Of a stretch of DNA of 64,000 nt, positions 1 to 64,000 are shown in pieces. Under the pieces are notes generated by a model. It was not told the origin of the DNA, searched no databases, and saw only the letters and a list, made by a program, of their open reading frames with translations. Every line of letters begins with the position of its first letter. Within the stretch, counting starts at the first letter, position 1. The stretch spans positions 16,740,001 to 16,804,000 of the forward strand of contig NC_135256.1 in assembly GCF_964204865.1 (NCBI RefSeq). The letters run 5' to 3'. Source of the stretch: Styela clava (Eukaryota). A program made the position numbers and the translations under genes.

Positions 1-704
1 AACAATCTGCAGACTGCCTTTTGGTTTCACACTTCCGAAATGGAACGCTGTAACGTTGCAAAATATAAACAGATCAATTGTATTATTATGTCATAAACGA
101 TGTCGCAGCCAATAGCTGCATAACGGACTAACGGTATAATGCACGAGTGCAGACGTGCGTCCAAGAATGGGAGTTTTGAAAATTATTATATCGACCAGAA
201 AATTAAAATTTGTGCTATCGATCCCTTGGCTGCCCAATTGATGGTATATTATAATAGTTTACTTATTGTTGAATTCAATTAGATCCGGTTTTATCAATTT
301 TTATCACTGATATGTTAGTATGTTTTTATTTAATTCATACGTTGGCGGGTCACCGAAAAAGTGCGGTGGGTCACTTTGTGACCCGCGGGTCATTGGTTCG
401 CCATCCCTAGAACCACATTCCATCTTGCATTTTTGTCTAATAAATTTAACATAACCTTCATTGTCGCTACATTCTGCCTGTGTGGCAATGGTAACCATTA
501 AAAGTATGCAAATGCATTTGATAGGGTGGTCTAAAGATATAAAATCACCCTAAATCTAAACAAAAAATATCGCACGCAACTAAAACAAATCCACTTGGCA
601 AACAATTTCACTGAGATACAAATAAATCGATAGGGAGGCAATAATAAGAATGTTTAGTATATGAGCACGAATATTGCTCATTCGTTGCAGCGAGATAGTG
701 TTTC

Positions 705-1015
705 TCCTGTTGCCCCGAAAATAAGACCCAGTCTTCTAGAGAATTACGAGATTTTCAAATATACAAAATTTGAAAACCGTTATCCATTCACATATGAATA
801 ACATTATAACACGTTTTTATTCAATATAACTGCAAATCATAAATGATTATAAATCATTCAAAACGCGTAGGAGAGATTTCTTGCTATCGAATAGGTAAAA
901 AAAATCGCGTTATTGACTAGGTCTTATTTTAAGGGGAGGGCTTATATCAAAATAATTTTTAAAATTCAGGCTAGGTCCTATTTTCAGGGTAGGTCTTATT
1001 TTCGGGGAAACACGG
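705..1015. mobile_element. Non-autonomous Tc2/pogo-like MITE
   Basis: Inverted repeats CCCCGAAAATAAGACC (713-728) and GGTCTTATTTTCGGGGAAACACGG (992-1015), the latter followed by TA. Internal sub-repeats TAGGTCTTATTTT. CCGT...ACGG termini with TA flanks are typical of TcMar-Tc2. Confidence 0.7.
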
Positions 1016-2347
1016 TAGCTAGGCACCGAGTTTGCTGCAAACATTGCTAAAAACGTGGTTTACTGAATTATTCCGTTAACTATGCTTAAACGTCGCGAAC
1101 GTATTGCATGCAGTTCCTACGCGTCACAAAAAGTGCTTCGATTCAATAATATGAAACTGCAGAATTTTATGTGAAGTGACTCAGAAAAATTTGAAAAAGA
1201 GATGGTTCCAGTAATTTTCTAGTAAAGGTGTAATAGCGACTTTTACATTTGAAGTACCATAAAGACAAATCGATTGATCCCTCAGTTTCAGAGAATAGCG
1301 ATATTTTTCCACAACAACAATCCCAATTAATCCAAGACTATCACCATCAACAACAACGAGTTATAAAACTATGGTAATGACGTATAGTCTTCCATATTCG
1401 ATACATTCATTGTCAAGGAACTACACAGGGACCACTAGAGTGCCATATAGAAGTTTTCTCGACATCCCAGAATAACGCGAGCGTATGCGACTTGCTGGGT
1501 TCAAGTAATATATTATGAAGCTATGGTCAACTCTTCTCCGAAATGCACCACTATCTGTATAACGCGTTAATTTCCTATGTGACGAAAGAATCCTATTCAA
1601 AGAGTATTATGACAACACAACTGAATTTCTTGACTGTCGGACTCGGTAGCTATTTTCGTAGAGGTGAAATGTTTCGCCCGTCGCGGGTGGCCGGTTGGTT
1701 TGCATTGCTTCAGTTTTGTGATTAAGTTTATGGTCGTCGCAATTTTTATTAGTTTATATACGACTGAACCTGATAAAAGCCAATAGAGTGATACTGCACA
1801 GGTAAAACATTGAATGTATACTTTATTATGTAGGTACTATTCAGTTTTTTTAAATTATGTCTAACGTTAACGGTATTGAGATAAAAAAAATATCACTGAG
1901 TTGTTAGAAAATATTCTAAGCTCTGAGGCCACCGACTAAGCGGGTATTTGAAATAAAGTCCTAAGCCTACTTCGGCATGGCCTTATGTCAAGCGTGCTCC
2001 CATAACGTTTGTACTTTTTTATTAGGATGACTAATTATTCTGACCAATCGAGCACTATTGTTTTAGAAGATGTCGGAATCGTACTCCCGGCTATTGCAAT
2101 TTTTGAGATGAAGTTATACAAAATGCTTTTCTTTATTTTGAAGTAAAATTGTTTCTGCAAAAAATTTTGCCACAAATCACCCTTTCCAATGTTTCAACTC
2201 TTTTTATGAGCGCGCAACATTAGACTCCACAAAGTGCTGTACCAGTAAATAATTATCATAATAATAGGAACTAACAATTCCCTACTATATTGATGTACAG
2301 TTCATGAGTTGATTTCAGGTCGTAGCGTTAAAAATTAATCAAACGAG

Positions 2348-2814
2348 ATGGATCCAGAATCAGGAACCTCTACAGCTGCTGAAGGGCAAGATTCAGCAAA
2401 ACAGCAATCGCTCTACACCGGTATTCCACTTGCAAGGCGAATACAAGAAGGAGCATGGGGTATATATTTATACTTTACGTCAGGGGTTGGCATTCTGCGG
2501 GCCGGATCCGGCCACAGTTCTTCATTGTAACTAATCTCAGCATACAATGAAAGTTCAAGACGACTTTATTTTCCTTTAGAATTAAAGAAAAGAGGTTGTC
2601 AGAAAATAAGGTCCATTCTCTGTCTTACATTAAAGTTTTTTGATTGAAGCTTTGGAAATATATTTGTTTAGGAAACTTTCAAAACAGAGGACGAAGGTCT
2701 ATGGAAAGGTTGAAAAATAGAGTTTCTTCAAGATTCATGGGAAGACCAGTGAATTTGTATATTATGATTCTCGTCGTGTTTTTTTCTATAATTGGAACTA
2801 TAATATATGTGGAG
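2348..2814 (+). CDS. 5' exons of a putative type II single-pass membrane protein (3' part unresolved)
   Basis: Exon 2348-2420 (ATG, MDPESGTSTAAEGQDSAKQQSLYT, GT donor, phase 1) joins exon 2672-2814 (tgtttag acceptor, GTGAGT donor): GNFQNRGRRSMERLKNRVSSRFMGRPVNLYIMILVVFFSIIGTIIYVE. A basic stretch precedes a hydrophobic helix. Confidence 0.55.
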
Positions 2815-3129
2815 GTGAGTGAAGCTACAATTTAATAAATCCGCCAGAATATCGGAATATTGTTAGCGCTGATACAAAAATGAAAATATATATACCTTTC
2901 GAGTATTTAGTTCAGATCTCATATGCTTTTTGATTTTGAAATTAGTAGTATTATATGTCATAGTTGTAATGTACGCTAATGTATTTTTCATTGAACCACG
3001 GACGAAAAAATTGTGAAATCATAGCAATATAAATGTCTCTCCGAGCATCGACTTACTTGTTTAATTCCTTAACATTGACTAATCAGCAAGGTGTCAACTG
3101 TGGCGTGATCAATTAGACACATTTTTCAC

Positions 3130-3335
3130 CCAAATAAAATTTTAGGAATGATGATAAACTCTCTTTCGTCATGATGAAATCGCTTGTTTCTTCGAATTCT
3201 GGACCAATTGCTTTGAATTTTTCAGAGGTTGAAGATTGATTTTTTTTGCCAGAAGGCTATTACTTTTACTTATTTCGAAAATTTCTGTGGACCTCCTTGT
3301 GACGTGTTCATATATTTGAGCACAGCTCTTTTGTA
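3130..3335 (+). repeat. Dispersed repeat family B (Helentron/HINE-like), partial copy
   Basis: Shares TTCGAATxCTGGACxAATTGCTTTGAAxTTTTCAG...AAGGCTATTACTTTTA...GTGTTCATATATTTGAGCAxAGCTCT with 30410-30668, and in reverse with 8595-8806. Confidence 0.6.
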
Positions 3336-3839
3336 GTTTAGTTGTAACGACAGCAAATTTTCATTACTTTAAAGATGATTGAAGCCGCTGGAGGGCTTTC
3401 AAATATTTATCATTTTCAAATATTTATATGGGCTTGCACGTAATTTACGGATTTACGGAATTATTTCGAGTTACGGAAGCGAAGTTACGAATTACGTAAA
3501 GTCGTAATTATTGGTCAACCGCTTTGGCAATTGAAACGAGCTCTTTGCAGAGCAGTCAATTCCGTCGATTGTAAAAAATTAAAGTTTAATAAGTAGAAGA
3601 AGTTAGAGTTCCGGTATTCGCAGCCGTTTTTCTCTCTCTTGTTATGCAGGTGGGGAAGGCATGACGCGTTGCCATTTACTAATCTATTATCAACTTATCT
3701 AGCATGGCCAATGTACATATTAACCGTAGATAATGCCGTGATAATTAATGTCGCGCTTATCAAACAGCAATATGACGACGGAAGAGAAATTGCGTAAAGA
3801 CGCAACGCAACTTAGTCTTTTCGGCATCGGTAAAGCGAT

Positions 3840-3960
3840 TGATCTTTTTTTAATCTTTTTATATTCTTTTATAATTTATAATTTTTTTAAATTTTATAAA
3901 TTTTATAAATTTTTATAATTTTATAATTATTTTTTAATTCTTTTTATAATCTTTTTTTAT
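3840..3960. repeat. AT-rich degenerate minisatellite (TTTTATAAA/TTTATAAT units)
   Basis: Tandem imperfect 8-9 bp units visible directly. Confidence 0.7.
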
Positions 3961-4249
3961 TCCAAAGTCATTGTGGCATTCCGTGGTTTATTTCGCATGT
4001 TTTGCCGTTCTTTTTCTTGTATGATTATAGCCTATTTCATGTTTGTTAATCATTCCACGGGGATTGTGACATCCCGTAGTTACTCAGGTTTTTTTCTTGT
4101 TGTTTTTCATTTTTCGAATGATTGTGTCCAATTAAGCCAATGTGTAATATTGAGTTCTATTTATTTTTTTGTCTTTTTGTATGATCGTGTTAATTTATTA
4201 AGTTAATGTGTAATATTGAGTGTCCCGTTTCTTATATTTGCTGCTTAAT

Positions 4250-4420
4250 TTCAGCTACAAGGTGTCGCTGACTAGATGACTCTATGAGTCTTTTCGCGAC
4301 TCCGCGTCAACTGCAACAAGCCGATATCCATTTGACATTTTGTTACATTATATTATTTATTCATTTTTCATATCGCGCATTGTTTTTTTGCATGACGAAA
4401 ATAAATATCTGAATCTGAAT
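4250..4420 (+). mobile_element. Short LINE-3'-end/SINE-like repeat family A, copy 1
   Basis: Begins CAGCTACAAGGTGTCGCTGACTAGATGACTC and ends AATAAATATCTGAATCTGAAT. Homologous to 12481-12640 (-) and 47632-47818 (+). Confidence 0.7.
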
Positions 4421-6059
4421 TGAGCCGGCAGAGAAACGACTGGATTTCCCGTGTTTATTCTGCGCGAGAACCATTTTCTATTACAGAATCTTGATGTTCT
4501 GTTACCGGTTTTATCGTTAAATATCTGTCCAGACTTGGCCTTGCTCAATATGTTTTTCACAATGCCTCGCAATATTTCGGCCAAATATGATTAAATGGCT
4601 TTACCAAATGCGGCAACTTATTTTGATTTAACATCGTCTCGAATACCGCCAGCATTCGACAATGTAAAATGAAGCATGGTAATCGGAATATCGTCAATAA
4701 GTCGGCATCAATAATTATTATAAAATGCTAACTAAGTAGTAAAGTCGGATATTGTATAAAAACGGTGAAATAACAAGTCTGATTAATAAATTAGAAACCC
4801 GAAATTTTTATTTAATACGAAAGTCCTATCAATACGCTAATACGATTTAAAAAAAGTCAACTATCGCTTCATAAATATCCGTATACCAGTGTCGGTAATG
4901 ATAAAATTGATCGCATAAAATTGGGTGATAAATGTGATAAAGGAAAATCAAAGCTAACAAAAAAGATAAAAATCAGAATAAAATTAATTTGAATTCACTC
5001 CTTGATATTTTTCTTTAACACCTGTCGCCGGCGTGTAGTACTGCCGGGAATATGAAAACCAAACTTCGATGTCCCATTCGGAATAGAAGTGGATTCAATT
5101 GGTTGTTATGATAGGTTTAAATGCGTGAAAAAAATATCGAAATTACGGGGTCATTACGTAATCGATTTGGCCGTAATTACGGAATTGATTTTTGTCAATT
5201 ACGTGCAAGCCTAAATAATGAACCCGCATATTTCATTAAAGTTTCATTTTAATTCAAGCGAACACTTATTTAAAATATGGGTAAGCCTACACTTTATTCT
5301 AACACTCTTGTCTGCCTCCATCAAAACTGCCCACCCAACTTTTCAGGGTAGTCGGCGCTAGACCGGACAGCAAAAGCCTTACCGGTCATACCGGTGCCGA
5401 TCCTTATGTTATTTTGCTAGACATTACATTTAAAGTTTTGTTTGCATAGTAAAATATGTTTTTCAGAACTACCGCTCTGCAGTAATTTTAAGTTTTTTTA
5501 ACGGATCTTTGGTGAAAATAGTTGTAAAGTATATTCGAAAAATATGGGCCACAGCCCATCACGCCCTTTCCACTAATAAATTTCGCCGTATGAGGGTGTT
5601 ACTATATATACCACTCAGTTTTTTTCTAGACCTGTGTTCAAGCATTACATGTATAATTATCTATATTAAACAAGCACTATGTATAACATACTTTGCTTTA
5701 AGCTTTTCCTGCGTCCGAACTGGAGAAATGCTGAACAAGATCTCATAGAGCTGATTGGCGATTCCACAACGTTCAAACCAATGTAAGAAAAACGCGCGTT
5801 TGAGGGACAACTTTTATTGCATGTGTCGCAGTTACATTTTCGTTCAATTTGTATGATTTTGTTATTTATATATAAAATGCGTTATATATTACACATTGTT
5901 TGACAGTATATTAGTTGCTTTTATGCTATTGACCTGTTCTTGAAGTTTTGTCGGCACCACACACTTGCTTTTCACGACGTGCGCAATTATGGCTGGTGTA
6001 CAAACTAACAGAATCGTGGTATGTCGGAGATATATGAAGCATAAACGTTCAGAGGCCGG

Positions 6060-6352
6060 ATATTTATTACTTATCAAAGTATGTTGATAGGTATTTGTTT
6101 GTCTGTCTATCTGTTAGATGCACGCGATATCTCACGAAAGCGAGATTGAATCTGCTCCAGATTTTGCATGTGCATTCGTCATATGTCGTACCAGAAGCCT
6201 ATTGATTTTGGGTGAATTATGTCGTATAATTAGCGAGTTATTAATTAATTAGTGATGGGACACAAGGTGTCACTATGGAGTAAGAGCGCTGTTTTGGGGG
6301 ATCCCCTAACTTTCGTTCAATAAGTCTTCGGTCTCTGACCGAATTCTCGTTT
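6060..6352 (+). mobile_element. Helentron-associated (HINE/DINE-like) non-autonomous element
   Basis: 5' TTTATTAC, then (TGTT/TGTC)n microsatellite TTTGTTTGTCTGTCTATCTGT and GATATCTC core. 3' hairpin TTCGGTC-TCT-GACCGAA followed by TTCTCGTTT. Confidence 0.55.
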
Positions 6353-6660
6353 ATATATTATTCCATGGAATGGAAATTTCATTTTCACTGAGTTTTCTCT
6401 TTATAGGAACAGATTAATCAATCTCGAACTTTCAGTAGATCGTCACACCTGTGCACATAAATTCTAAATATTATCCTAACAGGGCTCTTAATGTGCAGTT
6501 GTGAATCGTGATTTTAAGATATATAAATTAGAATAACAATTCACATTAACTTTTATTAGGATTTTTCAGTTTCTTAAAATACCAAAAGTTTACGTATAAA
6601 ATTGTACAATATTGTAGAAATAAGACACTCAACCCTCTTCACAACACATGGTCGTATTTT

Positions 6661-9290
6661 TTAAAAAGCACACAAGTAAAACATCAATGCGTAACAATGC
6701 CACCGATTAAAGCTTTTTCTGTGTACATATATACAGCTGCCATTTGAACTATATTGAGGTTCGCTCATCCACTGAGGTAGAAATGTCGCTTCTGTCCCTT
6801 TACTTGTGAACCATTTACCTAAACACAAAAACGAGTGGACGGTTAAATAGGCTGATGAGTTTGTTACGCTTTGACCATTACTACGAAACCGATTAAAAAC
6901 GCGGAATTACAGACTTAGATATAATAAATACTAAAGCAGAAGGAAATCTTGAATGTTGATATTTTAAGACTTAGTTTAGGTAAATTGGGCCAAAACACAG
7001 AAAAACTTTATATCATGAGCTGAAAGACTCAAAGCTATCTTGCATTTTCGACATAAATGACAATATATATATATACCTGATTCGTCGTTATATCTTGCAT
7101 CCACGAAAAATGATTCAACTGGGAATGTTTCATAAAGACGTTCTAATATTTCATCGTTTTCCAATATTGCTAGTTGACCACCCTAAGTAACATAAATATC
7201 ACTAGTACAAATTTTCGCTATATAAAAATGTAAAAAATACAGTAACAGACATTTGGTGAAGGACGCCACCGTTAGGAATTGTAGGTCACTTCTTACTGTT
7301 TACGAATTTGGCAGAATATTGAATTTGAGTATGCCTTCAATTACATATAATCTTTACAACTTTAAAAGTAGCAAACGCATGTAGGCTACTTTGAGATATA
7401 TACTAGAAAGAGACGAAATTCGAACACATTTTACGTTGCTGTGCCCTTTGTTGGCTGTCCGACTTCTTCCTAATTATGACATTGACCATGCGTAGAAATC
7501 AGAAATATAAACCATATACGTTGTGACAAACTGCATCTAAAATAGTGTTAAACATTGTCTACACGAAATATACTGAAAAATAATCGAGTTTACGAATTTT
7601 TGTACGTAAAATCTCCCGGATTAACTGGAATACAGAGTCTTGCGCGCGTCGCCATCCGGTTAGAATTGTAATTACGTACCTTTTCCTCGCATTTGTCCAC
7701 AGCATCTGTGTAGTTCAACCTATCTCTTTCTAATACATAGCATTGACTTCCATTTGACATTCCCCCCAATGGGCAACCTATTCTCCAGATTTTGTCGACT
7801 TCACTTTTGAGCCAGATTGGACTTTCTACAGTTTCTTCCAAAAGTTCGGAATTTTGACCGGCAATCGTTTGCAAACTCTTTATTTCTTGGTTTACGGTTT
7901 CTGGAGCACAACAAAAATTTAATTAGTCCCTATAACGAAGAATGGTGCTGTTAGTTCGCTCGAAGGGATCGAGCGGAATTGACAAACATCATTGTTCCTA
8001 AATTCAACTGAGCATTGCTCAAATACATAGAGATGTCGGACGAAACGAGGTAGTACCGGTATCAAATCTTTCTCCGTATACCGGTAGTCTTCTAGACTTT
8101 GACCGACTACCAGATCGCTGCAAATTCGATCGCGGAAGCGCCGCAAGGTGCGCATTTTTTTTAAATTTTGTTGACGTCATCATACAAAATCTCAAAGTGA
8201 AAAATGAAACTCATAGAGCCCACCACAGAAAGTTTTCGAAATAAATAGGAGTAATAGCATTCCAGCGATAACGATAATCTCAGCCATATTAAAACCATTA
8301 ATTCAGTAGTTAATGAGAAAGCGTCCATTTTTCCCAACAACAAGAAAAGGAAGAAAAATACTAACAAATGAGCTTTGGGTATCGCTGCTTAAACAACGAG
8401 CCTTCGACCCCACGGCTTCGCCTCCTTCAGTAAAATGTGTATTCAGTTTCATTCCTTTGAACTTTTCATGTTATTTTTTTACTGGACTGAAAAATTGAAC
8501 TTGGCTACGACTCAAATATGTGGACATGAAGGCGAAAATAAAACAAAATACAGACATCACGCTTGGCTAATTAAAATCCATGAATAGAAATTAGTACAGA
8601 GTTCAAATATCAGATCTCATAAGAAATAACAAAAAATAATAGCCTCTCAGCGACAACAACAATCTTTACTCACTGAAATTTTCAAAGCACCTGGTCCAGT
8701 AGGAGAAGAATAACAAAAACAACATATTATAACAAAACGATCCATATCTACACTCCGTGTCCTACAACAAAACGATCCAAAGGTCCATTCCGTGTCCAAA
8801 AATAAAACGTAATACCGAACATATTATATATGTTGGCATATTCCACATTTCCAATTCTAAGTCCTACAGACTTAAATCGTATTTCGCATCAAGATGCTAG
8901 AAATGAAAAAAATCAGGCTGATGATATAGTGATATCTTTATACTGACCTGCATTTTGGGTGCTTTGGTTGCGAAAATCGAATAATTGTTTGAAATTTCCC
9001 CTACTAGATTTCAAAAGTTTGCTAATTTGCTGTTGATGTTTTGCAACTTCAGATCCGAGATATCCTATCTGTAGAAAAATTCAATAACCGTTGTCGGAAA
9101 TATTCAAAAGGTAATAATAACAAAATGTAGTATATATACCAACAAAATGCACAGCAATAACTCAAACTAGTGCGAAAAAATCTTAAAAGTTGTTTACAAG
9201 TTAGCCCGGGAAACATTTCCGTCCCAGGGCCCCCCTTCGTTGTCATTAGGCCATAATGTAGTTCTGTCTTTTTGGTTACAGAAGTTAAAT
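6661..9290 (-). CDS. Type II C-type lectin domain protein (CD94/NKG2/KLR-like architecture); TM exon appears frameshifted
   Basis: In-phase exons 8948-9068 (IGYLGSEVAKHQQQISKLL..., neck), 7680-7900 (neck + CPLGGMSNGSQCYVLERDRLNYTDAVDKCEEK), 7077-7182 (GGQLAILENDE...FFVDA) and 6661-6818 (GKWFT...WMSEPQYSSNGSCIYVHRKSFNRWHCYALMFYLCAF*). All six long-form CTLD cysteines are present. An upstream exon (~9140-9290) encodes a cytoplasmic part plus LLLCILL, but needs a 1-nt shift. Confidence 0.75.
8595..8806 (-). repeat. Dispersed repeat family B copy in CTL intron
   Basis: Reverse complement matches 30410-30668 (TTGGACACG...GATCGTTT...GCTTTGAAA(A)TTTCAGTGAGTAAAGATT...GGCTATTA). Confidence 0.6.
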
Positions 9291-10584
9291 ATAGTTTAAA
9301 ATTCTGTATTTTTATTTAAATACATTATAATAAAGTTTGTGACCCTGAAATATATTTTTTCTTCCGACCACCAAAGTGTTCATTGACGCTGACCTCCCAT
9401 TTGAACTTATTTATTCTAAAATTAAACTATACATAGATTCGAGAATAAATTTTTCTATAATGCGACTTACCACAGAAATTGAAATAAGGTGCAACGAAAA
9501 CGAAACTGCAACAAATGCAAGAAATATAATCCTTATCTTAGACTCGATCATCTTAGAAATCAACAAAAACGCGAACGAGAATCATTTTTCGAAAGATGTT
9601 TGGAAATTAAACCTCCTGCCTCCCACAACCTTCCACTTTTAAAGTAACGGATACGCCAATAACAGTTCTAAATTGTAGTAACTGAATGCGGTTTACGATA
9701 TAAATTCGCGTGTTTCGATGGTTATTATGAACTCTTATCGACGTCATCCAATCAAGTACTGAAGTGTGGCATGGTACTTAACGCCAGATAACACCAAATC
9801 GATTCCAAATTTATAATATTAACTACTTCAACGTCGTGGAATTTGTTTATAACAGTCTACTATTTGGCCAAATATTATATTGACGGTAGCGTGAGTGCCT
9901 CCTTAATTTCTGCATGAAATGATTGCCACATTCAAATTACGACGGACCCACAACTTCTATTTCTGTGTCAATTACAAGTAACAGCTAGCGTGTTTGGCAA
10001 GCGAAGCACACACAACGGGCATGTGCTTCCGCGTATGCTGGTTAGCACAAAGCGAATGCAATCAGTCATTGTTACTACACCCCCTGTGTGGGTAATGAAA
10101 AAACTTTTTGTTTTTATACATTGAAAGAGGTCGTTCGACGACCACAAAAATTTGTTTGCTGGTTGCAGTTTGCCGAGCACTGTTTTGATAGCGGATACGC
10201 ATGTCAGATATGTATCAGATAATCACTCGTAATAAGTAAGAAATTATAAATAAATAATCAAGAAATTATAAATATGTTTAACGACATGTTACGGTTGGGT
10301 ATTTTTGATTGTAAGATAACACAAACACACATCAGTAATAGGCAACGTTCGAAAAGTGCTCCGAATAAAAACGTGTGCAAAATATAGAAAATCACATGTT
10401 ATGTTGTAAGAAATCAATATAGAATTAAACGTACGTAGTCATTATAATGCAAGTTTTTATAAGTTGCGGGTGAAGACAGTATAAAAAGAGGATGATGTAG
10501 CATACATCCACAATAAAATAGGAACTATTTCAAATTACAAACTTTCAAATGGTAATCTTTGTTGATTGGCATTTAATTGTTATT

Positions 10585-11875
10585 TCGAGATATGATTATG
10601 ACTGGTTAGGTCCAGGTCGTACCCTATCACAAAGGTATGCAAACGAGGGTTGGCAACATTACCACAAAGCGTCAGTATCAAATTCCAGAATGTCTTTTAT
10701 TAAAACCAGACACTTTGGTCCCAAAAAACCGTCGACAGGCTAATAAATAAGGGTCATAAACAAGTTGGAAAAAATGTTCAACTCGCTCGTTGGGACGCTC
10801 GACGTTGAGAAGTAACGCAACTAATGTTGTCATGATCCTACTGCGAACTCAGATCTTAAAAGCGATCTTAGTGTTTAGCACGATAACACTGACGACACGT
10901 TACCATACTTTCAGTAAATTTATTGAGTGCATCAAGGCAGTAAATGTTAGTCTACTACATGAGAAATCACTCTGATTCTCACAGCAAAAACGTTTTTGCT
11001 CTCATTAATACTAATTAATATAAATTCCTCTGCTTCTATTAAAATTTATTCTTAACTGACCATCTGTCATTTTTATTCTATTATAAATTTTTTGTTTAAA
11101 CTGAAAAATATTATATTTGTAATGTAGTATAGTAATTCCATAGCCCACCATCTGCCTTTATTCCTACAGAATTTGCGATTGGTAATTTCGTAATATTTAT
11201 TTTTTGTTTCAAGATTTAAATTTTGAGTTCCTGTTGACGATGTCAATATACACAACTAGACACGATTTATACAAAGCGAACAATGCAGAATACACGCACA
11301 ATAAAATATGAACTGTTAGAAATTATGGTCTTACTTGAAAAAAAAACATAACATCATTAATTATTGCAATTTAATTGTAATTTAGAGATATACTTATACT
11401 GGTTAGACCCAGGTCGTATATATCCTATCACAAATGTATCCATACAAGAAAAAGCAAAGAATGTTTTCCAATAAAACGAAACATTTTATTTGCAAAAATG
11501 CTAATTGCTAAAAAATACATCGTCATATTAATAAAATCCATTGAAATGTTTAATTTTATCGTTGATTCGCGGAGAAGTACGGTAATGAAATGTTGAAATA
11601 AGTTTACTGCGAAATCAAGTCCCAAAAGCGATCTCGGTGTTTAAAGTAGTAAAACTGATGATACGTTACCACAACAAGCTGGTCAATGTATGTCTACCTC
11701 ATGCAAAATCACTCTTATTTCCACATCAAAAACCCTAATCTCATTAGTCTATATTAAACCTGCCTGCCTTGCGTTTAATGATTCCTTCTTCAAATACAGA
11801 GGAGGAATCGCCTGTTTTGCTTCCTTCTGTTAAACAAGACCTCATATTTTTTGACTGGTCATCTGTCATTTCAAT
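10585..11875. repeat. Old diverged tandem duplication (two ~490-bp copies, ~800-bp offset)
   Basis: Collinear shared blocks at 10585-11075 and 11385-11875: CTGGTTAGxxCCAGGTCGTA, AAAAGCGATCTxxGTGTTTA, ACTGAxGAxACGTTACCA, AAATCACTCTxATT, CATCTGTCATTT. Confidence 0.65.
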
Positions 11876-12129
11876 ACACTACAAATTTTTCTGGAATTCT
11901 AAATATAACCAAGTATACTGAATTACACAAGATATATAATGATTAGCCCAAATAGAGTACTCTTTTATTAGGGTTTTTAGGTGCAGTGTTATTAGATCGT
12001 GCCGACAATTACTGTAATCCGTAATCAGGTCAAAGCAGAGAGTGTTAAACATTCACCACTACTGTTATCAGTTATATTTATATTCTAAATATAAATAGAT
12101 TTCAGAAATTAGATTTTCTATCAAGTTTT

Positions 12130-12289
12130 TATCAACCATGGAATATCCCAAGAAACGTAAAGTTGACAGAGAGTGTCGAGCATTTAACAAAGATTAGATA
12201 CCAAAATATATTTTTTGTAATAATCCGGCCCACCGAGGACTTCATTTTCCCACATCTGTCCCGCCGACTAGAGAAGTTGCCCACCCCTG
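12130..12289 (+). mobile_element. hAT-Charlie/SPIN-type deletion-derivative remnant
   Basis: Translates MEYPKKRKVDRECRAFNKD*IPKYIF, the typical N-terminus of Charlie/SPIN/GTF2IRD2-like transposases. Followed by right TIR AGTTGCCCACCCCTG. Confidence 0.6.
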
Positions 12290-12480
12290 TTCTAGATAGT
12301 ATGGAGGGCGGTTGCATTATTCGGTGTCGTAGGCTTTGAGGTAGACTACAAAAGCATTGTAACAACTTGTATAGTCATGATTCTGTTTGATAGTTTATTC
12401 AAATTATTTTTTAAGTTGGACGGTCACCAATTCCGACTTTTGTGTTACTCGTATTCTATGAATGATTTCATATTATATAG

Positions 12481-12640
12481 CAGATTCAGATTTTATTTTC
12501 GTCATGCAAAACCAATATACGATATGAAAAAATAAAAAAAGACATATAACAAATTACGAAGACAGATATCGGCTTGTTGCAATAGACGAGGGATCGCGAA
12601 AGACTCAAAGAGTCATCCAGTCAGCGACACCTTGAAGCAG
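12481..12640 (-). mobile_element. Repeat family A, copy 2
   Basis: Reverse complement of 4250-4420 (CAGATTCAGATTTTATTTTCGTCATGCAAAA...GAGTCATCCAGTCAGCGACACCTTG). Confidence 0.7.
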
Positions 12641-12648
12641 GGGCCTAG

Positions 12649-13121
12649 CAGGGGCCAACACGTCGATCGCGATCGACCGGTCGATCGCCACGTCGTGAGT
12701 AGTCGATCGCGTTGCCACGCCTGAGAATTCGGTAACATACCTCAAAATATTGCCTTGAACAAGTTTCATGAAGCGCATGTTGTGTGCTTTTGGAACAAGA
12801 ATAATTTAGTAATGTGTACGCGCAAAATACGATACAGTATACCCATATAGTATTTAATAAATCTTAAATAAATGATGAAGCATTTACTCCACATACAATT
12901 ACATAATCAAAATAACAAATTAACTGGGACGTAAAAAACAAGAATTTTTATGGCGTTTTCAGTAAGGATGCGTTCAAAGAACCAAACTTATTGGCAGCGG
13001 CGAAATTTCTTTTATGCGCGTGTGCAGTTATCATTTGTTTTTGTGTACGACTTACTGATCAATCTCGAGCTATTTTGACGATTTTAGTCGATCGCAGTCG
13101 CAAGAAGGTTGGTCACCCCTA
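12649..13121. mobile_element. hAT-Charlie-like MITE
   Basis: CAGGGGCCAAC left end and GTTGGTCACCCCT right end, with subterminal GTCGATCGC palindromic repeats at both ends. Confidence 0.65.
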
Positions 13122-14330
13122 ATATATAGTATTTAGTATTATATCGTATAGTATTTATATATAAAACACTTGCTAGATTGTATTTCAATCAAATGTGCTG
13201 AAGCGTTGCTGGATTGTTAATATCAAGTTCAGGATTTACAGCAACGAGGGAATCTACTTTACAAGTTTTCGCAGAACTAGAACCGATTTAGCTTCACATT
13301 TTGGGGTTTGGAGAAAATCGCTTTTTTTGTAACAATCTCAAATTCACTAATGTTTTTACAGTTAATGATGTGATTGAAAAAGAAACGCATACGCGTGGCT
13401 ATTGATATTTATATCATTGAAAGCTTCTTCGTGATATCTGTCTGAGATTGATATTAATTAAGCGTTTTCCAAGCGAGATATTAAAAAAAAGATACGGTCG
13501 TCATTTTGAATTCATATTGTACGGAATAGAACAAATATTTTGACGCTGACAAATAAGGCAATTGCACAAGTAATACGTAATACGCTAGATCAATATTTCT
13601 AATATTAATGTTATATCTTGAAATCGAATTTTTTTTATTTCAGCGGCACAAATACAGCACCTATATGTGTCTAATGTTCCTAGACAATTTACGATATTCA
13701 GAACCACACGATCAAGTTCTTACTTGCAAGAACCCAATACGAAAACATGAAAGCAAGCATGCTTCGCAACGGAATCCGAAATCAATATTAATTTTTTGTA
13801 TTCCTATGTTGGAATATGTTTCAATATTCCTATGTTTTGAGTATAAGTCCTTTCAATATTCATTATTGACAATTATATGAACCATACTATAAACATAATA
13901 TATTTTATTATATGCCTAATCAGTTATCACAAATGTCCATGATATATAAGTCGAATATATATTATTCTGCAGAATATTTCTAAAACTAAATCGAGGCTTA
14001 ATAAAGGCCATGCTTACACGCCTACAATATTGAAATGTTCATGGGATTATTTGCGTCCATTCTATTATAATAAAAAAAACATAATATAAAAGTAGAAACA
14101 ACCTTCGATGGAAAAAATCAAAAGATCAGTTTGGCGTTTTTTAAATTTAAATGAAAGTCTGTAGAACACATACCATAATTTCCAAAGATGTTCTGATTCG
14201 TACAAAATTATTTTTGAAATTAGTGCAAACAATGTTAGTTTTAAATTACGTCATTAATACTCTCAATCGGTGTAAGACATTCAATGAACTTCTGCATCAT
14301 ATTCTGTCGAAACATTTCAACATTCCACAC

Positions 14331-17300
14331 TTAACTTTGATACGTCGAAATTGTTTTCATTTGCTTCTCTTTGGTTAGTATAGTGCCATGCGATCTAATA
14401 TCATTGTATGCCGGATGACTGATAGCAACTCCTGTTTGAGTTCCTAAAAATACATAGCCACAAAAATTTAATTAAATAGTGAGTAACAGATATACTCTAC
14501 TTCGAATTTGCGTTGCCGGATTTAGTCTGTAGAATTTGATATAGCTGGAAAAAATGAAACTTTAATTGTATTTTGAAACTGTCATTCTATTCCTACTTAA
14601 TTAACGCAGGTAAATATGATTTGACTCACTTTCGGCCATCGTTGTGGAGTGAACATCCACAGTCAATGTTTCCTCACACGATTGGACAAGAAATTCCTGC
14701 AATTTATATATTAGAAGAGCATTATGGCATTTGATCAAAAATATTAGTACACTGTGAGGCTAAGACCTAATATTTACGAAGTCGCGTATACTTGCGACTA
14801 AAGAATTTTTATGACTGAATGGTTACGGTCAATTGTTCAAATTCTTGCCATGTCATCGTATAATTGAAGTAAATTCGTTCAATAGGTATATTGTAGAGTA
14901 GATTGTATGTGTGTGTACATAAGTTTATAGTGCTTTCAGTCTCTAGGATTTTAGCACCAGGCAATTTGATATTATTCATCTATAGATATTTAGCGATATA
15001 AGCGCACATTTTCAATTATTTCAAAGAATATTATATAATTAGTTAGAATGTGAGAATATGAAATCTAGCAAAATCAGAGTGAATGGCTCGTCAGACTATA
15101 ACTCCCCTAAACTTGTGAGTACAAGACGATTCGTGCAATAGAACGTGAAAAGTTGATTTACCTGGTCATCTTCTGTCGCATCACAACAGGAGCATCCTTT
15201 GCAGCATTTCATAGGTTGGCAATATTTTGAGCAACTCAATACATAAAGCAGTAACAGTGCAATATATAACACCATAGACACGCTATGTAGAGCGAGAGGT
15301 ATGATATTGTTCTGCAAAACCGAAGAGGAATACTGATACCAAACCTTGTTGTAAAATTTGATTTGATGATCTTACTTAGAGCTTTAAAATATTTTTGAGT
15401 GTGCGATGACCTCGGGCTTATACTTTTATGTTTGACCAGGGTCGCTAACATATTTTCTATCAACCCTTATGAAACCATAAATAAATGAAGAATCGACTTA
15501 AGAGGAAAAGTCCGACTGTGAATTCTTATCTTTGTTGAATACTTATATACATGAATAATAATAATAAATAATACGAAATGGTTGACAACAACAGATCGTT
15601 TCAATATTATGGTAATATAACAAACATGTACTGACGAGGATCCCTGCTTTCGGTGCATGAAGGTTAACTTTATTTATATCTGGTTCGCGCGATATGCGTA
15701 AGAGTGTTGAGACCTAGTTTTCAGTGTTCGTTTAGCAGCAAATATTCCGTCTGTATTTTGACACATTTAGAACTCAAATTTATCCAAATTGGTCATTGAA
15801 TAATTATTTGCTTTTTATGAAAAGTACAGTCTTATCACTAATTCGTAGAACGAAATAATTTGAACTTAACAGCTCAACAAAACTCCGATCAAAAATTTAT
15901 CACAGGTTTCAATATTTGCTTCCGGGCAAATTTGACAGTGTATCGAACTTGATTGAACAATTTCGATTTTGGAAAACAAAAATTTATATCATATTTTGTG
16001 CAACTTTGGTAATGAACAACGCTACACATTTCATATGTGATTATGATACTGAATGTATGATTACTCGACATTTTAGAATTATATTGAATATATTACGAGG
16101 AAAAGAAATGTAACTCACGATATAACCGGCACTGAATGCTACTAGTGGTATTTCCATTCCAATACCAGTGACTGAAATAACAATTCCAAGTATCGATGTC
16201 GTGAGACATACAATAATCTGAAGTGAAATAATAACATACGTATTTGGAAGCAAAAAATTGCAATCTCCACTAGACTCTAAATAATTGATGCAGCATATTT
16301 TTGTAAACGTTCATTTTTCAAAAATACTTACCATAATTTTAGAGGGTAGGCAAGACGATGCAATTCCAAAACAGGAAAACACCACCAACTGAAGACAAAA
16401 AGTACAAAAACATTTTACATTTATATATATATATATAAAATGAAACTAAAATAACAATTTGTTCCATGAATTCTATAATCGAGAGAGGGAGGGAGATTTA
16501 GTGTTTTGTCAAACAGAATGAGTCACCACAACAAGAAGTACAAAATAGCTAATAATTGAACTGCTTCTTCAAACTTTTCTTGAGTTTCTTATACGAACAA
16601 CAACAATTACTTGCTGTTCTTATCACGTTAACGGTTCTACAAAACGCTCACTCGTTGTGGGTTTGGCTCTTTTCTATTTTCAACAACCAATCGTAAGGAA
16701 TGTATCATAAGCATGCATTACAATTTGAAAAATAAACTCGAAAAGTTATCAGTATTTTTGTCTCTATTCATTATAAAAGTACCAGCAACAGCAATACAAC
16801 ATAGATCAGAGATTCTCAAAGTGGGCGATATCGACCGCTATAACCGATCTGAATAGTGACTTCTAATGAGTGGATACATTAGAAATACGAGTATCTGATA
16901 AATCATGCATTCTCATTTATTTACTGCCATATGTTCAGCTGCAAATCTTCTTCACTTACATTATTTGAAAAAAACTATTGTTATTATTGAAATATAAGTT
17001 TTCGTAATATATATTAGATCCCAGCTTACCACTATTCCGAACCACGCTTCCATTCCGGCAAACTTGAAATAAATAGATAGCACACCAACCAAAATCAAGC
17101 ATAATCCGAGAATCAGTTGAGAAACCTTAAATGTATATATATATGCATATAAAAATATAATGAGTTATAGAATACTATGATCTTTCGTGTCCATTGCGTA
17201 CAAATTGTTCACAACTATACTCTCTAAAGACAATTAGTGTCAACAGAGCGCTATCTACTATATTTATATATATATACAAAACGCTCTATTAATTTAACGA

Positions 17301-17548
17301 CTGCACCAACCGATTGTGGCATTCAACTATTATGACAAATCGTTACTGAGTTAGATTCTACCAGAACCAGATTGACTGTGTGAAACAGAGTTTTAATTCA
17401 TGGCACCCAATTCGTGGCGCATTCGTTTAATAAGCTAGAACCTGTCAAAAATTGTTCAACTTACAGCTAAGATCATCGTCCTCTTTCTATACTTCTTTGT
17501 ATATTCAATACCATATTGGTGTCGGTTAATTTGTGCCGTGCCACTCAT
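14331..17548 (-). CDS. MS4A/CD20-like four-TM protein (~221 aa)
   Basis: Seven exons in continuous phase with GT-AG: 17465-17548, 17030-17125, 16332-16388, 16119-16217, 15162-15311, 14630-14696, 14331-14443. TM1 MILAVSQLILGLCLILVGVL and TM2 GMEAWFGIVLVVFSCFGIAS resemble MS4A QIxxG and GxPxWxG motifs. Cys cluster after TM4 (CSKYCQPMKCCKGCSCC). Tail contains HPAYNDI. Confidence 0.75.
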
Positions 17549-18063
17549 AGGGTGACGTATTGACGGGGAGGAAATATCCGGCGAAGGAGAGTACCTCGAC
17601 ATTTTTGTGTGCTGTTAGGAAATGACGTACTAGTAAAGACTTCTGTAAATCAAGGGAAATTCCATAAAAAGGAGAGAAAACATATTTTTTTTTATATTTT
17701 GCTGAAGTTTGAAGCCTTTGGAAAAATACCATACATTTATTCAATATGAATATTCGCACAATTTAACCTAATATTTTTCAAACCGCTCTACATTTATAGA
17801 TTTGATCGAAAATCTTTCCAAGCCATGCTATATACCGTCCTCAACACTAAATCAACAGTCTTATAAAATCTCATTGGTTAATCATTGACTCTTCGAGTTG
17901 ATTTTTCTGAAATAAAAAATGTATCTTGATTCAATAAATCCCGCTCCTGCTTGTAACTCTATTGTCAAGAATATAATCAGGTTTCCGTGAAATAGTTGAA
18001 GCGAATGAATGAAATTATTTATTGAAAATGAACGAATGATCATAAAAAATGATAGTTTACAGT

Positions 18064-18345
18064 CAGAATTCCTCAAACTAAGCTCTTGGCGACCCTGGGA
18101 AGTCACTGACAGGTTCTCGTGCAAAAAAGGCCTGAACTTGGTACCATTTTCAATGACTATCAATTTAAGGTAAATTAACTGTCATTTGAATATTTATTCT
18201 TTTTTATTATGAAACTTGGCGCATAACATAACTGATGGAAACGCGTTAAAAACAAAACTAGATGTGTTTATAGAAGACCATGAGGTCACAAGTGTTGAAA
18301 GTTATTGGAAGGGGGCCACGGAGCGCAAAATTGTGAGAACCACTG
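18064..18345. mobile_element. Degenerate hAT MITE
   Basis: CAGAATTCCTCAAACT left end and TGTGAGAACCACTG right end. Both flanks contain GTTTAC (degenerate TSD). Confidence 0.4.
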
Positions 18346-21209
18346 GTTTACTTAATTCGGGTTCAAACTTTGGCGAATGTTTACGGGCGCATCAGTCGTC
18401 AAGCTAATTTACTGCCATCTGATTAAAAACAATGTAGCCTGCTCGAAAAGAAGAATGGATTGTATTTGCTCATAGAAACTACCCACAAATGTAGAACACT
18501 AAGACCGATATCTTTCCGTCTTACCCGAATTATAATAACCCATGATGGTAAGGGGGTCGGTCATGAGATCGCTAACCTGCAACATAACAAGCACCCTAAT
18601 ATTCCTTTTATTGAAGATTCAGTCTTCATGCTTATGTCTGATATATACTATTTGATTTCATTCGTGGACATCATTATAATATTTCTGTTTCACAGGGTGA
18701 TACAATTGAAGTACTCAGCCTGAATACATCAACGCCATCACACGCAAATAGTGAAGATTACCCAGATTGGCAAACTTTGTTAAATTTCCGTCGCGTTAGT
18801 TACGATTTTTTGTCCCATGGTGGATTTCCGAATAAATTACCTATTTATTCCAAACTTTTGTTCTCTCTGATCCTGCTGCGTCTGACGATGTTAGGTCGCT
18901 TTCCCCATCTAACTTTGTGTTCTACATACAGTTCTTGGACGATAAACATCGGAAGAACATTCAGCAAATATTGCTCAGAAGTCTTTATCCTCATAAATTT
19001 TAGTACTGACGCAATTCGTATCGATCGGTTATACTGTATTATTATATGTTCACTTCTCCCGCCGTCACAGCGGAATTTATTGTTTACTGACATATATATA
19101 TCTGCGGTATATTAGCCACCTTGACAAACAGCATTTTTTACTACAATGGAATATACATCTAGAACCGATAGTTATATGGTCTTTTATTATAGCTATTGAA
19201 TGTATTGACCTAAAAAGACTTTAGTGACTTCCTAAAAGTGAGCCAGCCCAAAATGGTTTGGTAGTGGTGGTTCAGTGGCCACTGATATCTAACAATATTT
19301 TAAAGAGTCGCTCTACAGGCGTACTTCACTGTCGAAGTACTCCAAGGTATATAAGCTCACATTTTCATCTAGTTTAGTACACTTGGTGAAAGGATTATTG
19401 ATAGAAAGCCAGGAAACGTCGGGTTATCAGTAAATCGTTCAAGAACAGCACAAAATGGTGTTGGAAAAGGCGTATGAATTAATGGGCCACCGTAAATGTT
19501 GAAATTTTTTTATCATTTTTTTTTTACTGGGGGCATTGGTGGGCTGTGATTCCTCTGGTTTAAATGCCTCAAACCCTCTCTATTACGATGTAATAACGTC
19601 TTTAATTCGTTTTCGTGCATTTTATAAAATGTTTTTATCATGTAAGTTCAAGAAAAATTACATTTCTAAAACTGAACATGATCAGCTATGTTATGGGGAC
19701 AGAACTTGTACTATAAGTTAAGAAAGAAGTATGTCTGAAATTTCAACAAATAACCGTTAAATTTTATTCATGTACACACAAGAACCCACTTTTTTCAATG
19801 AAATTTGCTTAAGGCAAGATCATGCGCACTGACTCAGAAACAAAAAAAAATTGACTTCTTTGTGAGGTTACCCCGGAGACTTTAAAGAATTATAGCGCAG
19901 GTTCATGCCAATACCATCTGTGAAACAGACACGAGCTTGTGAACTCCTCACAACTGAAGTTCTTTGAAAAATGTTTTTACGACTGATAGGTACACTGACT
20001 GTAAGCGGGTGAGAGTTAATGGCCAACCGAGTTTGAAGACTGAGAGCCTTTATCGAGGGACAGGTTCTGAAAGTTCAAAAGAACACAGTCCTTAAAATAT
20101 TTGTGGAATGTTGGTTCCGGGGCATAGGGCTGTATGGGAGCTGTGAAAGTTTATTTGTAGAGTTAAATAATTTCTTTTCCTGCATTAATAGTTGCAAATT
20201 AGCATAGTGAGAATGATGATCAATCAAACTGGAACGCATACACTTCATAAGATATTTGAATCTGCGTTTTGCCGATTATGCACATATTTGTTGTTAATAG
20301 AAGCAATAAAATGAAGAGTGGCTTTCATGTCATGTGGGCACAAACTACCAACTATGAAGCATATTGATTATAAACCAAACTCAGTTGGTACTGGCAATTG
20401 AAAAAAGGAATGAATGCAAGTGGTATTTCATTTGACAGTTTTGAAACAGAACATTTATCAGAAATTACCTAAAAGTATGGTATGAACACAGTAGTGTGTT
20501 ATGGAGCAGATAAATGGAATATTTTTCTCACCACCATTATCAATCAGTACCCCAGAACATGAAATTAGAAGTAGTAAGAAAATGATTTTCCCCTTATCCA
20601 TACTAACTGCGTTTTTTTTTGTGCAGAACTGATTGTACAGTTTTGTTGGGTCTATTTCTTCTATGATAGAATTTACAAATTTCTGACATAGCAACAATAA
20701 AAGCTTCATTTGCTAATAACTTCATCAGGCATCTTTTGAAATTAGGGCTAAAAAGCCCTTAACATTAGAACTGACAATGGGCCAATGAGGAAGATACTTA
20801 CAAACATGAATGACAACAAGCTAGCATCAATGAACGTGTCAACTAAAACCAATGTCATATCTCAACGGCGATAAATTACAACTAATCCCATCCTTTCTTA
20901 ACAATATTATATTTTGGCTATCACCAATTCAATGCTCATTAAATTACCCAATATCAATTTGCTGATATTCAGAAAGAACATGGTAACAGCCTTTCATTTC
21001 ATGGTGAGCGAAAAATATTTTTTAAATCTCTCCATGTGTACATTGTTGAGTTCGCAATGATAAGTGGAATTCATCAAGAATATTGGCATGTAAAGTGATA
21101 TCAATTCAGTCAAAGTACCTGACAATACCAGTGTATTTATACCAATCCAGAGAGTTCTATCGAATGCAAATATATAAAAAATATTTCTGATGATTCAAGA
21201 ATGTTCAAG

Positions 21210-21215
21210 TTTATT
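21210..21215 (-). promoter_or_regulatory. Putative polyadenylation signal of SF3A3
   Basis: AATAAA on the minus strand about 93 nt downstream of the stop codon. Confidence 0.45.
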
Positions 21216-21307
21216 TCTTAATGCTACTCCTGTAAGAACACAGGTTGATTGAGTTTAAGTCCACGAGCTCTTTCGCATTTCCTAAAGTTGATAAACAACA
21301 CAAATGC

Positions 21308-22816
21308 TCATAATAAGCCTTGTCTTTTCAGGTCCTCGTATGTCTTTTTTGAGACAACATTTCCAGCAGAGTCTTCATATTCCTCTTCTTGGTCTGGATT
21401 CCATCTCTCTGCATTTTTCATTTCTTTAATTTTTGACCACAACGCCATCGCATCTTCAATTTTTGTAACATTGGCAAAATGGGCAGTGTTAGGAATACCA
21501 AGGCAACGCATCCCATGTGCATGACGCCATTCAGCAAAATGTCGTTGAAATGCCTTTGGTCCTCTGTAAGTTTGATTTCCGCAAATCTCACAGCTGTAGT
21601 TGATATTAAGACCATGGAGTTTATAAAGCCAGTAAGGGATCGGTTTGCCATCCCAGCCAAGAGGAAGATTCTTGGGATTATAAATCACTTCATCCTCATC
21701 ATCTCCTGAATCACTATCAGACATAACATCATCCTCATCTTCATCACGCTCTGTATCAGTACGTGCTTGTCGACGTTGTACATTATCCCTTGTGGCAGCC
21801 CTTTGTTCACTAACAAGCTCAACTAGGTGATATATTTGTGCCTCTACCATGGCAGTTTCTTTATTGCGTTGAGATGTTAAATCCTTCTTTCCAGCTTTAA
21901 TTTTACTTTTAGAATACAATGATGTTTCAATTTCATCCATCGTTTTTCCTTTCGTGCTGAACAATCTTTCAGCTCTTTGCTCTAAAGTTCCACCACACTT
22001 CAGACTCAATGCCATCAGCGCAGACTTCAACCTATCAAGACCTAATGATGCAAGTTCTTCTGCTGATGTGAAAGCACTTAGATCAAGATGAGCTCCAGAA
22101 TGAGCCATCGCACTTCCAGCCTCTTTACCCCAGCCAGGAAATTCATTTGTTTCCCATTGCAATTCAAACTTTTTCAAAACCTCATCATGCTCGACATTCA
22201 AGTCGAGTAAAGGTTTAATGCGTTCAACAAACGATACAAGATACTGCAATAAACCATCAATGTAGTCATGATATTGAGTATTTTTCCTATCTCGTGGAAT
22301 TTCAAACAAGCGATCAAATGCATCTAAATATCTAACATAAGTTAGTTTTTCAATGCCTTTTATGTTAATATAACGCAAGTGTGATTCATGTAAATCTAAA
22401 AAGCGACCATAGGACTCTTCATCAGTAAATTCAACAAGTATTGTTGCTTCATCGCTTGCATTTTCTCTCGCTTGATTCAACTCTTCAAATTCCATAGACA
22501 TGGGAACAAACACTTCATTTGGATGTTTTTTGTGAAAATCTTTGATTTCCCGTAACCGTTTATAAAACTCACCAAATTCATTTGGACCCGCAATTGCTTG
22601 TATTTCAGCTTTTCTTAAACCGTCCTTGTCTTCGTACAGCTCCTGTAATCTAACTGAATTGTCCATAACACGATCTAGCAGATGCCTCATTCTGTGGTCT
22701 GAGTTGATTTGTTCACGAACCGCTGATTTCTTATGCATGCTTTCCTTTGTCATAGCATCATATAAACGCTCTTTTTCTTCATGCAGCCTACGCTGTTGTT
22801 CTAACGTGGTCTCCAT
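21308..22816 (-). CDS. SF3A3: Splicing factor 3A subunit 3 (SF3a60/PRP9), intronless, 502 aa
   Basis: [18 protein letters not shown] matches the known SF3A3 N-terminus, so the true start is 22816 rather than 22897. Contains [46 protein letters not shown]1-type zinc finger [24 protein letters not shown] and C-terminal [12 protein letters not shown]. Confidence 0.97.
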
Positions 22817-23360
22817 CGCAGATAACGAAAAACCAGGACCATATAAATCAGCAACAGCGAACGTCCCGATAGGTATAACGTTACACAAACACAGCAAGCC
22901 AGTCGAATTCGAAAATCTGCTGCTAGCTTCGCAGAGTGAACTGAAGGGTCGTAGTGCTTTTCAATATGAGTAGTTTGTTAGTGATGCCAGATTTTTCGTG
23001 TTATATTTGTTTCCATTTATATTATGGCGTGAATTATCAAACAATAACCGTTGAACGAATTTACATTCATTCGTTAATATTTTAAATAAGTTTCTACTTA
23101 ACAATAAAATTTAAAATTAAATGTTTGCTTGAAAATTGCATAATAATGTGAATGTCGAATCATACAGTTATACTGCCACTTTCGGCAGTATTGTACAGAT
23201 GATTGGTGATCCAGGTATAGGTAATTTTAAACCTTATCTCGTAACGAAAAGTGGGCATTATAAAGACTTCAATTGCCTCTATTTTATTCACAGTTTTACA
23301 TATGTACTTGTTTCCATGCCAGATATATATCTAAAACCACTGAATTCTATTGGGCTATAT

Positions 23361-23896
23361 CAGGGGTTCCCAAACCGCGGCCCGCCGAGCTTAAGTGAAA
23401 TATTGACATAGATTTTGTTTTAACCTTTTTACAACCTAGAAACCGCCAATTGTTATGTCGTTATCCCATTTTAAGCTCGTGTTCATGGTAACAATTCGAT
23501 TATGCCGATATCTCAGTTATACGTACCGGTATTAGGATTACATAGGGTAGTAATTTAGTTATCAGTCATAGAAGAAAGGTTAGAGATGCCAAATAATAAA
23601 CTAGACTCTGAAAACAGACTTTCCTCGGATGAATAGCATCGTTCGTGTTTCTTTATTGAAAAGAATCACGCTTCAGAGATTTGTCCACTTTGCCAACGAA
23701 CTATTCCAATTCTGAAACAATACCACATGAAGCGCCATTATGAGTCAAACAAACATGTTTCGAAAAATGTCAAACGTGAATCCACTGAACCCCAGCTAAA
23801 CCCTCGCATACTTCCGGGACACTACATACTTCCGGCCCGCGTACATCCTTCCGATTCAAATTTTGGCTCGCGGTCAATAAAGTTTGGAAACCCCTG
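23361..23896 (+). mobile_element. hAT-Charlie/Buster internal-deletion derivative with perfect 8-bp TSD
   Basis: TIRs CAGGGGTTCCCAAAC / GTTTGGAAACCCCTG. TSD GGCTATAT at 23353-23360 and 23897-23904. Internal remnant LDSENRL...FFIEK...ICPLCQRTIPILKQYHMKRHYESNKH (transposase N-terminal zinc finger) with a stop. Confidence 0.85.
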
Positions 23897-25029
23897 GGCT
23901 ATATATATCAATCTTTGTGGAACTCTAAATGCAATGCAATATTATTTAGAAGAATACAGAACTGAGAATGACACTGCATTTATTTAATCATTGGTAATAT
24001 ACAATAAATTGACGATTTAGTAGTTATATTTTATTTAATATATCCGTATAAAAAGAAAAGAAAGATCTCACTATTTTGTACGATATAATAGTGAAATGAT
24101 TTTAATAGTTTTCGACTCGGTTGTTTCATAAATCTAGTAAGATGGTCAATACCAGCCATTTCGACCAATCAAATCAATTCGTAAAGAAAACATACATTTC
24201 TTCAGCAACCCATTAGTAAATGTATTGTATATTTTCCCGATGTTCCGGCCAATCTAACCGGTGTTGTATAACTGTTCCAATTTACACCAGCTTACTTCAT
24301 CTCCCATCCTGTGTTACAGCTAGACTTTCCAGCCAGGTTTTGGATTAGAATGTTAGAATTTCATTTAGCCCATAACAGAATAATAATCTAAGCAGTCTAG
24401 TCCTAATTTAGTGATGTTTATGCATGGTTGATGATACTGATTGGATTCAAAATGTTAAAAATGGGTTCTCTCTTGTATTGGATGCGTTAATAACAGATTC
24501 TATCATTTTGAAAATCGTGACAAACTTATAGCCCTGGAAAACATGACCAGGTTCGATTCGCGCGAACCCGTGCGAACATCCTGAATCCAACCACTGAATA
24601 ATACCATCTTTCAGTTGATAATATGTAAAAAAAAAGTTTACAAAATATCATAATAATAAAATCGATTTTGGTTGAATTTTTATAAATATTAATTCTATTT
24701 GTTATAATAAATTCCGGTAAAATAAACAGTAGTTGATTATGAGAATAAATAATTGAGTCGGCCTTTAATAGAAATAGTATAAGCTTGTTCCACAACATAA
24801 TTATTGATAATTAGAGATTAGTACATATTAAACAGATAAATAAATAAAATTTGTTTCGTTTAACTATGATCTCAAAATTACGATTTTAGTAAAATAAATT
24901 GAAGTCCAGATTGAAGGCATCGAATTTAAATAAAATACTGAGTTATTATATATATAATGAAAATATTTTAGAGCTCAAATATTATATATTTTGAAAACTA
25001 TTCTGATAGTTTAAGGTAATTATGTGTAT

Positions 25030-27828
25030 CTAACGGTACGTTGGAGGAGGAACAGGTGGCCGTGTTTTATCTTGAACATAAGCATCGTTTGCTCTTGCTT
25101 CACCTGATCCAGCGTTGGGACGATGCGGTACGTTGCTTTTGTTGCCTCTAAATAAATATGTAATTCTGTAAAAAATATTAGTGAAGTCCAATGTTTTTAA
25201 TTGCTTCGAACGATAAAGGCTTAAAAAATATTCATATAGGTTTCAGTATTATTTATGACATTTTTACCTTTTCCAGGTATTAAACTTGTCTGAAATATTG
25301 TTTTTCTCACGAAAGATAACAAATCCAAGTAGAGCTAACAATAGCAATACAAGAATCACGATAGCCGCAGTGGATCCAGCGCTATTAGAAGAAGCTGTAA
25401 TAGAAAAATATATTTTTGTTTTGAATGTAGGCATACTATACCAATGGTTTTTAATTGGTTACTTTAACCTCGGTTGCTTTATTCTGTTGAGTTTGGATTT
25501 GGACAATATTAGCCTATACAAAATATCACCATTACTTGGTACACTTTCATCAGCTGAATTGGTAATGAAGTCTCTTTCGCTGTTGGCTGAAAAATATAAA
25601 TTAGTAGAAGTTGTTTAATATGGGAATAAATGAAATCGCACCGCAATCATGCCACGTATGACATTTAAAGCTTAAACATGAAATTTCAACCAAGAACAAA
25701 ACATATTCACGTACCACACAGTTGATTTCTGCAGTAGTCCTTTTCTCCACACTTGGAGCATGCAGTTCCTTTTTCAAACACGGACATCATTTTACCAGAC
25801 ATATATACATTTCCCCTGTATGAAACGTAGGAGTTAGTTAGTTTATGGTCAAAAGCAAGAGTGGTTAGTTGGGCCATACCTTTGAAAAATGATCGATATT
25901 AATTTTGGAATATATTGATCGATTTTGAGGTTTATAACAAAAATGATTTTTTTCCCTAAAAGTCAGGAAAAACTCGATGCAGAACTTTTTAAGTTGTTAC
26001 AGAATAGCAATCAGTACACAGCTGATCTCAGAAGGCAACATATTGTTTTATTAGATGTTTTGCATTGAAAATGTTTTACACTTCTCACAAAAAATTATAT
26101 TCTTGTGGATATCTAGCATTGAGAATAGTGAAACTTGTCCATCTTTAACAAAAATATGAACATTTAATTTACACATAAGATAAAGATGCTCATGTTACAA
26201 TATACCCATTAAGCGAGCGACTGGCTTACTGTGCAAATTACTGGAATGTATAACTTCACAGCTGAAGCAAATGAATCTGTCATTTAACCATTTAACTATT
26301 TGGTAACAAAACTTACGCGGTCGCATAATTGCACAAAAACATAGTGCCAGATCCCCAGTCTACTCCAGATAAAGTTTTGCATGAAACCATTGCACATCCG
26401 ACTTTGAACGTCTTGGCCCAGACAACCTATTGAAATAGGATATACAATAATTAAGTGCTGGAATAAGAACCACGTATTTTTGTATGACAGTCCATTTTCA
26501 AGTACGTAATTCAAAAGTTATAATGATGTGAACGTATTAGTTGGCTAACGCTAATCTCCGAAAAATAATGGTGGAGCAATCATTTTCACGTGTTGCGTAG
26601 CCTGTTCTATTTCCAAAGTGGATGTGTACCCAATTTAGTCATGTCTGATTCGTCTCAAATGGTGACTTCATCTATATGAGTCAAAGCGAATTTTAGGATT
26701 CCGTTATCCGTAATACGTAATGCATTTGCATATCTTCCATTTTAAAGATGAATATAGCAACATTATTATCGCACCAAATATGCCTGGCGAGAGGACGACA
26801 ACGAGTAGTTATTCTTTTCTATTTGCAGTATTTTAATTCGAGAGTTTTTAATCACGTTACAATGTTTTCATACGATACCTGAGTGTAATGTCCGCACATT
26901 TTTCCTGATTGACAAGTTTTTGAGTTGTAATCAAAATAGCTAATTTCACTAAACCATGATTGCACTGAATTTTCTACGTTTTTTATTGTTCCACTTGAAG
27001 CATGTATGTTTTCACCGACGCTAAATGTATGCATTCCATTATTAGTGGAAATAAAATATATATATATAACGTAACTTTGGTAAAAAAAATAGCCATGTCG
27101 TACCTCCATCCTCGCGAATGTTTCCTATTTTTATTGTGACCAAAGTGACATTGTTTGCAATATTCCTGAGCCAAGTATGCAAGTTCACTGTCCCAAGTCT
27201 AAATATATATGAAATGTATTAACATAAATTATTTACACGTAAGATAAAATTAATGAATCCATAATATGTTTACATATTTATAAACAGTACGAGCCAGTTA
27301 CATTATATCATGGATCAATTAATCAATGATTATTTATACAGTAGTCATTTTCATAATATAAATCACGGTTTCTCGAATTCCTCTCCACGGCATATTTCTT
27401 CCCATACCATATATCTCATGTTGGAGGATCCGCTCGATCGCCTTAATTCGTTGTGACGATTTAAAATTGTCATCTTTGCGGTATCATTCAATGGAATAAT
27501 TGTAGGCCCTGCGCCGCGTTTGACCTAAACGAAGGAAAATATGACTTCAGTAATGTATTTATCAGAAAGAACATATATTATTATTAATTAAATGGTGTTT
27601 ACTATGTATATATATACATAAAAGCGTGTTATATTTTTTTTTATCAAAGCATGGTTCTTTGATAAGATAGACTAGTCCGCACCTGAGTAAAGCTTTACCG
27701 ACAAGACTGTTACATGTATATATGCATTTTCTGGCGAATTTCATCCAAAATTAGTTTTAACTTACCCTTAGTGCCGACAACAAGGCGACTAATTGAAGGA
27801 TAATTATTGGTAACAGCCACTTCGCCAT
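25030..27828 (-). CDS. Transmembrane CAP/SCP (GLIPR1/PI16-like) protein A, ~307 aa
   Basis: Exons 27766-27828 (signal peptide MAKWLLPIIILQLVALLSALR), 27408-27524 (HNELRR..SNMRYM), 27104-27198 (WDSELA..FGH), 26879-27020 (GENI..WFSE..CGHYTQ), 26317-26426 (VVWAKTFKVGCA..CNY), 25715-25815 (GN..CSKC..C..LC hinge), 25536-25586, 25268-25394 (TM AAIVILVLLLLALLGFVIF), 25030-25147 (tail ...KTRPPVPPPTYR*). All in phase. Confidence 0.88.
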
Positions 27829-28559
27829 TTTTCCTTTAGTATGCACTGAGCCCTACTCTCACATATAAGTAGCATAAATGCGAAGAATTTCATCCATCCA
27901 TAGGTTTTAGCTTGAATGCAAACGAAAAATCATATTATGAACCGACAATCGGAATATATATATACCATGTTTGGGCAATGATACTTATGTGTCAGTAAAT
28001 GCTTACTATGACTATGAACTCATGTGACTGGCTTTCATATAATATATTGCAAACTAAACTTTTTGAAGCTTCGCAAAGCAAATTTCGGCTCTCATCTCCT
28101 TAATAAAGCAAAGTCCCTGGTCTCAAAGCATTCCCAGATAAACTAAGACTCCGATGTTATCCCTGGAACGTTATACACGATGTCATTAAGCCGCACAATT
28201 AGACTAAGTGAAAGCAAGCACTCAATATTTATGCATTCCATTGTGCTGCTCCATTTTGGTGACGTACATCCGCAATAGCCGGGTTTTTATAAGGAAGTAG
28301 ATCTATTGGGTGGCCTTGCTTGATTGTATATATACTTACCAATTGTAAATACTCATTGTTTTAAGTATAAGTCATAGTTGTTCAATAACATCAGTTGTCA
28401 AGTTTATCAAAACAGTCAAAAGGTTGAGAAAGTACTGTGACGTGAACGGGCTGTTGATTTAAAATAGTGCAAGGTGTCACATAGCAGCCATTTCCGGTTA
28501 TTTTGCGATCTTGAATAGGATCAATATTGAAGTGTGGGACATGCGATTGTCAATGGCAG

Positions 28560-29430
28560 TTTTTTTGGGGGGCTAAACACACAACTGTTCAGGATGCTTG
28601 AGTACATCATAACACAGACATCATAACACTATAGGAGGCATGCAGTACAGAGAGTACAGCAAGAGAGGGGGGCATAATGACTTATGAATGTCATATTACA
28701 TCCTCTTTTGTTCAAAGAAATAGCAATAATATTTAGACTTTAAAATTCAACACTAATTCACGTTAAAGCAATTTCAATTGAAATAATCACATCTCATTTA
28801 CAGCAATTTGCCATCAATCAGCAAAGCTACAAAATGCAATATTTACTTCACAAAATCACTAGAGCAATATTTTGGATCTCGCCTTATTCTCTTTCCACTT
28901 CTATTAAAAGTCATACTGGGCACAAAATAAGAATTATCATTAACAATATTATCCTGACGACGTATTTCATCATTTGAATCAGACTCATTAGAATAATCGA
29001 CATCATCTTCTGCCCAAGAAAAGTAAGATTCATTCGCTTTAAGAATATGTCCACGATTGCGACTCTATATTATTCCATCAGACTCAACATCTTAATATCT
29101 TGGTAAATAATGACTATGGCATATAACACCTTTCTTGTCATATTTTTCTTTTTGTAATCTGATTTCTGACTGGTGTTGAATTAGGTAGCAATTTTGAAGA
29201 CTTATCAAAATATTTCTTCTGTGCAAGAATTGATAATGCACTTCTTCTGGATTTCTCATTCCAGGATTCAATAAATTCTCTGATATAGGTATGTCAACTT
29301 TTGTTTGACATGATAACAAGCGTTGTGCAGAAGAACCAAGTATTTTATCTCTATGCACATTTGGAATGTTGAACGAAGCAAGGTAAGTATCAGACGAATG
29401 TGTACAAATGTGCATGCCGAAACTCATACG
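28560..29430 (-). mobile_element. Decayed Gypsy LTR retrotransposon 3' fragment (integrase C-terminus, PPT, start of 3' LTR)
   Basis: YLASFNIPNVHRDKILGSSAQRLLSCQTKVDIPISENLLNP, LQKEKYDK and PRY*DVESDGIIY/SRNRGHIL resemble Gypsy integrase C-terminal motifs (LGSPAQRLM, QKxYYD, PRSY..YRRNRxHL). Purine tract AAAAGAGGA abuts TGTAAT at 28700. Confidence 0.6.
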
Positions 29431-29630
29431 CTAACAACGTACGTCAACATGACATTTAATAATTGTGATTCTTTACCTGGAACATTTCGATGATCAAAAT
29501 ACATTGACAAAGCATTGTTAGATGCAATTATGTATCAAACCCACTAACAACAGGTTCGCTCATTTCAAAAAGTGCATGTAGGTCTATGTCACTGGATAAG
29601 CTACATGAAAATGGCACTATTAACATAAAT

Positions 29631-29832
29631 CGGTACTCCCGTGGTATGTGGACCAAGATGGCGGATACCGGAACGTAGTATGTGTACCAGGTAAGGGTTA
29701 GGCCATAGTTTCAGGTACAAATACTACGGGAGTCACTTGGCTAGTCCCCGAACTCGTGAAAGAACTAAATAGGGAAATTGGAATAAAATCATGGCCCAAC
29801 CCTAACCTGGTACTCGTACCACGGGAGTACCC
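29631..29832. mobile_element. MITE family C with 6-bp TSD and TTAGGG-like subterminal motifs
   Basis: TIR GGTACTCCCGTGGTA / TACCACGGGAGTACC. TSD ATAAAT on both sides. Internal AGGGTTAGG and CCAACCCTAACC. Confidence 0.8.
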
Positions 29833-30409
29833 ATAAATCCAATACCTAATATCTGATATTACACCAAAAAGCCAAATATAAGGCTAGGTGGGGTACATTT
29901 CACCTTGCCGCGGTTGTATAATATCTGAAACCAAAAACAAAAACGGGTTTCCGCGAATCCTCTTAATCTCACCACTGGGTGTGGTCCTAATTGCCATCCG
30001 AATGGCCTCTAAAATTTATTTCTGCTTGAGCATATTTGTGATGTTTTCTAAACATTAGTTAATATTCATGATATTCCTGATAATCTTGAATAAATTATTC
30101 TATGTAAACTACAAAATTGCCACACCTACGCCCAAACCAACTATCATTCGCTGAAGCGTTGCTGTAACGAGCTATCTGAAAGCACAGTTGAATCCAACCA
30201 GCAGTTTCTCTTTTTTTTTATTCCCAGAAATGATGCAGTTTTTCTTGCCACACAATTTATAATTTAAAATAAAAAAATGAGAATATACCATTTATACATA
30301 CTAGTTAAAGTGCCGTATACGAGTATGTAGAAGATATATTGAAAATAAAACTCAAAATCTATATCTATTATTCTATTATTAAACACGATTACATTAAACA
30401 CCATCGTTC

Positions 30410-30668
30410 TCATTGGACACGTTTAGTGGACATAACGATCGTTTCAATATTTTGTTGTTGTTCTTGTTGTTATTTTCCGTCATCATTATAAAGTCGCTTT
30501 TCTCTTCGAATACTGGACAAATTGCTTTGAAATTTTCAGTGAGTAAAGATTATATATTTCACTAAAAGGCTATTACTTTTATTTATCGTTTTTTGTGTGC
30601 TATGACGCCAACAAACTTTGACACTATGTGGCGCAACGTGTTCATATATTTGAGCATAGCTCTCTTGT
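30410..30668 (+). repeat. Dispersed repeat family B (HINE-like), fullest copy
   Basis: TTGGACACG 5' end, (TTG/TTC)n tract and 3' GAGCATAGCTCTCTTGTTT hairpin/T-tail. Homologous to 3130-3335 and 8595-8806. Confidence 0.6.
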
Positions 30669-30822
30669 TTACAAAATAGGATACGGTGACAAAAAGCAGA
30701 TGGCGAGCTATTTATGATATCCTCCACGGTGATGCAACTAAGGACTTATAATCAGTTATTTGTGTATGGGCTAAGCATTATTCAAGTTACTCTTCGGACA
30801 CTTTTTTGACCAGTGCCTGTTT

Positions 30823-33800
30823 TTATAGGCGCCTGGGCGGCGGAGGAAGAACAGGTGGTGATGCTTTGGGCGGCGTTGCCGTTCCTTTTATATACGCGCG
30901 TCTCGGAGTCGTTGGTGCACTTGAACATCGCCTTTCTTCGTCTTTCAATAACTAGAATATAAGTTATACAGTGTTCAATTAGGAACTACAAATATATTTG
31001 AAATAAGACGGAAGTATTATTGGATGAAGGGAGAGATAAACAAAGAAAGAATAATTAATAAAAATCCATTGTGATATTTTACCTCCAATGGCGTACTGAT
31101 GTCAGCAGCTGTCAGCTTGGAAATACCATGTAAATTTACGCCAGTCAATGAATGCTTCGGAGTATTGTACGCGCTTGTTGCTGGTGTGCTCGCGTTACTG
31201 TAAAATGGTCGCTAGGTGAATACTCAGAAAAACATTAGTATCTGATTTTTGTAATGTCTTGTTTTCAATGTAGTTTTGGTCATGCATGAAAGTAGGCAGA
31301 CACAGAGAAAGTTAAAAAATTTCCCCGGGCATTTAAATCTTTAAACCTAATGCAAACAGGTATCATAACGAGGGCGTAAGTAATTTCGTTTAAAATATGG
31401 GTACGTTGGAAAATTGCGTGAGATCCTATACCTGAACCTAACCATATGGTTGACTGCTGTTGATATTCCAAAATTGTTTGAAAATCTCATCCTTCTTCGA
31501 AATAGAAACAAAGTGACAAGAATAACAATAATAATGCAAAGTATTATTATCACGGCTATGAATGCGCCTTGGCTGCCTTTACCTTAAAATCAAACAAGAA
31601 TAATCGCTTCAACGAAAGTTTTCTGATTTGCAATGGAACCATGTCATAACAATATATATATAGCTGAGAGGTGGTCAAATTTGAAATATTTAAGATGGAC
31701 AATTTATTTTTGTATAATTTATATTTTTCCGGTACTCACTCCAACAAAATTATGCCTGTTGTAATGTTTTTAGTGAATTGACTAAGTTAAAGAAATAAAG
31801 TTACCACTTACAATTACATCTTATACGCAATCGCTACAAACTATCTAAATATTTAATAAAATATAGAAAATTAAATCATACTTTGGCATTCTTTATTTTT
31901 CGTTTCAAAAACGAAATCTCTGGCACTGTTTGCTGTTTAATTCAACAGTTGATATTTTGTTGAATTTTCCCATATATTTTATGCACGATCAGCGGATGAT
32001 GAATGGAATATAAAAATGAAGTGAGTATAAAAAGAAATAAAACCTATCAAAACTAAATATTTTATTTACATCTGTCAGTGCAAGTAAACATTTTGATAAA
32101 AGTCGTTATAATTAACGAATATAACAAAAATAGTGCGTTTGAAACGCTTTTGTTGACAAGTTATAGCAATATGAAGCTCTACTGTTTTTATACACTGACT
32201 ACATATTTTTAGACATGTCAGAATCACTAATCGCCTTATTCGTGGTCTATTATTTCTATACAAAAATTATTTCGTATAGTCACGCCAATAGCTGTTGCAG
32301 GAATGAACCAAGTTTTACCACATAAGGAATCCCGACAGTAATCGTCTTCATTGCACTTAGTACAGTGTTTTCCTTCTTCAAATAATGGAAGCAACTTCCG
32401 GCCTGGTAGTGAAACGATATTTCCACTGAAAAGATATTGTACTCAATATAGGGTAATTGTGACTGGTTTATTTATTGTCCAATTTTGGCTTTTGTAGATC
32501 AGTGGGTTTCATCTCAGCCCCCCTTCCCCCATCTCCCTTATAAACACTACGATATGTTTTTTTATCCAAATTGGCGGGAATTAAATCGACTATGTAGTAT
32601 GTATACGATGTAATCGATGAAAACGAAATCGAGGGAAAACGAAAGAAAAGGAAACAAAATCAAATCAGGAGCCACAGCCCAAATCAAAAACATTTAAGAG
32701 TGAAGGAAAATTTCTCTAATTCGCTGTGATAAACACTTGTATTTGTGAAAAGAACACTAGGTATAATTCAATTCTTAAATAGAACTTTCGAACATATCAA
32801 GACCGAGTCATCTAAAAGGCGATCACATTCAAGCAAGCAGCTCCTATATTGTACACAACTTATTACTCTGCCCAGGTAATGTACAAGTTTTTCGGAAGGT
32901 AACTTCAGACACTTCATATTTAGTTAATCTGAACTCGGCATTTTGGCACTTCCAAAATCACGACTTTTTTCAATATGTACAATATTATTGTTAATCTGCC
33001 TCATCAGCCATCTATGAAATTTTTATCTGATATCGCTGTCTTGATGGGTAGGCGATATTGTGTAATAAAATATAACTACACTAAAATGTCGACGGATCCT
33101 GACTTACGCTGGTGCATAATTGCATACAAATAGTGATCCGCTGTACCTCTGTCCAATACCAGTTATATCAACACATGAACATATCGCACATCCTACTTTG
33201 AACGTAGTTGCCCACATCACCTGGTAATAATAAATGGATTGGTAGAAGGTGATTGCAAACAACTTTGAATATACAATGATGTTTCGGTCCCAGCAGCTAA
33301 CTTTTGAAAAGTATAAATTTGAAAGTTCTCGTTTTATGTTCAATCAGTTGTAAAACATAATTTGGGATTATTTTATGCTTATCTAATTAGATAACGTAAA
33401 TTGTGAGCGTTTTATATTCTATTTGGTGGTGGAATCTTCTACTGTTACGCTATAGAAAAATATCAGAATTATTTCCCCGAATTATATTTTTAGGAATGTA
33501 ACACAAACACGACACAAAATAAAAATATTTCAATTTTAAAATATTGTTAGCAAGGGCTGCCAAAATTCTCTTTGTTAGATTATTAATTAAAAATAAATTG
33601 CCAGTAGACACAAAATATGAGACACCAAACTTGTTAAAGGTTAGAAAAATATCTGATAACAACCTGCGTATAATGGCCGCAGGTCATTCCGGGTTGACAC
33701 GTCCTTGAGCCGTGAGAAAAATATTTTAATTCATCATACCAAGCTTGTATCGCTTTTGTAGTATCGCTTCCCGTCATTTTGCCACTGGTTGCATATATGT

Positions 33801-35878
33801 TTTCTCCAACACTGTAGTTATTCAATAAATGATTATTTGCCAACTTTTGTTATTTATAATATGGACGAGAATATCGTTAATGTATGAACACATAACAGAC
33901 ACTGAATAAAAATGAAGTTTATCGCACTATGCAGTATCAACATTTATGCACAATGACCTATTATCCGTCAGGTACGGTGTGGAAGCTGTTTGAACAAAGA
34001 AACCGGACTAATTTACAAACAAAACAATAATTTGACATCATTGACGACATATGAATAATTACAAACAATTAGATTTAAATTTCGAACATATAGGACGAAT
34101 TATTTTCACCTATGAACCAATAAAATCAATTTTTTTTTTTTTAAATTCACAGTTATATTAATAAAACAATTAGCACTTGTCGAGTTGGTGATTCATAGCG
34201 ATTTATTCCGCGTCATTGCTTCCATAACATTCATAGTTTGAAAGTGGGGAGTTAAATCTATGTCTAATAAGTTTTACAGAAGTTCCTATTTACAAAAGTT
34301 AGCCATGCTGACTTTGTCAGCAAGTCTAGCACAGTTTTGGGGAAAGAAGTTGAATGAAAGAGATTGAAATAGGTAACGTATGTTTACGGAGAGAGATATA
34401 CTAAATCCGCACCTCCAACGTGAATGTTTACGATTTTTATTGTGATCAAAATTGCATTTCTTTGAATGTTCTTCTGCAATAGTCGCAAGTTCGCTGTCCC
34501 AGGTCTGCAATGAAAAACTCCTCTCGTAATTTGCAATTTTGTTGTAAAATTCTGATTAAATCCACTTAGAAAGTTATGATGATGGTGATTATATTGCAAA
34601 TTCAACAACGATATATCAAAGCCATGTCCGTTTAAAATAGGCTTTATATGGTCCGGTATTACCCGGACATGTCCGGATATTTGCCGTTTAAGTTATCGTC
34701 CTGGAGTAATACGAAATACACTGAATTGCCCAGAATTTTTGCGTCGCCTGAAATGTATGACAAGCGTTGCTGCTCCAATTTTTAATTTACCACCTCAATT
34801 AATAGATGAAGATTGGTGATACTGATAATACATGGGCGGCAAATGTTTAAAACCATGAAAAGTCGGATTTCATTTCTTTTACGTTCTCGATATTGCTACA
34901 GGTAAGACTTTATTTATGTCTTATTACCCTCAATGTACCGAACCCTAAGTGACAAACCCAATGATTGAAGTTCGTGTTGACATTTTAAGTATATTGATTG
35001 CGAATAGTGGTAATTCCTGTATTCTGCATCTATCTATATATATATATATCCACTCGAAATAACAAATTTAGTGTCGATGTTATAATAAAAATTCTCCTGT
35101 GTTATTCTATCGGGAATATGGCAACTTCAAAATTTAGTTCAACAATTCAAAATAACACGTCCATTTCTTTTGTACAATTATAGTGTTTTTATTGCTTACC
35201 ATAAATCTCATGTTGGAGGCCCCACCCAGTCGTCTCAGATCATTGTGATGCCGCACGATTTCCATTTTATCATGGTCGGTTAAAGGAATAATTGTCGGTC
35301 CTGTGCCTCTACGCTGCTGTTAAAAGAATTTGCTATTTTCAGTTACTAACTTTGTCCTTTTATGGTGGATACATATCAGTGACTGTATTTTCACAGCCTT
35401 GTTGAAGAAATGAAGTATATGCGGCTCTTTAAAACTACGTCAGCATCGCAGTTTTATTTTGAGAACTTTGTATAAAATGATTCAATGCATTACAAATATC
35501 AGCTAGTTATTGTTAACCACCCTAAATCACGCAAGATAACTGTTGGATGTTTGCCCGGCCCTTTGCCCCATAGGAATTCATTCCATATTTACCATTGCCA
35601 AATTTAAGATTTTTTTTTTTAGGGTATTTTCGAGGATTGGCGCTTATAAACTGGTTTACATCTCATTTAAATCATTGGACCTCCCACTGATAGCTAATTT
35701 TAACATACGGCATCACAGATTTTTTCGAGACTAATTTTTGCTTACTACACATAAAATAAAATTACACGGAAGAAAAATGATCATAAAGATATTTGATTCA
35801 TACCTGAATTCGTGAACGCAACCACAAATTTACAAATACCCAGCAAAACCACAAAAACGAGCTATTGTTTACCATCAT
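30823..35878 (-). CDS. Transmembrane CAP/SCP protein B, ~365 aa
   Basis: Exons 35804-35878, 35200-35316, 34413-34504, 33664-33811, 33108-33220, 32319-32425, 31882-31932, 31432-31582 (TM AFIAVIIILCIIIVILVTLFLF+RRR), 31083-31197, 30823-30951 (tail ...PPKASPPVLPPPPRRL*). Same ectodomain intron positions and phases as paralog A. CAP motifs HNDLRR, GENIY, WYDE, GHYTQVMW, VGC, CNYAP. Exon 1 signal peptide is weak. Confidence 0.85.
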
Positions 35879-38096
35879 GCTTTACAATCCGTCTGAGGGG
35901 AAAAAGGTATCGGATCGGCGACTAATATTTAATTGTTATTTCGCTGTGACATCATGATGATTAGCCAATATTATTGTAATATACCGGAAAGTTTCTCACG
36001 CCATTGATTCTGGTTGCTATGAACCTATGTTACGTCATAAAGGTCTGGCGTTGGGCTCTTCTTATGTATTGCGAATTAAATGACCAGAAGAATAAAATAC
36101 TCACCCTTTCTGCTGCTGAATAGTCCGAAATTAGTAATGTAGTTATTATTAATATCGGATGGTAGACGGGGGCCATATTGTTTACATCTATTTAATTCGT
36201 TTAGCTATATAATCAAATCAAAGCGCATTTGCATTATTTTCAAATTCTGTAAGTAAAATTATCAAATTTAAACCTCACATCTATAAATGTTTGTTTTGCT
36301 CTATACTAGTTAGTACGATGGTTCGTGTGATATCTATCTTAGATGAAAAAGGCTTAAAATGCGAGAACCGACGCTCCTCAGGCTTGCCAGAATTTGCACC
36401 GTTGGCGATTGAACGAAAGCAATGCCTAATAATAGATGTTCAGTTCGTTCAAAATCCTACTTAAATTGAGATCAATCCTCGGAATCTTGCCTTACCTATG
36501 CCTGCACTGACTAATATTAAAACTTCACTGACTGACAAATCCAAGTTCACTCCTGTATTTGATCAGGCAGCAGTTTTTGCTCGTGTTGCTGATTTGATAG
36601 AAGTATATTTGTTAAATCAGGGGAAATGCATATGGTATCGTGACATGCATTCGTTGAACGAATACAGCATCCCCTTTCTATTGGTTTGGGTGACGTAACA
36701 TCCTATTTCAAAAGTAATTATAAAACGTAATATGTTCCATCGCGGGCCATATATGTATTGTGATAAATTGATGTTGATCGATGTTTGTATTGAACTTCAA
36801 ATATCTGATATCATTTCCTGTTTTTCAACGAGTACCTTATCAAAAATTTCCACTGAAATGTCATAGACCGAGAATGAAAAGTATATTTTGACAATGAATC
36901 ATATCACAATCGACCTTAATCAAACATATATTTGATAAAATGTTCACTTACAAATAGCTTTCCTCGTACCATAGAATGCTACGGACGAGGTTTAAACGAA
37001 AGGGGCACACTGTTACTTAATATCAAGTAAATATATGAAATATTACCCAATCACAAATATTTAAAACTGTATAACTATTTACAGGTTGTGCAAACAATGA
37101 ATACTGGGTAATCAGTATGAGATAAATGAAAATTCACTTGACATTGAGCAAATATAATAAATATCAACAGCAGTACTTGATTCCATGATAACATGGAACT
37201 TTTTTGACAAACTTATTATTCTATAGCTGGGGATTTTCCATTACAGAACAAAGTATGAACCGTTAAAAGCATGACAATAAATAGGGCTGCATAGACTCTA
37301 GAATTTGAACTCTTGGGTTTATTTACAAGCAGATATTAACGATATAAAATGAAATTAGTCGTTCGCAGCTCCAGCAGTCGGCGATATAATTCTTTGCAAT
37401 CCATGAAATCATAAAAAGTAATTAATCTCCTAGTCAAGTGATTATTTCAAGACCGAAAAATAAAATTGAGACTTTCAAATGGGAATTTATGCACTCATTT
37501 AATACACCATTTTCTTCTCAGTTTTTTAAAATATCCAATATCCGCATGTTGTCAAATTAATGTTTGATATTATTCTGATTAATACTGAACTTTTACTATA
37601 AAATAAGACACAATAATCGACGTGGAATGTTAATCATTAAGGTTATTCAAACATAACTTCATATCGACAAATTATTTTTTTATTTATATGTCTATCGACG
37701 TAACCTCCACTTGTCTCATTGTACGTGCTGACAATGCAGCTTGCTGTTTTTTTACCAACCACATTCAAGTTCAAATTCGAAATGAACAAATATCTTATTT
37801 AAACCTAGAGCAAATATGTAAGTGAGGTCAAGTTCATGGGGCTTGCGAAACTATAGTTCACCAAACGACAGTCTTTAACATAACAAGGCAATCTTTTTTC
37901 CACCAGGTCATTAGTCATAAACTCCACTTCAAATTTTTTTGGTTATGTGTAACAACAACAATATGTTTCCTACAAGTTTTACTCGTGACGTGGAAAGAGA
38001 GAATCGATCGTCTTCTGCTTTCAATGCAAAACAACTACCAACAACGTTCGGTAGGAATAACAGCCTATCGAACAGATAATTCATTGCATTCAGAAA

Positions 38097-41000
38097 TCAT
38101 TTTCTTTCCAACACAGGAGCAGGTATGGAAGGGGGAGGAGATCTTGGTGCAGTGTGACTTGGTTTTGGATAACTTGTCCTACGCACTGGTACTGTCAGTG
38201 ATTTTGGTCTTTCCGTCAATCTTACTTGAACCTAAACAGCAAAAGTTTCATAGAAATTTTGGTGATCGTTTCATTTTCACTTTCATATTACTTAAAACTT
38301 GAAGCCGGGGTGCAAGCCGGACGCGAAATATTGCTTGTTTATGACAAGATGCGATGCGATGGCAAGATTTTGAAAGTTTTGTCTGGAACTTTAAAATACA
38401 TGCAATTATTCCCTCAATTATCATAACCAGCATTTTTCGATCATAGCAATAATGCATTCATCGACAAACGGAGTAGGAGGCAAAATAAGCTTAGATTATG
38501 AGCACGCTTTCTACTTGTCAGAAGTATCTACCTACCTTGGCAGTCACTTCTGCATTTGCAGTTAAAACAGATTCCGATTGTTGTTTGGGTAGTAGCGGTA
38601 TGAAATTTTCTACGCTATCATATATTGGTTTGTCATCAGCAGATAGGTGATTTTCGGGGCTTGCAACTCCATTACTAGTACGAGAGCTGAGGGAATAAAA
38701 TGTAATTCGAGTAATAAATCAAAAATATCAGAAACAATGTACAACAGATACAATAAGCCAGTGTGAGGTAACCGACGAGATATTCGATTTAAATACTGGG
38801 TAAGCCATATACACATATGGAAACATCATGTACTTGTTATTTTTGCAGTGCATTTCGAGTGAGTATTCGTCCGACTTCCAAAGTGTGTCTTCAAACCCAA
38901 AGTTAAGTGTTCTTAACGAATATATACTAATACTGTAATACTGTACAACATGTACATGAGGCTTACCTTTTCCGAAGCCTAGTAGGTGATTTTATTTTGC
39001 AGCAGTCACTTCCTATTAAACGTCGTTTACGAAGTCGTTGACATATAATATATAATGTGAGTGTAATGACGATGGAAGATAAAATAGCAATTGCAATTAT
39101 GAATCCAATGACGCGACTTTCTGTGAAAGAAAATATTATACAGATATTGAAGGATTGAAAGCAAAGAATTTCGAGAGAGAGAGAGTTGACAACTTTCCAA
39201 TAATATTATGATTGCGACCAAAAGAACTCAAGTGAGTTATTCATACCGTATTTATAAAAATGATTGGCTAAACAGTTCACATTATAATTATTTATTTATT
39301 TCGTTTTAATTGAGTGTATGAGGGATTTATTGGTAGCTAGTGACTGGCTGATATTGTATGCAAGTAGATTGGATTGTTTTGGAGAATTGCGAGAACAATT
39401 TACGATAACCAATAACACCATACACGCACTCAAAAATGAATATCTCATATTCAATCTAAATATTTTTAAGTTTGACAACGATTTACAGCTCAATAGTCAC
39501 ATAATAGAACCGTCGAAAAAGCTTTACCAACAGTTGCTACATCTGAACATGTTCAAAGTCTCATTTATAGACGAATCCACTCTAGATTGGTCTAAATGTT
39601 GGCTCTAATTCGGCTGAATATTAAAATGCTGAAGCATTTTGCATGGAATTAATAAAAGATTACCTGCGTACTCCACAGGCATCTCAATGAAATCTCTTTC
39701 GCTATTCGCTGAAATATATAAATGAAATGAAGTTTTGAATCTCATTATTTCTATACGAGAGTCGTGCATATACAACAATAGGACAAATTTTGAGAAAAAC
39801 GGTGCTGTAGAGCTTGGAGCCATCCCAGTCCAAACATTAAGGTCATTTTAAAAACATCTGCCAACTGCTGATTGGCAAAAATTTCGACTTCTATTCCGGA
39901 TCCACGTTCCGAGTTGAAAGAATTCTTGATTTACTCCGGCAGCTAACTTCGATAAAACCAAATTCTTCCATTATTGCTGTCGAAAATTCAAATTTTGACT
40001 AACACCATTGGAAGCCTGAAATTTTGACTTCTGTGTGTTTGAAAATAAAACCCCGACCTCATCAACTTCATAATATATTCAGCTTTATTTGAAGTAGATT
40101 CTTCATTTTACTATCGCTATGAAATCATTAATCGTGAAATTTTATGTATATAATTTTTTTTAGGTTTGGAACTATGAAACAGTCCTTACCTTGCGGGGAG
40201 ACCTAACAACTTTTATAAATTGTGTCAACAATATAAAAAATAGATCTTCATTGCAAATAGAATAAATTGCCATTATTTTTTTCAGCTGAGAAATATAACA
40301 ACGGAATTTACCACACATTGATTTTCTACAATAGTCATCTTTATCACATTTTGAACACGCATTCCCAACTTCGTAAACTGATACCAATTTCCCATCTTCA
40401 CCGGTGACGTTCCCCCTGATGAATATAAAAGACTTTATTTTGATGAAATTAATTCCCCTAAACAAATCAAAATGTAGATACACTCACGCTGTTGCATAGT
40501 AGCAGATGAAAAGTAAACTATTTCGATATTGAAGCTCTGATATAAAAGTGCATTTAGTTAAAGCGCATCCCACTTTAAAGCTTTCTGCCCACACAACCTT
40601 AAAAAAAAGAAATCAATTGATAAAGTGTATTTTATTAACTCAAACTCACTGTATTTTATATATATATATATACCATGTAAAGGTTTCTACTGGAGAATTA
40701 GAATGAATAAAAAAAAGATAATTTTCAGGTCACTAACGTAAATGTTTTCTTTGGAAAGAGGTGTTCGTTTGATCAAAAAATTACACACAAAACAGACAAC
40801 TGTAGCATGGTATTTGTATTTAATCTGTATTTTCTGATATGCAATGGGTTTAAATGAAAGATAAAACTTTAGAAATTCGGTTGAAGTAATATCATTCATT
40901 CATTCCTGGAAAATCGGTGATTTACTAGTAGATTTTCTTGCAAAATACAACAACGCTCTTTTTTAGCCTCATGTGTCCTTATTGTCAATATATCACAATC

Positions 41001-44000
41001 TCAATTAAATGTGAATCCACACAAAGTTCATCCGCATGTACTGTAATGTTGAATGGCTTATTTACAATATGATACTTATATTGGTTCAATTAATGGCGAA
41101 AATATGACAACCCCAGCTTTTGCAATTTCCCCTTTTCTTGGAGAATACTCGCATACAAAAAAATAGGAATAAAGCAACTTCACTCACGGCATTCCAAAGA
41201 CGTACGGTATTGAAATAGCGTTTGTTAACATTTTATGACGGGCTTATTCTAATACTAATATAAAATTCCAGGGCGCTCCAGAAGTATGTGTACCAAGATG
41301 GAGGTAACTAACTTTGTTCGACTACTTTACATCAAGTTGTGTAAAGGGACGGAAGCCTATGGGCAGGATGTATATTCACTTAGCCAACAAATACAGTCCC
41401 CGAACTCGTAATATAACTAAAATAAGGAAAATCGAAATAAAATTATTGCCTAACCCTAACCTGGTACACATACTACGGGAATACCAATTCCAGATCATAC
41501 CACATTAATTGGAGGTTGTATCTCGGGTATATAGTTGGTTTACCTGGGTATAATGTCCGCAAACCTTCTTTGAAAGGCAAGTACGTGAATAATAATTAAA
41601 ATTTGAGTTTTCACTGAACCATTTCCGAATGGCCATGGGAGGTTTGAAAACGGATGATGATGCTTTAGATGCAAACATGTTCTCCCCAATACTGGAAATG
41701 AAAAAATGACAAATTATACATATATCTTGGCATGTACATCAACATTTCAATTAAATTTATAGACATTTGAACACGTTAAAAGAACAAATTCTTACATATA
41801 CAATGCACTTGATCTGCAGTGCAGTGTCATGTGTACTTCCGCACAACGCCCGCTTATATGGCAGCGATATAATATGACCTCTACGGAGGAGGTCATACGA
41901 ATTGCAATTCGGACCATAATACATCTACCCCACTCCTAACCAACTCGAACTACCCATAGCACTTATTTTGCTATTTCACTAAGATATGTGTCAAAAATAG
42001 CGTATGCCATCATAGAAACTCCTTTGCATTCTTCCAGTTCCTATGTACCATGATTAGTAGCCTAAGTCTTCATTTTGCTTTGATTTAAACGTGACAAAGT
42101 GGTACAAAAAGTAGTTCACACTTTCTGAGATTAAATATTTTTTCTAAAGACGCAAAGGGAAAATAGTAAAGATGAGTTACTGCAATCATAGCAAGTTACC
42201 AACCTAGAATATTTGGAATGTTTCTTATATTTATTACGACGATATCGACATCTTCTTCCGTATACTTCCGCATTCCATGCCAATTCACCATCCCATGTCT
42301 AGAAATTAAATATCAAGATAGACGAGGAAACACAAAATACCTCGCTTGACTATGGTCAATTTTCAATCTCGACTTAACGAATATAAAGAGTTGTATATTA
42401 CGGGTATAATAAACAAAAATGTCCCTAATATAATGAGAGCATAGGGGACCAGAACTTTACAATATCAAAGTTGAAGCATAAATGTAACTTACCATATATC
42501 GCATGTTGGATGAGTGTCTTGTTCGTCTCATCATATTATGAAGTTTAACGATATCATATTTTTGTGTTTCAGATAAAGGAATTAGTTCATAGTGTGTCTT
42601 TGATTGAGCCTATGATAGATCATAACAAAAAATTCGATTCAATGTTTGAATATTTTAAATATTTTATATTCAAAAAAACTTGGAGAAGTTTTAATTTCTA
42701 GAAGTATATGAAAGTTATTGGGATCTTCGGATAACGCAATAACATCTTCCTCATGGATGGAATATTCGAGAAGAATATTGATTGTGGTGGTGAATGTCTC
42801 CACATCTACTGGTGGGATTCAGGGGGTTCAGATCTCACATGTGTACGCGCGACCACTTTCTCGCAATGTCGTGATATCAGCGAACCCGTTCTTGTTTTTT
42901 ACATGACGACTGCAACACATGAGATATTTGACGTTTTAAAAATTTGATATTAGAATATATATAAAACGTGTAATGTTCGTGAGGCTTACGTAGCGACCTA
43001 CATACATTTTTCTGAAATGAGGAACCCGTTCTTAGTGACTTTGATACATTTCGCCAAGACGGGTCGGCAGGTACACGGATAGTAGGTTTATCCAATCGAT
43101 ACTATTCCGAGTTGGACGCCATTCAATTTGAAAGAAGAATTTATTGTTAAAACATATCAAAATGCGATTTATACCCTATTCCCACCCTTTCACGCCCGAA
43201 CCTGGGACATGAACGTACCATAAACTGACTATCGCACAAATCGTCGTTGTGCCGTACCTCTTTGTCTTGTGTATTATACTAGAGTTTTATATTTAATGTC
43301 TGTTGTCCTACTATTACACAGTCGTCCTAAACTGCAGTTGTACTTGTTAGGGATGCATATCGCACATCCGTGTCTTATTTTTGGGGCAAATAAACATACA
43401 TACATACAAGAATGAAAGACGAAAAGACGATGTGAAACAAAGGCGTAATCAACGTGTGCTATCTTAGATCAAGATTTGTTCAGACCACATAGGAGATCTT
43501 TGTTCAAGAATAATTTATACTTGTGGACTTTTCTCGTTTCGAATTGGACGAAATAAGAAAGCGAAAATTTTAAATTTGAATTTTGAGGTACGTCAGACGA
43601 ATAAACGAATAAAATGATTATTGCATTAACGTTGATTTACCCTCCAAGACAATACAGTTATTCATGTTGCAAAGTTATTTTGTACGTTGGCATAGACTGC
43701 GGATCGTTACCGTACAAGCCTCGTATGTCGCTTAACGATCTCTCACGATGCTTTTACTGCCAATGAACGAGACAACCGCAAGGGGCGATCGATTTTCTTC
43801 AAATAAGCGACAACTCTCTCAATCGATTACTCCCCAGCGAGAAAGTGTCCTTTGTCTTGCATGAACGAAGTTCAATGACTTTAGCTTTAGCCCACGCTTG
43901 AATTAAATGTCGTCACATATGGACTAATGCTTTGAATAAATACGCCGAAATACTAGTAGGTTGCTACATTGTTATAGCAGTTTTAATCAAATTAGTTCAA

Positions 44001-44588
44001 GCTCACGATCGAGATTTCGATCAATCTTATGGAAATGTATAAATTTAAATATTACGCATATAGAAATGACACGTTTTTGAATACATTATAGTTTTTTGAA
44101 TTGCAAAAATCTTATATATTCATTTGACAAACACAGACAGTCCCCAAACTCGTAATATAACCTAAATAGGGAAAATCGGAATAAAATTATGGCCTAACCC
44201 TAACCTGGTACATATACTACAGGAGTACCTTATTAACTAACATCCGTGAAAGACATTCCAGCAAAATCAAAAATTTACATGACCTGCCCGTCATTACAAA
44301 CTGCAACTATTACTAGCCTGTTGCGCTCTACAATCCATTCAATGGTAAGGAGAATTTCTTAAAATTGCTATATGTATATATATGCAAGGAATTGTACTTA
44401 AACCTACTCATAGAAGTGAAAAAAACTCACTCAAAGGTGAAGTTACTCGCCATGATATTATAAACAATGCTTCGTACCTTATCAGTGAGTTTTTATGGAA
44501 ATCGAAATATTTTATTGACAATTCTTACCTTTAGAGTTCCACAGATGCATATCATACAGAACATGGATGACAAAATGGGATTAGTCAT
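38097..44588 (-). CDS. Transmembrane CAP/SCP protein C, ~372 aa
   Basis: Exons 44529-44588, 42493-42609, 42204-42298, 41544-41691, 40488-40597, 40312-40415, 39664-39708, 38967-39120 (TM VIGFIIAIAILSSIVITLTLYIIC), 38536-38686 (KPIYDSV), 38097-38231 (...APRSPPPSIPAPVLERK*). Same exon phases as B. Confidence 0.85.
41271..41486. mobile_element. MITE family C, copy 2
   Basis: Shares GTATGTGTACCAAGATGG, AGTCCCCGAACTCGT and CCTAACCCTAACCTGGTAC with 29631-29832. Flanked by ATTCCA at 41265-41270 and 41487-41492. Confidence 0.75.
43150..43408 (+). mobile_element. Probable LINE 3' end with AATAAA-(CATA)n tail
   Basis: Ends GGGGCAAATAAACATACATACATACA, a microsatellite tail typical of CR1/L2-group elements. 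The 5' boundary is uncertain. Confidence 0.4.
44139..44230. mobile_element. MITE family C, 3' half only
   Basis: AGTCCCCAAACTCGTAAT...TGGCCTAACCCTAACCTGGTACATATACTACAGGAGTACC. Confidence 0.7.
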
Positions 44589-46249
44589 TCTTCCCAGCAC
44601 AGACTAACCACCGAACGAATATCCCTTCAAGTATGCACGAGATGTCTGACTGTTTTAACCCAATAAAGCGCTTCCTCGTCGCGCTGAATATAAAATTTCG
44701 CGGTCCATTTTGCCACATTCGGTAAACATTAGGTCATAAAGTTATACGATTGCTGTGAATAATAAATCGGGGAGGAATTTTGGTGAAATAATGATAGAAA
44801 ACTACACTGTTAAAAGTAAAAACTAAATATGACAATTTTTTTGATGTAACTACATTCTCAAGGTGGTTTTGTAACGCCCTAGTCCATATATATAAAATAC
44901 ATCTAATCTGGGTACTTTCTAAAAATAGTTTAATCAAAGTGATGCTAAAATGCTTGCATTACACTAAAATGATGTCATTTTAACTGAAAAATTCTAACCG
45001 TAATAACAAAATGTCGATGATTCACGACGTCTTCAAATGAAGCTTATCGTTCAAAATCTTAGCTTTGATAGTTTATGTCAGTCGGATATTATTATTTTTC
45101 AAGCATGATTCACGCTTCAACTATATGGTGCTAACTGTCAATGGCCTATACTCCGTTATATATAAAATACGTAGTATAGAATATGTTCTGATCGCAAAGA
45201 TAAGCCCGTGACAAACACGAAAGTATTACGGTGTGTAGGCTTATAACTACTCTGTCTGAGCAAATAACCCTCTTTCAGAAGGGAAATCCAAAACAACTTT
45301 AATGGCAGGCGCTCTAATTAACCCAGAAAAGAAATCCAAAATTATCTTCTCAACTTCATTTTAGTTAAAACTAAATTTGGTACAATAACATTACACAATT
45401 TAGGCGTATGGGTTCCTCTGTAGTACCGTTAAGTAGAGCCCTAATAGGGCGAAGTACAAAGTTTCGTTTTCGTAACTTGAGACGCAGTGAGAGTGCCATA
45501 TTGCAAAGTTAGAAGTAACGCCAAATGGCTAAATCGGTCTCCTTGCGAAATGAGTATCCCAAGTATCGATTTACGCTCAGACGGTGCTTGCCTATCTATG
45601 TGCAGTAAATATATAAGTCGAAATCTCTGCTCAGATTATCACTTGGCCTGCCGAATGCTTTCGCGAAAACAGTAACTTTTACGAATAATATAAAAGTATA
45701 TGTGGGCACTGTGATGGCCAAGTTCCAGGATTGTTCATGTAATTGGAATCCTATGTCAATTTTGACACAGTTGGTCAGGCATGCTATGTATATACCACAT
45801 ACTTAATAGATTGTTAGCTTTATCTCTAGGATTTCTCTTATGAACTGTAGGAATTTAGCAAAGTTACTCGCACTTGACGCAAATGAGTTTCATTTTGCGT
45901 ATGCAAATTTCACACAAAAAGAAATGAAATTTAATATACTGTTATTTATGACCGGTTCGTTCATACCATAAAGTTCACAATGTTTACAATTCTTGAGCAC
46001 ACATTACTTGATTTTCGACTATCTTATATTTATATATACAAATGGTAGGTGGTGCAAATGCTTTTTGTTTGAAAGCAACAAAATGATATTTGAAAAATAT
46101 ATTGCCCCATAAATTGATCACAAAGTAATACGAACAGTAAGTACAACCGTAATTACAAATCGAACTATTATGAGAAAATTAAACCTGTGAATCATTTGAA
46201 ATTTACAGAAATGCAGTTCGAAATTTAATTGTTGTAAAACATAATGGAT

Positions 46250-47500
46250 GACCAGATAGTAATATCTCAGTTCGTTCGCTGCCTGAACATCAACTAATCC
46301 TCTATTTCATTACGTAAATTAACAACCTATTGGCTTACTATATCTTAGGAAGAAGCAGTCGTAACTCGTAATATACACACTTTTAGACGATATGCCCTGG
46401 CTTGTCGGAAGGCAATTATCAGGATCTCTTCTTGGTGAGATTATCTTTTCTGTGTTTCGGATTAAATCGTTAATTAATATAAAATTTCCTTCCATACGAA
46501 ACATGGTAGTGCAACCCATGCGCTAATAAGCGAGTCAACTATCGGCGAAACTATCGTATTATACAGCGTTGTCTACGACTGCATGTCGTCGCTTGGCCTA
46601 AATTTAAACTCTCTGACGGAATGCTAGAGAATAATTTAGAATATTAACGACCGGCTTTGAACGAAGAACGGAATGGCAGGTCTGATGTCTTCTTACATAC
46701 ACATCGGCAGACCGATAGTAAATTATGTAAATAATTTGTTGTGATTGATGTAGATATCCTTGTTAATATCTGGTCTACGTAATAAAATGTTTGAAAGCAT
46801 TAAAATTTCTGGAGTGTGTTTGTCTTGTATGGTCTGGATTTTGTAAAACGCAAAGTATGTTTTTAATGAATGCCGCGTTTGTTCGTTGACAAGACGTTAA
46901 AACATTTTCGCCACCGAACATTGCCTTTTAACACTAGTGACCTTGTTAAGACGTCATATTGTAAACTATGACGCAATATTGTTCATTTGTTAATGCTAAC
47001 TAGAGAGTAATGTTTTCGCCTAGAACTGCAATGACCTTAAAAACTTTGTACAATGCAATCGCATGATTTATAATGTTGGCCAGTTGTAATATCAGGTGGA
47101 ACAATTTCAAAGACGTGTAACAGTCCTGGCCCACGTTTAAATTTGGAGATACCGTTATCACTAACTTAGTTCCCTGATGAAAATGTGGTTTCATTAGTTT
47201 TGGTCTCACCAGACACAACAACCGTTAGCAGCAGCTGACTGCATGCGATGGTATTCGTGTGCGTAGCCTGTTCAGAAGCCATTATGGTTGCGGTGAATGA
47301 TTGAGATACCGCAACCAAGATGGTGTAAATATATCAATCGTATGATGACAAACATTATCTTGCCGCATTTACACATCGTACTTCAAACGGTTTAGGCACT
47401 TATCTGCATCCGCATATTCTGAGAGAGTTCAGCCCTCAATTTACGCTCAAATGTAACACTCTTGCGTTCAACCTTTTGATGAACTCTACTATCAATACCA
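46250..47500 (-). mobile_element. Highly decayed Gypsy-like integrase remnant
   Basis: Minus strand has VSDNGISKF (cf. integrase SDNGPQF) with downstream weakly similar motifs among many stops. Possible PBS-like TGGTATTGA near 47500. Confidence 0.3.
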
Positions 47501-47631
47501 TTTCCACTTTTAGTTTCACGATTTAAGACTGCCATTATTACAGTATCGACAAATCTGTCGGTTCGATTTTCAGTTTGTGATACTTTTGAATTATTAAATT
47601 AGTATATTTTAGTCTTTACCCTCTGAATTAA

Positions 47632-47818
47632 TCAGCCAACAGGTGTCGCTGTCTCGAAGACTGTTTCCTTCGCGGCCCCTTATCGATTGCGATAAATCTC
47701 TCTGACGTTATTACTTACGTATATATATATTTCAATCTTTTTTAAAATCCGTTATACACTTTTGTGTTGTGTTTGGATTGATTTCTGCATGATAAAAATA
47801 AATTATCTGAATTTGAAT
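47632..47818 (+). mobile_element. Repeat family A, copy 3 (diverged)
   Basis: CAGCCAACAGGTGTCGCTG...TGCATGATAAAAATAAATTATCTGAATTTGAAT. Confidence 0.6.
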
Positions 47819-48612
47819 ACGCATACGCATCAATCATCAAAATGGCCAATCTGATAAGCATAGTTTCGAAGGCGACTTATGCAATCCAATTTCAAAAAAA
47901 CGATGGAAGTCTATTACTTAAACATTTCGATAAATTTGAATGGAAAAGTCCATGGATATCTCACGGCTAGATTTATGAACTCTCGTTAACAGATGCAATA
48001 GTCCGCTAGTGCTCGGCTATTTTACGTGCTATCTATCATTTCAATATTCGTTGTACAACAATAACAGAGCAGAAGGTTTAATTCACTATGTCTGAATATC
48101 TTAAAAAGAGACGTATTGTATTCTTGCCAAATAAATGAAGCACTAAATAGTTTGCCGCATACCATATTCTTAACTATGTAATCATGAGCCTGTTTCCAGT
48201 TATAAAGTGAGGGGTAGTTGGTTACGTACCATTCAGGCTTTTTTCCCCTAACAGTCTAACACTCGACGAATGATGGGAATTTCATTTGAATTTATCAAAA
48301 TATTCAACTAGAATAGACTTCCATCATTTCTCAAACATGAATTATATAAAATAGATTCGAAACTAAGCTTATCAGTACCAGGTGAGGATTCATTTATTGG
48401 TAATATTCTCTTGTTGGTTGAGAGTAGACTAAGGTTTGCGAAATAAAACCATACAATGTTTTGGGTGCCAAGTTTTACAATACAATATAAAGACGAAGAT
48501 ATCGGAATCAAATTAGGGATTGGCCTAGCTTCGGATGTGGACTCGGGATCCGATTATAACACAGAATAAAAAAGGATCAACCCGAAGAGTAAGTTTATCA
48601 ATAACAAAAGAT

Positions 48613-51249
48613 AAAAGCTACAAAATCCTCTCAGATCAATGTTATAATCAATAACCAATAGAATGGTGAAATCTTGTCATTTATTCCAAAGTATTGCACA
48701 TTTTTGAAGCGTTATATACTTTTCATTGCGCGAAACTGTGTCTCAAGGTTATATCTGTATTGTTCAATAATAGTCGCCACAACGCCCTTTAACGTTGTAT
48801 ACGTTCCCATTAAAGCATTCATATATTTTATTATTCGATCTGCTATACACCGTTTGAAAAGCCGAAATACATGAAAGCCAACATAAATATTATAATGACC
48901 CATTATTGTAAGGATATATTTTACTATTCTGTTTTTGTAGTGACCGGTCAGGAAGCAAACAGCATTGATTTAGCGTCAATAAATGAAATAACTTAATGAG
49001 GTGTAATTAATGCAATCGGAAATATTCCCAAATTTATTACGCCTCAAGTGGACGGGCTTATTCTTCATATTGCATAGTTGCCATAAATTGTTGTTGCACA
49101 TACATACTTTATACATGTCTGATCATAAATCAAAGTGTGTGGGCAAATGATTTTTTTAACATTTTTTTCAAAAGTTTTCAATATTATTCATTTGTGGGTT
49201 TTGACGTCAAATATTTACATACATTTTATTCCAGCAAACCATTTAGCAATGGCAGTTGGTATTTTAGATTTTGGCGGTTCCGCTATAAAAGTCGAAAATG
49301 TTTTGATGAGGTACGGTAGACCAGCGAGCCAGCGATACTGTAAAAGATTTCATACCACCGTAGCGACTCGAATCATTTGGTATTTCGATTCACGCTGAGA
49401 CTAGACACATGAATCATCATCGTCAGCACCGGGCCTGGGTAAGCTAGGACAGTCCGGGTACCGGTACTGGTAACACACAGTATCTGTTCTTAGTTTGGTT
49501 CAGGATATGATTTTTGGGGTAATTGTGGTTAAGGCATTTAGTCTTGTACATGCATTTGAGCATCGCTCTATTGTCACACCGTGTACACATATATTTTTAC
49601 CTGATCATTTCAAGGCATTCATTTAACCAGATTAATCAGCTACGGCAGATAACAAACATTTGCAATTTTGTAACTATTTATCAAATGTGAAAGATGTAAT
49701 CCCAAATATAACCTCATTTCGTAATTACAATAATCTTTCTTTGATGTATCGCACTTTACTGAAGAAACATTTCCCAGGTTAACACAACAAAAGCAAGAGT
49801 TCGATCAAAAACAGTGCAAAACAAAGTCGAGATAAACACGGCGCTTTATGTCCAGCGTGTAGTAAGCGAGATATCCCGCTTCGCACCCAAGCTCCCTTAT
49901 GCGTCCTAAACAAACAGTTACACTGCAAAAGCTACAAAAGCTACAAAATCCTCTCAGATCAATGTTATAATCAATAACCAATAGAATGGTGAAATCTTGT
50001 CATTTATTCCAAAGTATTGCACATTTTTGAAGCGTTATATACTTTTCATTGCGCGAAACTGTGTCTCAAGGTTATATCTGTATTGTTCAATAATAGTCGC
50101 CACAACGCCCTTTAACGTTGTATACGTTCCCATTAAAGCATTCATATATTTTATTATTCGATCTGCTATACACCGTTTGAAAAGCCGAAATACATGAAAG
50201 CCAACATAAATATTATAATGACCCATTATTGTAAGGATATATTTTACTATTCTGTTTTTGTAGTGACCGGTCAGGAAGCAAACAGCATTGATTTAGCGTC
50301 AATAAATGAAATAACTTAATGAGGTGTAATTAATGCAATCGGAAATATTCCCAAATTTATTACGCCTCAAGTGGACGGGCTTATTCTTCATATTGCATAG
50401 TTGCCATAAATTGTTGTTGCACATACATACTTTATACATGTCTGATCATAAATCAAAGTGTGTGGGCAAATGATTTTTTTAACATTTTTTTCAAAAGTTT
50501 TCAATATTATTCATTTGTGGGTTTTGACGTCAAATATTTACATACATTTTATTCCAGCAAACCATTTAGCAATGGCAGTTGGTATTTTAGATTTTGGCGG
50601 TTCCGCTATAAAAGTCGAAAATGTTTTGATGAGGTACGGTAGACCAGCGAGCCAGCGATACTGTAAAAGATTTCATACCACCGTAGCGACTCGAATCATT
50701 TGGTATTTCGATTCACGCTGAGACTAGACACATGAATCATCATCGTCAGCACCGGGCCTGGGTAAGCTAGGACAGTCCGGGTACCGGTACTGGTAACACA
50801 CAGTATCTGTTCTTAGTTTGGTTCAGGATATGATTTTTGGGGTAATTGTGGTTAAGGCATTTAGTCTTGTACATGCATTTGAGCATCGCTCTATTGTCAC
50901 ACCGTGTACACATATATTTTTACCTGATCATTTCAAGGCATTCATTTAACCAGATTAATCAGCTACGGCAGATAACAAACATTTGCAATTTTGTAACTAT
51001 TTATCAAATGTGAAAGATGTAATCCCAAATATAACCTCATTTCGTAATTACAATAATCTTTCTTTGATGTATCGCACTTTACTGAAGAAACATTTCCCAG
51101 GTTAACACAACAAAAGCAAGAGTTCGATCAAAAACAGTGCAAAACAAAGTCGAGATAAACACGGCGCTTTATGTCCAGCGTGTAGTAAGCGAGATATCCC
51201 GCTTCGCACCCAAGCTCCCTTATGCGTCCTAAACAAACAGTTACACTGC
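48613..51249. repeat. Direct tandem duplication, two 1314-bp copies (48613-49926; 49936-51249), period 1323
   Basis: Four identical ORF translations recur at +1323. The copies look identical by eye and are separated by AAAAGCTAC (49927-49935), a repeat of the unit's first 9 bp. Confidence 0.93.
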
Positions 51250-51824
51250 TTCCTATTCAAGAGTAAATTTAGTATCATAAAATCGTTTCTGTTACTTCTA
51301 GATCAGATATATTTCCATCTTCTAACTCTATCGAAAACAGTAGCTTTCATAATTACTGCGATAGCACACCTAAAACATGTGAACGGAATACTGATTCGAT
51401 AAACGATTATATCCCTATTAGAATATTCGATATAATTCAACATGCGTATAAATATGCAATTGAAAACCAGCAAGCTATATGATTTTAAAATATTACTATT
51501 TTATTTAAAAAACTACATATACACTTACACTTTGCAACAAAATATTGGACTACAGTAACGTATTTATATGTAAAAGAAAATGTGGTATAAAATCGTCCTA
51601 TTTTATGGATATACACTGAAAATACTGTGATATATACTATGTTTGTCTCAGATTTCTGTTGTCTTTTACTTGACTTGTTCATTCGCATTCACGATTCTGT
51701 GGCAGGTATTTCTGAGCCAGCACAAATATCGGATACATCTCCACAGTGTATGAAAAAGTTGTACTGTACTGAAAATTAGCGCTAGTGCCAATTTAATTTC
51801 TAGAATGAGGAGTAATTCAGATAT

Positions 51825-54800
51825 TTACCATCCATAGTACTTCTTGAACTCAGATGGAGTATTGTCCCTTTCCTTTTGGAAATACTGTTGCATGGTATGA
51901 AATATGTGCATAAAAAACAACGGAAATCGAACAGAAAAAAATCTCCACAACCCATCGCTTTTACTGTTGCGAAATACACGTTTAACATCTTTTTCATCTT
52001 CGTGAAAATGATCGTGACGGTTTCTAATGAATCTGAGCAAGTAAACGCAAAGCTTTGTTTGGAATTGTGACTTTTGCTTTTTTGGTTCTTTCATATGACT
52101 GAAAACTTTTTCGCATATGATCCGCTCACAGAATTGCTGACCCAGTAATTTTTTATCTTCGTCTGAAAGCACTAATTTTTTCAGCCAGTTGTCACTAAAG
52201 ATTGCTTCACCTCTTGCATTAATCTTTTTTATAATTCCCGACCTTTCAATTTTCGTGTTTTTTTCCACAATTGCCGGGTTGATGTAGTCGCTCACATCGC
52301 GAAGAAATATCAGTTTTCGGTCCGCGTCCCAGAAAAAAAGGATGTGAAAGAATTTGGCGAGTATCGGGACGGTCTGTTTGCCACTTGCTCAACATTTTGC
52401 TCACCAAGTCTCTTGCTATATCTGGATCCTCGTATTCAATATTGTCAATATTCAAACATTCGTATTTCTTAATATTGCTACACCAGTCAAGTTCTTCTTT
52501 TCCAAAAGCGTGATCGCCTTTTGATAAAACATAATAAAACACTAAACCGAGAGAAAAAATATCAGTTAATTTTGAAATCTTTTCTTCGTGAATGTAAAAT
52601 TCTGGAGATCCCCACCCGGGCGTACCTCTTCGGTCAGTTGATTGTGTCATTTCTTTTTTGTTCTTGCCCAATAATCTGCTGATTCCAAAATCTACCACCT
52701 TGTATGTTTTCCCATCTAGTGTCATTAAAATATTCTGAGGCTTAATGTCTCTGTGAATCAGGCCATTGTCATCAATGTGCTTCAGTCCTTCAGTGATTTG
52801 TTTCAGGGCATCTTTCGCATCAACGGAGCTAACCTCTTCATACAGAGTGTTTGTCTTGCAAATCTCCATCGCGATATACATCGAATGTAAACCTCGATAC
52901 CGAAAATAGTGGGAAGTTTTGTGAAGAATAACGTTTGGATGCGATTTAAGATCTACCATAAGCTTAGCTTCTCTAATCTCCGCTTCGGTTGCAGGCTTTT
53001 TTATATTTTCCACAATTTTGACGGCTACTTCTTCAGAATGAACCCCGTCAAGTACTCCTCTGAATACTTTGTATCCTTTTCTTAGAGGTTGATTTTCATC
53101 AAAGTAGACATTGTTATTGGCCAGTACGCCTGCAGTAATATTATATGTTAAGTTGCAATATATTACAAATTGAAGGTCGAATACGTGTTGTTTCACTTTC
53201 ATCGCGAATTATTAAACGATAAACCAATGGCATACTGACTGGGAGGGAAAAGAATAAAGATCGAGTCCAAGGTACATAAATAAATACACAACATGAAAAC
53301 AAAAGTCCCAATAGATGTTACATGTGCATGTTAATGTCAGTATATATATGTAATCAGGGAATTTCCATTATTCTTAGCCACCCAACAAAACTCGATTACA
53401 GTCATTATATCACCGTGTTTTACGGATCACTGTATTATAGGGCACACTGTTAATAAATTGCTTAGATTGGGTTTTTATTCATACATAAGGCGCACCGGGA
53501 ACTATAAGACGAACAGCGTTTAAAGTAACACCGATACTGCTGGTGCAAGCAATAAAAATAAGCCCTACTTGATTCATTAGACCAACAATCAATTCTTGAG
53601 AAGAAAGGGACTTAAAGTGTACCTTATTATCCATAAAAGACGATGCTGATATGTTTATTCAAATATCTTGCGAATCTCAACTTTATATTTAGATTATGCA
53701 ATTCTTAGGATCAGTATTGTTATTGTCTACATATTGAACTAAATAGTAAATTTTATCTAAAATTATTTCTGTTGCTAACCTTGAATATTAAAATCTTGTG
53801 GGTGGGAGCTCGTTGGTTGTTCAATCACAGATTGGTTTTCAACTGAAAATAAAAATTGAATTATCTTCGGTGGAAAATCATGAGAAAACTCATGACTAAT
53901 GTAACATATTTTCATCTTGACAAAATAATCAAGATCGTGCCTTTGAAACAAATGAATGGTTAACTATTCCCATATCTCGCAATGAACCCAGATGAAAAGT
54001 TCGTTCGCCATTTGATTATTATGCCATTTTATCGGCTTTCCTGACTATCAGAGTAATTATAAAATCGCAACTAAGTTTTATTGCTAGATTTTTTCACAGA
54101 ACACATTTTTAATTATTGTAATATATATATATATATTTCGTAATTTCTGCGTGACTAAAAGTTTAAAAAAGGCACCATTTTTAGAAAGATAACATATTAA
54201 TTTTAAACTTGTATATTATATAATGTTTTACATTCCAGGTGAAGTAATTTTAATTATAATAGCCGTAGCGACACCAATCGAATACCTTGAGTCAAATTCC
54301 TAATATTTCCGTTGACGAATGTGTTGGTGCTAAAAATATAAAAACGTCAGTTGGTTTTATAGTATACAGCAAGTTTCCACTTTATAATGTTATCATAATG
54401 CATTATGTATTTTAGGCAATCGCAAAGGCAAAAGTTTTTTGCGATATGCAAAATATATGGAAACATCAGAAATTTAAGCAAATTTTCTACCACCCTCTCT
54501 TATAAATTTATTGGCCTATGATACTCTTATCCAACACTCCAAACAACTCATGTCCATTTGTATAAAAAAAAAAATCAGTTTGGGTTTCAAACTAATAAAA
54601 ATGTTTAGATATTTTGGTGAAAATGACTTTGCTACTATCTGTGAGTGCGAATTGTTTTTAACTTCTGGATGCCATATTAGATCCTGATTTACACTCGTTT
54701 TCCGTAGTTATTTATGACGTTAATAATAGCCCCGCCGTTTTCAGCCACTTTCTTTGGTGAATTCGATGGAGAAGAAGACTTGACGATTGGCGGAGTTTCA

Positions 54801-57800
54801 TCGTTTCCTAAATATGGTGTTTATTTGTCGATTAGTAATATCAGATAAATTAATAATAATCACAAACCTTTCCGAAACCGAGCGTTACTCTCAGGGTACT
54901 GATTACCCGATGGTTGTGCACTTATAAAAAGCCAATGTGCTTCAACTATATGTTATTATTAATACTTAATCGCAGTCAGATATGTGAAGACACTGATCAT
55001 GTTGAAAAACTTTCACGAAAATATCAACAATTATAAGAACAGAAATAAATTGTTTGAATTAACAGTGAATAAATTGATATTATTATATAGCACCTGTATT
55101 TTTGAATTCTGGATTCTTTTCTCAATGAAACATTTTCACTACCTGTAACAGTCCTATAGGATATCACAATGTACCTATATTTTCAGGAAACACCCTGTAC
55201 AAGCCCAAGAAAAAGAATGCACGTGTGTTGTACTATGGTGTGTGATTTGATAGGATCAGAAATAAATGACACGCATGGCTAAACTGACCCAGGTTGCAAA
55301 ACCGCGAATTCGTTTTCAATTCTTTCTATAACCAGTTAGTACATTTCTGCAGCTTGGAAAAAGCCTCAGATGCAAAGGTATTTATTTTATGTCAGCACCA
55401 TCTGCAGAGAGGAAACGTGTAGCACACTTTTTCTCTTTAAAGCCCAGAGAAATGCTCATCTTGGTTTTAAATGCATTTAAAGTAGGCTACTCATCATTTC
55501 AGCAACAAACTTAACTCTGCTTTGCAACTCACAGTTCAAATTGCTTATGAGTAATGTCTATTAATAATGTATTGTCAATTCTAGTTGATATGTATATTCA
55601 ACATGGTACATGTTTGGATAATCACTGACCTATGTGGACATGCATAAAAAAACAAATGTCAATTAATTAACTGTTTCTACTGAAAAAGAATGTACATAGG
55701 TATGTTTGAATCGCTGACAATGTTACGTCTCGTCATTTTCTTCACAAAATGACGGTACGGAGAATTGTTCGAGACCATAAGTACCTGGTTTTTCTTGGAG
55801 GAGATCTGGTATTGCAGCTCCAGTTGCCGTATTCGTTGGTATCGACTCATCCGGATTATTGCTAATGCGGTGTTCTGAAAAAGATTTTGGGATGTGACTT
55901 TGGTATGCGATCTCAGCAGTTCTGTGATTTCAGCATTAATCTAACCTTAACTCAACAATGCCAGGGTTAGGGTTGGGACCTGAATTCTGTGAGATTGTCG
56001 TCATGAGATAAAAAGCATACCAAAGCGGAACCACAAAAGTTTACGCCTCACGGCATGATTATGTCTTGGTATGATCTCTACCCCGTCTGGCATATATATA
56101 TAAAACGATATCTTATCTTTCGTTTTTTTTTGCAAATTAACATCGAAAACAGTGACAGGAGTTTACTTGTGATCTGTCACCACTTATTTATCTATTTATT
56201 GTTTCGATTGAGTCTGATAATCATTTCAAAAGATTTCCCGTGACGTCACAAATTGAAAATTAAGGAGATCTGCAACATAACCAGGTGACATAGTCATAGT
56301 GTACCAAAATAAATTTTGCTAGACCCTGAATTCTTTTGTTGAATCCAGAGTCTTCTCTTCCGAGACACAGATTTGTGAACAAGTAAATCGTTGGTTAATC
56401 GCATCGGTTAAATATTAATGAAATGTATTTTTAATTAGATCAACTGATAATTCAAATGCTTTTGCTCATTTCAATTCACACATGTTTACAAGTACTTACC
56501 ATTTACCAACTTTTTCATTTTCAATAGCATTACTTACCACTATGTGAAATTGAATAATCAGCCGTCTTGAAAAAAATTTGTTTTTCAAAAGCTGTGATGT
56601 CACGGTATGACTATGAAAATCGTCGCCATATTATTCATACATTAATTTTAGTCCCTCGGCATGGCGTTGTAATTGATCATTGTAGCACGTTATTGTTTTC
56701 TACAGCACGCAATTGACACAACATGTCTTCCAAAACGGGTATTATAGTGTCGATGATGATAAATGTTCGTAAATTATGTCGCTCTGAATCGGTGTCTATA
56801 GAAAGCTTTTCAACAATTGCATGAGTGTTGATTATGCACATTCTCAGTATGTCGGCCGCGTCTTTTTCACACATCATCGACAAGCATTTGTACATTACGA
56901 ATGATCGAATCCACTTAGAATATCTGTAATGTTTTTCTGCTCATTGTTTTATTTGGTCTTGGGTAATTATAAATTCTGTGCAGTAATTCGCGATGCTCTC
57001 AATGACGCTGATCTGATGTTTCTGATGACATTTTATACGTAATTCGGCAATTTCTTGTAAAGTCAACCAGCAATACCATGGATCTTTCTGAATTTTTTGC
57101 AGGTCCTGTGAAGTTTCCAAAGCTAATTCGAATTGTTCATTTTGAAGCTGAGAACTTGCCCTTTCTGTAAGAAGTAAAAAATTACGGTTAGCAATGTCGA
57201 CCATTGATTAATAAAAAGATGGACGAGGTTGCTTATATAGGTAATGCAACCAACTTAAATATGAGAATTACCCATATTTCATCCTCCTAGTATTGGGCGC
57301 GACTCAGCTGTGTTGGCTTAGCAAATGTCACATTTCAGGTTCAAGTTCCATGCCCCCTCCTCGCTCAGCAATGTGGAGTAAATTTAGTTATAAGTTAATG
57401 CCGAAGCGGAAAGTTTCCCATCTCACCAAAATAATAGTAGTTACATGCATATCATTTATCATTAGATATCAATATCTGCTTGTATAGGGCCTTGTTTGGA
57501 GCGAAAACTAAACATCGTGGTATTACTGATTTTTATTCCAGTCACATAACGAGGAAATTACAACAGCCAAAAAATTGCTTCATGAACTTGAGAGGATTCT
57601 ACAGTGGAGCTGTAGCACCACAACGCAATGAATTCTTGCAGTAGTGAATTCTCGTATAAAATAGAACTACACGGTTGTGTTTCTGTTTCATTGATTTAAA
57701 GCACTTGTTGACGGGAATAAAAACAAAGAAAAACAGCAAGATATAAACCTCTAAGTTCTTTTATCAGCAATCTTTTTTTAGAGGCTTCGTCTTCAAATTC

Positions 57801-58127
57801 TGAAATAAAGCAAAATTTGCTAATATGTTTCGCCACGCGTCATGCCATAAAGAGTTAATGTTAATTGGACTCAAAATGTTGCATATTACAAGTGCCTACT
57901 TTCCTTATGCTTTAGTGTAAACTCAAATTTATAGATGCTTAGCTAGAATCTGAGATGCAAAAGCTGGAGAAATGCATCGCCGATATGTGCAACAATCATA
58001 ATTCATTGTCACGAAAATAATCACATTTATTAAAACTACGTATACATGCATTTATGCAATCGTTTGAAAACGCAAAATGTATTTTATTTTGGATATATGA
58101 AGCGTATAACTTACCAGGTTTTGACAT
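51825..58127 (-). CDS. IRE1/RNase L-family kinase + KEN endoribonuclease lacking luminal, TM and ankyrin domains (~590 aa if the 1-nt frameshift at 52333-52339 is corrected)
   Basis: Phase-consistent exons 58115-58127 (ATG, MSKP), 57749-57799, 55785-55874, 55094-55142, 54868-54920, 54693-54807, 54286-54329, 53780-53842 and 51825-53129. Kinase motifs VAVK, HRDIKPQNIL, DFG, GTPGWGSPE, DIFSLGLVFYYVLSKGDHAFG. Removing one T gives HPFFWDADRKLIFLRDVSD, then KEN motifs LLRFIRNRHDH and FFSVRFP. Confidence 0.82.
53413..53643. mobile_element. Degenerate Tc2/pogo-like MITE in kinase intron
   Basis: CCGTGTTTTACGGA left end, internal ATAAGGCGCAC motif, right end GTGTACCTTATTATCCATAAAAGACG. Confidence 0.45.
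56620..57204 (-). pseudogene. Intronless helical (TPR-like?) protein pseudogene nested in an intron of the kinase-RNase gene
   Basis: ORFs 56941-57204 and 56677-56895 are in the same frame, split by one TGA, giving ~175 codons of amphipathic-helix-like sequence. Further stops follow downstream. Confidence 0.5.
57295..57430 (+). mobile_element. Possible tRNA-derived SINE head
   Basis: A-box-like TCAGCTGTGTTGG followed by B-box-like GGTTCAAGTTCC. No intact cloverleaf. Confidence 0.3.
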
Positions 58128-60617
58128 TCCAGCTTTGTTTTGTTATGAATATATTTAAATCGGCATGTTGAGCTCGAGACTTTTTTCTATCATTAAATCT
58201 CAAAAATTCTATCTCACAGAAAACTAAACGGAGTAATTCACCAACTCAATTATTCCACACAAAGACGGAACACTTGCATTAAAAACTTTGCGAAAAGTTG
58301 GGTGTTTAAACAAAGTTTGAATGCATATGATCTCTGCAAGCATCTATTATTATTTATAGAACCAAATTATTTCCTGTCTTACATTGCCTGTCGATTATAA
58401 TATTACATTCTGAATAAATGGGAGCACAATAGAAATACATATGTTTCATTACCTTGACAACATTTGATTTTTCCATAGAACTATTCATGCTTTAACTCCA
58501 AACGAGACTCACAAACTCAGTCAAGATTATTCGAAATAAAACAATTCTGTTCGGCGCAGAGATTTGAAGGTATCGCGTGAATAAGAATATTTTATTCAAA
58601 ACATACAACTATTAAGGACAGTGACTTGTTCTGCAAAAATCACGTCCTAAATATATTAATATAAACCAGAATTACAAATAGTTTGATCTTTGTGTATTTC
58701 GAATTTCGTACATAAAGTATATATTATAATAGTAAATTTAAAATTTTATGTTTAAACACCAAAATCTGAAAACAAATTCGTTAAATTCACCATGTTCCTC
58801 AGCTGACAATAAAAAAAATTGTATGGTAACAAGAATAAGTAACGGATGAATATAAATACAATTCGGCGGTTTATCATTAGTATGTTGCACTCGCCCCTAA
58901 ATATATATCGGTTGCATCAGATTAGTTGAATAAGTTGATCAAATTAAACGACTGTTTCTTTGTCACAACAAAATGTTTTTTCTTTTTAAATGGAAGCTTT
59001 TTGCTTAACAGACATTGGTAGCAATAGTGATTTGGTAAATATCCTATTCCTATTATCCGAGAACAAGATAAAGTATTTTTTTAGTAAAGAAGACACACCA
59101 AAAGCTTTTTAACTCAAATTTTGAGGAAATGAATACAAAACAGTTTCAGTCCGATCTTTCGTGTACAACACAGACCATGAATGAAATAAAAAAAAATAAA
59201 GAACGCAAACAATGATGACGGAAAAATTGGTAGAAGGGCCAAAACCCAGAGAAAGGTTCATAGCGGATGATGTAACCAGCGTTTGTGCCCCATTCACCTA
59301 CACTCACACAAATGGAAAACACATCTCGACAATTCAACTGAAAGGAACAAATTCATAAACAGCACACATGAATACGAGAAATAAAATTCACGGGCAAAGT
59401 GTACTTGTTAAGTTGTAAATAATTTTGCTGAATTGCAAATCCCAGTAATAATATCTAGCTGCTGCTGTTTATTGGTAAACGAACAAAGCTGAGAATGAAC
59501 AACAAACATAAAAACTCGAAAAGTCGTTTAGAGCATTGCTTCTTGTGTAACAAAATTGGTTCGAATTCAGAAAATCTTCATTTAAAAATTTAATCATTTG
59601 CCTATGATGGTCAGTCATAAAATTAACTTGGTTCTGACACCAATTACCGACTCAAAATTTCCAGTATATATGCAGTTATCTCGGCTTCTCTACACTGATA
59701 TCTCAAACCAACAACTCCTCAGTTATGAAAAACTTTTTGTTTTTCTTCATAGATAACTCTTGTTTTCCAAGATCTCGGTTCACAGATGAGTAAATAACGG
59801 TCTTTACTCGCAGATACATTATGGATCACGTGCTTTTTTCATGAAATATATTGAGTCAGATCTCTCCCTGCGTTGTTGTCATTTTTGATTCCATTCCATG
59901 TTTAATCTTAATACAACCAAACTCTCTAATACCATGTGATAATATGGCCCCCACCTCATGAAGAAATTTGATTGGAACTCGGATAGACATTTTGGTAATA
60001 CTCCAATATGTGGCAAACAATCGTATTCGGCGAAATATAAAATTTAGATAACAGAATACCAAATTTCATCAAATTAATAGGTATGTTCCTCAAAGCTTCA
60101 TTAATTAAACATTTCCAACACTTAAACGTAAAGAAAATACATTTTTGAATTTTGAACTTTTGTAACTTTTTATTGGAGTCTATTAATGAATATTGTTTCA
60201 AACTATGGTTATATTACCAAATTAGAAAGAGCCTATTTATATTATGCATTATTTTCACATTGGAATAATAAAAGGAGAACAAACAATTTTGCTAAAATTG
60301 CTCTATATATGTGTTTCTACATGCACAGATCACAACGCAAGGCTGCAGGAGTTAAAATTACCCGTTGACCGAGCCGAGCCACTGGATTACACGCAGGCAG
60401 AATAGCTGAGAACTAAACTAGATAACTTGAAATGATCATGATGGCATACCGGTAATAACTATCAAGTCATCGTAGATTTTATATTATGAAGCTTCTACCA
60501 TCTAATTAAAGTAATACAACAATATTCCATATTAGTAAGCTTCTGATTGAAAAACACAAAGTCACAAATACGGCATCCATACCGTGTGAATGACATTTTT
60601 ATTATAAAATAATGTAC

Positions 60618-62138
60618 CTGTTGTTGTGGAAACTGGGGCTGTGCTTGGGTACTATAGGTTAATGTCCGTGGTAAAGGGACACGTGTTCCAGGGATGAAAT
60701 TTGACTCTGAAATTTGTGGTGCGACAACTTCATTTACATCCTAATTAGAAAAAATAAATAAAAGTCAGCTCACTATGAGGTTCCATATTCTATAAATTTA
60801 AAAAAATAAAGTAGGTATATTTTATATATTAGTGAATTTAAAATTTCATGTTCACACACAATCTAATCTAAAAAACAAATATGTACCCAACAAGTTAAGC
60901 TGACAAGACATAAAAGATTAATTGTTATATTGAAATTCGATATTATCAAAACTACAATGGAATATAATAATTCAATATCGAACCATATTGTCCACTGTAT
61001 TAACACAAAACTTACAAAGCTCTTCCAAACAATGAACCACCAATATCAAATTTTAATATGTAACAGTAATATTGACAAAAACTACAGTTAATGGGATTTG
61101 TTCTACAAATTCATTTTACCAGATGATGTTATTAATAGTTTTTAAACGTATGGTTTTACATGCGAAACCGATATAAAAATTACCGAAAATGCAGTAGACG
61201 TGGAAAAATAATTTTGATTGGTTATTTGGGTAAAACAATACCAAATAACAAAAAGTATATAATATAAGTAATAAATTGGATATCATCAAAATCTGACGGA
61301 AATTAAATGAAAAAAAAAACTTTGAATAGTCGAATTGAGTATTGAAAACCTGAATTCTCGTTAGGAAGACAAAATCAGTGGAAATGGACAATGGCGTTGC
61401 AATACTCAAATGGTTTAATTATTCAGTCTTGCATTTAGCTCAATTTTAGATAAGATGAAATTATGTAATTTGTAATTTCGCTCATCTAAATTCAAGCCAT
61501 TTTTGTTTGGTAAATAACACACAAAACTAATCTATTCAAACTTACATCATGGCCTTGTGTGGAAGGCACCATAGCCTGTGAGTCATATAATGATTCCTGG
61601 GTGGAGATTTCGTTATTCATCACCATTCCACCACTCGTCAATGGCGGGCTAGCCTGCAAGAAAATTTGAGGTTCATGTCGTTTTTACAACGCTAAATTGA
61701 TTTCAGCATAATTCTTTTTGATGTCATATAAAATTTATTTACTGAGAAATTGTCAAATGTATCGATAAACAAAAACATATCCTTTTTGGTTTAGTTTTTT
61801 TTGTGATTTTTTTATCGTTGTATATGAATATGTACCAAATTTGAAATATGTAATATTGTACTCACGTTGTAATACGAATATTAATAATAATAATAATATA
61901 GTATATATATCCAAAAAGTAGTAGATATAGCATGAGTTTTTGTGGTTTTGTTAACACTTACAGGCTCCTGTTTCATGGTGTGCATTTGTTTTAACAACCA
62001 TGAAGGGTCAAGTGGTCCTTTTTGTGGATTGGCTTGTCTAGGAGGAGGTCCAAAACGTTTAGTTTGCTTTCCACCACCACCAGTGTTGTTTCCACTGCTC
62101 TGAAATATGAATTCACCAGACTGGCGAGAAGTGCTCAT
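60618..62138 (-). CDS. Exons of an unidentified Pro/Gln/Ser/Gly-rich protein
   Basis: Three open phase-0 exons with canonical splice sites: 61962-62099 (or from ATG 62138; SSGNNTGGGGKQTKRFGPPPRQANPQKGPLDPSWLLKQMHTMKQEP), 61546-61653 and 60618-60740 (...QAQPQFPQQQ). Ends unresolved. Confidence 0.55.
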
Positions 62139-62221
62139 AGCTGCATGTTCAGCGTAATCATTTGTTTGACTGCCTACAACAGAATGTTTTATCAGTTTTA
62201 TCATTGCTTTAATATATTCTC

Positions 62222-64000
62222 GATCAAATCAATCAAGTTTTTTTTCAACCAACAAAAAATAAATAACACAGGCACAAATTACAAAAAAATAATAAAGTAC
62301 ACAATTTTACTGTGGAACGGAAGTCGCAGGGGATCCTAATGGGGGGAACTACTAGTTGCAGAATTTGTTATTAAACGAGGGAAATTATTATTGAAGTTAT
62401 TTGAGGTTTGGGCAAAAATTATAGAGCATGAACATAGCAACAATACAATAATAATATAATTTGAATACGTAAGGGAATAAACCCAGTCTTTTTTTCATTT
62501 ATCCATAGCCATTAAGTAGATGAATTTTTAATCGCTTACTGAATGTTGCAAGCGAGTTTATTAAAATATTAGACGGAAATTTTCCCCGAATTCAAATGCC
62601 TTTTGTTTTGAGCGTTTTTTTGTTAATGAAAATGAACATCGAGGCATGAAATAAGTCCTTTTTGTAACACTTCTTGTGGCACGGCTATGGATGGTTGAAA
62701 TTTTTGTAAAAAAATTTTGAAATATAGGGGGTAGCATATGATTTTCGGAGCGATACATAAATTTTGCAATTTCAGAAAGATAAATATCGTTCAGTTGTAA
62801 TACTCCACACTGCTTGTATAAGAGTGAGTTAGGAACATGCTGTGATTCTGCAGATAGCATGCAGCGAATTGCCTTGTTATACAGAATTACTAGTGGTTTT
62901 AGCGTAGTTTTATTAGTTCCTCTCCAACTTATAATGCCATATTTCAGATTGAGTATATAAATATAGTATACAATTTTTAATGCATCGATACCGAGGATTC
63001 TACGTAATTTATACAATATTCCGAGTGATTGTAAAACTTTTTTACATATGTGATCAATATGATATTTCCGTGACAAGTTCTCATCTGGGATTATACCCAA
63101 ATACTTAATACATTTTGTTCTTTCTATCTTTTTATTGTCAAATGGAACTGCCAAGTAATTTGCCTGGAACCAAAAACCACGAATTTTGTGTTTGCAAGGT
63201 TTGAAGATAATTTATTACTTTTTAGCCATAAGTTGACCATCTCCATTTTTTTATTGATCGAAATCTTCAGTTTTCCACAGCATGCAGCAGAATCAATGAG
63301 CGCGGTATCTTCTGCAAAAAGAGTCGAGTCTAACCTAGTTGCTGCTGGTAAATCATTGATATATATTGGAAATAGAAGCGGTCCCAGAGTACTTCCCTGT
63401 GGAATACCACATGTTATGTATTCGAGCGAAGAGATGCCATCGATGAATTCAATGTACTGTTGTCTCTCACTTAGATATGAGTGTAATATTTTGAGGGGTA
63501 AACCTCAGATTCCATAATGAGACATTTTACAAAGCAAAATTTCATGGTTCACACTGTCAAAAGCTTCAGCCAAGTCTAAAAATACAGCACAGGTAACTCT
63601 GCCTTTTGACAAGTTTTCAAATATTTTTCCTTTCAATTTTGTCACTGCGAGTTCGGTCGAGTAGTCATTTCGGAAACCAAATTGGGATTCATTCAGCCTA
63701 TTTGTTTTGTCAAAGTAGACTGCAAGGCGATTATACAAAAAATATTCATAAATTTTGGCACACTGAGAAAAGAGAGAAATAGGTCGGTAATTATTAGAGT
63801 CAGATTTTGTGCCTTTTTTATGAATCGGTACTACTTTTACTAATTTTATTATTTCAGGAATAAGGATAAATACCTTCCCTAAAACGTTGGTCCTCAGAAT
63901 ATGTGCTGAGTTTACGTTTTTTCTTTATCTGTTCAGGATCTAGTTTGATGTCTAGAATAAAGGATGGTTATTGAAAATTTGAAATTTGTTCCAAAATTTC
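62222..64000 (-). mobile_element. Decayed non-LTR retrotransposon (L2/Crack-like clade) ORF2 RT and 3' UTR
   Basis: NYRPIS, QFGFR..STE, FLDLAEAFDSVNH, GIPQGSTLGPLLF..YINDL, LFAEDT (degenerate FADD), KYLGI..DENLS..HI...LGILYKLR. Broken by stops and frameshifts. 3' end is an A-run plus (TTGA)n-like tail near 62222. Confidence 0.9.

What the first reader, a model, noticed from the sequence alone, without database searches (positions are those of the whole stretch)
25030..44588. Tandem cluster of three type I transmembrane CAP-domain proteins with signalling-type cytoplasmic tails
Seen: three same-strand paralogs with matching ectodomain exon phases, each with signal peptide, CAP domain, Cys hinge, ANSxRDF stalk, TM helix and a 50-120 aa tail. 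Tail A ends KTRPPVPPPTYR (KxxPxxP and PPxY), B ends PPVLPPPPRR (PxxPxR), and C has IYDSV plus PxxP. Established: most CAP/CRISP/PR-1 proteins are secreted, GPI-anchored or have negligible tails (GLIPR1); the ascidian sperm protein urabin is a GPI-anchored CAP protein that binds the vitelline coat. SH3, WW and SH2 domains bind these motif classes. Inference: a diversifying family of CAP-ectodomain receptors coupled to adaptor, Nedd4 or actin signalling, for example in gamete or immune recognition.
Basis: partly seen in the sequence, partly recalled or inferred. Interest (0 to 1): 0.7.

Follow-up and report, generated by a model that had tools for sequence, protein, structure and literature searches.

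The report
Sea-squirt CAP receptors with phospho-ladder tails
Three real, spliced sea-squirt genes encode GLIPR1-like surface proteins with a predicted membrane anchor and long inner tails; one tail keeps a likely phosphorylation ladder across all three sea-squirt orders, which suggests a regulated adhesion receptor whose ligand and tissue are untested.

Summary
Three minus-strand CAP-domain genes (A 307, B 364, C 372 aa) have GT-AG introns and matching phases. They are identical to Styela clava RefSeq proteins. Transcript contigs from three studies splice 8 of 8 A introns, 9 of 9 B introns and the 5 C introns laid, joining ectodomain, TM and tail. They belong to a probably ascidian clade (98/95) that includes Ciona and Clavelina proteins, apart from vertebrate GLIPR1 and GPI-type ascidian CAPs. 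What is conserved is different. B, Ciona and Clavelina share an S/T-every-fourth-residue ladder ending in [ST]P[KR] (GSK3-type consensus), LHGxS, SAPx[ST]PxR and a terminal Pro-rich stretch. C shares a 30-residue C-terminal motif with its relative and has lost a CAP tetrad His. Alleles differ little and mostly synonymously, so this is no hypervariable recognition locus. Best reading: a likely kinase-regulated adhesion or co-receptor family, duplicated and specialised in Styela's lineage. Tissue, ligand, phosphorylation and partners are untested. TM-anchored CAPs and CAP clusters are known, so this is a new variant of a known kind.

The parts
25030..27828 (-). Gene A, 9 exons, 307 aa (27828-27766, 27524-27408, 27198-27104, 27020-26879, 26426-26317, 25815-25715, 25586-25536, 25394-25268, 25147-25030); = XP_039250607.2
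   Evidence: (8 of 8 introns joined in X1, X2, X6; none in the DNA-like run X10)
25312..25362 (-). Gene A predicted TM helix (aa 238-254)
   Evidence: hydropathy 3.33; coordinates
25033..25068 (-). Gene A terminal Pro-rich end with KxxPxxP and PPxY; not seen at this place in the closest tail relative
30823..36176 (-). Gene B, 10 exons, 364 aa (36176-36105, 35316-35200, 34504-34413, 33811-33664, 33220-33108, 32425-32319, 31932-31882, 31582-31432, 31197-31083, 30951-30823); = XP_039250502.2; keeps the ancestral-type tail
   Evidence: (9 of 9 introns joined)
31500..31562 (-). Gene B predicted TM helix (aa 241-261)
   Evidence: hydropathy 3.69; AlphaFold helix 236-270
31149..31436 (-). B tail S/T ladder (aa 283-300, across intron 8): Ser/Thr at every fourth residue ending in T-P-K; GSK3-type consensus; conserved in Ciona and Clavelina
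31116..31136 (-). B tail NLHGISK motif (aa 305-311), identical in Clavelina, LHGxS in Ciona; partner unknown
30898..30921 (-). B tail SAPx[ST]PxR module (aa 333-340), second primed-site consensus; SAPTTP identical in Ciona
30826..30873 (-). B terminal Pro-rich stretch with PxxPxR
38097..44588 (-). Gene C, 10 exons, 372 aa (44588-44529, 42609-42493, 42298-42204, 41691-41544, 40597-40488, 40415-40312, 39708-39664, 39120-38967, 38686-38536, 38231-38097); = XP_039250396.2; basic ectodomain (pI 9.4), first tetrad His replaced by Arg
   Evidence: (introns 5-9 joined; intron 4 by a loose end carrying exon-4 letters)
39044..39109 (-). Gene C predicted TM helix (aa 231-252)
   Evidence: hydropathy 2.68; coordinates
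38611..38625 (-). C tail IYDSV; not conserved in the closest relative
38100..38183 (-). C terminal motif R-x-S-x-P..P-x-H-x-APRSPPP-x-x-PAPVL (aa 345-372), conserved in unnamed relative P0252

Best explanation
These are three spliced paralogs of a GLIPR1-like, predicted single-pass surface protein family, probably confined to ascidians, that likely works as a kinase-regulated adhesion or co-receptor. Shown: gene structure, splicing through TM and tail, the clade, and tail conservation. Predicted: signal peptide, an R-x-K/R-R convertase site just after it (A, B; not C), a GLIPR1-type CAP+hinge ectodomain, one TM helix and a disordered tail. Inferred mechanism: the ectodomain binds an extracellular protein or glycan partner, as urabin and GLIPR1L1 do. 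In the ancestral tail (B, Ciona, Clavelina) a proline-directed kinase would prime the [ST]-P-[KR] site, and GSK3 would then step back along the S/T-x3-S/T ladder. That charge switch would set whether the terminal Pro-rich stretch engages SH3/WW-type adaptors for cytoskeletal coupling or endocytosis. After duplication in the stolidobranch lineage (inferred; node 95/78) A lost the ladder and kept a short Pro-rich end. C gained its own C-terminal motif and a basic ectodomain that lacks a metal-binding His, and so likely binds an anionic surface.
For: Splicing of TM and tail exons in runs from three studies, with single contigs spanning CAP, TM and tail exons for A and C, and hinge-to-tail for B. 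Eight TM-bearing proteins form one clade from ectodomain sequence alone, 98/95, among 46 rows; its named members span Stolidobranchia, Phlebobranchia and Aplousobranchia. Tail alignment scores: B-Clavelina 122, B-Ciona 80, Clavelina-Ciona 126, each 0 of 1000 shuffles; still 102, 61, 104 (0 of 1000) after dropping the last 25 Pro-rich residues. C-P0252 123 and A-P0131 61, each 0 of 2000. The ladder pattern is present in 3 of 3 ancestral-type tails and 0 of 4 others; shuffles give it 0.015-0.075%. Identical runs NLHGISK (0 of 3000), SAPTTP (10 of 3000), APRSPPP (0 of 3000). The GSK3 consensus and relay are as described in PMC7226814 (passages). AlphaFold: ectodomain mostly pLDDT above 90, helix 236-270, tail below 50 over 273-324 and 329-346; best fold match human GLIPR1 3q2r, E 1.2e-17, rmsd 2.1. 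[quoted passage not shown]
Against: No ligand, tissue, localisation, phosphorylation or binding partner was measured. The ladder pattern was written after seeing the three tails, so its shuffle figures are not a fair p-value, and three related sequences are few. S/T-P-rich disordered tails often match kinase consensus without being substrates (own knowledge). A and C lack the ladder, so one mechanism does not cover all three. Tail conservation fits sorting or turnover as well as signalling. The ectodomain tree joins A with B (98/88), while A's tail resembles P0131, so orthology inside the clade is unsettled. Deleting mouse Glipr1l1-3 together left males fertile (PMC12917576, passages), so relatives can be dispensable. 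The runs are 'RNA by guess' with no tissue on record.
Confidence: 0.5

Rival explanations
1. Tethered ectodomain with a trafficking tail: the proteins act outside the cell like GLIPR1 or urabin, and the tail motifs only sort them (to a granule, acrosome or cilium) or time their degradation; no signal passes inward.
For: The tails have no catalytic domain and are predicted disordered. Primed S/T ladders also act as degrons (PMC7226814 mentions GSK3-dependent degradation). Tails differ widely among paralogs while ectodomains stay 47-55% identical. P0124 has only a 15-aa tail, if complete.
Against: About 100 residues with four separate conserved motifs across three orders is more than a sorting signal usually needs (own knowledge).
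Confidence: 0.3
2. One reading: a diversifying set of gamete or immune recognition receptors wired to Nedd4 (PPxY), SH2 (YDSV) and SH3 partners.
For: The motifs exist. Urabin binds the vitelline coat (PMC9265791, passages). A Ciona CAP gene is reported as LPS-induced (title and one sentence in PMC3639994). The family expanded in Styela's lineage.
Against: PPxY and YDSV are not positionally conserved and such motifs are common in shuffles (2.9% and 37%). Allelic variation is low and mostly synonymous. The clade is separate from GPI-type ascidian CAPs. Whether the LPS-induced Ciona gene is a member could not be checked.
Confidence: 0.12
3. The hydrophobic segment is not used as a lasting anchor: the main products are shed or soluble ectodomains, and the tails matter little.
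For: Contigs keeping B intron 6 or 7 appear in several runs and would stop before the TM (243 or 236 aa). Shedding of GLIPR1 has been suggested (PMC2880257, passage).
Against: Fully spliced TM+tail forms are present in all four runs laid. The tails are conserved. A long charged tail after the hydrophobic segment rules out a GPI signal (own knowledge). Other B introns also appear in retained contigs, so these may be pre-mRNA.
Confidence: 0.08

Closest known systems
Vertebrate GLIPR1 subfamily (GLIPR1, GLIPR1L1, GLIPR1L2)
   Same: Signal peptide + CAP + Cys hinge + C-terminal TM; best PDB match by sequence (3q2r, E 6.1e-55) and fold; clustered genes (PMC2880257); surface location shown for human GLIPR1.
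   Different: Separate clade in the tree (vertebrate group 97/95). Of 98 proteins with a hydrophobic segment among 121 examined, 88 have tails under 20 aa. The longer vertebrate tails seen (mouse GLIPR1L2 record, 42 aa, Glu-rich; lamprey, 37 aa) lack the ladder and the Pro-rich end.
Urabin (CiUrabin, HrUrabin)
   Same: Ascidian cell-surface CAP/PR-1 protein.
   Different: Urabin is GPI-anchored, testis-specific and has no cytoplasmic tail (PMC9265791). No record named urabin came up in my searches, so it was not placed in the tree; GPI-type ascidian CAPs fall outside this clade.
Second tunicate TM-CAP group (Ciona XP_018667311 and three unnamed relatives)
   Same: CAP + hinge + TM + tail (55-68 aa in three of them), with an R-x-K/R-R site near the N-terminus.
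   Different: Separate branch (98/94, with one long-branch unnamed row); basic-then-acidic tails. The two tails tested show no similarity to A, B or C.
Plant PR-1 receptor-like kinases (cacao)
   Same: CAP/PR-1 domain used as the ectodomain of a membrane receptor.
   Different: Those carry a kinase domain; these tails have only linear motifs. I saw only the title of Teixeira et al. 2013 in reference lists; the paper was not held.
GSK3 relay substrates (works-like comparison: LRP6 tail, CRMP2, beta-catenin; names recalled)
   Same: S/T-x3-S/T spacing with a C-terminal priming site, as in the consensus given in PMC7226814.
   Different: No homology; phosphorylation untested here; no PPPSPxS or DSGxxS in these tails (read).

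Membership tests
CAP superfamily | CAP domain above Pfam cut-off and alpha-beta-alpha fold | tested here: met
   PF00188 76.7, 74.7, 48.1 bits against cut-off 21.1; B model matches 3q2r, target TM-score 0.87
CAP superfamily | Tetrad of two His and two Glu lining the cavity (PMC10189770) | tested here: inconclusive
   By alignment, complete in A, B, Clavelina, Ciona, P0131 and P0124; C has Arg for the first His, and P0252 has lost both His and one Glu. Metal binding not tested.
CAP superfamily | Caveolin-binding motif of three aromatics for sterol binding | tested here: not met
   The loop has two aromatics in A and C, and B lacks the second; the third position is Cys (read)
GLIPR1 subfamily | Signal peptide + CAP + hinge + C-terminal TM, no CRISP ion-channel-regulator domain | tested here: met
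   (no Crisp domain reported); signal peptide by hydropathy only
GLIPR1 subfamily | Groups with vertebrate GLIPR1/GLIPR1L in a tree (orthology) | tested here: inconclusive
   Own clade 98/95, outside the vertebrate clade 97/95; deeper nodes weak (80-88) and the root is a midpoint; no one-clade test run
GLIPR1 subfamily | Cell-surface, glycosylated membrane protein | not testable with these tools
   N-x-S/T sites exist in the ectodomains of A and C; localisation needs experiment
CRISP | C-terminal ICR/ShKT-like domain after the hinge | tested here: not met
   No Crisp Pfam hit; the hinge is followed by stalk and TM. The RefSeq names 'CRISP2/3-like' are automatic labels.
Urabin | GPI-anchor signal at the C-terminus, no tail | tested here: not met
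   53-120 residues follow the hydrophobic segment and are spliced in
Urabin | Testis-specific, sperm surface, binds vitelline coat | not testable with these tools
   Runs carry no tissue record
Polymorphic allorecognition receptors | High allelic amino-acid diversity in the ectodomain | tested here: not met
   1/307, 4/323, 2/327 differences between two records; 7 non-synonymous of 20 variant codons in truncated tables; few individuals sampled
Primed GSK3 substrates | S/T-x-x-x-S/T series with a priming site, conserved | tested here: met
   B, Clavelina and Ciona tails; absent from A and P0131, one short match in C
Primed GSK3 substrates | Priming-dependent phosphorylation in cells | not testable with these tools
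   Needs phosphoproteomics or a kinase assay

The most novel reading that the evidence does not exclude
An undescribed, ascidian-wide class of animal CAP-domain receptors that signal inward: ligand binding at the CAP ectodomain is read out through a GSK3-type phospho-ladder and an LHGxS docking motif that gate SH3/WW adaptor binding, with Styela's three paralogs splitting this into a full receptor (B), a short-tailed modulator (A) and a metal-free polyanion-binding form (C). It would be the animal counterpart of plant PR-1 receptor kinases and a handle on what CAP domains bind.
Probability: 0.2. Interest if true: 0.7.

Novelty: new variant of a known kind. Interest (0 to 1): 0.42.

Why it matters
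What CAP domains do at the molecular level is still open, and nearly all studied animal members are secreted, GPI-anchored or end just after a TM helix. A single-pass CAP protein with a 100-residue tail conserved across three ascidian orders gives an intracellular read-out (phosphorylation, adaptor recruitment) that could be used to find the extracellular ligand. One clear relative was found in Ciona, where knock-out and imaging are routine, so the test is cheap. If the tail only sorts the protein, the result is a modest addition to GLIPR1-family architecture.

Tried and rejected
1) Alternative first exon of B at 35878-35804 (RefSeq isoform X1, P0127): no cover in the four runs laid; I used 36176-36105, which is spliced in X1, X3 and X6. 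Lack of cover does not disprove the isoform. 2) Donor 25530 for A exon 7: rejected, contigs use 25536. 3) C introns 1-3 were not displayed as joints because repeats crowded the table (431 rows not shown); contig lengths and RefSeq identity fit the model. 4) No listed run is on record as RNA and none gives a tissue, so expression site could not be tested; contig depths were not used to rank genes. 5) More paralogs beside the cluster: none in the window; genome searches found only these three at this place and B's tail exon once (lower bounds). 6) Tandem clustering as a surprise: rejected; CAP exon hits also cluster on contigs C1, C3, C9, C13, C17 and C18. 7) A 14-3-3 site at B's RRCSSAP: the basic residues are not kept in Ciona, so not claimed. 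8) Literature: no paper held the six accession terms; searches for Ciona+GLIPR1, ascidian+CAP, CiCAP, urabin and Styela+CAP listed nothing on this family; subscription papers are mostly not held. Bonura 2010 (CiCAP) and Teixeira 2013 were not held, so I cannot exclude that CiCAP is a member. No supplements were read; Ciona proteomic or single-cell tables may list the ortholog. 9) Earlier scan findings: none. 10) The atlas search on B's tail returned no result. 11) The automatic TM screen missed P0252 and P0273, whose CAP motif deviates; I read them by eye. 12) No complex prediction was run, since no partner is known.
Full report
Observation. The window is ascidian DNA: the neighbouring SF3A3 gene has its best named relatives in Phallusia, Clavelina and Ciona, and the three CAP proteins are identical to Styela clava RefSeq records. 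From six-frame reading and a list of splice dinucleotides I built three minus-strand models with GT-AG introns and open frames. Exons 1-8 share end phases in A, B and C. A has one tail exon after the TM exon; B and C have two. Each protein reads: hydrophobic N-terminus, CAP domain, four-Cys hinge, AN-S-x-RD-F stalk, TM helix and a tail of 53, 103 or 120 residues. Pairwise identity over the ectodomain is 47-55%.

Splicing. Contigs of runs guessed to be RNA were laid on the locus. All 8 introns of A are skipped in one contig in each of X1, X2 and X6 (three studies) and in none from the DNA-like run X10; one donor moved to 25536. All 9 introns of B and the 5 introns of C inside the second stretch are skipped, and a loose end carries C exon 4 letters. 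In X8 one contig links B's hinge, stalk, TM and both tail exons; C's joints share one contig depth per run in X1, X6 and X8. Contigs that keep B intron 6 or 7 also exist and would end before the TM; they may be pre-mRNA.

Relatives. A profile of A, B, C and one unnamed relative found full-length matches in Clavelina lepadiformis (367 aa), Ciona intestinalis (409 aa) and unnamed Logan proteins of 272, 298 and 386 aa. A tree of CAP+hinge from 46 hand-picked rows puts these eight in one clade (98/95), with Ciona+Clavelina (100/99) beside the Styela and Logan proteins (95/78). C pairs with P0252 (97/95) and A with B (98/88). Vertebrate GLIPR1 (97/95), GPI-type and TSP1-bearing ascidian CAPs, and a second tunicate TM group lie outside; deeper nodes are weak. 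The three named species belong to three ascidian orders. The unnamed proteins are taken as ascidian only from their place in the tree.

How unusual is the tail. Among 121 proteins and the locus, 98 have a hydrophobic segment after the CAP domain; 88 have tails under 20 residues and 10 have 40 or more (four records of this locus, three clade members, two of the second tunicate group, one mouse GLIPR1L2 record). Among 135 further representatives, 11 lacked the search motif, 36 had a TM and 6 had tails of 20 or more, including lamprey GLIPR1 and two large multidomain proteins. Long tails are therefore a minority but not unique.

What is conserved. B's tail aligns with the Clavelina and Ciona tails far above shuffles, also without the Pro-rich end. 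Four elements are shared: (i) F-S-N-x-x-T-P-x-x-S-x-x-x-[TS]-P-[KR], Ser/Thr at every fourth place; (ii) LHGxS; (iii) S-A-P-x-[TS]-P-x-R; (iv) a terminal Pro-rich stretch. Elements i and iii fit the primed GSK3 consensus, which can be read in series (PMC7226814, passages), and their last sites fit proline-directed kinases (own knowledge). The pattern was defined after seeing the sequences, so I rest on conservation across orders, not on the shuffle figure. C shares its last 30 or so residues with P0252 (score 123, 0 of 2000 shuffles) but nothing upstream (621 of 2000), so YDSV is not kept. A's tail resembles P0131 over its first 42 residues (0 of 2000), but P0131 ends before A's PPxY; it may be cut short, and it has a PPKY next to the membrane and an NPxY near its end. 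A's tail shows no clear similarity to B, Ciona or Clavelina (51, 135 and 455 of 1000 shuffles).

Ectodomain. The AlphaFold model of B (93-row alignment) has a confident CAP+hinge, a helix over the TM and a low-confidence tail; human GLIPR1 is the best match by sequence and fold. The His/Glu tetrad (PMC10189770, passages) is complete in A and B; C has Arg for the first His and a net charge of +15, and P0252 has lost more of it. P0124 is equally basic with a full tetrad, so charge and tetrad loss are not tied. An R-x-K/R-R site follows the signal peptide in A, B, Clavelina, P0131 and P0124, but not in C, P0252 or Ciona.

Polymorphism. Two records per gene differ at 1 of 307, 4 of 323 and 2 of 327 residues. 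Of 20 variant codons taken from the displayed rows (238 and 46 further rows were hidden), 13 are synonymous and 7 are not; both variants in B's tail are synonymous. This is not the pattern of an allorecognition locus, though few individuals were seen.

Mechanism. Shown: gene structure, splicing, clade, tail conservation, low polymorphism. Predicted: topology, disorder, convertase site. Inferred: extracellular binding by the CAP domain, priming and GSK3 relay on the ladder, adaptor binding at the Pro-rich end, and division of labour after duplication.

Comparison and verdict. It works like GLIPR1 (a surface TM protein; PMC3757444, passages) with an added motif-bearing tail. It is not urabin, which is GPI-anchored (PMC9265791, passages), and not a CRISP. 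Clustered GLIPR1 genes are known in mammals (PMC2880257, passages), CAP exon hits cluster elsewhere in this genome, and CAP-ectodomain receptor kinases are reported in cacao (title only). Ten literature searches listed no description of this clade or its tail; subscription papers and supplements were not seen. The genes are annotated in RefSeq under automatic names. Verdict: real, a new variant of a known kind, interest 0.42.

Noticed in passing
window 51825-53208 (-): Intronless protein kinase ORF (PF00069, E 3.7e-39) followed, in another frame and overlapping it, by a ribonuclease 2-5A/KEN ORF (PF06479, E 4.7e-16): an IRE1/RNase L-like gene split by a frameshift near 52270-52390. Pseudogene, assembly error or real split not determined.
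   Followed up: partly
window 21308-22882 (-): Intronless SF3A3/Prp9 gene, 502-aa product on record, about 2 kb downstream of gene A.
   Followed up: partly
window 48605-51249: Head-to-tail duplication of 1324 bp at 99.8% identity; recent duplication or assembly artefact.
   Followed up: no
window 29743-29834, 41371-41488, 44115-44229: Three copies (82-87% alike) of a short repeat that is very abundant in DNA and RNA-like runs; two lie in introns of gene C. Likely a SINE or MITE.
   Followed up: no
window 31553-32348: Contigs retaining gene B introns 6 and 7 in several runs; translation would stop before the TM and give a soluble ectodomain of 243 or 236 aa.
   Followed up: partly
window 62561-63924 (-): Broken non-LTR retrotransposon reverse transcriptase pieces (RVT_1, E 3.3e-7).
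   Followed up: no
window 6664-7922 (-): Exon-like ORFs with C-type-lectin-like wording by eye; no Pfam hit for the one exon tested.
   Followed up: no
window 36892-38096 (-): Gene C has a 3' UTR of about 1.2 kb ending about 640 bp upstream of gene B's transcript start, with many differences between individuals.
   Followed up: no
proteins P0286, P0172, P0189, P0273: A second tunicate-type group of CAP+TM proteins with basic-then-acidic tails, including Ciona XP_018667311; separate branch in the tree.
   Followed up: partly
G000 C1:4.58-4.62 Mb, C3:13.28-13.31 Mb, C9:14.04-14.08 Mb, C13:5.08-5.10 Mb, C17:12.10-12.13 Mb, C18:12.87-12.89 Mb: Further clusters of CAP-domain exon hits in the same genome; anchors and tails not examined.
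   Followed up: no

Follow-up and report, generated by a model that had tools for sequence, protein, structure and literature searches.

Does the minus-strand gene near one end of this 64,000-nucleotide stretch of the Styela clava genome (the window) encode a soluble kinase-ribonuclease that works without the sensor parts of IRE1 or RNase L? A first-pass annotation, made from the sequence alone, had proposed that it does, describing one reading frame in which a disordered N-terminus is followed directly by an IRE1-type kinase and a KEN (kinase-extension nuclease) ribonuclease domain. We find both domains, but not the single frame: they are read in different frames, and the switch falls within a run of seven T residues, a shift on which the annotation was silent. 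The features are collected in Table 1. On balance we favor the view that the locus belongs to a Styela clava family of soluble kinase-KEN proteins but has recently been frameshifted, its KEN frame not yet having decayed. The window gene is thus most likely a pseudogene of recent origin, or else an allele so truncated that it lacks the RNase, and most likely not a new kind of enzyme.

Table 1. Features of the kinase-KEN locus, in window coordinates and in order of transcription
Feature	Position	Strand	Remarks
First coding exon of the first-pass annotation (ATGTCAAAACCTG / gtaagt)	58115..58127	(-)	Splice signal and phase plausible; unsupported
NCBI exon 1, 3' end, carrying the start codon (ATG G / gtaatt)	57272..57275	(-)	Inferred from the protein's first two residues and the sequence
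Two adjacent open stretches	56680..57207	(-)	88 and 87 codons, same frame, a single TGA between them
NCBI exon 2, cut from a longer helical open frame	57039..57164	(-)	Residues 2-43
Alternative upstream exon, 3' end	56541..56570	(-)	X7 RNA contig, 53843 joined to 56541; 30 letters, depth 3.1
Exon 3, Ser/Pro/Asn/Glu-rich	55785..55874	(-)	Residues 44-74; no Pfam match; skipped in X7 RNA contig
Exon 4, Asn-rich stretch GGAIINVINNYG	54693..54807	(-)	Residues 75-112; no Pfam match; skipped in X7 RNA contig
Exon 5 of NCBI and first-pass models	54286..54329	(-)	Residues 113-126; GT-AG; skipped in X7 RNA contig
Exon 6 of NCBI model (VENQSVIEQPTSSHPQDFNIQ)	53780..53842	(-)	Maps to XP_077970807.1; joined to 53129 in X7 contig
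Last exon, kinase frame	52246..53129	(-)	IRE1-type protein kinase; about 25 out-of-frame residues, then stop 52246-52248
Seven-T run in conserved HPFFW kinase-KEN junction	52333..52339	(-)	One-base insertion, frame shifted
KEN (kinase-extension nuclease) domain	51825..52337	(-)	Open 170 codons, +1 frame relative to kinase; natural stop 51825-51827

Both domains are confirmed. The kinase exon matches the Pfam profile Pkinase with an E value of 3.6e-39, and its best solved relatives are IRE1 kinases (3.8e-28), which bears out the IRE1-type assignment. Alignment to human IRE1 places the VAVK, HRDIKPQN, and DFG motifs, all of which are present, and the shortening of the Gly-rich loop that the first-pass annotation described is confirmed by alignments to IRE1 and to paralogs. 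The exon is identical to residues 149-441 of the NCBI protein XP_077970807.1 and is preceded by an acceptor AG (53131-53130), where an RNA contig is spliced to 53129. The same profile search recovers the KEN domain as Ribonuc_2-5A (PF06479; E 1.1e-13; score 51.9 bits, cut-off 23.3), and an AlphaFold model built from 17 aligned KEN segments of paralogs (pLDDT 78.5) has only IRE1 KEN domains as its top solved-structure matches in Foldseek (TM 0.55-0.61). The claimed KEN ribonuclease is therefore present in the DNA, although the segment occurs in no annotated or predicted protein, the best match among 1.84 billion representatives being 32% identical.

Two blocks of the KEN segment align with IRE1, FFWxxxxxLxFxxDVSD and LLRxxRNxxxH; in the second, LLRFIRNRHDH pairs with IRE1 LLRAMRNKKHH. 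The catalytic R-N-x-x-x-H pattern is retained as had been claimed, with the active-site Arg, Asn, and His all in place, and the alignment column of the catalytic Tyr does hold Phe. Because Phe also occupies this column in the intact paralogs L006, L008, and L010, and because the corresponding Y1043F substitution in yeast Ire1 lowers the rate about tenfold (PMC3149027), the Phe alone is not a sign of gene death. We note that L010 has been counted both among these intact paralogs and among the broken copies of the family described below.

The defect lies between the domains. All intact paralogs carry H-P-[FY]-F-W at the kinase-KEN junction in a single frame; the junction of intact paralog L009, for example, reads CAT CCT TTT TTC TGG, with six T's, and that of the window gene reads CAT CCT TTT TTT CTG G. 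As a consequence of the extra T, kinase and KEN are not translated as one polypeptide: the kinase frame runs through ...SHPFF into 25 unrelated residues and the stop at 52246, and the KEN frame, beginning FFWDADRKL..., contains no stop for 170 codons. Searches with two paralog proteins by tblastn place the frame change at 52333/52337. With KEN out of frame, a kinase-RNase fusion is impossible by ordinary decoding, and since the KEN frame remains open over its 170 codons with motifs intact, the event is likely to be recent. Inspection by eye also led us to reject an intron that might bypass the frameshift, since splicing from the only good donor, near 52405, would leave the two domains out of frame.

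The insertion is not a slip of the assembly. A DNA contig of run X1 that covers 52200-53473 with no gaps at a depth of 11.8 also carries seven T's, and it differs from the assembly by two substitutions, at 52773 and 53037, both at full depth. The contig must therefore derive from an individual other than the one assembled, and the disabling insertion is present in the genomes of at least two animals, these two (the assembly and X1) being the only individuals seen at the T run, where the raw reads of run X9 have zero depth and to which none of the RNA contigs extends. A confirmed frameshift is one of the two findings that the first-pass annotation had named as jointly pointing to a dead duplicate, the other being lack of expression.

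The public model of the gene, XP_077970807.1 (441 aa, named 'putative myosin light chain kinase DDB_G0282429 [Styela clava]'), contains kinase domains only; it ends at the out-of-frame stop, lacks KEN, and maps to seven exons with GT-AG borders throughout. Its exons 3 to 6 are the same four middle exons that the first-pass annotation had drawn. The two models part at the 5' end. An in-frame TAA does lie five codons before the ATG at 58127, but a start at that position is not sustained by the other evidence: the NCBI model begins at 57275, and the sole spliced RNA contig, from run X7 (214 nt, depth 3.1), starts from the exon that ends at 56541 and proceeds through exon 6 to 53129, skipping exons 3-5. 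This spliced contig establishes that the locus is transcribed, and the X7 allele has an in-frame 15-nt insertion in exon 6. Read in the frame that carries on into exon 6, the 56541 exon meets a stop 22 codons upstream and offers no ATG after that stop, so that in this isoform the exon is 5' UTR or the transcript is non-productive. Another contig of X7, with 92% identity, spans 58119-58185 and stops just short of the donor of the 58115-58127 exon. There are thus three candidate 5' ends (58127, 57275, and the 56541 exon), none of which brings in a known domain. Matches from run X6, and most of those from X7, were set aside as a short dispersed repeat at 53437-53499 and not the gene.

The absence of sensor parts, as originally claimed, holds up by Pfam, tblastn, and hydropathy. 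When the IRE1 of this genome (978 aa from L001) is used as a tblastn query against the window, only kinase and KEN are matched and no luminal-domain similarity is seen. Neither the N-terminus of the NCBI model nor the 12 upstream minus-strand open stretches has any Pfam match, ankyrin families included. A 19-residue Kyte-Doolittle scan, which is a crude substitute for a transmembrane predictor, finds no stretch of transmembrane strength in XP_077970807.1 or in the closest paralogs, the highest mean in XP_077970807.1 being 1.30 and located within the kinase. The absence of a signal peptide is judged from the tblastn and Pfam results.

The 148-residue N-terminus shows no conservation with the regions upstream of the four closest paralogs, and neither FN3-like nor other paralog N-terminal exons were found in the window. 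The Asn-rich exon 4 has no copy elsewhere in the genome, and the idea that it is one of a set of paired amyloid motifs was dropped, there being no other genomic copies. The open stretches at 56680-57207 may be what is left of an N-terminal domain of helical type; one of the helical frames gives a weak TPR-like lead only, and these frames have no other genomic copy, no Pfam match, and no similarity to 296 collected relatives. Rfam gives no match over 51000-59000. A LINE reverse-transcriptase fragment lies about 4.5 kb upstream.

The gene belongs to a large family. There are 42 PF06479 matches in the Styela clava genome, corresponding to about 35 loci after merging of split matches, so the proposal of a lineage-specific group is well founded; the canonical IRE1 is one of these loci (L001, with an open frame of 1268 aa). 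Kinase (or kinase-like) and KEN are together in one open exon of 370-515 codons at about 20 loci, and N-termini across the family are varied, including clear FN3 repeats by Pfam in some other members; TPR repeats are seen in a related metagenomic protein. In the common layout the protein is soluble and its last exon carries, in order, the kinase, the HP[FY]FW junction, and KEN; the window gene conforms to it, frameshift aside. It is a divergent member, with only 37-42% identity to any paralog and 39-42% to the nearest paralogs by kinase. NCBI names these nearest paralogs 'IRE1-like' (593-675 aa) and the remainder 'uncharacterized'. Four other copies (L004, L007, L010, and L011) are also broken, as is expected under birth-and-death evolution.

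In a quick tree of 33 rows, in which the two pieces of the window gene were joined with X at the break, the gene is a lone long branch in a polytomy, apart from true IRE1, and L001 clusters with nematode and fungal IRE1 with support of 93-96. The gene is accordingly not a dead duplicate of IRE1 itself, and its separation from IRE1 holds for these 33 rows, which contain no RNase L sequence. The novelty originally attached to the locus was overstated, given that its close paralogs are already named 'IRE1-like' and that PMC10400998 and PMC3710099 describe kinase-RNase proteins that are neither IRE1 nor RNase L.

In the account that we favor, a change from six to seven T's would have struck exactly at the kinase-KEN junction of a transcribed, divergent family member. 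The ancestral gene, still intact, would have encoded a soluble protein some 590 residues long, whose RNase, by analogy with IRE1 and RNase L, would have been switched on when kinase domains paired back to back and joined two KEN domains. Ordinary decoding of the present gene would give a protein of about 440 residues, consisting of a short low-complexity N-terminus, the IRE1-type kinase, and a 25-residue nonsense tail, and would leave the KEN ribonuclease frame open yet untranslated. Two considerations weigh against gene death. The seven-T form is known from two individuals only, and an intact six-T allele may segregate; moreover, the catalytic motifs are kept and the gene is spliced and annotated, and a kinase-only product may be functional.

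The latter prospect, in which the RNase has been lost with KEN decaying and the remaining protein either works as a soluble kinase of IRE1-like type or pairs with kinase-KEN paralogs as their partner or decoy, seems to us unlikely, although it is the strongest of the alternatives. Every kinase catalytic motif is present, the gene is spliced and transcribed, and NCBI models a complete protein; however, the kinase has a shortened Gly-rich loop, the 25 residues of the tail are nonsense sequence, and protein searches found no ortholog elsewhere as a sign of conservation. All four variants in the kinase coding part are non-synonymous and alter the protein, which also speaks against a maintained kinase, although four are too few to measure constraint. 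A little less likely again is the intact soluble kinase-KEN effector of the first-pass annotation, with the extra T being an allele or a shared sequencing error and the six-T form common. The wholly open KEN frame with its R-N-x-x-x-H, together with the proneness of homopolymer runs to error and mutation, would suit this reading; it has to contend with seven T's both in the assembly and in the contigs of a second individual, where they are homozygous by depth, and with the absence of the KEN segment from the NCBI annotation and from any Logan-derived protein.

Recoding could also restore the frame in some of the molecules, so that the RNase domain would be made conditionally: tRNA-Phe might slip by +1, moving from UUU onto UUC, or polymerase slippage on the U7 run might drop one U. 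A +1 shift is indeed what is needed, the site is a slippery run (UUU UUU C) whose +1 codon, UUC, is a good partner for tRNA-Phe, and the downstream frame is intact. Nonetheless, the paralogs have no such arrangement, the junction being in frame in all of them, we know of no stimulatory element for recoding at the U7 run, and seven U's are short for slippage by polymerase II; we regard recoding as very improbable. A more ambitious scheme would have either an intact six-T allele or U7 recoding produce the full soluble kinase-KEN protein, with the Asn-rich exon driving self-assembly and so turning on the RNase, such that the gene would encode an RNase L-like effector responding to a new trigger, as one of about 35 members of an ascidian family used in immunity. 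This is improbable, if not to the degree of recoding taken by itself, and a recent frameshift in a soluble kinase-KEN gene accounts for the locus best.

As a broken copy that NCBI already annotates as a kinase only, the locus carries little weight alone. Its value lies in pointing to a family of soluble IRE1-like kinase-ribonucleases in ascidians that is large and unstudied, and whose varied N-termini and frequent gene death form a pattern typical of immune effector families. This family could throw light on the organisation of RNase L-like defence in chordates at a time when the OAS-RNase L pathway had not yet arisen. There is also a point for annotation, in that the KEN domain is hidden in the public model because the frameshift is not flagged.

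Among known systems, the gene resembles IRE1 in that its kinase is most similar to IRE1 kinases, its KEN follows directly after the HPFFW junction and carries R-N-x-x-x-H, and the KEN model superposes on IRE1 KEN; it differs in having no signal peptide, luminal domain, or transmembrane helix, in the out-of-frame arrangement of kinase and KEN, in the Phe in place of the catalytic Tyr, and in not grouping with true IRE1. The IRE1-like paralogs (P0177-P0181, near 3.9 Mb on the same chromosome, and LOC120345055) share with it the short Gly loop PL[RK]KGYK, solubility, a low-complexity N-terminus, and kinase and KEN in the last exon. Unlike the window gene, they are intact and have Tyr at the catalytic position, and before the kinase they have a stretch that appears FN3-like by eye (the Pfam fn3 profile gives no match) and is absent from the window gene; the N-terminal regions of the two have no detectable similarity.

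With RNase L, the gene shares a soluble protein, a kinase-like domain followed by KEN, and the same PF06479 family, but there are no ankyrin repeats in the annotated model or upstream frames, and it has the motifs of an active kinase where RNase L has a pseudokinase. RNase L proper is a clade of jawed vertebrates (PMC10400998). KEN belongs to the HEPN superfamily, and a lineage-specific KEN expansion has been described in another tunicate, Oikopleura (PMC3710099, Anantharaman et al. 2013), although there the KEN domains are without a kinase. Neither PMC3710099 nor PMC10400998 mentions Styela or the window gene. PMC10400998 (Han lab, PNAS 2023) reports proteins from many eukaryotes, metazoan clades among them, that are neither IRE1 nor RNase L; like the window gene, they combine a kinase with a PF06479 RNase and have no ankyrin repeats, and the same paper derives RNase L from such a kinase-RNase protein through gain of the ankyrin repeats.

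The kinase-KEN gene overlaps two adjoining helical open stretches that lie in one frame, and exon 2 of the NCBI model takes 42 codons from the first. These stretches are unique, with no further copies found in the genome, and they give only a weak TPR-like lead; they may be a relic of a lost N-terminal domain. A LINE-type retrotransposon fragment lies ~4.5 kb upstream of the gene.

Allelic differences were seen in two runs. DNA run X1, from an individual other than that of the assembly, has a 3-nt deletion at 57009-57011, and the transcribed allele in X7, which gave a spliced RNA contig, carries a 15-nt in-frame insertion in exon 6 (53780-53842) relative to the assembly, as well as, probably, 3 nt more at the exon start.

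The short dispersed repeat reaches a depth of 290-800 in DNA contigs and is also high in RNA-like runs, and the contigs there have loose ends at both sides. This repeat accounts for most of the word share (5-6%) of sequencing runs X6-X8. In X5, a run labelled as another organism (organism B), 10% of the words sampled from 51700-58300 are present; organism B may be a relative, or the shared words may come from a conserved stretch.

Features in and around the kinase-KEN gene, and other KEN-family loci (window positions unless a contig of the Styela clava genome, G000, is named)
Feature	Location	Strand	Description
LINE-type retrotransposon fragment	62561-63738	-	Open frames with reverse-transcriptase motifs
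Two helical open stretches	56680-57207	-	88 + 87 codons; single TGA between
Short dispersed repeat	53437-53499		Within the gene's last intron
87-codon open frame, copy 1	49135-49398	+	Identical to copy 2
87-codon open frame, copy 2	50458-50721	+	Identical to copy 1
Tandem array, six loci	G000:C3:5774917-5914025		KEN match divided over two exons
L004	G000 C8:18.49 Mb		Frameshift(s) or stop(s) between or within kinase and KEN
L007	G000 C1:30.97 Mb		As L004
L010	G000 C5:10.21 Mb		As L004
L011	G000 C8:17.61 Mb		As L004

Downstream of the gene, the two 87-codon frames are 1.3 kb apart, and their sequence identity at this spacing points to a recent tandem duplication as their origin. Elsewhere in the genome, the C3 array consists of nearly identical copies spaced 20-35 kb. 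Interruption is not confined to the window gene, as loci L004, L007, L010, and L011 are likewise broken.
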